Shown: positions 1-43,983, counted from the stretch's first letter. The stretch: DNA of 43,983 nt from Candidatus Moranbacteria bacterium GW2011_GWE1_49_15 (GCA_001003855.1 LCPX01000011.1:3681-47663); one strand, 5' to 3'. Program-made: numbers and translations. Notes: generated by a model not told the origin, from the letters alone.

Positions 1-216
1 AGGGCGGAGGAATTTCCTACGCCGTCCTGCAAAACCGCGATTTCGGCAACCTGATCGGAAACTTCGGGAGGGTGAGCAGTGCCGAGCTTGCGATCGCTTC
101 GGCAAACCGCGCCACGAACAAGTCGACCAAATCGGCATCCGCCGAACGGAGGATAGGTAGCCGGGACATTGTCCTGGCCTGAACCTTCACCGATCCCACC
201 CAAGCCTGAACGAAGA

Positions 217-256
217 AGACCCCTGGAGAAAACTCTCTCCCGGGGTCTTTTAAATT
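217..256. terminator. Hairpin downstream of engB
   Basis: agacccc (217-223) pairs with ggggtct (242-248), with inner ggaga/tctcc pairing. It is followed by tttaaatttt and lies about 20 nt beyond the engB stop at 271. Confidence 0.5.
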
Positions 257-270
257 TTCCGAAATAAATC

Positions 271-843
271 TTATCCGAACAATTCTTCCAAAATCATTTC
301 TTTCCCCTTCCCCGTCTTGGCCGAATAAAAAAATATCTTATGGTTGGAAAATTTCCCTTCCAAAATCTTGGCCATCTTCGCCATCTCCTTTTGATTGAGT
401 TTATCGGCCTTGTTGGCGACCACGATGAAATCATGCCCGCTTGAAACGAGCAGGTCCGCCATCTGAAGATCGAACTCCTTGGGTCCTGCCTGCGCGTCCA
501 AGATCAGCACCGCTTTTTTCAGGTTGGCTTCGGACCTTTCCAAGTACCACATGATCATCTTGCGCATCTTCTCCGCGTGGCTGGCCGAGAGCTTGGCATA
601 ACCGTATCCCGGAAGATCGACGAAATAAACTTTCTCGTCTATCAGGAAAAAGTTGATTTCTTTGGTTCGGCCCGGAGTGGAACTGGATTTGACCAGATTC
701 CTCATCCCGACCAAAGAATTGATCATGGAGGATTTACCCACATTGGACCTGCCCACGAAAGCGATTTGGGGTATTTTTTCCAAAAGGATCGGGTCCGTGC
801 CCACGATGCCTTTGATAAATTGTGCCGATTTTATTGGTTCCAT
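271..843 (-). CDS. engB: Ribosome-biogenesis GTPase EngB/YsxC
   Basis: The G1 motif GRSNVGKSS, DLPGYG and NKADK match EngB. I chose the internal ATG at 843 (MEPIKSAQFIK...) because the 36-aa upstream extension of the 271..951 ORF is not EngB-like. Confidence 0.9.
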   Translation of the reverse strand: MEPIKSAQFIKGIVGTDPILLEKIPQIAFVGRSNVGKSSMINSLVGMRNLVKSSSTPGRTKEINFFLIDEKVYFVDLPGYGYAKLSASHAEKMRKMIMWYLERSEANLKKAVLILDAQAGPKEFDLQMADLLVSSGHDFIVVANKADKLNQKEMAKMAKILEGKFSNHKIFFYSAKTGKGKEMILEELFG

Positions 844-944
844 ATGGGAAGCATACGTAAAAAACGAAATTAGGGCAAGTTTATTCACCTTATTTGCAAG
901 AAATTGCAACCACAATACCCTTCGAAAACCACCCATGAAAATCC

Positions 945-973
945 TGGACAAATATCAAATTATATGCTATAAT
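945..973 (+). promoter_or_regulatory. Sigma70-type promoter with extended -10 for the 1029-2039 cassette
   Basis: TGGACA (945-950), a 17-nt spacer, then TGcTATAAT with the -10 hexamer at 968-973. It sits about 55 nt upstream of the TTG start at 1029. Confidence 0.55.
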
Positions 974-1028
974 CTTAAGAATACGAAAATAGCCCTTTGA
1001 CAATAAACCATAGGAAAGGAGTCCGGAC

Positions 1029-1358
1029 TTGGACAAGAAATTCAGAAAAGGCGATTGGAAAAAACTGGAAAAAATCAAAGGTGAAATCGGCATAATCTTC
1101 CAGCCGGCAAAAGGCTCATGCCCTAAGCATTTCCTGCTTTATGTCATGACGCTCCTAGGACCGGTGGCGCTAGTGGAGGCGCACCTGTTCGGAGAAAAAC
1201 CCCTACCCCTCTGGAGTGAACTCCTGCAAAGGGAAATCCACCGCTTCGATGACTCCGTGAATGTGACCATCTTCGGTTATCTGGAAGAACAACAACCTAT
1301 TGAGAAAAAGGGCAACCTATATCAATTCCCTAGCAAAAAAGGAGGAGAGCGAAAATGA
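1029..1358 (+). CDS. Hypothetical protein (109 aa)
   Basis: TTG start preceded by AGGAAAGGAG 7 nt upstream. The stop overlaps the next start (ATGA at 1355-1358). I recognise no domain. Confidence 0.55.
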   Translation: MDKKFRKGDWKKLEKIKGEIGIIFQPAKGSCPKHFLLYVMTLLGPVALVEAHLFGEKPLPLWSELLQREIHRFDDSVNVTIFGYLEEQQPIEKKGNLYQFPSKKGGERK

Positions 1359-1612
1359 GAATAGGTGCGGTCAAAACAATCGCTGAAATTCCGGACAACG
1401 CCGTTTTCCGGGTTCCTCCCAAACACATGGGAGGACTCGCCTGGTACGAGGAGCTCTGGATGAAGGATGCGTCCAGACCGAACGGGGTCAAAAACGTGAC
1501 CCTCGTAGACGGAAAATTCGTCGAACGGGAGGTAGTCTGTTCGCGGACTTGCGAGCCCGTGACCTCCATGCAATACAACCTGCCAGTCGTGCTGGTGGCG
1601 CTTCGGAACTGA
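1355..1612 (+). CDS. Hypothetical protein (85 aa)
   Basis: GGAGGAG lies upstream of the ATG, which overlaps the previous stop by 4 nt. A strong terminator follows at 1637-1672. Confidence 0.55.
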   Translation: MRIGAVKTIAEIPDNAVFRVPPKHMGGLAWYEELWMKDASRPNGVKNVTLVDGKFVEREVVCSRTCEPVTSMQYNLPVVLVALRN

Positions 1613-1636
1613 ACCTTTCCGCTTCAGAAAAATAGA

Positions 1637-1672
1637 GCCCCAAGCTGAACAGCTTGGGGCTTTTTCTTTTTT
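1637..1672 (+). terminator. Rho-independent terminator
   Basis: gccccaagct / gaac / agcttggggc forms a perfect 10-bp stem, followed by tttttctttttt. Confidence 0.85.
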
Positions 1673-1742
1673 CCGGAATTCAACACCCCGACCGGTTGTA
1701 TCAAAAACATAAGGATCGCCGCAGAAAAGGAGGTGTTGGCGG

Positions 1743-2039
1743 ATGTCGAAATACACCGCGATCAGAGCTCTTCTGAAAATGTCCCGGGTGATGGAAAGAC
1801 CGACCATGCCGACGATCGGGATTGTCGCAGTTGACGGAAGGATTTTCTCCATAGTCGAACCCATTCCGGGAACCGTGCGCTGGAGACAAAACGGACATGG
1901 ACTGGAAGGCATAGCCTTCGAAGCCTATGCCGACGGAAACGGGCTCTATGTCTTCTCCATAGGCGAACCTCCCGATTATGACGAGGGTTTCCATTCCATA
2001 GCCGTTCCGATCCAAGTCCAGTCCCTTTTAGTTCATTGA
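1743..2039 (+). CDS. Hypothetical protein (98 aa)
   Basis: AAAGGAGG lies 9 nt upstream of the ATG, and a terminator follows at 2068-2092. I recognise no domain. Confidence 0.5.
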   Translation: MSKYTAIRALLKMSRVMERPTMPTIGIVAVDGRIFSIVEPIPGTVRWRQNGHGLEGIAFEAYADGNGLYVFSIGEPPDYDEGFHSIAVPIQVQSLLVH

Positions 2040-2067
2040 GTGGGCGCTACGAAAAAATATGCCGCTC

Positions 2068-2092
2068 AGACAGGCTCCGCCTGTCTTTTTTT
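2068..2092 (+). terminator. Rho-independent terminator
   Basis: agacagg / ctccg / cctgtct followed by tttttt. It sits between the convergent genes 1743..2039 (+) and 2096..3103 (-). Confidence 0.7.
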
Positions 2093-2095
2093 ATC

Positions 2096-3103
2096 TCAGC
2101 CGGCTCCCCCTACCGTATTTATGGCGACGCCTTCGGAAAACGCCCTGAGATTCTCAGCCGTAGTGTTAAGGATCCTTTCCAAGGCTTCCTGCGAATAGAA
2201 GGCGATGTGCGGAGTGAAGACCACGTTATCTCTCTTGAGGATCTGCTCGTTGCGCACCAGTTCGCGCAGCTTGTCGTTGTCCTCCTTGTAATAGAGCATT
2301 TGCTTCTCGTCCAAAAGGAGCTCCTCCCCCTCCAAAACGTCCAGTGCGGCTCCTCCGATATACCCCTCGTCCAAGGCGTCGAAAAGCGCGTCCGTGTCCA
2401 CCACTCCCCCGCGCGCCGTATTGATCAGCAGCGCGCCTTTTTTCATCTTCATGATATTTTCCTTGTTGATCAGGTGGTGCGTGTTCTTGTTGTACGGAAC
2501 GTGGAGTGAGACTATATCGGAAGTGGCCAGTACCTCATCCAAGGGGGCGTATTCGAAATGCAAAACTTCGGAAAGGAAGTTGTCGGTCTGGACGTCGAAA
2601 GCTTTGACATGCATGCCGAAACCTTTCGCCATGCGTATCACATGGAGTCCGATTTTTCCCGTCCCGATGACTCCGAGCGTCTTGTCCTTGAGGTCGAATC
2701 CCTTGAGACCTTCGATGGAAAAATCCCCTCCGCTCGTGCGAAGGTATGATTTATGGACGTTTCTTGAAAGCGCCAAAATCAGGGCGAAGGTGTGCTCCGC
2801 CACCGTATTCTCCCCGTAATGCGGGACATTGGCCACCCCGATTCCCTTCTCCTTGCAATGCTCGACATCGATATGGTCGAAACCGGTGGACTGCGTCGCG
2901 ATGAATTTCAGTTTAGGCAATCGCTCGATTGTTTCCTTTTTGACTTTGGAATAAATGAAAACTGAAATCGCCTCGGCGTCCTTGGCCTTTTCGACGTTTT
3001 CTTCGGAAAGGGGCTCTTCGAAAAAAATGATTTCGTGATCCGGCAATCCGTCCCTGAGGAATTCCTGTTTCCACTTCTGCACTTCGAATATAGCTATCTT
3101 CAT
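2096..3103 (-). CDS. D-isomer-specific 2-hydroxyacid dehydrogenase (D-lactate dehydrogenase-like), NAD-binding
   Basis: 335 aa with the Rossmann motif GVIGTGKIGLHV. Family-typical segments include TGFDHIDV, LINTARGGVVD and TPHIAFYS. Confidence 0.9.
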   Translation of the reverse strand: MKIAIFEVQKWKQEFLRDGLPDHEIIFFEEPLSEENVEKAKDAEAISVFIYSKVKKETIERLPKLKFIATQSTGFDHIDVEHCKEKGIGVANVPHYGENTVAEHTFALILALSRNVHKSYLRTSGGDFSIEGLKGFDLKDKTLGVIGTGKIGLHVIRMAKGFGMHVKAFDVQTDNFLSEVLHFEYAPLDEVLATSDIVSLHVPYNKNTHHLINKENIMKMKKGALLINTARGGVVDTDALFDALDEGYIGGAALDVLEGEELLLDEKQMLYYKEDNDKLRELVRNEQILKRDNVVFTPHIAFYSQEALERILNTTAENLRAFSEGVAINTVGGAG

Positions 3104-3121
3104 TTTTTTGTCGTTAATATC

Positions 3122-3214
3122 TTAAGACTCACGCGTTTGCTCTTGCTCGAACGAGCCTCTGTGCGTATTGACGCAAATACTCATTCTTACTGCGATCAAA
3201 AGCGTAAGTCTTAA
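3122..3214. repeat. MITE-like palindromic element, copy A (93 nt)
   Basis: The terminal inverted repeats ttaagactcacgcgtttg / caaaagcgtaagtcttaa are TA-bracketed. The reverse complement aligns along both arms with 42589-42705. It lies 18 nt upstream of the start codon at 3103. Confidence 0.65.
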
Positions 3215-3216
3215 TA

Positions 3217-3225
3217 ATTATACCA
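3217..3225 (-). promoter_or_regulatory. Extended -10 promoter element (TGGTATAAT on the minus strand)
   Basis: The plus strand reads attatacca. The same 9-mer recurs upstream of two other minus-strand genes (17446-17454 and 31915-31923). The predicted TSS falls at the edge of element copy A. Confidence 0.4.
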
Positions 3226-3235
3226 GTTTTCCCCG

Positions 3236-3267
3236 CAACAAAAAACCCCCGCCTAGGCGGGGGTTTT
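3236..3267 (-). terminator. Rho-independent terminator of the RRM gene
   Basis: aaaacccccgcc / tag / ggcgggggtttt, with a T-run on the minus strand. It lies 24 nt after the stop at 3291. Confidence 0.85.
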
Positions 3268-3290
3268 CATATTTCAAAAGAGTGTCCTAC

Positions 3291-3581
3291 TTAGTATCTG
3301 CTTCCACCGTTGAAATCCCTTTTAGGTCTCTCTTCGAGCGGCCTAGCTTCGTTTACCGTAAGGGTCCTTCCTTCGAACTCTTTTCCATGGAACATGTCGA
3401 TAGCCTTCTGAGCTTCCTCATCAGAGCTCATTTCCACGAATCCGAATCCTTTGGATCTTCCGCTCATTTTGTCAGTGATAATGTTCGCTGACTCGACTGT
3501 TCCGGCCTGGGAGAAATGCTCCTTAAGCGCGTCTTCAGTCGTGGCGTATGGAAGTCCTCCGACGTATAGTTTCTTTGCCAT
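3291..3581 (-). CDS. RNA-binding protein with an RRM domain
   Basis: 96 aa with RNP-2 LYVGGL and RNP-1 KGFGFVEM. Confidence 0.92.
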   Translation of the reverse strand: MAKKLYVGGLPYATTEDALKEHFSQAGTVESANIITDKMSGRSKGFGFVEMSSDEEAQKAIDMFHGKEFEGRTLTVNEARPLEERPKRDFNGGSRY

Positions 3582-3691
3582 TTTTTTCGTCTTATTGTTC
3601 TAATTAACTTTGTAAGGCGACCTCTCTACTTCGCCGCTCTTTCTCCTCACAAAACGAAGGGAAAACTAACGAAACACTTACAAGCAACTCC

Positions 3692-3720
3692 AGGATAGCA
3701 TATTTGGGCTCCATAGTCAA
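3692..3720 (-). promoter_or_regulatory. Candidate promoter of the RRM gene, giving a long 5' UTR
   Basis: On the minus strand: TTGACT (3715-3720), a 17-nt spacer, then TGcTATCCT (-10 at 3692-3697). This implies a leader of about 100 nt. Confidence 0.4.
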
Positions 3721-3733
3721 TCCCGCAGTATAT

Positions 3734-4243
3734 TTAAGCGGTTTGTGCCGCGATTCCCTGTCCCATCTCCCCGATCTCGCTCTTGTAACGGTCCGCCACG
3801 GTTTTCAGATGATTCTCCGTGCTGTAGCGGAGCGCCAAAAGCAAAATCTCCAATTCCACGCTGTCCCCCTTGAAAACGTCGAAAAACCTCTTCTCGATCA
3901 TTGTCTGCTCCATCTTCACGGCGTTCCGCAGGGCGTCGACGAGCGATATCTCCTTTTCAGCTTCGAATATCTGGAGCTGGACATTCTTATAAAAATCCTC
4001 CAACAAATCCTTATTGAACCTGTGCTCTCCGAATTGCACCGTCCCGTCTTCTATCTTCTTCCTCAAGGTCCTTACCCAAGCTCCGTGCCCTAATTCGTCC
4101 TCGGTAAGCTCATCCCAAAATTTCTTCATGAAGGTGAATTTCTCCCCGTAAAGGGCGTAGAGTTCGCTCAATTTGTCTTCGTTTTTGGCAAGCTGGTCGG
4201 CGATATAAAACTGGTATTCCCTCTCGTCCATGGCATTTTTCAT
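3734..4243 (-). CDS. Hypothetical helical protein, possibly ferritin/rubrerythrin-like
   Basis: 169 aa, predicted all-helical, with ELGH (ExxH-like) and conserved Glu residues. The functional assignment is weak. Confidence 0.6.
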   Translation of the reverse strand: MKNAMDEREYQFYIADQLAKNEDKLSELYALYGEKFTFMKKFWDELTEDELGHGAWVRTLRKKIEDGTVQFGEHRFNKDLLEDFYKNVQLQIFEAEKEISLVDALRNAVKMEQTMIEKRFFDVFKGDSVELEILLLALRYSTENHLKTVADRYKSEIGEMGQGIAAQTA

Positions 4244-4309
4244 AATGATTATTACGCCTATATTATACCCCTTATGGGATCAAAATGAAACAGGGACAGC
4301 GCTGGGGGC

Positions 4310-5566
4310 TTAAAACCCTCTGAAGGAATTCTCGCCTGCCGCATAACCGGTACTCCAACAAGCCAAAAGATTGTATCCCCCGGTAGGCCCATCGACGTCC
4401 AGAACCTCCCCGGCAAAGAAAAGGTTGTCGATTTTTTTCGAGCGCATCGTTTTGGAATCCACCTCCTTGGTCGAGATTCCTCCGCTCGTCACCATGGCCC
4501 GATCGAATCCGAACAATTCCTTGACCGGAACTTCCAATCCCTTGATCAGAAAAACTATTTTCCTTCTTTCTTCCCTGCTGACTTTGGCGGCATGCTTTTC
4601 CGTGTCTATTTTTGAAAGCTTGAGCACCGCATCGCGGACTTTCTCGGAAAAAAGATCCCCTAGGCAGTTCGCCAGTTTCTTGCCCGCGTTCCTTTCCAGA
4701 TCGGCCCTGACGACCTCGTCCAATTTTTCAGCATCCATGTGCGGCTTGAGGTCCACTTTCAAAACCACGTCCCCGCTTTTCAAAAGATCCCTAATTTTCC
4801 CGCTGATGTTGAGCACCATCGGACCGCTCAACCCGAAATGAGCGACCAGCATTTCCCCCTGGCTTTCGAAAATTTTCTTGCCGTCCTGGTAGGCTCCAAC
4901 TTTGGCGTCAGAGAGGCTCACCCCTTGAAGGTCGGCCAGCCATTCGGCTTCCGATTTCACCGGTACGAGCGACGGCTCGGGATCCGCAACGGTATGCCCT
5001 ATTTTTTCAGCCCACCCATAGCCCTGCCCCGTGGAGCCGGAATGCGGATAGGATTTCCCTCCGGTGGCGATGATGTAGTTTTGAGCCACGACTTCCCTTC
5101 CGTCTTTCAAGACAAGTTTTTCAATGACGCTTCCCGAAAATCCGATTTCGGCAACCTCGCTTTCCATGAAAAAATTGACCCCGTTTTCCAAAAGCCTTTT
5201 CCTCAGCGTCCCGACCACGTCGGAAGCCTTTTCCGATTTGGGAAACACGCGTCCGTTTTTTTCCACCTTAAGACCCACTCCCAACCTTTCGAAATATCTG
5301 GAAAATTCTTCCGGCCCGAACTTGCGCAGAGCAGGAAGAAGGAATCTTCCGTTCTTATAAGATTGCGCCAACTTTTTCAGATCGCTCTCGGCCTGGGAAA
5401 TATTGCATCTTCCTCCCCCGGTCATCAGCAGTTTCGTGCCGAAAAAGTCTTTCTTCTCGACCAGGACCACCCGCGCCCCTTTTTCGGCCGCGCGCAAAGC
5501 CGCCATCATCCCCGCTGGCCCGCCGCCGACCACGGCAACGTCGAATTCGAATTTATTTTTTTCCAT
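4310..5566 (-). CDS. FAD-dependent oxidoreductase, HI0933/YhiN (BaiN-like) family
   Basis: 418 aa with the N-terminal dinucleotide motif VAVVGGGPAGMMAA. It also has C-terminal FFAGEVLDVDGPTGGYNL, typical of the family. Confidence 0.88.
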   Translation of the reverse strand: MEKNKFEFDVAVVGGGPAGMMAALRAAEKGARVVLVEKKDFFGTKLLMTGGGRCNISQAESDLKKLAQSYKNGRFLLPALRKFGPEEFSRYFERLGVGLKVEKNGRVFPKSEKASDVVGTLRKRLLENGVNFFMESEVAEIGFSGSVIEKLVLKDGREVVAQNYIIATGGKSYPHSGSTGQGYGWAEKIGHTVADPEPSLVPVKSEAEWLADLQGVSLSDAKVGAYQDGKKIFESQGEMLVAHFGLSGPMVLNISGKIRDLLKSGDVVLKVDLKPHMDAEKLDEVVRADLERNAGKKLANCLGDLFSEKVRDAVLKLSKIDTEKHAAKVSREERRKIVFLIKGLEVPVKELFGFDRAMVTSGGISTKEVDSKTMRSKKIDNLFFAGEVLDVDGPTGGYNLLACWSTGYAAGENSFRGF

Positions 5567-5638
5567 GATATCCGATAACCTTAATTTCTTATATGTCTAA
5601 AAATACTACACCAAACGGGCCGCGCTGTCCAAAGAAAA

Positions 5639-5680
5639 GATAAAATCCGTTCTCCGCCAACCGGCGGAACGGATTTTATC
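5639..5680 (-). other. Orphan 18-bp hairpin (terminator-like) with no annotated gene upstream
   Basis: gataaaatccgt..tccgcc / aacc / ggcgga.acggattttatc. On the minus strand it is followed directly by ttttctttgg. Confidence 0.45.
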
Positions 5681-6032
5681 TTCACCCTTTTTTTCTCCAG
5701 CCGAACCCCCTTGCGGCGCAGTACCCATGCCTCAGGATACCAATATCTTCGCAAGAACTAAGACAAAAGTGATAACCATGATTCTCGCTTTCATAATTAC
5801 TTTTGTTTTAATTTTTACATGCACTATTAAATACCACGCAAAAAAATCTTTATTTCAATTTTTTAGCCCAACCCCTTTACATCCGGATAAAAGTATGGCA
5901 AGATAATAGGAATGGAAAATTTTAAATTATAAATTTGAAATTTTAAGTGAATTTTAAATGTTTCAATTTCTATTGATTAAAAATTCAGATTTGATTTAAA
6001 ATTTAAAATTAAAAATTGTAAATTTAGCTAAT

Positions 6033-7001
6033 ATGCTCATAGATGATGTAAAACTTAAGATAACGGCAGGAAAAGGGGGCACCGGAGCCGTCAATTTCAA
6101 CAAGAATATGATGATGCTCGGACCGACCGGCGGAAGCGGAGGAGACGGCGGAAGCGTCTTTGTCGAGGGGATTTCCGATCTGGGCGCCCTGGGACAATTC
6201 CGCTTCAAAAAAGAAATCCGCGCCGATGACGGAAAGGACGGGCGCGGGCAATTCCGCGACGGATCCGACGGACCGGAGCTCGTGCTACAAGTCCCCGTAG
6301 GCACGGTCCTCCATAATCTCACCAAAAACGAAACCCATGAAATAACGTCTGTGGGACAAAAGGTGCTTTTGGCCAAAGGAGGAAACGGCGGCAAGGGCAA
6401 TTTCCTTTTCAGATCCGCACGTAACACCTCCCCCGAACAATTCCAAGAGGGTCTTCCCGGCGAAAGCTTCGATTTCCGCTTGGAGCTAAAAATGATCGCG
6501 GACGTCGGTTTCGTGGGTCTTCCCAACGTGGGAAAATCCAGCTTGCTTAACGAACTGACCAACGCCAGCGCCAAAGTCGCCAACTACCGCTTCACTACCT
6601 TGGAGCCCAATCTGGGAGTGCACTACGGCCTGATTTTGGCCGACATCCCGGGCCTCATCGAAGGAGCCTCGGAAGGCAAAGGATTGGGACACAAATTCCT
6701 CAAACACATCGAGAGGACCAAAGTGCTTTTCCATTTCCTTGCGGCCGATTCGGAAAACCCATTGGAGGATTATGAAACCATCCGGGCCGAGCTAGGCGCG
6801 CACAACAGCGAGCTCCTGGGAAAACCTGAACATATCCTGATAAGCAGGGCCGACACGGTTTCCCCGGAAGAGCTCAAGAAAAAAATAAAATCCCTAAAAA
6901 AACTCAAAAAGGAAATAACCCCCATCTCCATCCTGGACGACGAGAGTCTGAAGCAAGTGAAGAAGATTTTGAATAAGATCGCGGACGAAAAAACGGCGTA
7001 A
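6033..7001 (+). CDS. obg: GTPase Obg/CgtA (short form)
   Basis: It has the N-terminal Obg fold (FIDxVKIxVxAGxGGxG-like: LIDDVKLKITAGKGGTGAV) with Gly-rich repeats. The G domain shows GLPNVGKSS and DIPGLIEGA. Confidence 0.95.
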   Translation: MLIDDVKLKITAGKGGTGAVNFNKNMMMLGPTGGSGGDGGSVFVEGISDLGALGQFRFKKEIRADDGKDGRGQFRDGSDGPELVLQVPVGTVLHNLTKNETHEITSVGQKVLLAKGGNGGKGNFLFRSARNTSPEQFQEGLPGESFDFRLELKMIADVGFVGLPNVGKSSLLNELTNASAKVANYRFTTLEPNLGVHYGLILADIPGLIEGASEGKGLGHKFLKHIERTKVLFHFLAADSENPLEDYETIRAELGAHNSELLGKPEHILISRADTVSPEELKKKIKSLKKLKKEITPISILDDESLKQVKKILNKIADEKTA

Positions 7002-7012
7002 GCCGTTTTTTT
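6990..7012 (+). terminator. Rho-independent terminator of obg
   Basis: aaacggc / gtaa / gccgttt followed by ttttt. The stop codon TAA (6999-7001) lies in the loop. Confidence 0.8.
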
Positions 7013-7013
7013 A

Positions 7014-7054
7014 AATTTACATTTTTCAATTTTCAATTCACAATAAATTTTCAA
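7014..7054. repeat. Left inverted repeat flanking the four-helix-bundle gene
   Basis: 7033-7054 (tcaattcacaataaattttcaa) is the exact reverse complement of 7452-7473. 7014-7024 is the reverse complement of 7475-7485. Confidence 0.75.
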
Positions 7055-7082
7055 CTTCCAATTTTAAAAGCGATCTTTTTAT

Positions 7083-7448
7083 TTATTGAACCTTATTTAA
7101 GGAATTTATTATTTTTTGAAAAATAAAAATAAACTCCTGGCATTCCTGGATGAGATTGCCTATCTCGCTCTCTTTAATTAAACTCGATTTCTTCAACAAC
7201 CGTAACCAGTATTTGGTTTCTTGGGATTCTTTTTTGCAGATAAATATTTTGTTTTTAAAATCCTTTCTAGAGCAAGCATTGTTGGCTTCGCAATAATTAG
7301 CCCCGACACTGGTTCCTGAGCGCATCAATTGGTTTATTATGGGCCTTGTTATGATATTTTTTTCAATACTCCTACAAAGATCTATTATGTTTTCACTAAA
7401 AACGGATGTTCTTTCTTCCAAATCATAATTTTTTGTTTTATCATTCAT
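7083..7448 (-). CDS. Four-helix-bundle protein (23S rRNA intervening-sequence protein family)
   Basis: 121 aa with family-typical GANYCEA, KDFxxKIxICxKExxET.YWLxLL. GC content is visibly low. Confidence 0.9.
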   Translation of the reverse strand: MNDKTKNYDLEERTSVFSENIIDLCRSIEKNIITRPIINQLMRSGTSVGANYCEANNACSRKDFKNKIFICKKESQETKYWLRLLKKSSLIKESEIGNLIQECQEFIFIFQKIINSLNKVQ

Positions 7449-7451
7449 ATT

Positions 7452-7484
7452 TTGAAAATTTATTGTGAATTGATAAATGTAAAT
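7452..7484. repeat. Right inverted repeat flanking the four-helix-bundle gene
   Basis: See 7014-7054. There is a 22-nt perfect and an 11-nt second matching block, separated by a short indel. Confidence 0.75.
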
Positions 7485-7493
7485 TAATCAATA

Positions 7494-7528
7494 TAAAAAA
7501 ACAGGCTCATAAAGAGCCTGTTTTTTTA
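7494..7528. terminator. Bidirectional rho-independent terminator (serves the giant gene)
   Basis: An A-run, then acaggctc / ataaa / gagcctgt, then a T-run. It lies 3 nt after the stop at 7531. Confidence 0.85.
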
Positions 7529-7530
7529 TT

Positions 7531-10500
7531 CTACCTCTGCGCCCAACCAAAGATGTCTTGGAAGTTGTTGACGATGATCTGGATGATGTTCTCTTTCCTC
7601 TTCGGGGTCAGCAGGGCGAAGTCGTTGGATTTGGCTTCGTTACCGGCCACGTCGATGGATTTGACGTTGAAGTAATAGACCGTTCCAGGCTTGAAGGTGG
7701 TGATGACCGCGATGTGGGAGGTGGTCATGACGTCTGAGACTTTGATCTCGTTTTCCTTCCCGGCCTTGCCTTCCTTGTAGATGATGGAGGTGTCGGAGTT
7801 TTCGTCCGTCTTCCAAGAAATGATGGCCTGGACTTTGTCGGACTGGGTCAGGGCCGAGTCGGTTCTGACCTGCTCGATCTTCGGGGAGTTTTCGTCGGTC
7901 GCGGTCTTGAATTTCTGGAAGGTTTCCTCGGTCTCGTTTCCGTCTTCGTCGCGGACTTTGAGCTTGAGGCCGAATTCCGTTCCGGAGGCGAGGTTCTTGA
8001 GGACCAGTTCGTGCCGGGTGGCGAAGTCCGTCTTTCCTTGGACTCCGGAATTGTCTTCGTCGTCGGAATCCGTGTATTCCACGAGCGTGTCGGTCGGAAC
8101 GTTGGTCTGGAAGGTTATCTTGGCCCCGTGTTCGGTGATCTCGTCCACTTTGAAGTCGGAGATCTTCGGAGGGGATTTCGGCTCGAAGGTGTTGTCGTTG
8201 GAAGCGAAGAGGTTTCCGTTCTCATCCTCTCCCAGTACGCGGAAGTGGTATGTTTCGCCGGATTCGAGGTCGGAGATGGTTATCTCGTGGTCCTTGGTCC
8301 TAGTGTTGGACTCTTTCTTGTCGCCATAGGAAGTCGTGAGCCCGTATTCGACCACCGAAGTCGTCGCGGTTCCGGTTTCCCAGGTGACGGTCGCTTGGTT
8401 CAATGCTTTGGAAAGGACCTTCACCGAAGAGAGCGAGGACGGTTCCTTGGTGGTGAACGAGGATTGAACGGATTGGGAAATGTTTCCGGCGGCGTCCGAG
8501 GAGATGGCCGTGAAGACGTATTTGGAAGCCGGGATGAGGTCACTGATAGTCACCGAATGAGCCGTCGTATAATTCTCGCTGCTGGTCAGCACGGTCGAAT
8601 CCCCGGCGATCTTGTTGAAGTCGCTTCCGTCCAGGCTGTACATCACGAGACTGTTGGCTTTCTCATTGGCCGTGTTCCAAGTGATGACCGCGCTTTCCCC
8701 CTTGAGTTCGGAAATGGAAACCGCGGATATCTCCGGCGCCGTAGTGTCACTGGAAGCGTCGATATCCCCCTGGCTCAAGGTTTTGTCGGAAGTCTGGAAG
8801 TCCTGGTCGTTGAGATAGGCAAAGGTGTTGCCGGCATCGAAACAGGTGATGTCGTAACTATAGAGGGTATCGGAGAACAGCAATCCGGTGATGGTTATCG
8901 TGTGGCTCTTTTTGAATTCGCTTTCTTCCAGCGTCACCCCTTCGTTCGAAGCGTCGTCTGGCCTCTTGTATTCGATGAAACATTTGGCCGACTGGTCGGT
9001 GCGGAACTCGATCACAGCCTTGTCGTTGGTGGTCACGTCGTCACTGATGAGCGTCACGCTCGAGAGCGCTCCGGTAGTGGTCAGCGTCAGGGAGCTGTCG
9101 TCGATATATGAGACCGTTTCCGTGGACAAAATGGAATCCGTCGCGGTTATCTTGAGATAATACTGCGTGGCTGAGTTTGGAAGGTCCGTAATCTTGACTA
9201 TGTGGCTGATGCCGTATTCCGATGCGCTGTCGGTGTAGTCCCCGATCTTATTTTTGCTGTTATCCGGATCGTGCACCAACTCGGCGTTGTCGAAGACCTC
9301 GACGTTCACGACGGTCGGCAAAGGATTGCTGTCATGGTCAGGGTTGGCGTCCGTGGTCTTGAAAGAAACCGTGGCCCCGCTGTTGGTCTCGGCCCCGATG
9401 GAGACGTCGTCGATGCTGACGACTGTATCGGAAAGCACCGTCCCTTCGCTCGGCACCTGGCAGGTGGTGTCGGAATATTTGGAATAGTTACCCTCGTCAT
9501 CCTTGAATCTCAAGCGGTAGCAATATTTATTGGTTTCGGAAAGGTCCTGGTGCAGGTGATAATTCACCGCGGAATCGGTTATGTTCGCCCGATCGTCGGT
9601 CGGCGAGCAATCCGCGTTCTCTTTGGCGGTCGAGCAATTCTTAAGGTCATACTCGGCGAAGTCCCCGCTTCCGTCCTGGACCGGCTGCGGCCAAAGGATG
9701 AAGATCCCCTTGAACGGAGGCTCGATGTCGAGATTGGTTATGTCGCTGTAAGAGATATCCTGAGGAGTTTCCGGAGCAACCGCCGTAGCTGTTGCCGATT
9801 CGTTTCCGGCCGCGTCCTTGAAGCGGACGCAGACTTTCTTGTAAGCCGAATAGTCGTCCGTGAAATTCACATCCTGTCCGCTCCCCCCTCCGCTATAGGT
9901 CTGGGCGAAAGTTCCGGGAAGATCGCAAGCCGCGAGCTCATCGCTGGAGGATCCAGTTTCATATGCGATTCCAGCGGAACTGTTAGTGTCCGTCGCGGTT
10001 ATCTTGAGCTGTCCGTTGTCACTACCTTTCGATCTGTCGAAGACTATGGAGCTGGTAGGAGAGGTAGTGTCGACAATGATCGTCTTGCCCGTTCCGATGC
10101 TGGAAACCAGCGACTGCGTGCTTGTTCCAGACTGCTCGACCATAGGAGACGCGGTATCGAAGACAGACTGCGAGACTATCGGGGTGTCGTCGTCGAGATC
10201 GAGATCGGATGAATCTTCCCCCGTCCCCGTAGCTCCGACCACATAAGGATTGGAGCCGGTGGTCAAGATGTTCCCGTTTTCGACGGTGTCCAAAGTGATC
10301 TCAGCCCCGTTATTGAGGGTTATGATCAGGTTTCCACTGGTTATGTCCTCATCATAGACGGCTGTGAATTTCATCTGGGTTCCGGGACCGTACAATCCGT
10401 TGTCCGTGTCGACGGAAATGGATTCAAGGACAGGTTCAGCGCTGTCGTAATTAAATTCGTCGCTGGCCGTTCCGGACGGATTACCAGCAGCATCTTCGAT

Positions 10501-13500
10501 CTTGGCTGTTATTTTTTCCAATTCGGGATCGTTCGTGGAGTCTCCTCCGCAGACAGGATTGGTTATCAGGAATTCCTCAAGTTCCACCGTGGCGTTGACC
10601 ACCTGTTTGTAATCCACGGGTCCGCACCAGGAAGCCCCGTCATCCATCGAGAAATAGATTTTCGCTCCAGCAAGACCTCCGAACGGATCCTCATCCGAAG
10701 CTACCAAAGTGATTTCCGGATTCTGCCTGCTGGCCTCGGCTATCTCGCTTCCGCCTTCCGTCACTTTGACCGAAGTCAGCGTCGGCGCCTTGGTGTCAAT
10801 GGAAAATCCTGAAAGGTTCGTCACCGGGTCTTCGGCCACCGCCGCATATGAACCGTCTATGATATTACCGGTCACGTCGAGCAGTGTCCCTTTTCCGTCG
10901 AGGACGTTTTGGGCGCTTACCGATTCCACTTTCAAATCCGCGACATCCTCATCTTGGACGACCGTGTATGTTCCGGTAAGCTCCCTTGAGGCGGATGGAT
11001 TGGTCAACGTGATGTCGTGGGCAGCGCTTCCGGTATTAAGCCTGACAGTCACGCTTCCTCCGGCCTGGATAGTCTTGTTGTAATTGGCGACCAAAGTGAA
11101 CTCGTCTCCCGCCTTATAGGCGCCGCTTTCCTGGGTGTTCCCATCTTCTTCGATAGTGAAGTAGTTTAGGATCGGAGGACTCGTATCGATGACTATCGTG
11201 CTTCCGTTATTGGCCAGGTTGTCGGCACTGTCGACCGACGCGCTCGATTGCGAAAGCACGTTGCCGGCGCGGTCGGTGATCGTCGAAGAGATTATTTCTT
11301 CCACTTCGATATAATCAGGGGTCGAATCGTAACCGGTCTTAGGTGGGCCTATGGTGAAGGATCCGGAAATCTCCGCGCTTCCCCCTTCGGAACTGAGATT
11401 CGCCCGCACATCGGCCTGCATCGGTCCGACTTTCACCTCAAGGTCGCCGGAAACCACCTCATCGTAGACGGCCGTGATATTGACATCCCCTCCTCCGGTC
11501 GGAAGCTCCACGGTGGAATCGGAGGAAGTCGAATAGAAATGCGAGAGGACCGGCGCCACGTTGTCGAAGGTCGCGCTCGTCACCTGGTCGTTGGCGGTGA
11601 ACACGTTTCCGGCCTGGTCGGTCGCCGTGACTGAGATGTCATAGGCGGTTCCACTCACCAGATTGATGGCTCCGCAGGTTCCCACCACGTTGATACCGTT
11701 GTGCTCGCCGTCATCCAGTTCGTTGCCCGAGAAGTTGCAGGACTGGTCGCTCGTTCCGTCACTGAAAGTCAGCTCCAATGACTCCAGTCTCTCAGTGAAC
11801 GGATCGTTTTCGATCGTGTAGCTGAAATCCGAAGCGTCCGTGATCGAATTGAAGAATCCGTCCGTATCAGGAGAGGTGATCGTCACGCTCGGCGCGTCCG
11901 TATCGAAAGCGATACCAGTGATGGCCGTGAAATCCCCAGGGTTTCCCGCCAAGTCCTCGGTCGCAAAATCCAAGGCGTATTTTGTTCCGTCGACCAAAGC
12001 CGGGTCGAAACTCGAAAGCGCGACGCTTTGCGATCCAGTGTCCGCCCTTTGTCCTTCAGTGAGTGTGTAAGTGTGCGCGGTTCCTTCAGCTTCCGCGCCT
12101 CCAGCTTCGGCCGTCAAAGTGATCGTTCCGCTGGCCAGCTGTTCGTCCAAAGTGAAGGTGATGCTTCCGTCGGCTTTCAGGTAGGCGTTCGCCGAAGGAG
12201 AGACCTCGCTCACCTGCGGAGGAACCGTGTCGATGATGATGGTCTTGGTCGCGGAAATGTTTCCTCCGGTGATCGAAAGCGAACCGTTTTGGTTATTGAA
12301 CGCGTCCTTGATGGTTCCCGTAACCGCCCTCACGTCCAAGGCCTCGGTCAATTGGTTCTGCCCGATGTCATATGCACAAGTCGCGGTCGTTCCGCTGATG
12401 GAATTTATGGTGCAATCATAATCAACATCCCCTGTTTCCAAGGTCAGTTTCACGTCGGTGACGGCCGTGACGTCCTCGGAAAATTCCGCCTGGACTGTCA
12501 ATGTCGCCCCCAAACCGTAAATTCCGGCGTCTTCCAGCACGGTGACGTTCACAAGCGAAGGATTTTCGTAATCCACCGTAATGGCGGTATCGAATTCATC
12601 GCTTCCCACCCTGTTGCCGAACGCGTCGTTGTCATTGGCCGCCACCTTGATCTTCACGTTTTCCAGTTTCGTTCCGGAAAGGGTTATGTTCGGTTCGTTT
12701 TTCGCGTCCCAATACGCGGTCTTCGCGTTTCCGTCTATGGAGGAAATGCCGGTGCTGTTGATTTGTCCGCTGACCTGGGTCGCCAAGAACCACACCGGAC
12801 TTCCGGCCGTATGGATCGACGATTCGGTCTTATAGTTGTCGCCGGCGAAGAAATCCTGGCTCCTGGTCACTCCCGAAAGAGTGGTGTTTCCGCTTTGCGA
12901 GGTATATGAAATCAGTTCGTTCCCGATCAGAACTTTTCCGGAGGAAGGTATCGGCGCATTGTTCGCGTTCGAAAGGACGATGTCTTCACTGCCGGTTTCC
13001 GTGGTGTCCTGGAAAAGCGTTATGCCGTCCGTCTGGTAGAAAATGGAAGGGTACGCCGTGTCCTGCTCATATATTCCGGATCCAGGAGCAGTTTCGGTTT
13101 CTTGGACGGTATAGTCGATTTTGACCCTTCCGTCGGATTGCTGGGAAGATCCGGTGACAGCGACGGTCGGAGTATTATTATATGAAAAGTCCACCGTCAC
13201 GTCCGAAAGGACCGGCGTCTGCGTCCCGTCGAACGAAGAAAGGAACACCGCATATTGAAGGAAGCGGTTGTCGTGGTCGCCTTGCAAGCCGTTTATGGCG
13301 TCGTCGAGTCCCTGTTTGTCGGTGTAATATGAGTCGGCGAAAGTGTTCCCGTCGGCCGAGCATGAAGTCGGCCCGCACCAAAGAGCCAAGGAAAGTCCCG
13401 CCTGCGAAGTGGCACTGCGGAGTTGGAACTTCACTTGCCCTTGCGTAGCGGAATCGTCGTTGGTCGCGCTCCAGGAAACTTTTCCGATCGAGGTGTATTT

Positions 13501-16500
13501 ATCAGTCGTGTCAAATATTGAAGAAAGCAGGTTCTGGGCCGTCGTCGGATAGTATGAAAAACCGAGAGCAACGTCATCGAGAGCCGGGCTTTGCGAATAT
13601 GGCGAAGCCGATACCAATGCGGCCTGATATTGGACATACCGGTCACCGGCAGTCATACAGCCATTTGGAGAAAGGATTTGCGAAGCCTGTGTGATGGCGA
13701 CGGCGTTAGCAGCGCAACTCGCCCAAGTCTTGTCTCCGGCATCCTCCGCACTGCAATTATCGGTAGTGCAAGAACGGACATTGACATTCATCGTTTGTCC
13801 ATTAAGCGTACTGTTGACAGTCGAATCCCTCCAGGAAAAATTCTTTTGCCCCGTATCGATCACTCCGGAAGTGAAAGTCCCCGGGGTGTTATATGTCAGT
13901 TCCGGGGTCGAAGTCGTCGCAGTCGGAACGGTCGTCCAACCTGAATTAATCGTATTGGCCTTAAGATGGATGCGCCCTACGCCTCCCGCTCCCCAGTACC
14001 ACCACTCCATACCCTCATCGCCCCCATCGTCCGCCGAACCGCCGGAAGCGTCTAATTTGGCCAAGCCCACATCGACGGAATCCGCCAAAACATAGACCGA
14101 CCCTCCTGAGCCTCCCAATTCGCCTTTGCTATTGATGTTTCCACTTACCGTAACGCTCGAAGCTGTCATGTGGATTATACCTCCTCCGTCTCCTTGCGAT
14201 CCACTGCCCAAATGCATCACGTTGGGGAAAGTGCTTCCATACTGGGTTCCAATGCTAGCCGTTACTCCGCAAGGAGCTGGGGCAGTACCATTACCTCCAT
14301 AACTCGCCCCTCCCCATACATAAACCCACTCACTGCAATCACCTTGATTAAATCCTCCACCTCCGATATTGGCCGCGGTAGTTGTCGTTCCCAATCCCTT
14401 GATCGATTCCCCCTGCCTGTCGGTACTGGAATTATGACTGCTGTATCTATCCCCATCTCTGTATCCTTTGATGCTCATATCGATCTGCCCTCCGCTCTGC
14501 ACATCAACAGTGTCCTGGGCAAAAAATACCAACGCCCCTCCATTGGTTCCGTTCCAAGCATTGGCGGTTAAAGTCCCCGTGCCAGAAACAGTCACGTTGG
14601 AATATTGCGGAATCCTTTGCAAAATGACCCGCTGACTGGAGGCGTCCATTCCTATATTCAAATCATTAGACCCTCCGTCACCATAATACTTAGCTTTGCC
14701 TGATTTGAAAGTTATGCTCCCCGTAGAAGAGGAATACGATCCGACTTCCAAAATCTCATAATTTCCCACGTTTGTGACGCTCGAAGCTGATCCTTGCAGA
14801 TTGATCAACAGCATCTTATCATCGGCGGCCAAACAGCCTCCGAAAGCGAATGATTTGCTCACCTCTCCGAACCTGCTTGTATCCCCTCCCATCAAAACCG
14901 TCCCGGTGTTAGCACTATAAGCCATCGCTTTCAAGACCGAGGCTCCCCAAAAAGACGATATGGAGGAGGATATGTTCCTGGCGACAGCATTACTTGCCAA
15001 ATCGTATTTGGCCAATAACCCGTTATAGGAACCCAAGTAAATTATCCCGCTTGCAGGATCTAGAGCTAAAGAATTCACTTGATTAGTTCCCCAGAACGGG
15101 TTTATATTGTTGATCAGGCTCGAGGCTGTGTCGGTGGCAGGGTTATATTTGCCGAATTTTCCGCTTGTGCCTCCTAAGTAAATTTCCCCGCTGGTCGGAT
15201 CTTTGATGGCCGCATATATCGGGTTAGATGCGAAAAAGGATGATATCTTACTTGTCAAACTAACGCCTGCTCCGCTGCCGATATTATATCTTCCAAACCT
15301 TCCCGAATCGCCAGCCAAATAAATCACATTACTATCAGGGTCAAGGATAAGATTTTTTATGTTATGGCTGGACGTGAAAATACCGGAAACGTTGGAGGTC
15401 AGATTCGTAAAGACGCCCGTATCCGGATTGTATTTGCCGAATTTCCCACTGGATCCGGAAAAATAAACTTCGCCGCTGGACGCGTCGACTGCGATCGCAA
15501 CGACATTTGGACTTGTTCCGAACAGAGTAGTGACTTGGGAGGTGAAATCCGTCGTCACGCCCCCGCTTAGGTCGTATTTACCGAGCCTTCCACTGGCTCC
15601 TCCCATGTATACCGTGTTCCTGGCCAAATCTATACCCAAAGTATTCACGGCGTATATGCCGCCGAAAATGGGGGCAGCGTTCGGCGTGAGATCGGTAGCC
15701 GTCTGGGTGGCAGGATCATATTTGGCCAATTTTCCTGAACTACCCCCGATATAAGCCTCGCCGGTAGCCGTATTGAATTTTATGACATTCACCGCAGCGC
15801 TTCCCCAATTAAGCTTGCTTTTCCAATCGGAAGCGTTGAAATTAGGCTCAATCATAGCTCCTTCGGAACTCAAGGAAGCCACGTTATACGTCTTCCCGTC
15901 CGCACAAGTCCTACCACTGTTTCCATTGGTCTGGGTGTTTATATTGAAAGTTCCCGTGACATTCAATGTCCCGTCCGCCCCGGAACCGGTATCCAATGAG
16001 GCTGAGGTCGTGAGTTTCACGCTTTCCCCGGAAACCTCCGTCTGATCAAATGTGGCTCCGGAAAGGTTGAATCCAGTTTCCGTCGTTCCACTGTCGGTCT
16101 GCGTCTTCGATCCGTTTTGTGAAGCCAATTTCATCTCGCCTAAGACGGAAGTGTCGATCTCCTGCTTGGACTCATAAGTAATCTGGTCGTTTTCTGTTCC
16201 GTTTTTAACGATTTCCGATCCGGGAGTGGCTGCCGCATCCCAAGAACTCTGCGTCCAGCTGTAGTTCGCCGCGCCGGACCTCGAAGGGTTGAAGATCAGC
16301 GGCGAAACCATCGCCGCGATCAGCACCATCGCCAAAGCGGACGAGAGCGAGACCGTCACCGTGCGGAATTTCTTCTGGTATCTTTTCAGGTCCGAGTAGG
16401 AATTGAAAGACAGCGAGCAGACGATTTTCCCGCTTTTATCCTTTTGACACTGCTGGATGCGCAGGTGGTTGTCCGCGGAGGACTTGAAAAGAAGTTGCGC

Positions 16501-16569
16501 GTGATCTTTGAAAAGAAGTTTAAGCTTATGCATCGCGGATCTAAATCCGTCGGAAAAAATCTTTTTCAT
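7531..16569 (-). CDS. Giant membrane-anchored surface protein (3,012 aa) with propeller-like repeats, a Gly-rich beta-helix-like region, Ig-like modules and C-terminal FN3-like modules
   Basis: This is a single 9,039-nt ORF. The N-terminal TM helix is VTVSLSSALAMVLIAAMVSPLIF. About seven repeats of roughly 45 aa share the core GxSGK(F/L)(G/A)KY(N/D)xxT (nt about 14845-15745). Many modules open with (I/V)DTxxP. Six to seven FN3-like modules occupy nt about 7600-9600. Confidence 0.92.
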   Translation of the reverse strand: MKKIFSDGFRSAMHKLKLLFKDHAQLLFKSSADNHLRIQQCQKDKSGKIVCSLSFNSYSDLKRYQKKFRTVTVSLSSALAMVLIAAMVSPLIFNPSRSGAANYSWTQSSWDAAATPGSEIVKNGTENDQITYESKQEIDTSVLGEMKLASQNGSKTQTDSGTTETGFNLSGATFDQTEVSGESVKLTTSASLDTGSGADGTLNVTGTFNINTQTNGNSGRTCADGKTYNVASLSSEGAMIEPNFNASDWKSKLNWGSAAVNVIKFNTATGEAYIGGSSGKLAKYDPATQTATDLTPNAAPIFGGIYAVNTLGIDLARNTVYMGGASGRLGKYDLSGGVTTDFTSQVTTLFGTSPNVVAIAVDASSGEVYFSGSSGKFGKYNPDTGVFTNLTSNVSGIFTSSHNIKNLILDPDSNVIYLAGDSGRFGRYNIGSGAGVSLTSKISSFFASNPIYAAIKDPTSGEIYLGGTSGKFGKYNPATDTASSLINNINPFWGTNQVNSLALDPASGIIYLGSYNGLLAKYDLASNAVARNISSSISSFWGASVLKAMAYSANTGTVLMGGDTSRFGEVSKSFAFGGCLAADDKMLLINLQGSASSVTNVGNYEILEVGSYSSSTGSITFKSGKAKYYGDGGSNDLNIGMDASSQRVILQRIPQYSNVTVSGTGTLTANAWNGTNGGALVFFAQDTVDVQSGGQIDMSIKGYRDGDRYSSHNSSTDRQGESIKGLGTTTTAANIGGGGFNQGDCSEWVYVWGGASYGGNGTAPAPCGVTASIGTQYGSTFPNVMHLGSGSQGDGGGIIHMTASSVTVSGNINSKGELGGSGGSVYVLADSVDVGLAKLDASGGSADDGGDEGMEWWYWGAGGVGRIHLKANTINSGWTTVPTATTSTPELTYNTPGTFTSGVIDTGQKNFSWRDSTVNSTLNGQTMNVNVRSCTTDNCSAEDAGDKTWASCAANAVAITQASQILSPNGCMTAGDRYVQYQAALVSASPYSQSPALDDVALGFSYYPTTAQNLLSSIFDTTDKYTSIGKVSWSATNDDSATQGQVKFQLRSATSQAGLSLALWCGPTSCSADGNTFADSYYTDKQGLDDAINGLQGDHDNRFLQYAVFLSSFDGTQTPVLSDVTVDFSYNNTPTVAVTGSSQQSDGRVKIDYTVQETETAPGSGIYEQDTAYPSIFYQTDGITLFQDTTETGSEDIVLSNANNAPIPSSGKVLIGNELISYTSQSGNTTLSGVTRSQDFFAGDNYKTESSIHTAGSPVWFLATQVSGQINSTGISSIDGNAKTAYWDAKNEPNITLSGTKLENVKIKVAANDNDAFGNRVGSDEFDTAITVDYENPSLVNVTVLEDAGIYGLGATLTVQAEFSEDVTAVTDVKLTLETGDVDYDCTINSISGTTATCAYDIGQNQLTEALDVRAVTGTIKDAFNNQNGSLSITGGNISATKTIIIDTVPPQVSEVSPSANAYLKADGSITFTLDEQLASGTITLTAEAGGAEAEGTAHTYTLTEGQRADTGSQSVALSSFDPALVDGTKYALDFATEDLAGNPGDFTAITGIAFDTDAPSVTITSPDTDGFFNSITDASDFSYTIENDPFTERLESLELTFSDGTSDQSCNFSGNELDDGEHNGINVVGTCGAINLVSGTAYDISVTATDQAGNVFTANDQVTSATFDNVAPVLSHFYSTSSDSTVELPTGGGDVNITAVYDEVVSGDLEVKVGPMQADVRANLSSEGGSAEISGSFTIGPPKTGYDSTPDYIEVEEIISSTITDRAGNVLSQSSASVDSADNLANNGSTIVIDTSPPILNYFTIEEDGNTQESGAYKAGDEFTLVANYNKTIQAGGSVTVRLNTGSAAHDITLTNPSASRELTGTYTVVQDEDVADLKVESVSAQNVLDGKGTLLDVTGNIIDGSYAAVAEDPVTNLSGFSIDTKAPTLTSVKVTEGGSEIAEASRQNPEITLVASDEDPFGGLAGAKIYFSMDDGASWCGPVDYKQVVNATVELEEFLITNPVCGGDSTNDPELEKITAKIEDAAGNPSGTASDEFNYDSAEPVLESISVDTDNGLYGPGTQMKFTAVYDEDITSGNLIITLNNGAEITLDTVENGNILTTGSNPYVVGATGTGEDSSDLDLDDDTPIVSQSVFDTASPMVEQSGTSTQSLVSSIGTGKTIIVDTTSPTSSIVFDRSKGSDNGQLKITATDTNSSAGIAYETGSSSDELAACDLPGTFAQTYSGGGSGQDVNFTDDYSAYKKVCVRFKDAAGNESATATAVAPETPQDISYSDITNLDIEPPFKGIFILWPQPVQDGSGDFAEYDLKNCSTAKENADCSPTDDRANITDSAVNYHLHQDLSETNKYCYRLRFKDDEGNYSKYSDTTCQVPSEGTVLSDTVVSIDDVSIGAETNSGATVSFKTTDANPDHDSNPLPTVVNVEVFDNAELVHDPDNSKNKIGDYTDSASEYGISHIVKITDLPNSATQYYLKITATDSILSTETVSYIDDSSLTLTTTGALSSVTLISDDVTTNDKAVIEFRTDQSAKCFIEYKRPDDASNEGVTLEESEFKKSHTITITGLLFSDTLYSYDITCFDAGNTFAYLNDQDFQTSDKTLSQGDIDASSDTTAPEISAVSISELKGESAVITWNTANEKANSLVMYSLDGSDFNKIAGDSTVLTSSENYTTAHSVTISDLIPASKYVFTAISSDAAGNISQSVQSSFTTKEPSSLSSVKVLSKALNQATVTWETGTATTSVVEYGLTTSYGDKKESNTRTKDHEITISDLESGETYHFRVLGEDENGNLFASNDNTFEPKSPPKISDFKVDEITEHGAKITFQTNVPTDTLVEYTDSDDEDNSGVQGKTDFATRHELVLKNLASGTEFGLKLKVRDEDGNETEETFQKFKTATDENSPKIEQVRTDSALTQSDKVQAIISWKTDENSDTSIIYKEGKAGKENEIKVSDVMTTSHIAVITTFKPGTVYYFNVKSIDVAGNEAKSNDFALLTPKRKENIIQIIVNNFQDIFGWAQR

Positions 16570-16611
16570 TTTTATTTTTTTTGAAAACTTAAAGAAATAT
16601 TAGTCAAAATA

Positions 16612-16620
16612 ATTATATCA
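16612..16620 (-). promoter_or_regulatory. Candidate extended -10 promoter of the giant gene
   Basis: The minus strand reads TGaTATAAT, about 45 nt upstream of the ATG at 16569. Confidence 0.4.
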
Positions 16621-16651
16621 TAAATTCCCCGAATCCCGAACATTCCCCATC

Positions 16652-16675
16652 GGAGTCCCGTGGGAGCTTAGCTCC
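16652..16675. repeat. Degenerate copy of the 35-nt palindrome (family 1)
   Basis: gggagcttagctcc (16662-16675) is intact. The partner arm is reduced to ggagtccc, an apparent 6-nt internal deletion. It lies just 3' of the Y1 transposase-like gene. Confidence 0.55.
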
Positions 16676-16766
16676 TATTTTGCTATTCCAGGCAATACCT
16701 CACCGCCAATTTCTTGCCCTTCAGATACAAAGCATTATCCTCCAAGAATTTTTCATAAGCCATACT

Positions 16767-16801
16767 GGAAGCTAAGCTCCCAAAAGGGGAGCTTAGCTTC
16801 C
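16767..16801. repeat. 35-nt palindrome family 1, copy inside the Y1 gene
   Basis: ggaagctaagctccc / aaaag / gggagcttagcttcc with perfect 15-nt arms. It is translated in frame as KLSSPFGSLAS. Confidence 0.85.
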
Positions 16802-16899
16802 AGTCTTCGAATTGCCCCAAGACGACATCCTTATTACATAATGTTCCGCTTCTTTTCCCTAAATAATCCGGCGCGCTGCAATATTTCCACCCATCCAAA

Positions 16900-16931
16900 G
16901 GAGCTAAGCTCCCATTTGGGAGTTTAGCTCC
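16900..16931. repeat. Palindrome family 1, copy inside the Y1 gene
   Basis: ggagctaagctccc / attt / gggagtttagctcc with one mismatch. It is translated in frame as AKLPNGSLAP. Confidence 0.8.
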
Positions 16932-17207
16932 TTTATCCTCATAGCTGTGGATAAAATGATTGCGATTCACATAAGCAGACAGATACAAGAGATATTCATT
17001 GGAATCGACATGGATGGCTTTGAACGGTCCTTGAAATAGTGATCCGCTTCTTTCGTTTTTCTTGTTAAAGTAATTCGTATAGCCCGTGCTTACTTTGTGC
17101 ATGAATTTTTCAATTCCCCTTTCGGAAACCTGTTTCAATATCAGATGGTAATGGTTGGGATTGAGGCAATACGCGATGATTTCAACAAGCGGATCCGCAG
17201 AAACAAA

Positions 17208-17242
17208 GGAAGCTAAGCTCCCTTTGTGGGAGCTTAGCTTCC
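17208..17242. repeat. Palindrome family 1, copy inside the Y1 gene
   Basis: ggaagctaagctccc / tttgt / gggagcttagcttcc with perfect arms. It is translated in frame as KLSSHKGSLAS. Confidence 0.85.
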
Positions 17243-17445
17243 TTAATTGCAAAGATTTTTCATAAAGGCTACCAATCGCATCCTCCTAATTGAATTCGCG
17301 CAAACAAGTCAGAAACCTGACGTAACCACTATCATCCGAAAAAACCTCGCGCTTATCCACGCCTCTGTTATATATGTGGTAATATTCGTCGTTGGCAAAT
17401 TTCACTTTGCGCATACATATTAACCGTATTTATCTTAATATCATT

Positions 17446-17454
17446 ATTATACCA
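17446..17454 (-). promoter_or_regulatory. Extended -10 element (TGGTATAAT) upstream of the Y1 gene
   Basis: The plus strand reads attatacca, 32 nt upstream of the ATG at 17414. Confidence 0.4.
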
Positions 17455-17464
17455 CAAAAAACGC

Positions 17465-17491
17465 AAAAATCGGAGTTCGACTCCGATTTTT
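17465..17491 (-). terminator. Rho-independent terminator built on a family-2 palindrome
   Basis: aaaaatcggag / ttcga / ctccgattttt. On the minus strand it is followed by tttttgcgtttttt. It lies downstream of the gene ending at 17570. Confidence 0.75.
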
Positions 17492-17513
17492 AATAGAAAA
17501 CTTTCACTAGGCG

Positions 17514-17549
17514 TATCGGAGTTCGACTCCGATACGGAGTCGAACTCCG
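17514..17549. repeat. Two further family-2 palindromes (cggagttcgactccg and its reverse complement), back to back
   Basis: 17517-17531 is identical to 17471-17485. 17535-17549 is the reverse-complement version. Confidence 0.75.
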
Positions 17550-17569
17550 AATTCAAACAAATCTGAATG

Positions 17570-17923
17570 CTACTCTTTTCCATCCCCGCTTTTCCCCATC
17601 TTATGCAAGAACCAATTGACCAAGGAGAGCACCAAGGAAAAGGCCAGGGCCCAGAAGAATCCGTCCACATGGAACCCTTCCACGATTTTCGAAGCCAACA
17701 TGATGAGTCCGGCATTGATGGCCAAAGTGAACAGGCCGAGCGTCAAAATAGAAATCGGAAGCGTGAGAATCACCAGAACTGGCCTAATGAAAGCGTTGAG
17801 GATCCCGATAATCAGCGCCGTGACAAGCGCCGCGAACAAACCCTCCACAAAAACGCCCGGGAGGAGGTAGGCGGTAATGAATACGGCGAGGGCGGATGCG
17901 AGCCAATGGAGAAGTATGCGCAT
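17570..17923 (-). CDS. Phage-holin-family-4 / DUF360 membrane protein
   Basis: 117 aa with four hydrophobic helices. It carries the family-typical LLPGVxVxG...NAFIRPVLxxLTLPxxxLTLGLF...VxGFHVDGFxxA. Confidence 0.85.
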   Translation of the reverse strand: MRILLHWLASALAVFITAYLLPGVFVEGLFAALVTALIIGILNAFIRPVLVILTLPISILTLGLFTLAINAGLIMLASKIVEGFHVDGFFWALAFSLVLSLVNWFLHKMGKSGDGKE

Positions 17924-17994
17924 AGTTTTTGGTTTTTAGTTTGTAGTTTTTAGGTTATAGGGAAAGTATAACACGAAACGAAGCGACGCTTCGT

Positions 17995-18118
17995 AATTTT
18001 AAATTTCAAATTTCTAATTTTGAATCAATTTTAAATGTCACAATTCAGAATGTTTCAAACTTAAATCATTGAAAAATTAAGATTTCGATTGAAATTAAAA
18101 ATTCGAAATTAAAAATTT
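17995..18118. repeat. AT-rich low-complexity island with dyad symmetry
   Basis: It consists of aatttt/aaattt-type words. It shares aattttaaatgt and an approximately matching (indels) ttga(-/t)(a/t)aaaatt(a/c)agattt(c/-)gatt...aaattaaaaatt segment with 5950-6018. Confidence 0.6.
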
Positions 18119-19045
18119 TCCCGTAGGTATTCCTCCGTTATCCTCTTGATTTCATTGAAATCCTCCGCTTCCATAAGTTTCACCCGAAGCTCTTTCGCTC
18201 CGGAAAAGCCGCTCACGTACGCCTTGTAGTGTTTCTTCATCACATGGAAACCTTTTACCCCCTCCATCTCTTTTTCGAAAAGCTCCGTGTGCTCTAGCAT
18301 TATTTCCAATCTTTTTTTCAAAGTAATTTCCTTTTGTTCGCGGTCGAAAAACCAGGGCTTGCCGAAGATTCCCCGGCCGACCATGATTCCATCCAGACCG
18401 AAATGCTCGGCTTTTTCAATTCCCTCTTCCAGACTTTTCACGTCTCCGTTTCCAACTACGACTATCCCAGCTTCGCGCGCGATCTCGGCGGCCTTGGCGA
18501 TCTCGTCCCAATGCGCGTCCACCTCGGACATCTCTTTCTTGGTCCGCCCGTGCACGATAAGGCAATCCGGTTTCTCTGCTACAATCTGGGAAATCCATTC
18601 TTCCGTTTCGATCTTGTTGAAGCCGATCCTGGTTTTGACCGAAACTGGAATGTTCGGCGCGCCTTCCTTGGCCGCGCGGATCACCTCCCTCGCCAATTCG
18701 GGAGTTCTGATCAATGCGGATCCAGCCCCCTGCTTGATAACCGCCTTGTCCGGGCACCCCATATTGATATCCAATCCGTCGAATCCCAAATTTGATGTTT
18801 TCAGGATGCGCTCCGAAAATCTGCGCCACGATCGGGCGCTCGTTCTCGGAAAATCTCAATTCTTTGCTTAGAAATTTCCTCCCCTCTTCGCTAGCCAACC
18901 CGTCAGCCGAAACGAATTCGGTATAAAAGACGTCCGGCGCTCCGTATTTGGCGAACATCTGACGGAACGCGAAATCAGTGACGTCCGCCATCGGCGCCAT
19001 GACAAAGAATGGGCGTTTTAATTTTAACCAGAAATTTTTCTTCAT
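18109..19045 (-). pseudogene. dus: tRNA-dihydrouridine synthase (Dus), disrupted by a frameshift or short deletion
   Basis: The N-terminal part (MAPMADVTDFAFR...AQIFGAHPENI) is in one frame (ORF 18416..19045). LGFDGLDINMGCPDK...SVKTRIG...HGRT is in another (ORF 18109..18789). The junction is near 18790-18810, and about 8 aa expected between PE and DINMGCP are missing. Confidence 0.75.
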
Positions 19046-19095
19046 AATTCAATTATACGATATTCGAGGGTATTTATCAGATATTCCATTCTTTG

Positions 19096-19213
19096 AATTT
19101 CTAATTCCTAATTTCTAATTCCTAATAAAATTCCAAATTTCCAATACTTAAAAGCAACTACTTTTGATGGATTTTATTAGGTGAATTAGGTGAATTAGGT
19201 GAATTAGAAATTT
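19096..19213. repeat. AT-rich inverted-repeat island with tandem 14-mers and 9-mers
   Basis: The left arm is aatttctaattcct repeated twice (19096-19126). The right arm is ttaggtgaa repeated three times plus ttagaaatt (19176-19213). The ends are mutually reverse-complementary (aatttctaatt / aattagaaatt). Confidence 0.7.
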
Positions 19214-19225
19214 GTCATTACGGAA

Positions 19226-19250
19226 TAAAAAAGGGCCGAAGCCCTTTTTT
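19226..19250 (-). terminator. Rho-independent terminator
   Basis: aaaaaagggc / cgaa / gccctttttt abuts the stop codon at 19250-19252. Confidence 0.8.
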
Positions 19251-19621
19251 TATTCCGCCGTCTGTCCGTCCTCGGCTTTCTTGAAGTTCACCTTGAAGAC
19301 CGGCTCATATGGATTCTCATATTCATCCTTCACCTCGACCCTCCCCCCCTTCATCAATGTCGTCATCGCGATGTCCGTCATCATCTCCTTGTTTGTTTCC
19401 ATTTCGAATTTGATGTCGTCCAATTTTTCCCAAGCTTTCCCCATCTCCGCTTGGATCCTGGTCTCGATCTGCTTCTTCTTCTCGCGGAGCTGTTTCATCT
19501 GCTCGACGATCTCCTCATATTCGTCCGCCTGCGCCAGCGCGTCCTTGTACATCTCCTTAAGGTCCTTCTGCTCCTTCTTCATCTCCCTCATCTTGATGAA
19601 AATCTCCTGGATGTTCTGCAT
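19250..19621 (-). CDS. Hypothetical coiled-coil protein
   Basis: The ORF is 19250..19657 with a GTG start. I prefer the ATG at 19621 (MQNIQEIF...). The N-terminal two thirds are rich in Glu, Lys and heptad-like patterns. I recognise no domain. Confidence 0.6.
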   Translation of the reverse strand: MQNIQEIFIKMREMKKEQKDLKEMYKDALAQADEYEEIVEQMKQLREKKKQIETRIQAEMGKAWEKLDDIKFEMETNKEMMTDIAMTTLMKGGRVEVKDEYENPYEPVFKVNFKKAEDGQTAE

Positions 19622-19634
19622 TTGTTTTATGGCG

Positions 19635-19670
19635 ACCCGAATGACTCGACTGAGCACCCGAATGACTCGA
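19635..19670. promoter_or_regulatory. Two exact 15-nt direct repeats spaced 21 nt, upstream of 19250..19621
   Basis: acccgaatgactcga occurs at 19635-19649 and again at 19656-19670. This is a possible operator. Confidence 0.35.
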
Positions 19671-19720
19671 ATAATTTTTAATACCTACCCATCCTATCAC
19701 AGAAACGGAAACCGTAAAAG

Positions 19721-19752
19721 ATTAAAGGGAGAGTGTTCACTCTCCCTTTTTT
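19721..19752 (-). terminator. Terminator hairpin overlapping the Nudix stop codon
   Basis: gggagagt / gttc / actctccc is flanked by A- and T-runs. The TGA stop (19737-19739) lies inside the hairpin. Confidence 0.65.
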
Positions 19753-20126
19753 ATCCGCAAATAAAATTTCAAAATATTTTCGGTTATCACGGAAAGGTTT
19801 TGCGAAAAGACGTTATCCCACGCAAACCAGCATGACTCATGCTCTCCCTCCTGAGAAAGTCCGCTTCCGGCGATATCCCCGACAAACACAGCGACCTCTA
19901 TATTTTTGCGTCTTGTCGGTGAAATCCCTCGAAATAACCCCGGGAGCCTCCTTGTGACAGAAATCACTTCCTCACATATCTCCTCCGCGACTTCTCTTTT
20001 CATGCAAGCGATTTCAGATTCCCCTTTTTCAATTTTTCCTCCAGGTAAAGACCAGAAATCTCCGTCTTTTACCAACAGGATTCTCCCCTCTTTTTCAATG
20101 AGGATGCATGCGACTTTTACTGCCAT
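19737..20126 (-). CDS. Nudix hydrolase
   Basis: The Nudix box is GGKIEKGESEIACMKREVAEEI. I chose the ATG at 20126 (MAVKVACILIEKEG...), which is preceded by GGGAGGGA. The longer ORF to 20204 adds a non-family extension. Confidence 0.85.
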   Translation of the reverse strand: MAVKVACILIEKEGRILLVKDGDFWSLPGGKIEKGESEIACMKREVAEEICEEVISVTRRLPGLFRGISPTRRKNIEVAVFVGDIAGSGLSQEGEHESCWFAWDNVFSQNLSVITENILKFYLRIKKGE

Positions 20127-20318
20127 AAGTCCCTCCCTTGGATTTTGACAATGAACTCCGAAATTATCTTCAAGCCATATTACCACCCGGAGACAAAAAA
20201 GCAACCAATTTTACTTGTGGCTGCCTTCTTGCCTATCTTTTGAATTCCATGCGATTTCCCTTGGGAAATTTTCGCTTAGATTTTTTCTTAACGCTTTTGG
20301 CGTTTTTTGTTTTTTTAT

Positions 20319-20777
20319 TTAATTTTTAGTATCATTAATTCTTTCAATTTGTTTTAAAAGATTATCGCCATTTTTTAGTCTTTCACTATTTTTTAATCCA
20401 TCAGCCATTAGTGCTGGCGGCACATGAACATCATCACTTTCTTTTTCTGAAAGATTTATTATACAATGCTGAATCAAACCAAGATGTTCTTTTATAACTC
20501 TCATTTCCTTGTTGTTAAATTTTGCCGCAATTACATCTTCCAGTTCATTAAGGTAGTGGATAGTTTCTATCCCTAATTTTTGCTGTTCATTTAATCTGTC
20601 GAAAATCTCCTCATCTTCAATTTGATTAGCCTGTTCTCTGGTTACTTCGAGTCTTAGCCCGTTTTCATCAGCCACATACTCGGCTCCTCCCTTGATAAGC
20701 TCAGCATCAGACAAGGCTCTTTCTTTTTGGATTTTTGCCATCTCCTCCGGAGTAGGCATTTTTGGCTCTCCCATCAT
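20319..20777 (-). CDS. Hypothetical protein (152 aa), low-GC orphan
   Basis: A long ORF, acidic and helical. Its GC content is visibly lower than its neighbours. I recognise no domain. Confidence 0.6.
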   Translation of the reverse strand: MMGEPKMPTPEEMAKIQKERALSDAELIKGGAEYVADENGLRLEVTREQANQIEDEEIFDRLNEQQKLGIETIHYLNELEDVIAAKFNNKEMRVIKEHLGLIQHCIINLSEKESDDVHVPPALMADGLKNSERLKNGDNLLKQIERINDTKN

Positions 20778-20859
20778 AAATTTGTTTTTGCGGAATATTG
20801 CCGCTTTTTTTTAATTAATTAAATTAATTTACTTACTTGATTTATCATGCTTCCCTAGC

Positions 20860-20884
20860 AACCTAAAACCCATAACCTAAAACC
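20860..20884. repeat. Direct repeat of aacctaaaacc (two copies)
   Basis: Copies at 20860-20870 and 20874-20884, separated by cat. The second overlaps the stop of 20884..21579. Confidence 0.6.
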
Positions 20885-21579
20885 TAGTTAAGAATCTTCC
20901 CCGCATACATATCCACATCCCTTATCCACTTGTCCACGCTTTCGGGATTATGGGCGGCGCAGGAGGAGCCGCATTTCCAAACGATCATATTTTTGGCGGA
21001 CTCGACATCGTTTCGTTCGATGATTTCCTCAACCCTTCTGCCGACGATGCTGACCGCCTCTTGGGGAGAATCGAAACAGGTGTGCCCGCCGCTTCCCATA
21101 TTTTCCCTGATGCCGCGGTATCCCCAATAATTGAAACAATCCTGTCCGTTAAGCACCGGCTTTCTTTTTCCCCAATTGCTTTCCTTCCTGGCGATCCCCA
21201 CCAAAAAGGCGGCCGTCTTCTTGTCCTTTTCCGCGATATAGGGAGCCATGATCTCAATCGGCGTGCCTTTGACCAATTCTCGTATCTTATTTTCCAAATT
21301 TTCCTTCCTGACCTCTTCCAAGGTCTTGGGGGCCGGGATGTCCTTCACAAGCTCATCGTAATAATGTCTTTGGACGGCAGTGGCATATCCGGCGAATATT
21401 ATCCCGAACGCCAAAACGGCCATTCTGGATTGGCGGACCGACATTTTCCCGAGATTGAAGCTTCTCTTGATTTCCGCCCCCAGAAATCCGGCTTTTTCAC
21501 GGACAGCTTTAAAATAAGCCTTCTTTGCGGTCTTGGCTTGCTTTAGGATCCTATTGAATTTTTTAAGTATTTTTTTCAT
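20884..21579 (-). CDS. Membrane-anchored hypothetical protein, possibly lysozyme/transglycosylase-like
   Basis: 231 aa with an N-terminal TM helix (MAVLAFGIIFAGYATAV). The segment GIARKESNWG resembles the catalytic Glu-Ser region of SLT-type enzymes. The functional call is weak. Confidence 0.6.
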   Translation of the reverse strand: MKKILKKFNRILKQAKTAKKAYFKAVREKAGFLGAEIKRSFNLGKMSVRQSRMAVLAFGIIFAGYATAVQRHYYDELVKDIPAPKTLEEVRKENLENKIRELVKGTPIEIMAPYIAEKDKKTAAFLVGIARKESNWGKRKPVLNGQDCFNYWGYRGIRENMGSGGHTCFDSPQEAVSIVGRRVEEIIERNDVESAKNMIVWKCGSSCAAHNPESVDKWIRDVDMYAGKILN

Positions 21580-21696
21580 ATTTTGGCTTTACCCCTGTTA
21601 AATGATTTGCTACGCAAATCCCTTTAAATAAAGGATATAACGGGGTGAAAATAAAGAGAAAGCGGGCTTTCACCCGCTTTCTATTCTTTATCCTAT
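21580..21696 (-). promoter_or_regulatory. Structured leader of about 117 nt upstream of 20884..21579
   Basis: A 10-bp hairpin (21657-21682) plus U-tract comes first. It is followed by nested helices: cccctgtta (21592-21600) with taacgggg (21638-21645), enclosing gatttgc/gcaaatc and tccttta/aaaggga hairpins. Confidence 0.4.
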
Positions 21697-21702
21697 ATGT
21701 CT

Positions 21703-21731
21703 ATTATACACCCTTTTAAGCAAAAAGTCAA
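21703..21731 (-). promoter_or_regulatory. Near-consensus sigma70 promoter
   Basis: On the minus strand: TTGACT (21726-21731), a 17-nt spacer, then TATAAT (21703-21708). Confidence 0.55.
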
Positions 21732-21758
21732 TGTCCGCGCTTGCGGTATCCTTATTTT

Positions 21759-22025
21759 TCATATCAAATCTTTCTTCATTTGTTCGAACTGCTCTTTGGA
21801 AATTTCGCCTTTGGCGTAACGCTCTTTCAAAATCCGCATGGCTCCGCCCCCTTCTCCCGTCTTGAGTTTTCCTTGTTCATTGGCCCACTTGATAAGCGTG
21901 TAGATTCCCCAGATTACCAGCGCCCAAAAAACGAGTGTGAAAATCCAGCCCAACCCGAAACCGAACCATCCCATCATTCCACCGATTCCTCCTGCTCCGG
22001 GGCCACAAGTATAATTTCCCCACAT
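21759..22025 (-). CDS. SHOCT-domain membrane protein
   Basis: 88 aa with a Gly/Trp-rich TM segment. The C-terminal ILKERYAKGEISKEQFEQMKKDL matches the SHOCT motif. Confidence 0.85.
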   Translation of the reverse strand: MWGNYTCGPGAGGIGGMMGWFGFGLGWIFTLVFWALVIWGIYTLIKWANEQGKLKTGEGGGAMRILKERYAKGEISKEQFEQMKKDLI

Positions 22026-22083
22026 ATTTTTTGTGGTTAATTGTTAGATGAATATAGTACGACCGGGAGAATAAAAAATTGCA

Positions 22084-22110
22084 AAACAAAAACCGCCCTC
22101 CTGCGGGCGG
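22084..22110 (-). terminator. Rho-independent terminator
   Basis: ccgccc / tcctgc / gggcgg, with tttttgtttt on the minus strand. It lies 18 nt after the stop at 22128. Confidence 0.8.
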
Positions 22111-22127
22111 CTATTTGAAAAATACCA

Positions 22128-22895
22128 TCAACCGTTTTTCTTCTTTTCATTGAGCATCTCCTTTACCTCCAAAACCGTCTTTTCGATCTGCTCTATCTTC
22201 TCCATGTCGTGTTCCTTTTGGAATTTTTGGACGATTTTCTCCTCGCCGCGGAGTTTCCTCTCGATGACGTCTTTGGCTTCATAAATCCGCATGAAGGAAA
22301 AAACCGAAACGGCGGCGAATACTATGCCGACTAAATTGACCAGGAAAAGTTCGAAAGAGCCGATGACCATGTCCTTTTCCAAAAAAGAAATCGAGATGCC
22401 GACGGTCGCCAGCGGAGGAATAAGGGCGACCGCTATCGCTATTCCCGGGAGGATTTCCGAAAGCGCAGGCCGCACCAAGGCGTATGCGACGGCCGCCCCG
22501 GAAACCATGGCGATGAGAAGATAGGCCAAGGAAGGCGAAGTCCTGGAAAATATCTCGGATGTCATCTCGCCGTTCAGGGTAAAAGAGGAGATTATGAAAG
22601 AAATTATCACAACGGTCAGCGCGGACCAAACGATAATTGAACCGGCCCTTTTTATCAGTTTGGTATTTCCTACCACTACCCCCATCGAAAATCCGAGAAT
22701 CGGGGAAAGGATCGGGGCGATCAGCATCCCTCCGATAACCACCCCCGCGCTGTCAATCAAAAGTCCCAGCGTGACGATAATCGCGGAAAGGATAAGCATC
22801 AGATAAAAATCCACCCTTGGAGCGCTTTGGTCGAAAACCCTTGCCACCGCGTCTTCTCTTTGGGATTTCGTGAGTCTAGATGATTTCAAAAGCAT
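22128..22895 (-). CDS. DUF389 (TIGR00341-type) integral membrane protein
   Basis: 255 aa and multi-TM. It has the family-typical LIDSAGVVIGGMLIAPILSPILG. Confidence 0.8.
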   Translation of the reverse strand: MLLKSSRLTKSQREDAVARVFDQSAPRVDFYLMLILSAIIVTLGLLIDSAGVVIGGMLIAPILSPILGFSMGVVVGNTKLIKRAGSIIVWSALTVVIISFIISSFTLNGEMTSEIFSRTSPSLAYLLIAMVSGAAVAYALVRPALSEILPGIAIAVALIPPLATVGISISFLEKDMVIGSFELFLVNLVGIVFAAVSVFSFMRIYEAKDVIERKLRGEEKIVQKFQKEHDMEKIEQIEKTVLEVKEMLNEKKKNG

Positions 22896-22951
22896 GTTTT
22901 TTCTTTTTTATATTTACATGGATGACCTCATTATAACATGTTCGGAAAATT

Positions 22952-23674
22952 TCAACTCCTCATCCCGAAAATTGCCATCATCGCTTCCAACTTCTCTGGA
23001 CGCCCGTATGAATCCCTCCTGTAGGAAAAATATTTTTCCTTTTCGCGGAAAGTGCATTCCGGACTGGTCTCTATATTGCCCGCGGCAATCCCCTCTTCCA
23101 ACAATTGATGCTTCGCTATCGCCTTGGTATCCAAAAATATCTTCCGGTCCCTCACTTCGAATGACCCTGGGATATGCGCGAACTTGTCCGCCAACTCGCT
23201 TCCGACCTCATAGTGGCATTTCTCCATTCCTGGTCCTATGGCGACCAGGATATTTTCCGCCGTGGCCCCGCTTTCTTTCATCATTCCGACAGCCTTGGAT
23301 ATGATGCCTTTTTCCAATCCTCCCCATCCGGCGTGCGCCAATCCCAAAACCTCGGCTTCGGGGTCGAAAAGGAAAACCGGCAGACAATCCGAGACCGTCA
23401 CTGTCAAAAAAACATCCTTGTCCTTCGTGACGAACCCGTCGGTAGTATCGAAAAATTTTCCCCCGTCCCCCTTGCCCACCAGGGCGATACTGTCCCCATG
23501 GGTGAGATACGCCGTGACGGAATTTTCCATTTCAACGCCCAAACCATCCAGGAATATCTTCCTGTTTTCCTTGACGCCGTCCTCCTCAGAACTGTCAGCA
23601 TAGACCTTCATGGACCCGTCCCTCCTTTCGGAAACCGCGGCTATGACGTTGTATTTTTTGAATATGTCGAACAT
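22952..23674 (-). CDS. pgeF: Peptidoglycan editing factor PgeF / YfiH (DUF152, laccase-domain protein)
   Basis: 240 aa with VSDCLPVFLFD, LGLAHAGWGG and CHYEVG motifs. Confidence 0.88.
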   Translation of the reverse strand: MFDIFKKYNVIAAVSERRDGSMKVYADSSEEDGVKENRKIFLDGLGVEMENSVTAYLTHGDSIALVGKGDGGKFFDTTDGFVTKDKDVFLTVTVSDCLPVFLFDPEAEVLGLAHAGWGGLEKGIISKAVGMMKESGATAENILVAIGPGMEKCHYEVGSELADKFAHIPGSFEVRDRKIFLDTKAIAKHQLLEEGIAAGNIETSPECTFREKEKYFSYRRDSYGRPEKLEAMMAIFGMRS

Positions 23675-23717
23675 ATGTTTGTATTACATTCGGAAGAGTA
23701 AAAAGTAAACCGTACTT

Positions 23718-24161
23718 ATGGATAAGATACAAAAAAACTATTCCGGGCATTTCATTTCCATGGTCGCCTATGGCGCCTTGGTGTCGATCGCGATAAGCGT
23801 ATTATACAGCCTCGGCAAGATCGGAACAAAAATCCCCTCATTCGACCTTGTTATCCTGGGCTTGGCGACCTTCCGCCTCACCCATCTTTTCGTTTATGAC
23901 ATGGTGACCGATTACATCCGTGACTATTTCGGAAAATTCGAACGCGGCGCGGGCAAAACCTTGTCCGAACTTTTGAACTGCCCTTGGTGTACGGGCGTTT
24001 GGGCCGCTCTCCTGATAGGCTTCCTCTATCTGCTCACCCCGCTGGCCTATTATCCGATCTTTTTCGTGGCGCTGGCCGGAATAGGGTCGATCTTCCAGAT
24101 CATCAGCATCTATATCGTGCGGCTCACCCCATCGCAATATAAAAAGGAAATCAAGGATTGA
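23718..24161 (+). CDS. DUF1360 membrane protein
   Basis: 147 aa with LATFRLTHLFVYD and CPWCTGVWAA motifs. Confidence 0.8.
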   Translation: MDKIQKNYSGHFISMVAYGALVSIAISVLYSLGKIGTKIPSFDLVILGLATFRLTHLFVYDMVTDYIRDYFGKFERGAGKTLSELLNCPWCTGVWAALLIGFLYLLTPLAYYPIFFVALAGIGSIFQIISIYIVRLTPSQYKKEIKD

Positions 24162-24198
24162 CCGCTTTCTTTTATTGCAAACGAACCGCTTAAACAAA

Positions 24199-24233
24199 AT
24201 ACGACCGCCGACATGAGCCGGCGGTCGTATTTG
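24199..24233. terminator. Bidirectional terminator between convergent genes
   Basis: atacgaccgccg / 8-nt loop / cggcggtcgtat gives a 12-bp stem, with flanking A- and T-runs. Confidence 0.8.
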
Positions 24234-24246
24234 TGCTGGGACGTTT

Positions 24247-24651
24247 TTACATTTCTTTTCCCATCACCTTTCCTCCCATGATGGAATATTTTCCAGGTCC
24301 GGCGAGCGCTATCGCCAAGGAAGCGAGCAGCAACGTCAGCTCCAATTCATAACCCCCGGAGAAACCCTGGGAGAATTTGACCAGATAGATCGCGAAGAAC
24401 ATATTGATCGCCAGCAGGAATCCGAAGATTCTCGTGAAAATCCCCAAAAGCATCGCGAATCCGCCGAAAAACTCAACAAAAGTCACGATGTAGACGAAGA
24501 ATGCGGGAATCCCCAGGTTGCCGAAAAAAGTTTCGACACCGGCCAAACCGGTTAATTTCCCGTAACCGTGGATGATAAAAACCAAAGCGAGCGCGATCCT
24601 CACCAAAAGCAGTCCCAGGTCCTGGTTGGTCATTTTTTCAAAATTCCTCAT
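24247..24651 (-). CDS. DoxX family membrane protein
   Basis: 134 aa with four TM helices and LLLVRIALALVFIIHGYGKL. Confidence 0.85.
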   Translation of the reverse strand: MRNFEKMTNQDLGLLLVRIALALVFIIHGYGKLTGLAGVETFFGNLGIPAFFVYIVTFVEFFGGFAMLLGIFTRIFGFLLAINMFFAIYLVKFSQGFSGGYELELTLLLASLAIALAGPGKYSIMGGKVMGKEM

Positions 24652-24723
24652 ATTTTTTTACTGAATTATTAATTATTTAAAAACTAAATACCATGCACGT
24701 ATTACAAAGTCCGCGATTTTTTC

Positions 24724-27700
24724 TTACTCCGGGCGCAAAACCGCGCTTTCCACGGTAGCTTTCCTCTCGAATTTGTTCCACCCCACGATTTTTCCCATGA
24801 CCGCGGTAAAAAAAGCTTTGATGGCGACGTAGTACATGAGTTGGCGGTAATAGAACCTTTGCAGCGGCAACCAGAACAGCAAGGTCCACCTCTCCCTATG
24901 TTCCAGAAAAAACGGGATCATGCCTGTCAGAAAATCCATGGCCAAAAACAGCAGGTAATAAACGAGGATCTGTCCGAAAGACGCGGATGAAGAAAAGGAA
25001 AGCGGGTGGCTGTATTTCTGCCATCCCACCCAGAAAAAAGAAAGGATGATCGTCAGGTCCATGAAAGGCGAAATCAGCGGAAAAAACACTTGGAAAACGA
25101 ACACATTGGGCACGGCGAAATTCCCCAACCCTTTGTATTTGGCTTTGAACATGGTATCCCTGTGTTTCCAGGCCGTCTGTAGGGTACCGTACATCCAGCG
25201 GAATCTCTGCTTGATAAAGTCCCTCGTATTGTCGGGGGCTTCGGTCAGTCCTATCGCTTCGTCTTCGAATACGACCAGCTTCCCGCTCCTCAGAATGGAA
25301 AACGTCAGATCAGCGTCTTCCGCCAAAGTGTCATTCGAAAAACCTCCCGCCTCCAAAACGGCTTCCCTTCTCCAGGCGCCGACCGCTCCCGGAACCACGG
25401 TTATGCAATTCATCACTTCGAACGCCCTCTTCTCGATGTTTTGGCTAGTTATATATTCCAAGGCTTGCCATTTCGTAAGAATATTGATCCGGTTGCCGAC
25501 CTTGGAGTTGCCAGCCACAGCTCCGACTCTCATGTCGACGAAAGCCCGGACAAGTTTTTCCATGGTATCAGGCCTGAACAAGGTGTCCGCATCCAGCGTT
25601 ACCACAATTTCCGCTTCCGTCCTCGCTATCCCGAAATTGAGCGCGCTGGATTTTCCCCCGTTTCCCTTGAAACAGATGTCCACTTTGGGGTTGTTCCCGA
25701 ACTTCGCGGACACCCTATCGAAAGTGGAGTCCGTAGAACCGTCGTCCACCACTATGACATTGAAGTCGGAATAAGTGGAATCCAATATGGCCTCGACTGT
25801 CTTGACTATGACTCTTTCCTCATTGAAGGCCGGCACGATGACGCTGACGGACGGAGCGTACGATCCGGAATTTTTCTTATAAGGGGCGTTTTTGGAACGG
25901 ATGCGTTGGGCGACGGCCAATATGGATAGATAGAAGAATCTCAGTGATCCCAAAAATATCCCGACCATGAACATGGTGCGCATGAAGCCGCTGAAATATG
26001 AAATCATCAGGAACGCGGCGTTGTTTATCTTTCCCAAAAGCCGTTCTTTGAACGACATCATCGGCATAACCCCGTCCCTGCCTATTCCCATCAGATCAGA
26101 AACCGTCACCAACTGATAACCCTCCTCCTTCAATTTTTCGATTATATAAGGCAAAGCTTCGACGGTCTGAGACCTGTCACCGCCGCTGTCGTGCAAAAGC
26201 ACGATATTTCCTTTGCCAGCCCGGATATCTTCGACCGTCTTGCCGACTATATTTTCCCATCCTGGCCTGCTCCAGTCCTTCGGGTCGATATGCATGCCGA
26301 TCGTGTAATAACCAAGACTGTTGGCGGAAATCAAAGGGCTGACTTGGTCAGGTGTCGCCGGTTCCACATCTTCCGCATAAGGGGGACGGAAAAGCAACGA
26401 CCTTCTCCCCAAAACGCTTTCTATAAGCCTCTGTGAAGCGTCGAGCTCGAGCTTGAACTGCCTTTGCGTAATGGCGGAAACGTCCGGATGCGTGTAAGTA
26501 TGGACCCCTATCTCATTGCCTTCCCTGTAAATCCTTTTCAAAATATCCGTATTTATATTGGCATTCACCCCTACCACGAAAAAAGTCGCCGGCACGTCAT
26601 ATCGCTTGAGTATATCGAGGATTTTCGGAGTATATGCGCGGTCAGGACCGTCGTCGAAAGTGAGAGCGACCTTTTTGCCGTCCTCTCCCCCCCATCTGGT
26701 TATCACATAGGAAGAGGGATAGGTCAGGACCGATTCCTTGGTGATGAGACCGGATTGGGCGTTATAAGTGATCTTGCGGAGACCGTCATGGGGGGAGGTT
26801 TCCGCTTTCAATATCTCGCCTTCCCCTTCATAGACCAAATCGAAACCGTATCTCATCACGTCCAATTTCCTCACCGTCGAAAGGTCCAGTTTCTCTCTGT
26901 CGGCGAACACGTTCCAAACGCTCGGGTCCTCCGAACCTATCCTCCAAAGCGCAAAGCCATGGGGGTTTCCAAATTGCCTGCCGATCACCATCTCATTATA
27001 AACCGTCGTCGCGTCGAGATACCAAACTTTGTGAAGTTTGTTTTTCTCGTCGTAATAATCGAAGGTGGGATTGAGAGATTGGGATTCCAAGCCGATCTGG
27101 GCTTCCGATTCCCGAGCTATCCTGATCGCGTCCTGGAAACTCAAGGTGTTCGAAATGGCCTCCCCTTCCGTCCAATCATAACCGTAACCTCCGAGAGCCA
27201 CGATGAATTTGTTCGGCGGGACTTGGGAAAACACCCGCGCCAACGCGGTGGAATACCAGGATCTCGAAGAAACCGGCCCCGGCGTTCCGCCGGCATAATG
27301 CTCGTCATACGCCATAAGGACCAAAAAATCGGTCACCGTAGAAAGCTTGCCGATGTCGAAAGAGTCGTCGTCCAGCGGGATGTCTTGCGTGACGACCAAT
27401 CCCTCGGGATGGAACTTCGCATAGAGCTCCTGCATGAAAAGAAAAAGTTCATCCTGGTTGGCATCGGGCACCCCTTCGAAATCGATGTTTATTCCGGCGA
27501 ATTTGTTCGACTTCACGAAGCCGTGGAGACCCTCTACCGCTTTTTTCCTCGCACTCTCTTCGGAAAGCATGCCCACGAGACGATCAGTGTCCCATCGCTG
27601 GGTAATTTCGTTGAAATTGTTTATAAGCGGCACTACGCGCAAGTCGCCCCTGTTTTGCCTTATGAATTCAAGCGTTTCGTCCTGGCGTCGCTGGTTATCA

Positions 27701-28149
27701 ATGAGCAAATCCCCGCCCGCTTCCCCCAGGTGCAACCATTCCGGCATAAGTTCGTCTATTTTCCAGATATTGTTTTTAAGGGACGTGAAACTGTTGTCGT
27801 CCCAGTTGACATAAAAAGCGATCACCTTGGGACGCACCGTCGCGGCTTGGTTTTTTTCAGCCTCAAGCCTGATCTCTTCCGCGGATTTCAAAACCGTTCC
27901 GTCAGGAAGTTGCCGGATGGCAGCCGCAGGAAAACCTTCGGCTTTGACGGCGTTGGAAGCCGCCCGATATTGAAGCTGGGGGTCCTTCAATTCAAGCTTC
28001 GGAAGGAGCGGCGATTTGACGACGCTGACTATCATGACGAAAAATATGACGAAAAGAAACGCCCCCGCCGAAACCAGCGTCCTGCGGCTATAGCGGGACC
28101 TTCTGTTTTTTTTGTCATAAAATATCTGGTTGATGTTCAGCGCGGCCAT
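24724..28149 (-). CDS. Tri-domain polysaccharide synthase: GH18-like, CE4 (NodB) deacetylase and processive GT2
   Basis: The GH18-like motif is GINIDFEG. The CE4 motifs are VALTFDDGPD and HTYTHPD. The GT2 motifs are VSVIVPAFNEE, VVDDGSTDST, TLDADT and QRFRW, plus C-terminal TM helices. I set the start at 28149 (MAALNINQIFYDKK...), because the longer track ORF (to 28566) runs through a terminator and into the upstream gene. Confidence 0.88.
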   Translation of the reverse strand: MAALNINQIFYDKKNRRSRYSRRTLVSAGAFLFVIFFVMIVSVVKSPLLPKLELKDPQLQYRAASNAVKAEGFPAAAIRQLPDGTVLKSAEEIRLEAEKNQAATVRPKVIAFYVNWDDNSFTSLKNNIWKIDELMPEWLHLGEAGGDLLIDNQRRQDETLEFIRQNRGDLRVVPLINNFNEITQRWDTDRLVGMLSEESARKKAVEGLHGFVKSNKFAGINIDFEGVPDANQDELFLFMQELYAKFHPEGLVVTQDIPLDDDSFDIGKLSTVTDFLVLMAYDEHYAGGTPGPVSSRSWYSTALARVFSQVPPNKFIVALGGYGYDWTEGEAISNTLSFQDAIRIARESEAQIGLESQSLNPTFDYYDEKNKLHKVWYLDATTVYNEMVIGRQFGNPHGFALWRIGSEDPSVWNVFADREKLDLSTVRKLDVMRYGFDLVYEGEGEILKAETSPHDGLRKITYNAQSGLITKESVLTYPSSYVITRWGGEDGKKVALTFDDGPDRAYTPKILDILKRYDVPATFFVVGVNANINTDILKRIYREGNEIGVHTYTHPDVSAITQRQFKLELDASQRLIESVLGRRSLLFRPPYAEDVEPATPDQVSPLISANSLGYYTIGMHIDPKDWSRPGWENIVGKTVEDIRAGKGNIVLLHDSGGDRSQTVEALPYIIEKLKEEGYQLVTVSDLMGIGRDGVMPMMSFKERLLGKINNAAFLMISYFSGFMRTMFMVGIFLGSLRFFYLSILAVAQRIRSKNAPYKKNSGSYAPSVSVIVPAFNEERVIVKTVEAILDSTYSDFNVIVVDDGSTDSTFDRVSAKFGNNPKVDICFKGNGGKSSALNFGIARTEAEIVVTLDADTLFRPDTMEKLVRAFVDMRVGAVAGNSKVGNRINILTKWQALEYITSQNIEKRAFEVMNCITVVPGAVGAWRREAVLEAGGFSNDTLAEDADLTFSILRSGKLVVFEDEAIGLTEAPDNTRDFIKQRFRWMYGTLQTAWKHRDTMFKAKYKGLGNFAVPNVFVFQVFFPLISPFMDLTIILSFFWVGWQKYSHPLSFSSSASFGQILVYYLLFLAMDFLTGMIPFFLEHRERWTLLFWLPLQRFYYRQLMYYVAIKAFFTAVMGKIVGWNKFERKATVESAVLRPE

Positions 28150-28235
28150 ATATGTCGTATATAAAAATGATCGATCGAAAGGGCTTTCGTGCATCCAATG
28201 CTTAATACAAAACATTTTTCGAATTTGTTCGACAA

Positions 28236-28274
28236 CGAAAAACGCGCCTCCGCCGGTTGGCGGACGAGGCGCGC
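28236..28274 (-). terminator. Rho-independent terminator of 28293..29156
   Basis: gcgcgcctccgcc / ggtt / ggcggacgaggcgcgc, with tttttcg on the minus strand. Confidence 0.75.
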
Positions 28275-28292
28275 TTTGAATCCTGGTTTTTC

Positions 28293-29156
28293 CTATCTCC
28301 AATATATCTGGCTCCTGGTGACTATCTTTTTCCAAGGTCCGTCGGGAATATCTTTTTCCGAAACGAATCTCCAGTCGACCTTGTCTATGTCGGAAAGCCC
28401 GAGATAATCCTTGACCGCCGGGGACACATCCAGCCCGGCACTCTTGTTTGTTTTGCTCTTGGGGGCGTCTTTGCCGAAAACATAATTCTTGTCGTCCTCC
28501 TTGAAAGGTCCGACGTCCTGCCATTGGGCATAGGAGGTTTTCCCCCCTTTGATGATTTCTATCCATTGGTTTTTCAAAACGGACTCGTCATCCTTCCATT
28601 TCTTTCCCTTGGCCCAAGTCGCCAATTCGAAAACATCCTTCTTCCTTTTGCCGTCCTCGTCGAAATCGTTGTATGGAAGGGCGAAATAGAAAGGGTTCTC
28701 CTTGGGCGTGAATTTCGCCGGAAAATATCCTTTTCTCTTTTCGGGATCATCCACGCCGCCGAAATGCTTCACCCAATCCTCATCCCAAGCGCTTGGCAGA
28801 TTGGAAATGTTTTTGTTGTCCTTCCCTGCCTCCTCACCCGCCCAGAAAACGGTGGCTGTTATGTTTTTGTGGAGCGGATAGCTGCTTTTCGGGTTTATTT
28901 CAACAAGAGCGACTTCCGGCGGATTTTGCTCCTTCGAAGTTTCTTGCGAAACGTTTTCCTCGGACCCGACGGTTTCCAGGGCTATTTCCGCGATTTTTTC
29001 CAGACCATCCGTCGGTTCCTTTTTGGCTACCGCTTCGCTTATCGCAGGATCAGCCACCGCATTATCATTTTTGACTTTGTCGATATAACCCTTGGCCAAG
29101 CCTACGAAAACGACGACTGAAACCAGGGGCAAAAGATATATATAACCTTTTCTCAT
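28293..29156 (-). CDS. Secreted conserved hypothetical protein, paralog A (possible DPBB/RlpA-like fold)
   Basis: 287 aa with an N-terminal signal/TM segment. It is roughly 55-60% identical by eye over about 185 aa to 39907..40671 (ATVFWxGEE, SAWDxDWV, FYFALPYNDF, AGLDVSPAV, DGPWKKI). Confidence 0.8.
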   Translation of the reverse strand: MRKGYIYLLPLVSVVVFVGLAKGYIDKVKNDNAVADPAISEAVAKKEPTDGLEKIAEIALETVGSEENVSQETSKEQNPPEVALVEINPKSSYPLHKNITATVFWAGEEAGKDNKNISNLPSAWDEDWVKHFGGVDDPEKRKGYFPAKFTPKENPFYFALPYNDFDEDGKRKKDVFELATWAKGKKWKDDESVLKNQWIEIIKGGKTSYAQWQDVGPFKEDDKNYVFGKDAPKSKTNKSAGLDVSPAVKDYLGLSDIDKVDWRFVSEKDIPDGPWKKIVTRSQIYWR

Positions 29157-29285
29157 GTTTTGTTTTTAATATTTTTTCTGTCTTCCGCTTCTTTCCGGCA
29201 TCGGAAAGCTAGCATCAAAAGCAAAAAACGTCAATGGAATCGACGCTTTTTGGCTGACTGAAAGCTTTTGTTTTTATGAAAAAAT

Positions 29286-29777
29286 TTATTCCAATTCGGC
29301 GACACCGAACGGAACGGAAAACGCGCGGCACCAAACCCACACCTCGTCAAAATCGGCAGGGTCTATATCCGAAGTTATTTCATAATTCTGACTCCCCTCG
29401 TTTCCCTTGAGCGCTCCCAGTTGCGCGCTTGCGGAATATTCCCCGTCCTTTCCGAAATGCACGAAAAGATCAGGACCGTTCGTAACTTTGAAATCACTTT
29501 CAAACCTGACGTATTTCTTGCCATCCGTTTCTATGATCCTTGCTGTCCCGCTGGCGCTGTGCCCGGCTTTTCCCATAAAGGTTCCCTGCGACACCACGCT
29601 GACAGGGATTTCTTGCTGCACCTCACTGATTCCTTCCTGAGATGCGTTTTCACCAGCATCGGGGTTTTCCATAGGAACCTCCTCGTTGACGGTTCTGGTT
29701 ATGAACAGGGGCGACACCAACCAATAAGTCACCCCCAAGACCGCGACTCCTGCGATTACCAGAGATATTTTTTTCAT
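29286..29777 (-). CDS. DM13 domain protein with an N-terminal anchor
   Basis: 163 aa with HSASGTARIIETDGKKYVRFESDFKVTNGPDLFV...VWVWCRAFSVPFGVAEL, which matches the DM13 pattern. Confidence 0.8.
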   Translation of the reverse strand: MKKISLVIAGVAVLGVTYWLVSPLFITRTVNEEVPMENPDAGENASQEGISEVQQEIPVSVVSQGTFMGKAGHSASGTARIIETDGKKYVRFESDFKVTNGPDLFVHFGKDGEYSASAQLGALKGNEGSQNYEITSDIDPADFDEVWVWCRAFSVPFGVAELE

Positions 29778-29857
29778 AAATTTTCCAATCCCTTGTTAAC
29801 TCTTCTTATTACATCGATTATACGTCTTTATTTGCGTATGTCATAATGTCAAAACAT

Positions 29858-29878
29858 GGACTTGCGCTTTTGATCGCG
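29858..29878. repeat. Partial third copy of the MITE-like element arm
   Basis: ggacttgcgcttttgatcgcg matches the 5' arm of 42589-42705 and the reverse complement of 3122-3214 at about 19 of 21 positions. I found no matching second arm. Confidence 0.45.
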
Positions 29879-29943
29879 ATGGGAAGGATTCTTCGTCCGA
29901 TTGCGTACTAACAAACAGCGCTAATTTTTATCGCAATTTAATT

Positions 29944-30972
29944 ATGACCAAAAAAATAACCTACTCGCTGCTCGTTTGCATAATATCACTGGGAGCTTTT
30001 TTCTCAGCTTATTGCATATTGGACAGAAAAGATGCTCCCTTATCGGAACAACCGACAGTGATAGAGAACGAAACGGAAAAAGAAGCCGCCAAAAAGCCCC
30101 GCCCGGATTCCATCCCGGCAATGGCTGAAATGGATTTCGAGGGAGATACCCTTCAACTAGGAAGGGTCTTGGACGACAACGGTTCGTACACCCGCCATTT
30201 TGTAACCTACCGGAGCGAAGGATTGGTCATTTCGGGAATAATGAACATCCCTAAGGGACAAGGGCCTTTCCCTGTCGTCTTTTTGAACCATGGGTACGTC
30301 GCGCCCGAAGATTATTCCAACGGACAGTATTTCCGCAGGGAACAAGATTTCTTCGCCCGAAACGGATATGCCGTCTTTCAAAGCGATTACCGGGGATACG
30401 GCTCTTCCGATCCCGATCCGGATGAAGACATCCGCCCCAGAAGCGGCTACGTCGAAGACGTCCTCAACGCGATCAGCGCGGTTAAAAAAGCTGGTCTGCC
30501 CTCGGTGGACACTGAGAACGTCTTCATGTTGGGACACTCCATGGGAGGAGGAGTCACGCTCAACATCATGGTCACCAAGCCGGAAATCGCCCAAGCTTAC
30601 GCCCTTCTGGCCCCCATCAACGCCGACTACAGAGTGAATTTCGAAAAATGGGTGAAGACCGACAACGACTTCGACGGCATCGCGGAAAAGTTCTACGCAA
30701 GATACGGAACATACGAAGAGGCTCCGGAAACCTGGGAAAGCTTTTCAGCCAAGAATTATTTCGACCGCATAACCTCTCCGGTCATGCTGCACCAAGGGAC
30801 GCTAGACAGGGACGTGCCGGTCGAATGGTCGCGCGGACTCATGAGCGACTTGGAAAAAGCCGGCAAGGATATAACTTATCATGAATACCCCGGCGAAGGA
30901 CACACGCTGTATGCCGCCCAGGACATGTTCATGCGAAGAACTCTGGATTTCTTCAATGGAAATCTCAAGTAA
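29944..30972 (+). CDS. Alpha/beta hydrolase (S9 prolyl-oligopeptidase / dienelactone-hydrolase-like), membrane-anchored
   Basis: 342 aa with an N-terminal TM helix, the nucleophile elbow GHSMGG, and a C-terminal GEGH. Confidence 0.85.
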   Translation: MTKKITYSLLVCIISLGAFFSAYCILDRKDAPLSEQPTVIENETEKEAAKKPRPDSIPAMAEMDFEGDTLQLGRVLDDNGSYTRHFVTYRSEGLVISGIMNIPKGQGPFPVVFLNHGYVAPEDYSNGQYFRREQDFFARNGYAVFQSDYRGYGSSDPDPDEDIRPRSGYVEDVLNAISAVKKAGLPSVDTENVFMLGHSMGGGVTLNIMVTKPEIAQAYALLAPINADYRVNFEKWVKTDNDFDGIAEKFYARYGTYEEAPETWESFSAKNYFDRITSPVMLHQGTLDRDVPVEWSRGLMSDLEKAGKDITYHEYPGEGHTLYAAQDMFMRRTLDFFNGNLK

Positions 30973-31037
30973 GATATTGACAATTCGTCTTCTTCCGGCT
31001 ATCCTATACCGATTGCGCTAAACAACCGGAACGACAT

Positions 31038-31424
31038 ATGGGTAAACGAAAATTCAAAGTCAAAAGATCCTTGGCAGGACTGGGCCTGTTCGCGGCGGAA
31101 AACGTCTCCGAGGGGGATTTCGTCATCGAATATACCGGCGAGAAGATCACCCACGCCCAAGCGAACGAACGGAGAGGAAAATACCTCTTCACCCTGAATT
31201 CGCGCTATGTGATAGACGGCCGGGGCAGGAAAAACCTGGCAAGGTACATCAACCATTCCTGCGAACCGAACTGCGAAGTCATCATCGAAGGAAGCGAGAT
31301 TAACGTCTATGCCGTTCGAAGCGTCAAACCAGGCGAGGAACTGACTTATGACTACGGCCAGGAATACTTCAAAGAATATATCGAGCCTCGCGGCTGCAGA
31401 TGCGCGCATTGCGCGAAAAAATAG
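31038..31424 (+). CDS. SET-domain protein (putative lysine methyltransferase)
   Basis: 128 aa with YINHSCEPNC, ELTYDYG and a post-SET-like CRCAHC. Confidence 0.88.
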   Translation: MGKRKFKVKRSLAGLGLFAAENVSEGDFVIEYTGEKITHAQANERRGKYLFTLNSRYVIDGRGRKNLARYINHSCEPNCEVIIEGSEINVYAVRSVKPGEELTYDYGQEYFKEYIEPRGCRCAHCAKK

Positions 31425-31431
31425 AGAACGA

Positions 31432-31458
31432 AAAAACTCCCCGTTGCGGGGAGTTTTT
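31432..31458. terminator. Bidirectional terminator between SET (+) and cupin (-)
   Basis: aaaactcccc / gttgc / ggggagtttt. Confidence 0.8.
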
Positions 31459-31470
31459 GATGCTTCAAAA

Positions 31471-31869
31471 TTATTCCGTCGTCACTCCGTCGAAATCGGC
31501 CTCGTTCTCCTCAGCTTCTTTTTTCGTCGCGCGCACTATTCCGTCTTTATGGTGGGCCGGCGAATAGATCGTATACATCTTAAGAGGCTCGCTGTCGGAA
31601 ACGTTGATGATGTTATGCTCAGCTCCGGCCGGAACCACCACCGCCACACCGTCGGAAAGTTCATATTCGTTTCCGTCAATCACGCATTTCCCTTGCCCGC
31701 TCTCGAAGCGGAAAAACTGGTCGTTCTCAGGATGGACTTCCATGCCGATGTCTTCCCCCGGAGCGAGACTCATCAGAACCAGCTGACTGTTTTTGCCGGT
31801 ATAAAGGACCTTTCGGAAATTGCCGTTTTCCAACGTGTCCTTTTCAATGTTTGAGCGGAATCCTTTCAT
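31471..31869 (-). CDS. Cupin-domain protein
   Basis: 132 aa with cupin motifs GMEVHPENDQFF and VVVPAGAEHNIIN. Confidence 0.85.
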   Translation of the reverse strand: MKGFRSNIEKDTLENGNFRKVLYTGKNSQLVLMSLAPGEDIGMEVHPENDQFFRFESGQGKCVIDGNEYELSDGVAVVVPAGAEHNIINVSDSEPLKMYTIYSPAHHKDGIVRATKKEAEENEADFDGVTTE

Positions 31870-31914
31870 GTTTTTTATTAAAAATAATTATTAACGCGCA
31901 CGGAAACTATTACT

Positions 31915-31923
31915 ATTATACCA
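31915..31923 (-). promoter_or_regulatory. Extended -10 element (TGGTATAAT)
   Basis: The plus strand reads attatacca, about 45 nt upstream of the ATG at 31869. Confidence 0.4.
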
Positions 31924-31929
31924 CGATGA

Positions 31930-32655
31930 TTATTCCCTTTCCTGTCCGCAAAAATACAGACAAGGATCGATCCAGCCGGAAAGCTGGGCTTCGTTTTGCG
32001 CGTATCCCAAAATATTGATATCGCTTCCCTTGCGGATGCCCAAGTGCAAATGCTTCCTTTCCCCGTCCGTTTCCACACTGTAACCGTTGCCCAAAACCCC
32101 GATTTCCTCGCCTACGCCGATTTCATCGCCGATATTTTTGGAAATGCTCGACAATTTCAAATGCCCATAAACCACGGTAACGGCCTGGTTTCCTATCTCG
32201 CACTCCTGCACAGCCAGTCCGCCGTATCCGCTGGCGGTCCTTTTCGAAAGGAGTTTTCCGGAACAGATCGCCTTCACCGGGACTTTTACTTCCGCCTCCA
32301 GCTCCTCGGGGAAAACCTCCAGGTCTATCGCCGTGTGGTATCCGGAAAACCTCTCGGGGCTGACCGGGGAATTTTGCGGGGTGACGAATTTGCCGAACGG
32401 CTTTTTGGAAACCCTTTCCGCCACCCTATCTAAAGGAGGACGCAATTCGTCTTCGAAGTTTTCCTCTGGAACAAACGCCGCCATGCCGTCGCTCTCCAGA
32501 TAAGGTTGTCGGATTTCTTCCGTTTCCGCGCCGTTTTTCCAAGCACCTCCATCTTCCTTTTTCCAGAAGCCAACGTCAGGATAATAAAAAGAGAGGGCGA
32601 AAAAAACAGCCAAAAGCAATGAGATCGCCAATGATATTTTGAAAAATTTTTCCAT
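31930..32655 (-). CDS. M23 (LytM) family metallopeptidase
   Basis: 241 aa with an N-terminal TM helix, HTAIDL, and GHL...HLHLGI. Confidence 0.88.
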   Translation of the reverse strand: MEKFFKISLAISLLLAVFFALSFYYPDVGFWKKEDGGAWKNGAETEEIRQPYLESDGMAAFVPEENFEDELRPPLDRVAERVSKKPFGKFVTPQNSPVSPERFSGYHTAIDLEVFPEELEAEVKVPVKAICSGKLLSKRTASGYGGLAVQECEIGNQAVTVVYGHLKLSSISKNIGDEIGVGEEIGVLGNGYSVETDGERKHLHLGIRKGSDINILGYAQNEAQLSGWIDPCLYFCGQERE

Positions 32656-32658
32656 ACC

Positions 32659-33219
32659 TTATTTATAAAGCTTTTCGAATTTTTTCTTAAACTTGGAAAG
32701 TTTCGGCGCCACGACCAGCTGGCAATACGCTTTATCAGGGTTTTTCTCGAAATATCTCTGATGATATTCCTCCGCCGGATAAAATTTATCCAAGGGGACG
32801 AGCTCCGTCACGATCGGGTTTTCATAAACCTTCTGGTCAGTGAATTCGTTCCTGACCAATTCCGCCGTGTTCCTTTGTTGCTCGTCCGCATAAAGTATTA
32901 TGGATCGATATTGCGTCCCCACGTCGCTTCCTTGGCGATTAAGCGTGGTCGGATCGTGGACGGAAAAGAAAACGTGCAGGATATCCTCATAGGAAATCTC
33001 CTGCGGATCGAATCCGATTTTGATGACTTCGGCGTGGCCGGTCTCCCCGGCGGAAACTTCTTCATAGGTCGGGTTTTCTCCGCCAGTCGGCGGATGCCCG
33101 CCGGCGTAACCCGAAACCACGGATTCCACCCCCCTGACATGCAAATACACCGCTTCCAAGCACCAGAAGCATCCTCCTCCGAGAACCGCGGTTTCCAATT
33201 TTTTATTTTCCTTTTTCAT
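32659..33219 (-). CDS. msrA: Peptide-methionine (S)-S-oxide reductase MsrA
   Basis: It carries the GGGCFWCLEAVY catalytic motif and overlaps msrB by 17 nt. Confidence 0.95.
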   Translation of the reverse strand: MKKENKKLETAVLGGGCFWCLEAVYLHVRGVESVVSGYAGGHPPTGGENPTYEEVSAGETGHAEVIKIGFDPQEISYEDILHVFFSVHDPTTLNRQGSDVGTQYRSIILYADEQQRNTAELVRNEFTDQKVYENPIVTELVPLDKFYPAEEYHQRYFEKNPDKAYCQLVVAPKLSKFKKKFEKLYK

Positions 33220-33607
33220 TTGGATTGAATTTTAAAGAGACTGAATTTATACAATACCTCTTGTTGGTAGGAGGAGGTCCGTCGTCGAAGACGTGTCCCA
33301 AATGCGATTCGCAACGCGCGCAGACGACTTCCGTGCGGAACACCCCGAAAGAATAATCCGGACGCTCTTCGACATGTTCGGGATCGATCGGGGCGAAATA
33401 ACTGGGCCAACCCGTGCCGGATTCGAATTTCTCCCCGCTTTCAAAAAGCGTCAAATCGCACGCCGCGCAACGGTAGACGCCTTCGCCATGACCCTTCCAA
33501 GCGCACGAATGCGCCGGCTCGGTACCTTTTTCCCTCATCACCTCATATTGTTCGGCAGTTAGAATCCTTTTCCATTCCTGTTCGCTTTTTTTTATTTTCT
33601 CAATCAT
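33203..33607 (-). CDS. msrB: Peptide-methionine (R)-S-oxide reductase MsrB
   Basis: It has two CxxC pairs (CAAC, CARC), GHVFDDGP and the RYCINS catalytic Cys. Confidence 0.95.
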   Translation of the reverse strand: MIEKIKKSEQEWKRILTAEQYEVMREKGTEPAHSCAWKGHGEGVYRCAACDLTLFESGEKFESGTGWPSYFAPIDPEHVEERPDYSFGVFRTEVVCARCESHLGHVFDDGPPPTNKRYCINSVSLKFNPNEKGK

Positions 33608-33805
33608 AAATTTAAAATCGTTTAAAAATATAAGACCGTCTTCCTTCCTTTTTATAATACATGCCCTGCGGTCCGTTCTTACAAAAAACCTTGCAAATTC
33701 CGGGAAATATTAGAAAAAGACGGCTGTATTATTACATGTTAAGAAACTTTGCGGGCTGTCTGCGGAAAATAAAAAATCCGCAGGAAACCGGTTAACAACA
33801 AACAT

Positions 33806-34783
33806 ATGTATAAGATAATGATCATAGGGAGCGGATTCGTCGGGCAAGCCACGGGAAAATCATTCGCCAAACTAGGCCACGGAGTCACATTCTGCGACAC
33901 CGACTCCGAAAAACTGAACGATTTGAAAAAGGAAGGTTTTGAAATATCCTCCCCGGAAAACATCGGGCGCGCGCAAGCCGACATTTTTTTCCTGACCGTA
34001 TCGACACCCACGGTGAACAAAAAAATAAAAATGGATTTCATTTTGGCGGCCGTGAAAAACCTCGCCCAGAAGGCGCTCAGGGTCGCCAAGAACCGTCCTT
34101 TGGTGGTGGTGAAAAGTACGGTTCCCCCGGGAACCACTGAAAACGTCATAGCCCCCCTGCTGGAGAAATATTCAGGAAAAAAATCCGGCAAGGATTTCTT
34201 CGCGGCCATGAACCCCGAATATCTCCGCGAAAGGGTGGCCTTGGAAGATTTCGAAAATCCGAGACTGGTGCTCATAGGCGCCAACGAGGAACGAGCCAGG
34301 AAAATACTAAGCGACCTTTATGCCCCATACGAAGACAAATGCCCGATTGCATTTTTGTCCCCGACCGGAGCGGAAATGCAAAAATACACGCATAACCTCT
34401 GGAATGCGGCCAAAATATCCTATTTCAACGAGATGCGCGCGGTCGCCAAGAAAATGGAACTGGATGCCGACAAAATATTCGAACTGACCATGAAGAGTGC
34501 GGAGGCTTCCTGGAATTCTGCTTATGGAACCAAGGATTTCGGACCTTTCGGCGGCAGTTGCCTCCCCAAGGACACTTCGGCCTTCCTGAAATGGTCGAAA
34601 GAGCAGTTGGACATGGACTTGCCTCTTCTCAGATCGGTTATTTCGGTCAATGACGCGTTGGTTGAAAAGATAACTACGGAAAAGGAACGCGAGAAAATCG
34701 TCGAGATCAAAACACTTTCTCCCATATTCTACCTGGAACCAAAAAAGATCGGAGTGGAAAGGAATGGTTTCGAAAGGGAATGA
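33806..34783 (+). CDS. Nucleotide-sugar 6-dehydrogenase (UDP-glucose/GDP-mannose dehydrogenase family), short form
   Basis: It has IIGSGFVGQA (Rossmann) and the GGSCLPKD catalytic Cys. At only 325 aa, the usual C-terminal nucleotide-sugar-binding domain appears to be absent. Confidence 0.85.
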   Translation: MYKIMIIGSGFVGQATGKSFAKLGHGVTFCDTDSEKLNDLKKEGFEISSPENIGRAQADIFFLTVSTPTVNKKIKMDFILAAVKNLAQKALRVAKNRPLVVVKSTVPPGTTENVIAPLLEKYSGKKSGKDFFAAMNPEYLRERVALEDFENPRLVLIGANEERARKILSDLYAPYEDKCPIAFLSPTGAEMQKYTHNLWNAAKISYFNEMRAVAKKMELDADKIFELTMKSAEASWNSAYGTKDFGPFGGSCLPKDTSAFLKWSKEQLDMDLPLLRSVISVNDALVEKITTEKEREKIVEIKTLSPIFYLEPKKIGVERNGFERE

Positions 34784-34856
34784 CGGACGGAGCGATACGT
34801 CCCGCATATCCTGCAAGCAGGGATGGGAATTTTTCCTAAATTAAAAAACAAAAAAT

Positions 34857-35006
34857 ATGCTACTCGACATATTCGACCAAATACGTGAATACGCTTTCCT
34901 CTATGCCCCTCTGGGAATCATAGGCGTTTGGCGTTGGAGCGTCTGGCTCATTCACTTCCGACGAAGGAAGCGCTTACACGTATTCCGTGATAACCCCGGT
35001 GTATAA
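34857..35006 (+). other. N-terminal TM segment of the downstream synthase, in a different frame
   Basis: The ATG at 34857 encodes MLLDIFDQIREYAFLYAPLGIIGVWRWSVWLI... (49 codons). The synthase frame (+1) is open from 34924 and reads ...AYTYSVITPVYNE. Confidence 0.55.
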
Positions 35007-37629
35007 TGAAAACCCGGAAGTGTTCAGGGTGGCCCTGGATTCCTGGAAAAGCAATGGGCCTGACGAAATTATCGCCGTGATGGACGCGAGCGACAAGGCA
35101 TGTATAGAAGTTTTCCAGGAATTCTCGAGAGGTTTTTCCGGAGCGCGTCTCATAGTTACGGACATACCCGGCAAAAGACCCGCGCTCGTCCAAGGCATAA
35201 TGGAGGCTACCAGCGATGTGGTGGCGCTGGTCGACAGCGATACCGTTTGGGACAAAGATGTTTCCAAAAACGCGCTCGCTCCTTTCGCTAACGGAAGGAT
35301 AGGCGGAGTAGGAACCAGGCAGGCCGTCCTTGAACCCAAAACGTTGGCCGAACGCCTTTTCGCTATCAGGCTGAATCTGCGTTATCTGCATGAATTCCCC
35401 TTTCTGATGACGACCGGAAACGTCACCACTTGCCTTTCCGGAAGGACCGCGTTTTACAGAAGAAGGGCTGTCCTTCCCCTGCTTGAAGACCTGCTCACCG
35501 AGAAATTCTGGGGCAAGCCCTGCATCAGCGGAGACGACAAGCGCCTCACTTCCCTACTCCAGGCGGCCGGCTGGCATACGCAGTTCCAACAAAGCGCCGT
35601 CGTCTGGACTCCGGGAATGCCCAAGCTTGGAAAATTCTTCCTACAGAACCTGCGTTGGGCCAGGAACAGTTGGCGGACTGACCTGCGGGTAATTTTCAGT
35701 TTTTGGCCATGGAGAAGGGAGCCCGTTTTCGCCTATCATCTTATTGACCGGACAGTGCAACCTTTCACCTTGCTGCTCGGTCCTATCTTCTTGGTGATCT
35801 CGCTCACTCTCGGCCATTGGGGAGTCGCGGCGGTCATCTTCGCCTGGTGGATGATAAGCAGAACCATCAAACTGTACCCGCACCTCAAATCCAATCCTCG
35901 TGATCTCACGATAGTGCCTTTTTTCACCTTCGCGCAATACTACCTGGCCATTTTGAAAATATACGCGCTTTTCACGATGAATTTCCAAGGCTGGATAACC
36001 CGCTGGGATTCGGACCGCCTCAAAAAATGGACCTACTTGCAGCTTCTGCCTTCGCGCCTGGCGACCTTTTCGCTCATAGGGTTCATGGCCTTCACCGTGG
36101 CCCAGCGCCAATATACCGTCGCCGACGAGCAGGCCATCCGGATCGAGGCGAACACCCCGGCCTATACGGAAGATTTTTCCGATTTCAATTTGGCCGAGCA
36201 AAGCGATGATTTTTGGGTAAAAAGGGAGGCGGCCACGACAGCCGCCTACATAACAAGAACTACCGACACGCCGTTTCTGGTCCAAAAGAGATTCAACCTC
36301 TCGACCCAGGCTGCCGCCCGGTCAATTCCGCAATATCCGTCCAACCTGCTCCTGGGAGCCGGAAGGAAGATATCCATTCCGGTGGAAGAATTGAAAAACG
36401 CCCTTTCCGTCGCACCGGTCCAACTGGTCGGTAAGCCCTTCGTCTCATATAATTCCGCCACCAATACGATCACGCTCAAAGGAAGGGGCTCCGTCATGAC
36501 GATCCCATTCATCCATAGGATCCTCAGCGGGGCCGGCTTCACCAATCCCCTGCAAGAAACTTCCCCAGGAGAATGGATGCTGCGCAGCAACCTCTACGCG
36601 GGCGACGGCGTCACTCTCATCATCGACGGACAAGAAGTCCGCTCCCTCAGGATGAAAAGCGACGAAGACGGCTTCGTTTTCCTGCAGACCTACAATGCCA
36701 GTCTGCTGATCAAAAACACCAAGATAACCTCCTGGAACGAGAAGCTCGGCGCTCCTGACCTGGATTATAAAGACGGGCGGGCATATGTGTTGGCGAAAAG
36801 GAGCGGACGCATGGACGTCCTAAACTCTGACATAGGATATCTGGGCTACGCGCGCTTCACCAAGATCAACGAACGCGTCGTCAACGGCGGAGGAATATAC
36901 GGCCTTTCCTGGAAGATAAACAACAACACTTTCGAAAGCGACCTACTCACCGGCTCGGCCATCGGCAACAAAATCCATGACAACTATTTCGGAATGTATA
37001 CCTACGGCGCCACGGGCATGGAAATCCGCAACAACGAGGTCTTCGACAACGTCCAGTACGGCATCGACCCGCACGACGATTCTAACAACCTGCTCATCGA
37101 GAACAATTTCGTGCATGACAACGGCAACCACGGTATCATCGTTTCCAAAAGGGTCGTCTACAGCACAATCCGCAACAACGTCTCCACCAACAACGCCCTG
37201 CACGGCCTGATGCTCGACCGCCAATCCAACTACAACCTCGTCGAAAACAACGTGGTCTCAGGCAACAACAACGGCATTGCCATTTATGATTCTCACTCCA
37301 ACCTCATCAGGGGTAACGATTTCATCCAGAACCGCTTCGGCATAAGGGCCAACATGAATTCCTCCAAAAACATGTTGCAGAACAATTCCATCCGCAACAA
37401 TGAGAGGGGCGTCTTCATCTATGGAGGAGCCGAGGGTAATATCCTGGCCAGCAACGTCATAAAGGAAAACAGCCAGGGCATATATTTCAAGCAGGCTGCC
37501 GGAAACGTGGTCCTGGACACCTTGAGCTGGAGGGATAACGGAAAAAATATCGATTTCGACGACTCTTCCACCAAGGCCAACTTCGTTAGACAACCGGAAA
37601 ACCCTTGGTGGGTCATCGAACGGAAATAA
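34987..37629 (+). CDS. HasA/Alg8-like processive GT2 synthase fused to an AlgG-like C5-epimerase beta-helix
   Basis: The GT2 motifs are ITPVYNE, VDSDT, GDDKRLT and QNLRW (35644-35658). Several TM helices follow. The C-terminal parallel beta-helix repeats carry YGIDPHDD (DPHD at 37066-37077), HGIIVSK, HGLMLDRQS and FGIRAN. Confidence 0.85.
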   Translation: MITPVYNENPEVFRVALDSWKSNGPDEIIAVMDASDKACIEVFQEFSRGFSGARLIVTDIPGKRPALVQGIMEATSDVVALVDSDTVWDKDVSKNALAPFANGRIGGVGTRQAVLEPKTLAERLFAIRLNLRYLHEFPFLMTTGNVTTCLSGRTAFYRRRAVLPLLEDLLTEKFWGKPCISGDDKRLTSLLQAAGWHTQFQQSAVVWTPGMPKLGKFFLQNLRWARNSWRTDLRVIFSFWPWRREPVFAYHLIDRTVQPFTLLLGPIFLVISLTLGHWGVAAVIFAWWMISRTIKLYPHLKSNPRDLTIVPFFTFAQYYLAILKIYALFTMNFQGWITRWDSDRLKKWTYLQLLPSRLATFSLIGFMAFTVAQRQYTVADEQAIRIEANTPAYTEDFSDFNLAEQSDDFWVKREAATTAAYITRTTDTPFLVQKRFNLSTQAAARSIPQYPSNLLLGAGRKISIPVEELKNALSVAPVQLVGKPFVSYNSATNTITLKGRGSVMTIPFIHRILSGAGFTNPLQETSPGEWMLRSNLYAGDGVTLIIDGQEVRSLRMKSDEDGFVFLQTYNASLLIKNTKITSWNEKLGAPDLDYKDGRAYVLAKRSGRMDVLNSDIGYLGYARFTKINERVVNGGGIYGLSWKINNNTFESDLLTGSAIGNKIHDNYFGMYTYGATGMEIRNNEVFDNVQYGIDPHDDSNNLLIENNFVHDNGNHGIIVSKRVVYSTIRNNVSTNNALHGLMLDRQSNYNLVENNVVSGNNNGIAIYDSHSNLIRGNDFIQNRFGIRANMNSSKNMLQNNSIRNNERGVFIYGGAEGNILASNVIKENSQGIYFKQAAGNVVLDTLSWRDNGKNIDFDDSSTKANFVRQPENPWWVIERK

Positions 37630-37712
37630 AAACGAATCTCATCTCTCCCTTTTCGCTTACGATATTCCCGCCGTTCGCGACTAAGACAAGTTGATCCGCG
37701 AAAACAAACAAA

Positions 37713-38873
37713 ATGAAAAACAAGACCATGATCATCGTTTCAGCGTTGTTCCTTTCCCTGTCCGGGCTTCTTTTGTATGGCTATCTTTCGGACGGAGCGC
37801 CCTTCCCCATCACGGACGACCGGCAAAGCACGTATGAGGGATCTCCGGAAAAAGAAGACGTCGGACCGGGAATAAGGGACGAGTTTTACATAAGTCCCTT
37901 GGGAAGCGATGAAAACGACGGGTTATCCTGGAAAAGTCCCTTTCTGAGTATCCAGAAGGCCATCTATCTGGCCGGCCCGGGCAGCGCGATCCATCTTGCG
38001 GACGGAACCTACATGCAAAATATCGTTTCCAAAAGGGATGGCACGGCGAAAAATCCCATACGGATCACCGGCTCCCCCTCCTCGATTGTGCAAGGCGGGA
38101 AAATTTCCCGCGTCATCGAAATAAACCACAGTTTCATCACATTGGAAAATTTCACCGTGGACGGTCTCGTTGGGAGCCCTGATGAAAAATCCGGTTTCCG
38201 CGACAAATTGATTTACGTCCAAGGAAAAGGAGATGGGAAAGGGGTGACCGGGCTGAAGGTTTTGAAAATGAGCCTCAAAAACGCCGGGGGTGAATGCGTG
38301 CGTCTGAGGTATTTCGCCCAAAAAAACGAAATAGCGGACAACACCATAACAGGCTGCGGAGCCTATGACTTTCTTCTCGACGGTAAAGGCAAAAACGGCG
38401 AGGGCATATATATCGGAACCGCTCCGGAGCAGACCGACGACGGCAAGAATCCAACCGACGAACGCGACCACTCGAACGGCAATTGGGTGCATGGCAACAC
38501 CATCGACACGCAAGGAAACGAATGCGTGGACGTCAAAGAAGGTTCTTCGGGAAACCTGGTTGAAAATAACGTTTGCACCGGGCAAAAAGACAGCGAATCC
38601 GGAGGATTGGATTCGAGGGGTAACGGGAATATTTTCCGCAATAACCTAGTATATGGCAACGCCGGGGCCGGCATCAGGCTCGGCGGAGACGAAGATGACG
38701 ACGGGAAGAACAACGACGTCTATCTCAACACGATCCGCGATAACGAGGGGGTCGGCATAAAAGTCCAACGCTATCCCCAAGGAAAAATTTGCGGAAACGT
38801 TTTGAGCGGAAACGACGGAGGCGAAATCACCGAGGAATACGCGGAAGACATAGCCAATGAGGCATGTGATTGA
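37713..38873 (+). CDS. Secreted right-handed beta-helix protein (DUF1565 / pectate-lyase-superfamily-like)
   Basis: 386 aa with a signal/TM segment MIIVSALFLSLSGLLLYG. YISPLGSDENDGLSWKSPFLSIQKAI is typical of DUF1565 starts, and NNxxxGN beta-helix repeats follow. Confidence 0.8.
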   Translation: MKNKTMIIVSALFLSLSGLLLYGYLSDGAPFPITDDRQSTYEGSPEKEDVGPGIRDEFYISPLGSDENDGLSWKSPFLSIQKAIYLAGPGSAIHLADGTYMQNIVSKRDGTAKNPIRITGSPSSIVQGGKISRVIEINHSFITLENFTVDGLVGSPDEKSGFRDKLIYVQGKGDGKGVTGLKVLKMSLKNAGGECVRLRYFAQKNEIADNTITGCGAYDFLLDGKGKNGEGIYIGTAPEQTDDGKNPTDERDHSNGNWVHGNTIDTQGNECVDVKEGSSGNLVENNVCTGQKDSESGGLDSRGNGNIFRNNLVYGNAGAGIRLGGDEDDDGKNNDVYLNTIRDNEGVGIKVQRYPQGKICGNVLSGNDGGEITEEYAEDIANEACD

Positions 38874-38883
38874 TTTTCGAATA

Positions 38884-38916
38884 AAAAACAAACCCCGTCC
38901 TTTCGGGGTTTTTTTG
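38884..38916. terminator. Bidirectional terminator
   Basis: aaccccg / tccttt / cggggtt with flanking A- and T-runs. It sits between convergent genes. Confidence 0.8.
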
Positions 38917-38937
38917 GTTTTTAGAATTTATCGAACC

Positions 38938-39381
38938 TTATACTATTTTTTCTTCTATTCCAGAAAGTTTCTCTATGACCGTTTTCATTTCCTTTTCCAC
39001 GCTTTTTATCTTCTCGAGTTCCGTCTCGACTTCCTCTTCCGTCTTTTCCGCTATCTTCTTTTCCTTGCGGATGCCGGAAATGATGACTTCGTTCCCGATG
39101 AAACTGGGAACCAATATTCCCGTGATGAGGAGCATCGCTCCCCCGGCGATGACGGAAGAAGCCCCGTCCCACCAAGGAAGACTGTCGACGCCGATCGCGG
39201 AAACATTAGAAGATTTTTTCAATATTTCCGCCACGACGAAATCGTTGAGATGCCAAACCCCCCTCCAAAAAATTATCACCCCGGTCCCGCCGATGAAAGC
39301 GTAGAGGATCGGCTGTCGGCTGAGACGGTGCCTCACTTTATCCTCAAGTTTATCGAAATAATTCACTATCCTTTTAAGCAT
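38938..39381 (-). CDS. Hypothetical membrane protein with a C-terminal coiled coil
   Basis: I chose the ATG at 39381 (MLKRIVNYFDK...), because the longer ORF to 39468 would run through the terminator at 39412-39441. It has two TM helices and a Glu/Lys-rich tail. Confidence 0.65.
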   Translation of the reverse strand: MLKRIVNYFDKLEDKVRHRLSRQPILYAFIGGTGVIIFWRGVWHLNDFVVAEILKKSSNVSAIGVDSLPWWDGASSVIAGGAMLLITGILVPSFIGNEVIISGIRKEKKIAEKTEEEVETELEKIKSVEKEMKTVIEKLSGIEEKIV

Positions 39382-39411
39382 GTTTTTTGTACTTATTTTT
39401 AAAGCCTCTGA

Positions 39412-39441
39412 AAACGAAAAAACGGGTATCACCCGTCTTTT
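39412..39441 (-). terminator. Rho-independent terminator of the cupin gene
   Basis: On the minus strand: gacgggt / gat / acccgt followed by tttttcgtttt. Confidence 0.7.
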
Positions 39442-39531
39442 TGCGGCTTCCGCCAGCTGGCGGATCAAGCCCCATATATTCCATTATAGCATATTTTTAA
39501 TCTTTTGTCCACAAATCCCTCCTCTCGTCGG

Positions 39532-39837
39532 TTATTTTTTCAGCATCACCAAAAGCATCTTGAATCTGTTTTGTGCCATGAGCGAATGCGGCTCGTTGGC
39601 CGGCATGATTATCATCTCCCCCGCCTCCAAAACGTGCGTCTTTCCGGAGATGGTTATTTCGCCCTCCCCGTCCAAAACATTGACTAAGACGTCGAACGGA
39701 GCGGTGTGTTCGCTGAGCCCTTGCCCCTTATCGAAAGCGAACAGCGTGACGGAGCCAGCTTCGGTTTTCAAAACCTCTTTACTCACCACCGATCCGTCTT
39801 GGTATGAAATATCGTCCCTCAACATCGCTTTGTCCAT
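39532..39837 (-). CDS. Cupin-domain protein
   Basis: 101 aa with GLSEHTAPFDVLVNVLDGEGEI and IIMPANEPHSL. Confidence 0.85.
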   Translation of the reverse strand: MDKAMLRDDISYQDGSVVSKEVLKTEAGSVTLFAFDKGQGLSEHTAPFDVLVNVLDGEGEITISGKTHVLEAGEMIIMPANEPHSLMAQNRFKMLLVMLKK

Positions 39838-39906
39838 AAAATTTTCCTATTTAAAAAATTAATCATGACCCATATCATTGTACTACAATCCTCCGTCGCT
39901 TTTAAA

Positions 39907-40671
39907 TTACCCTCTTGGACCGGTGATTATCTTCTTCCACGGTCCGTCCGGCACGTCTTTTTCTTCCACGAACTGCCAATCGACGATATCGACCCCTTCC
40001 AAGCCCAGATAATCCCTGACCGCCGGGGAAACATCCAGCCCGGCTTTTTTACCTTCGGTGTTTCTAGGGGATGCCGACCCGAAAACATACCCGGCATCGT
40101 CCTCCTCGAACGGACCGACGTCTTCCCATTGCGCGAAAGCGGTTTTTTCGTTTTTGACTATGCGTATCCAACGATTCTTAAGCACCGATTCGTTTTCCGG
40201 GACCCTCGCTCCCTCGGCCCATTCGGCGAGCTCAAATACTTCCACCTTCCGCCTCCCTTCGTCGTCAAAATCGTTATACGGCAGGGCGAAATAAAAAGAA
40301 TTCTCATCCGGAGTGAAAGCGTCCGGCAAAAGCCCCTCCCTATCCTCGGGATCGTCCGTTCCCCCGAAACTGCCGACCCAATCGCTATCCCAGGCACTGG
40401 CCGAATTATGTATGAAACCGTTATTCTCGTCAGCCTCTTCCCCGACCCAGAATACGGTGGCGGTTATTTTCGCATGTATGGGATATGCGTAGCTTTCCCA
40501 AAACCCGGACCCGGGAACCCTGACCGGGTTTTTTTCGGCATCATAAAAAAAGCCGTTGATCTCTTCCCTGAGAGCCAGGTCTGCCGCGTCCTCCTTCTTG
40601 CTTCGAAACGATAAGAAAGCGATCGCGGCGGCGGCCACAATAACGATGATGATTATCGTTGCTTTTTTCAT
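39907..40671 (-). CDS. Secreted conserved hypothetical protein, paralog B of 28293..29156
   Basis: 254 aa with an N-terminal hydrophobic anchor. It shares the same conserved blocks as paralog A. Confidence 0.8.
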   Translation of the reverse strand: MKKATIIIIVIVAAAAIAFLSFRSKKEDAADLALREEINGFFYDAEKNPVRVPGSGFWESYAYPIHAKITATVFWVGEEADENNGFIHNSASAWDSDWVGSFGGTDDPEDREGLLPDAFTPDENSFYFALPYNDFDDEGRRKVEVFELAEWAEGARVPENESVLKNRWIRIVKNEKTAFAQWEDVGPFEEDDAGYVFGSASPRNTEGKKAGLDVSPAVRDYLGLEGVDIVDWQFVEEKDVPDGPWKKIITGPRG

Positions 40672-40735
40672 ACCGTATTTCCTTAATTCATAATCCGCCC
40701 TGTTAATACCTGTCAGAACAAGGATTTATCGCAAA

Positions 40736-40762
40736 CAAAAAAACCCTCCGAAGAGGGTCTTT
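40736..40762 (-). terminator. Rho-independent terminator of the csp gene
   Basis: On the minus strand: gaccctc / ttcg / gagggt followed by ttttttt. Confidence 0.8.
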
Positions 40763-40777
40763 TGTAACTCCCAAAAA

Positions 40778-40981
40778 TTAAGAAATTTTTGAAACGTTGA
40801 TTGCGTTAGGTCCTTTTGGGCTTTCGCTTACTTCGAACTCAACTTTGTCTCCTTCGCGAAGGTCGTTGTATTCAGTTCCCTGAAGTTCCTTTGCGTGGAA
40901 GAAAAGGTCTTTGTCAGATCCTTCCTGGGCGATGAAGCCGAATCCGCGATCTGTAAGCCTTTTGATTGTTCCTGTAGCCAT
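40778..40981 (-). CDS. Cold-shock domain protein (CspA family)
   Basis: 67 aa with RGFGFI (RNP-1-like) and LFFHAKEL. Confidence 0.93.
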   Translation of the reverse strand: MATGTIKRLTDRGFGFIAQEGSDKDLFFHAKELQGTEYNDLREGDKVEFEVSESPKGPNAINVSKIS

Positions 40982-41081
40982 TTCGTTTGAATTGCTATTG
41001 TCTGATTAAGTGCATGTGTGGGTTTGTGCAAAGAGTTTTAGTTCGACTAGGCTGCTTTTGCGTGCCGACTGATGCACATCT

Positions 41082-41110
41082 ATATTAGCATTTATCGGGT
41101 TTTTTGTCAA
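41082..41110 (-). promoter_or_regulatory. Near-consensus promoter of csp, giving a leader of about 95 nt
   Basis: On the minus strand: TTGACA (41105-41110), a 17-nt spacer, then TGcTAATAT (-10 at 41082-41087). Confidence 0.55.
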
Positions 41111-41117
41111 TAGCGTC

Positions 41118-42569
41118 CTATCTTTCCAAATCCAGCACCTCATCTATGCGGACTTGGGAGACGAATTCGGCGACGTGGCTGACCAGCACCATCGCACCCT
41201 TATATTCGCTCAGCGCCTCGGCGATTATCGGAAGATGGCGGAAGTTGATGTGGTTAGTCGGCTCGTCCAGAATCAAAAGTCCCGGTTCCTGCAGCACTAA
41301 GCGCGCGAATGCGACCAATCCCTTCTGTCCTTCGGAAAGCGTTCCGATTTTCGCATAAACGGTTTCCTTGGTGAGCAAAAACCCCGCGGCGACCGCGCGG
41401 AGCCTTTCTTCATCTTTTTCCCGCATCACCTGAGAAAGGGATTCGAATACCGTGTCCTCGAAATTCAAAGTGGAAAAATCCTGGCGGTAATATCCGACTC
41501 GCACACCTTCCGCGATCTTCGCCCCTTCTGCACTTCCCGAAGCCAATGATTCCAAAAGGGTGCTTTTTCCGATGCCGTTCGGACCGGAAAGCAACAGGTG
41601 TTGATTTTTTCGCAGAGATACGTTCGCTTTCTTTTCCATCGGATAATGGTTTTGCATCACACACACCGAAGTTATTCCCAGAATTTCTCCGGAAAGCTCC
41701 TCCTGATGCGGGATAGTGAAGTTCCTGATCGCCTTGTCTTCTTTGCGCACGTCAACTTTCGCTTCCTCCATCGCCTGCGCCTTCTCGCGCATTTTTTTGG
41801 CTACCAATCTCATCCCTCCTCCTTTGTTGGCAAAAAAGTTCGCCTTTTCCTTGTTGGCACGGATCTCTTTTTCATATTGCGCGTTCTTCATTTCCTCCTT
41901 TTCTATCTGCGCCGCGATTTCCGCCACCACCACGTAATAATCCCCGATATACTGCTCTGTTTTCTTTGTAAAGACGTCCAGATACAAAACTCCGTCCGTG
42001 AAAGCGTTGAGGAAATCCGCGTCATGGGAAATCACGATGCAAGTTTTGTCATAGCCCATCAGAAACGCAGTCAGATGTTCGATGCCAGCCTTGTCCAGAT
42101 TGTTCGTCGGCTCGTCCAAAATCAGAAGGTCTGGATCCTGGATCAGCGCCGAAGCCAAAAGGAGCCTTGCCTGTTGTCCGCCGGAGAAAGATTTCATTTT
42201 TCTTTCAGGCGTCGCGATCAGATTCACCACTTCCAAAACGTTCTTGATGCGCTTGTCGATGTCATATATCTTTTCGGAAAAACATTTCTGAAAAAATTCG
42301 CGCACCGTAAGCTCCATGTCCTCGCGCGGGATCACCTGCTTGGCGTAGGCCACGGAAAGTTTCGGATCCACGTATATGGAGCCTTCCTCTGGCTTGAGCT
42401 CCCCGGTAATGAGCTTGAAAATCGTGCTTTTGCCCGCCCCGTTCTGCCCCATCAAAGTGATCTTGGTCCCTTGGCGCAGAGAAAAAGAAGCCTCGTCCAA
42501 AATGGGCTTTTCCCTGCCATATTCGAAGGTTACTTCGCTGAATCTTACCGCTACGTCGTTTTTTGCCAT
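41118..42569 (-). CDS. ABC-F family ATPase (two ABC domains, no TM domain)
   Basis: 483 aa with two Walker A motifs (GQNGAGKST, GPNGIGKST) and two signature motifs (FSGGQQ, LSEGQK). A charged inter-domain linker joins the halves. Confidence 0.9.
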   Translation of the reverse strand: MAKNDVAVRFSEVTFEYGREKPILDEASFSLRQGTKITLMGQNGAGKSTIFKLITGELKPEEGSIYVDPKLSVAYAKQVIPREDMELTVREFFQKCFSEKIYDIDKRIKNVLEVVNLIATPERKMKSFSGGQQARLLLASALIQDPDLLILDEPTNNLDKAGIEHLTAFLMGYDKTCIVISHDADFLNAFTDGVLYLDVFTKKTEQYIGDYYVVVAEIAAQIEKEEMKNAQYEKEIRANKEKANFFANKGGGMRLVAKKMREKAQAMEEAKVDVRKEDKAIRNFTIPHQEELSGEILGITSVCVMQNHYPMEKKANVSLRKNQHLLLSGPNGIGKSTLLESLASGSAEGAKIAEGVRVGYYRQDFSTLNFEDTVFESLSQVMREKDEERLRAVAAGFLLTKETVYAKIGTLSEGQKGLVAFARLVLQEPGLLILDEPTNHINFRHLPIIAEALSEYKGAMVLVSHVAEFVSQVRIDEVLDLER

Positions 42570-42588
42570 ATTTTAGAACTTTATTCCC

Positions 42589-42705
42589 TAGGACTTACGC
42601 GTTTGATCGCGGCAAGAATGAGTGTTTGCGCTTCCGGCTCCACCAGTTGGCGGACGGCGGAGCGCATAGAGGCTCGTTTGAGCAAGAGCGAACGTGTAAG
42701 TCCTA
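42589..42705. repeat. MITE-like palindromic element, copy B (117 nt)
   Basis: taggacttacgcgtttgatc...gagcgaacgtgtaagtccta is TA-bracketed. The arms match the reverse complement of 3122-3214. The apex carries an extra GC-rich hairpin. It lies 19 nt upstream of the start codon at 42569. Confidence 0.65.
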
Positions 42706-42780
42706 TTTTTATATTTTTTCACACTGAGCTCCCATCATAACCCATATCGGAGGATTTGAAAAGACCCGGACGCTCCCGAC

Positions 42781-42801
42781 AAAAAATCGCCCGGGGGCGA
42801 T
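42781..42801 (-). terminator. Rho-independent terminator of 42849..43325
   Basis: atcgccc / gg / gggcgat, with tttttt on the minus strand. Confidence 0.7.
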
Positions 42802-42848
42802 GAATTGCTTGAATTTTATTCAGCACCGGACCGTTCCTACGCTCTCTC

Positions 42849-43325
42849 TCAGAAGACCGACCTGGAAGCCATGAAACCCAAGGACACCAAGGTGGTGACA
42901 AGGCCGCCCGCGGCCAGTATTCCCAAGAAAATGACCCCGATCGCCCTCCAAAAAGGTACTCCCAGTATGTAAGCCGCCACGGCTCCGCTCCAGGCTCCGG
43001 TCATTGGCAACGGCACGGCTACGAAAACGAACAAGGCCACCTCCATCCATTTCTTCTCATGGAAATGATCCATATGCTTCCTTTGTGAACGCTCCAGAAC
43101 CCAAACCATGAAACGGTTGAAGTGGTATGATTTGTGCATCAGATATTCGGAAAATCTCTGCAAGAAAAAAAGGAAAGGTACGATCAAAAAGATGTTGCCC
43201 AAAACCGCGATAAAATAGGCCTTGAGCGGGGAAAAATGGAAAACTCCCATCGCCAAAGGTATCGCCCCCCTAAGCTCCAATATGGGCGCCGCCGCCGTTA
43301 AAAAAGTTATTATTTCCTGGTTCAT
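42849..43325 (-). CDS. Small membrane protein, COG2426 / putative small multidrug export family
   Basis: 158 aa with AAAPILELRGAIPLA and the family-typical TM layout. Confidence 0.75.
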   Translation of the reverse strand: MNQEIITFLTAAAPILELRGAIPLAMGVFHFSPLKAYFIAVLGNIFLIVPFLFFLQRFSEYLMHKSYHFNRFMVWVLERSQRKHMDHFHEKKWMEVALFVFVAVPLPMTGAWSGAVAAYILGVPFWRAIGVIFLGILAAGGLVTTLVSLGFMASRSVF

Positions 43326-43404
43326 TTGTTGTCTTGTTTTATGTTTTTATTTCAATGACTTCGATAAGTCTACGCTAAAAACGATTTTTTATCAACCCCT
43401 GGCG

Positions 43405-43983
43405 CTACTCCAAAAGCTTGGAATATTTATTTTTAGCTTCATTGAAAGAGGACATTTTGCTTTCATCCAGGGGCGCCCCCTTCGGAAGATCCAGCTTCAG
43501 CGGATTGATCGGGGCTCCGTCCAATTTCATACCGAAATCGAGATGCGGTCCGGTCGACCACCCCGTCGATCCGACATAACCGACGACCTCGCCCTGCGAA
43601 ACCCTCTTGCCAGCCACCATCCCCTTGGCGAAAGCGCTGAGGTGCCCGTAGTGCGTCGTGTAACCGTTGTCATGGCTGATGCGCACTATGTTCCCCCAAC
43701 CCGTCTCAAATCTCGCGCTCGTCACCGTTCCGCGAGCTGTCGAGACGACCGGGGTTCCCGTCGGGGCGGCGTAATCGATCTGGTAATGGGCGGTTACGGT
43801 TTTCGTGATCGGATGCATGCGGGCTCCGGTGTATCCCGAAGTGATCCTGCTGAAACTCAAGGGGGCCTTCAAAAACTGCCTTTCCAAAACGCGACCCTCC
43901 TCGTCATAATATCCGCCGCTTCCATCGTTATCGAAATAATAGGCGTAATGCGATTTTCCGTCGTTTATGAATCTGGCCGCCAA
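43405..43983 (-). CDS. M23 family metallopeptidase, 5' end outside the window
   Basis: It has HYGHLS and GSTGWSTGPHLDF motifs. The ORF stays open to the window edge. Confidence 0.88.
   Translation of the reverse strand: MAARFINDGKSHYAYYFDNDGSGGYYDEEGRVLERQFLKAPLSFSRITSGYTGARMHPITKTVTAHYQIDYAAPTGTPVVSTARGTVTSARFETGWGNIVRISHDNGYTTHYGHLSAFAKGMVAGKRVSQGEVVGYVGSTGWSTGPHLDFGMKLDGAPINPLKLDLPKGAPLDESKMSSFNEAKNKYSKLLE

Follow-up and report, generated by a model that had tools for sequence, protein, structure and literature searches.

A putative three-gene module for an alginate-like polyuronate in a groundwater Moranbacteria genome, centred on a hyaluronan synthase-like polymerase fused to an AlgG-type beta-helix

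Bacterial alginate synthesis is thought to require an envelope-spanning machine of about twelve genes, encoded in the operon algD-alg8-alg44-algK-algE-algG-algX-algL-algI-algJ-algF-algA. The C-terminal domain of the dehydrogenase AlgD binds GDP-mannuronate, AlgG, the mannuronan C5-epimerase of Pseudomonas and Azotobacter, is a soluble periplasmic protein in a complex with Alg44, AlgK, AlgX and AlgE, and in Pseudomonas the lyase AlgL trims or releases the polymer. Few C5-epimerases that act on polymers are known, and a 2015 review listed only AlgG, AlgE1-7 and one heparosan epimerase for bacteria, with AlgE1 carrying two catalytic modules (PMC4432689). In AlgG, the DPHD motif holds the catalytic His and the preceding Tyr positions a proton-donating water; carboxylate neutralisation and H-5 abstraction are common to AlgG-type epimerases and lyases, and AlgE7 performs both reactions from one site (PMC4444821). 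Among polymerising synthases, hyaluronan synthases (HAS) have a cytosolic gating loop between IFH3 and TMH5, where a WGTR-type motif has been defined (PMC11750622). The polyM-preferring lyase PsAly of Paenibacillus uses Tyr184 and Lys221 for catalysis and Glu181, Glu216 and Asp219 as cation ligands (PMC6796002).

The locus described here comes from Candidatus Moranbacteria bacterium GW2011_GWE1_49_15 (GCA_001003855.1), a groundwater member of the candidate phyla radiation, and occupies positions 33,806-38,873 of the window, the whole 43,983-nt stretch (LCPX01000011.1:3681-47663) that was analysed. Three genes on the + strand encode a short sugar dehydrogenase, a GT2 synthase-epimerase fusion and an alginate-lyase-like beta-helix protein (Table 1). 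Reading sequence and structure models together, we suggest that together they make an alginate-like exopolysaccharide, a C5-epimerised polyuronate, by a minimal synthase-dependent route suited to cells with one membrane, with a probability of roughly 0.6. The module shares with the alginate operon a uronate-donor dehydrogenase, a GT2 polymerase, polymer-level C5 epimerisation and a co-encoded lyase, but has three genes rather than twelve and a dehydrogenase that lacks the third domain; no Alg8-type synthase was among the NCBIfam matches or the listed PDB matches, nor were genes for a c-di-GMP co-polymerase, outer-membrane export or acetylation found. An earlier note on this DNA had remarked on the absence of Alg44, AlgK, AlgX and porin equivalents from the window, and indeed none of these domains occurred in the Pfam matches of the scanned window ORFs or of the genes called on a near-identical contig (L001). 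Among the recurrent neighbour clusters annotated at 81 homologous loci, there was likewise no Alg44 (PilZ), AlgK/AlgE export pair or AlgX/AlgI/AlgJ/AlgF.

Table 1. Positions of the module's genes, domains and associated sites in the window.
Feature	Position	Strand	Details
Short AlgD/UGDH-family NAD-dependent sugar 6-dehydrogenase, 325 aa	33806..34783	+	Rossmann and central domains (PF03721, PF00984); IIGSGFVGQA 33821-33850; GGSCLPKD (catalytic Cys) 34550-34573
Orphaned 5' end of fusion gene	34857..35006	+	ATG, conserved N-terminal membrane helix (MLLDIFDQIREYAFLYAPLGIIGVWRWSVWLIH...), then out of frame to stop
32-nt deletion junction	34954..34955	.	Relative to contig L001 (blastn and direct comparison); missing bases GAAATTCTTTTCCCTCTATTATCGTCCTTATC
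Fusion main ORF, 880 aa from GTG	34987..37629	+	Synthase-epimerase without the first 54 residues of the intact protein
Cytosolic GT-A (GT2) catalytic domain	34990..35700	+	DSDT 35233-35244; SGDDKRLT 35527-35550; QNLRW 35644-35658
Membrane region	35725..36105	+	Two TM helices, interface helix, gating loop GWITRW 35989-36006, final TM helix 36043-36105
Degenerate LysM-like beta-alpha-alpha-beta module, predicted extracellular	36241..36393	+	Between last membrane helix and beta-helix
AlgG-type right-handed beta-helix, putative polyuronate C5-epimerase	36433..37563	+	YGIDPHDD 37057-37080 (DPHD 37066-37077); NHGIIVSKR 37126-37152; RNNVSTNN 37171-37194
Membrane-anchored PsAly-type beta-helix lyase homologue	37713..38873	+	N-terminal membrane helix; PsAly 6kfn match
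Bidirectional terminator-like hairpin	38890..38911	.	Consensus scan; directly 3' of third gene

We found no description of a synthase-epimerase fusion in the literature, in agreement with the earlier note, which knew of no characterised example. The architecture is widespread, occurring in at least 558 species genomes, mostly Patescibacteria and Chloroflexota, where it is annotated under generic names. A database search recovered the GT2 and beta-helix halves as one ORF, not as separate genes, in 80 other genomes. Both Patescibacteria and Chloroflexota are regarded as single-membrane lineages. Over 81 fusion loci, dehydrogenase homologues with a median length of 304 aa adjoin the fusion in 67, a PsAly-type homologue lies near it in 27, and a PL7 Alginate_lyase2 gene (E=5e-42) is present at 20; on contig L001, a PL7 gene lies about 6.8 kb downstream of the module. 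The lyase genes at many homologous loci lend support to a uronate polymer.

The copy of the fusion gene in the window has to be distinguished from the family. The earlier note had described a 2.7-kb gene beginning about 70 nt downstream of the dehydrogenase, but no single intact frame spans it: the ATG at 34857 and the GTG at 34987 that opens the main ORF lie in different frames, and the ATG frame stops at 35004-35006. The first 32 residues of the orphaned 5' end are identical to those of an intact 934-aa protein (P0001), and P18, G20, G23, W25, R26, W27 and W30 of its N-terminal helix are invariant or nearly so in the family. The frameshift results from a 32-nt deletion relative to contig L001, which is 99.5-99.9% identical to the window; with these bases in place, the gene encodes one 934-aa protein, and the AlphaFold2 model of the intact allele has a mean pLDDT of 91.5. 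Taking the window alone, the chances are about even that its copy of the fusion is an artefact of assembly or a pseudogene and yields no working synthase, whatever the intact family does. The deletion cuts the conserved first membrane helix off from what follows, the nearest Shine-Dalgarno-like sequence (GAAGGAAG) lies about 16 nt upstream of GTG 34987, and a second, in-frame deletion of 15 nt is found near 34763 in the dehydrogenase tail. Additionally, five contigs carry the intact allele (KKU54903.1, HBP01375.1) and a sixth the near-identical L001 form, whereas the 880-aa form is recorded on a single contig of 47,663 bp. The 880-aa ORF is probably a disrupted, inactive allele or an assembly error. 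However, its remaining 880 codons are intact and differ from the L001 protein by one residue (N to D), so any inactivation would be very recent, and the 880-aa form may function even without the first helix.

By sequence and predicted structure, the N-terminal half of the fusion is a processive synthase of the HAS/NodC type. All of the GT2 motifs read earlier (ITPVYNE, DSDT, GDDKRLT and QNLRW) were recovered at their positions in the main ORF, and the half matches Pfam Glyco_tranf_2_3 with E=3e-27. The best-scoring named GT2 family was NodC (TIGR04242, 104 bits, below the 550-bit equivalog cut-off), and HAS structures were matched by sequence (PDB 8smm, E=2e-13) and by Foldseek (Chlorella virus HAS 7sp7, E=2e-18). 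No Alg8 model or structure was among the NCBIfam matches to E=10 or the PDB sequence and fold matches listed, from libraries that may not contain Alg8. Across 63 sequences, D137, S138, D139, D238, K239, Q274, R277 and W278 (intact-protein numbering) are invariant. In the membrane region, whose helices were assigned from hydropathy and the AlphaFold2 model, W-I-T-R aligns with WGTSGRK of Xenopus HAS1 and WGTRG of Chlorella virus HAS, and W390, T392 and R393 are invariant.

Like class I HAS (Chlorella virus, Xenopus HAS1) and NodC, the fusion combines a GT-A domain bearing DxDT, GDD and QxxRW with interface helices, a gating loop and a channel-forming membrane domain. It departs from them in having a single helix at the N-terminus and a single hydrophobic one past the gating loop, where they have two in each place. 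Its C-terminus is therefore predicted to leave the cell and to form an extracellular extension of about 500 residues. The gating-loop alignment, which leaves a single membrane helix before a LysM-like module, supports placing the beta-helix outside the cell, and the proposal that the epimerase acts on the outer face of the membrane gains from this predicted topology. In the intact protein's AlphaFold2 model, residues 472-519 form this module as strand-helix-helix-strand, and fusion homologues carry a true LysM (PF01476, E down to 3e-13) at equivalent positions 472-536.

In the dehydrogenase, both IIGSGFVGQA and GGSCLPKD were confirmed, and C252, K255 and D256 are invariant in the family alignment. 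Pfam detected PF03721 (E=7e-35), PF00984 (E=2e-18) and no other domain; the C-terminal nucleotide-sugar-binding domain, PF03720, was not found. The match to TIGR03026 (213 bits, cut-off 189.8) covers profile positions 72-303 of 413, and the 120 best database matches are all 284-341 aa long and all without PF03720. The best PDB match is the GDP-mannose dehydrogenase AlgD (1MFZ), at 144 bits with the single sequence and 226 bits with the family profile. The family's alignment with AlgD takes in the Rossmann and central domains and the catalytic Cys-Pro-Lys-Asp segment, but AlgD has 436 aa and the short family stops near residue 300. The earlier assignment to UDP-glucose/GDP-mannose 6-dehydrogenases thus stands for the two domains and the catalytic Cys, though the protein lacks the nucleotide-sugar domain and is nearer to AlgD than to UDP-glucose dehydrogenases (UGDHs). 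Since that domain is missing, the supply of UDP-GlcA or GDP-ManA is less certain than had been assumed, and a conserved dehydrogenase without its substrate-binding domain is an enzymological puzzle of its own.

These features bear on which polymer is made. The same machine may instead use UDP sugars to make a hyaluronan-like GlcA-GlcNAc polymer or a glucuronan, with the beta-helix turning GlcA into L-iduronate. The GT2 half, membrane helices and gating loop are most like those of the UDP-sugar users HAS and NodC, and among named NCBIfam equivalogs the dehydrogenase scores best with AglM, a UDP-glucose dehydrogenase (172 bits). LysM modules bind GlcNAc-containing glycans, and the LysM-like module of the fusion would suit such a polymer. 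We nevertheless regard a glucuronate polymer as unlikely: the dehydrogenase family profile places AlgD 32 bits over the next PDB entry and about 70 bits over characterised bacterial UGDHs, and the epimerase, the polyM-preferring PsAly-type lyase and the PL7 genes are all nearest to characterised alginate enzymes. For the alginate-like reading, the resemblance of the synthase half to UDP-GlcNAc/UDP-GlcA users rather than Alg8, and the lack in the dehydrogenase of a domain shared by AlgD and UGDH, are the points against, set beside a GT2 half closest to NodC/HAS with an aligned gating loop, a C-terminal half closest to AlgG, and an adjoining dehydrogenase closest to AlgD.

The C-terminal beta-helix carries the motifs YGIDPHDD, HGIIVSK, HGLMLDRQS (as LHGLMLDRQS), NGIAIYDS and FGIRAN, all recovered in the main ORF as the earlier note had them. 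Its best PDB sequence match is AlgG (4ozy, E=1e-27), with YGIDPHD aligned on YGIDPHD and SKR on AlgG's SRE. Foldseek matched AlgG 4ozy, 4nk6 and 4ozz with E=6e-17 to 3e-16 and TM-scores of 0.71-0.74 normalised to AlgG, over nearly the whole crystal structure and with 21-24% identity, and the DPHD motifs align. The proposed epimerase assignment therefore came through comparison with other beta-helix families by both sequence and fold. We tried NosD as an identity for the domain and rejected it: the NosD model scored 51 bits where its cut-off is 300 bits, solved NosD gave E=0.18, and AlgG scored far higher. Beyond the Y-G-I-D-P-H-D motif, the next HGII-S-(K/R) strand also aligns with AlgG, and the predicted site of action, outside the cytoplasmic membrane, is shared; unlike AlgG, the domain here is the C-terminus of a synthase, following a LysM-like module. 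The AlgE proteins of Azotobacter (2PYG, 5LW3) share the beta-helix and the YG(F/I)DPH(D/E) motif, but are calcium-dependent, secreted and separate from the synthase, and are far weaker matches, with E near 1e-10 in the sequence comparison and 2e-7 in the fold comparison.

The putative catalytic residues are almost invariant, with Y745 kept in 62/63 sequences, D748 in 63/63, H750 in 62/63 and D751 in 62/63. At position 775, 50 of the 63 sequences have K and 12 have R, and 54 of 63 have R at the residue after it. The Lys of HGIIVSKR aligns with the Arg of AlgG's HGIIISRE strand, which we read as the residue that neutralises the substrate carboxylate in AlgG. That 62-63 of the 63 sequences keep the Tyr, the DPHD and the basic residue so aligned speaks for the alginate-like reading, as does the match to the NCBIfam AlgG model (NF038177), which at E=4e-40 over residues 520-810 is no chance similarity. 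Against it, the score of 138 bits falls below the 700-bit equivalog cut-off, so the domain is not an AlgG orthologue.

That shortfall would also fit a domain, tethered to the synthase, that acts as a lyase or otherwise processes the chain, so that cleavage or release of the nascent polyuronate would set its length. Carboxylate neutralisation and H-5 abstraction belong to epimerases and lyases alike, as in AlgE7 (PMC4444821), and this common proton-abstraction chemistry means that sequence alone cannot part the two. We consider such a lyase improbable, as the best matches are epimerases, AlgG and then AlgE4/AlgE6, rather than PL1, PL6 or PL9 lyases by sequence or fold, the Tyr that positions water in AlgG is retained, and dedicated PsAly-type and PL7 lyase genes accompany the fusion at many loci. 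With separate lyases present there, a lyase role for the fused beta-helix is unnecessary.

The third gene matches PsAly of Paenibacillus sp. FPU-7 (PDB 6KFN) with E=4.6e-5 as a single sequence and 1.2e-10 as a family profile. For its AlphaFold2 model (pLDDT 91.6), the best Foldseek match is again 6KFN (E=2.7e-11, TM-score 0.76). PsAly Tyr184, Lys221, Glu181, Glu216 and Asp219 align with Y233, K275, E230, E270 and D273, all invariant in 50 sequences. The two proteins differ in that identity is about 20% and the third gene adds an N-terminal membrane anchor and linker. The earlier note had offered a lyase or a second epimerase, and the lyase homologue, with five conserved lyase residues, stands rather than the second epimerase.

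We think it very improbable that the polymer is neutral, a chitin-like or other GlcNAc chain, that the beta-helix binds carbohydrate or acts on it in some other way, and that the dehydrogenase has no part in making the polymer. In favour of this are the top score of NodC among named GT2 families, the LysM module and the missing nucleotide-sugar domain of the dehydrogenase; against it, the dehydrogenase adjoins the fusion across distant lineages, the DPHD, Tyr and basic residues of the uronate-specific mechanism are almost invariant, and uronate lyase homologues recur at fusion loci.

Under the preferred alginate-like reading, the short AlgD-like dehydrogenase would supply the activated uronate, with GDP-mannuronate modestly favoured over UDP-glucuronate. 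By homology to solved HAS, the GT2 half would polymerise the chain in the cytosol and thread it through its own membrane channel, and the polypeptide would continue outside the cell as the LysM-like module and the beta-helix. To judge by the conserved AlgG residues, the beta-helix would bind the emerging chain and the DPHD histidine would abstract H-5, and reprotonation from the other face would turn some residues into C5 epimers (M to G). The membrane-anchored PsAly-type lyase may then trim or release the polymer. The fusion would thus stand in for the periplasmic Alg44/AlgK/AlgX/AlgE scaffold, which is impossible without an outer membrane. The earlier idea that one polypeptide both polymerises and epimerises a uronate glycan is favoured by domain identity and predicted topology, and is to be qualified by the frameshift in the window copy and the less certain uronate donor.

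More tentatively, and with less than even confidence, the family may represent a second, independent alginate-like route, in which a HAS/NodC-type, non-Alg8 synthase polymerises, exports and, through its tethered AlgG-type domain, epimerises the chain, supplied by a dehydrogenase of two domains that works without the usual nucleotide-sugar-binding one and is perhaps docked on the synthase or acts on another substrate. An alginate-like matrix would then be made, unrecognised so far, by many Patescibacteria and Chloroflexota, and one could speculate that uncultured members produce matrix in groundwater and sludge. With only two or three genes, such a module would reveal how the same task is handled in cells lacking an outer membrane, and polymerisation, export and epimerisation in one protein would make a very small genetic system for tailored polyuronates. 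The mannuronan synthase of brown algae is still unidentified (PMC11468063), and the GT2 half would offer a concrete template, a non-Alg8 type of candidate, for it.

Some fusion family members (loci L045, L071, L074, L075 and L078) carry tandem modules of two beta-helices, which recall the two catalytic modules of AlgE1. The hairpin after the third gene probably marks the end of the three-gene unit; because terminator-like sites are no more numerous in the region overall than shuffling predicts, it is its position alone that is suggestive. Some recorded taxon labels among fusion carriers, such as 'uncultured Gammaproteobacteria' MAGs, clash with a strictly single-membrane distribution.

We detected in the window a module of three co-directional ORFs, all on the plus strand, which encode a short dehydrogenase of the AlgD/UGDH family, a fusion of a GT2 synthase with an AlgG-type beta-helix, and a homologue of the alginate lyase PsAly; the gene downstream of the third is convergent. 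Every motif quoted in the earlier note was found at the coordinates given there. Its observation that alginate export and accessory genes are missing also held, with Alg44, AlgK, AlgE and AlgX all absent from the Pfam matches of the window ORFs scanned and from the genes of L001, a near-identical contig. The Rfam scan of the whole window returned no RNA element, and a permissive Rfam scan of 33500-35100 returned no riboswitch or leader. One promoter-like site overlapped the dehydrogenase start codon, and as the number of such sites was not above shuffled expectation, the promoter scan was uninformative.

Features of the module, in window coordinates
Feature	Coordinates	Strand or position	Source
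Short dehydrogenase, 325 aa	33806-34783	+	ORF listing
Fusion main ORF, 880 aa from GTG	34987-37629	+	ORF listing
Third gene, 386 aa	37713-38873	+	ORF listing
Terminator-like hairpin	38890-38911	3' of third gene	Consensus scan

Either the window carries an allele of the fusion gene that was disrupted recently, or its copy reflects an assembly error. A 2.7-kb gene had been proposed to begin about 70 nt downstream of the dehydrogenase, but the ATG at 34857 is out of frame with the main ORF: its frame encodes MLLDIF...WRWSVWLIH, then falls out of frame, with a stop at 35004-35006. The best database match, P0001 (the intact 934-aa fusion protein of L001), begins with the same MLLDIF... peptide and differs from the 880-aa ORF by a single change, N to D. 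L001, which comes from a groundwater metagenome, differs from window 31222-43983 by two indels less than 200 nt apart within otherwise 99.5-99.9% identical DNA. The first is a 15-nt in-frame deletion at the dehydrogenase 3' end (~34763), where AAATCAATTTCAAAC is absent from the window; it shortens the dehydrogenase to 325 aa, against 330 aa in L001, and falls in a non-conserved tail. The second consists of 32 additional bases in L001 between window positions 34954 and 34955; the segment lost in the window is part of the family's most conserved N-terminal helix, and the junction has no obvious microhomology. Exact look-up placed the 934-aa allele (KKU54903.1, from Candidatus Moranbacteria bacterium GW2011_GWE2_47_10, also HBP01375.1) on five contigs and the 880-aa form on a single 47,663-bp contig. 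All functional inference on the fusion protein refers to the intact form, whose residue numbering we use.

The fusion protein matched Pfam GT2 families at E=3e-27, with NodC the best named GT2 family at 104 bits, well under its equivalog cut-off. The best solved relatives were hyaluronan synthases (HAS), both by sequence (8smm, E=2e-13) and by fold of the AlphaFold2 model (7sp7, E=2e-18); no similarity of this half to Alg8 was found, in profile libraries whose inclusion of Alg8 is uncertain. The HAS alignment spans the membrane domain and brings an invariant W-I-T-R onto the gating loop WGTSGRK/WGTRG, which HAS carries on the cytosolic side, between interface helix 3 and TMH5 (PMC11750622). 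Only one hydrophobic helix follows this loop (residues 405-425), so everything C-terminal to it should lie outside the cell. The next element in the model is a beta-alpha-alpha-beta unit at residues 472-519, and the same unit in homologues scores as a true LysM domain (E down to 3e-13, positions 472-536). LysM is an extracytoplasmic wall-binding module, and its occurrence after the last helix lends independent support to the outside location.

The beta-helix that occupies this predicted outside portion is most similar to AlgG. The NCBIfam AlgG model matched residues 520-810 with E=4e-40 and 138 bits; because this is far under the equivalog cut-off of 700 bits, the domain counts as homologous but not orthologous to AlgG. 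Solved AlgG was also the top hit in a PDB sequence search (E=1e-27), with AlgE4 and AlgE6 at about 1e-10. A NosD-like, copper-maturation reading of the beta-helix fails, as the Pfam NosD and Beta_helix matches are generic, TIGR04247 reached 51 bits where its cut-off is 300, and in the PDB search solved NosD scored E=0.18. The AlphaFold2 model of the intact protein (mean pLDDT 91.5) matched the AlgG fold at E=6e-17 with a TM-score of 0.71-0.74 normalised to AlgG, which means that the AlgG crystal structure is covered almost completely. In the sequence alignment YGIDPHD falls on the YGIDPHD of AlgG residue for residue, and HGIIVSKR in the next strand falls on HGIIISRE. The mechanism described for AlgG (PMC4444821) assigns H-5 abstraction to the DPHD histidine, positioning of the proton-donating water to Tyr314 and neutralisation of the carboxylate to an arginine. 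Among 63 family members, D748 is conserved in all and Y745, H750 and D751 in 62 each, and 62 have K or R at position 775. The AlgG-type assignment proposed earlier thus stands, with AlgG as the best match and DPHD both aligned and conserved.

The third gene had been put forward as a lyase or second epimerase, and our results retain only the first option, as a lyase homologue. Its family profile matched the Paenibacillus alginate lyase PsAly (6kfn) at E=1.2e-10, and its AlphaFold2 model (pLDDT 91.6) had the same structure as best fold match (E=2.7e-11, TM-score 0.76), with PL6 lyases, Pel9A and AlgE4 far behind. PsAly is an endolytic lyase preferring polymannuronate, with Tyr184 and Lys221 as catalytic residues and Glu181, Glu216 and Asp219 as cation ligands (PMC6796002). 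These five residues correspond to Y233, K275, E230, E270 and D273 of the third-gene product, all invariant in 50 sequences. The reading as a second epimerase is rejected, as AlgG scored only E ~1 against 1e-10 for PsAly and the lyase catalytic residues are kept. An N-terminal helix (residues 2-26) followed by a disordered linker suggests a membrane-anchored extracellular enzyme.

In the dehydrogenase the NAD-binding domain and the central domain are present, as is the catalytic Cys, and the protein stops where the nucleotide-sugar-binding domain should start. Truncation as a local artefact can be dismissed, since the short form is a family trait kept at 67 loci (median 304 aa) and in all of the best 120 database matches, which are 284-341 aa long and without PF03720. 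Against the PDB, the family profile scored highest with AlgD GDP-mannose dehydrogenase (226 bits), compared with 194 bits for an archaeal entry deposited as UGDH and about 156 bits for other bacterial UGDH entries, which tips the probable donor towards GDP-mannuronate. This weakens a simple hasA-hasB reading, in which a UDP-glucose dehydrogenase makes UDP-GlcA, as AlgD is the closer relative and the nucleotide-sugar domain is missing. In two genomes the module has a full-length 444-aa UGDH-family paralogue a few kb away, with about 28% identity to the short dehydrogenase (L012 9844-11178 and L013 8752-10086), so canonical and short dehydrogenases can coexist.

The fusion is widespread, and its sequences are already public under generic names. 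The best 120 protein matches, all about 875-1350 aa and each with both GT2 and beta-helix Pfam domains, are called 'hyaluronan synthase', 'glycosyltransferase', 'NosD domain-containing protein' or 'LysM protein'. Scanning a single genome for each species confirmed at least 558 relatives. Patescibacteria (Moran-, Roizman-, Davies-, Levy-, Woese- and Andersenbacteria, WWE3) and Chloroflexota (Caldilineaceae, Ardenticatenaceae) make up most of the top 80; some MAG names, for example 'uncultured Gammaproteobacteria', were taken as deposited. Some fusion proteins of about 1200-1375 aa carry two tandem beta-helix modules (loci L045, L071, L074, L075 and L078), and elsewhere a tandem pair of fusion genes brackets the short dehydrogenase (L028, L031 and L048). 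Clustering of the ORFs from 81 homologous loci found the short dehydrogenase in 67, the third-gene family in 27, a BNR beta-propeller protein in 22, a PL7 Alginate_lyase2 protein (E=5e-42) in 20, an fn3 membrane protein in 18 and a sortase in 9. The BNR gene matches an additional C-terminal domain of one fusion protein, P0053, and the PL7 gene is present in L001 (14510-15286), about 1.7 kb past the window's 3' end.

From these domain identities, conserved motifs, gene linkage and topology we infer which donor is used, what the polymer is, that the beta-helix acts as an epimerase rather than a lyase, and what the separate lyase does. The cytosolic dehydrogenase would supply an activated uronate, and the HAS-type GT2 would polymerise and translocate the chain. 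A LysM-like module would hold the tethered AlgG-type beta-helix at the wall, where it would epimerise residues of the emerging chain, and the PsAly-type lyase may trim or release the polymer. The missing Alg44, AlgK, AlgE and AlgX fit cells without an outer membrane; in such cells a fused epimerase would stay at the point where the chain emerges. A 2015 review lists only AlgG, AlgE1-7 and one heparosan epimerase as polymer-level epimerases for bacterial polysaccharides (PMC4432689), and a 2024 paper describes the brown-algal mannuronan synthase as unidentified, without an Alg8 homologue (PMC11468063). The earlier note knew of no characterised synthase-epimerase fusion, and we likewise found no description of one, nor anything relevant on alginate genes in Patescibacteria or sludge MAGs, in full-text literature whose coverage leaves out most subscription journals and makes this weak evidence. 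We rate the module as a candidate for a widespread, uncharacterised and easily testable kind of synthase-dependent, epimerised polyuronate synthesis.

Just downstream of the module, two minus-strand ORFs (38938-39468 and 39907-40671) are not recurrent among other loci, and their L001 homologues have no recorded Pfam match; the second, of 254 aa, has a hydrophobic N-terminal segment and was without a match in the Pfam scan. A giant 3012-aa ORF (7531-16569, minus strand) is probably a surface protein, its sole Pfam matches being fn3-type domains near the C-terminus of an otherwise unannotated sequence. In the same genome a 1280-aa ORF (24724-28566, minus strand) is another case of a synthase joined to polymer-modifying domains, combining GH18 chitinase-like (298-543), CE4 polysaccharide deacetylase (629-732) and chitin-synthase-like GT2 (905-1190) regions, which suggests that such fusions are a general habit of this lineage. 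The translation of a 128-aa ORF at 31038-31424 (plus strand) shows a putative SET-domain-like sequence (...RYINHSCEPNCE...ELTYDY...).
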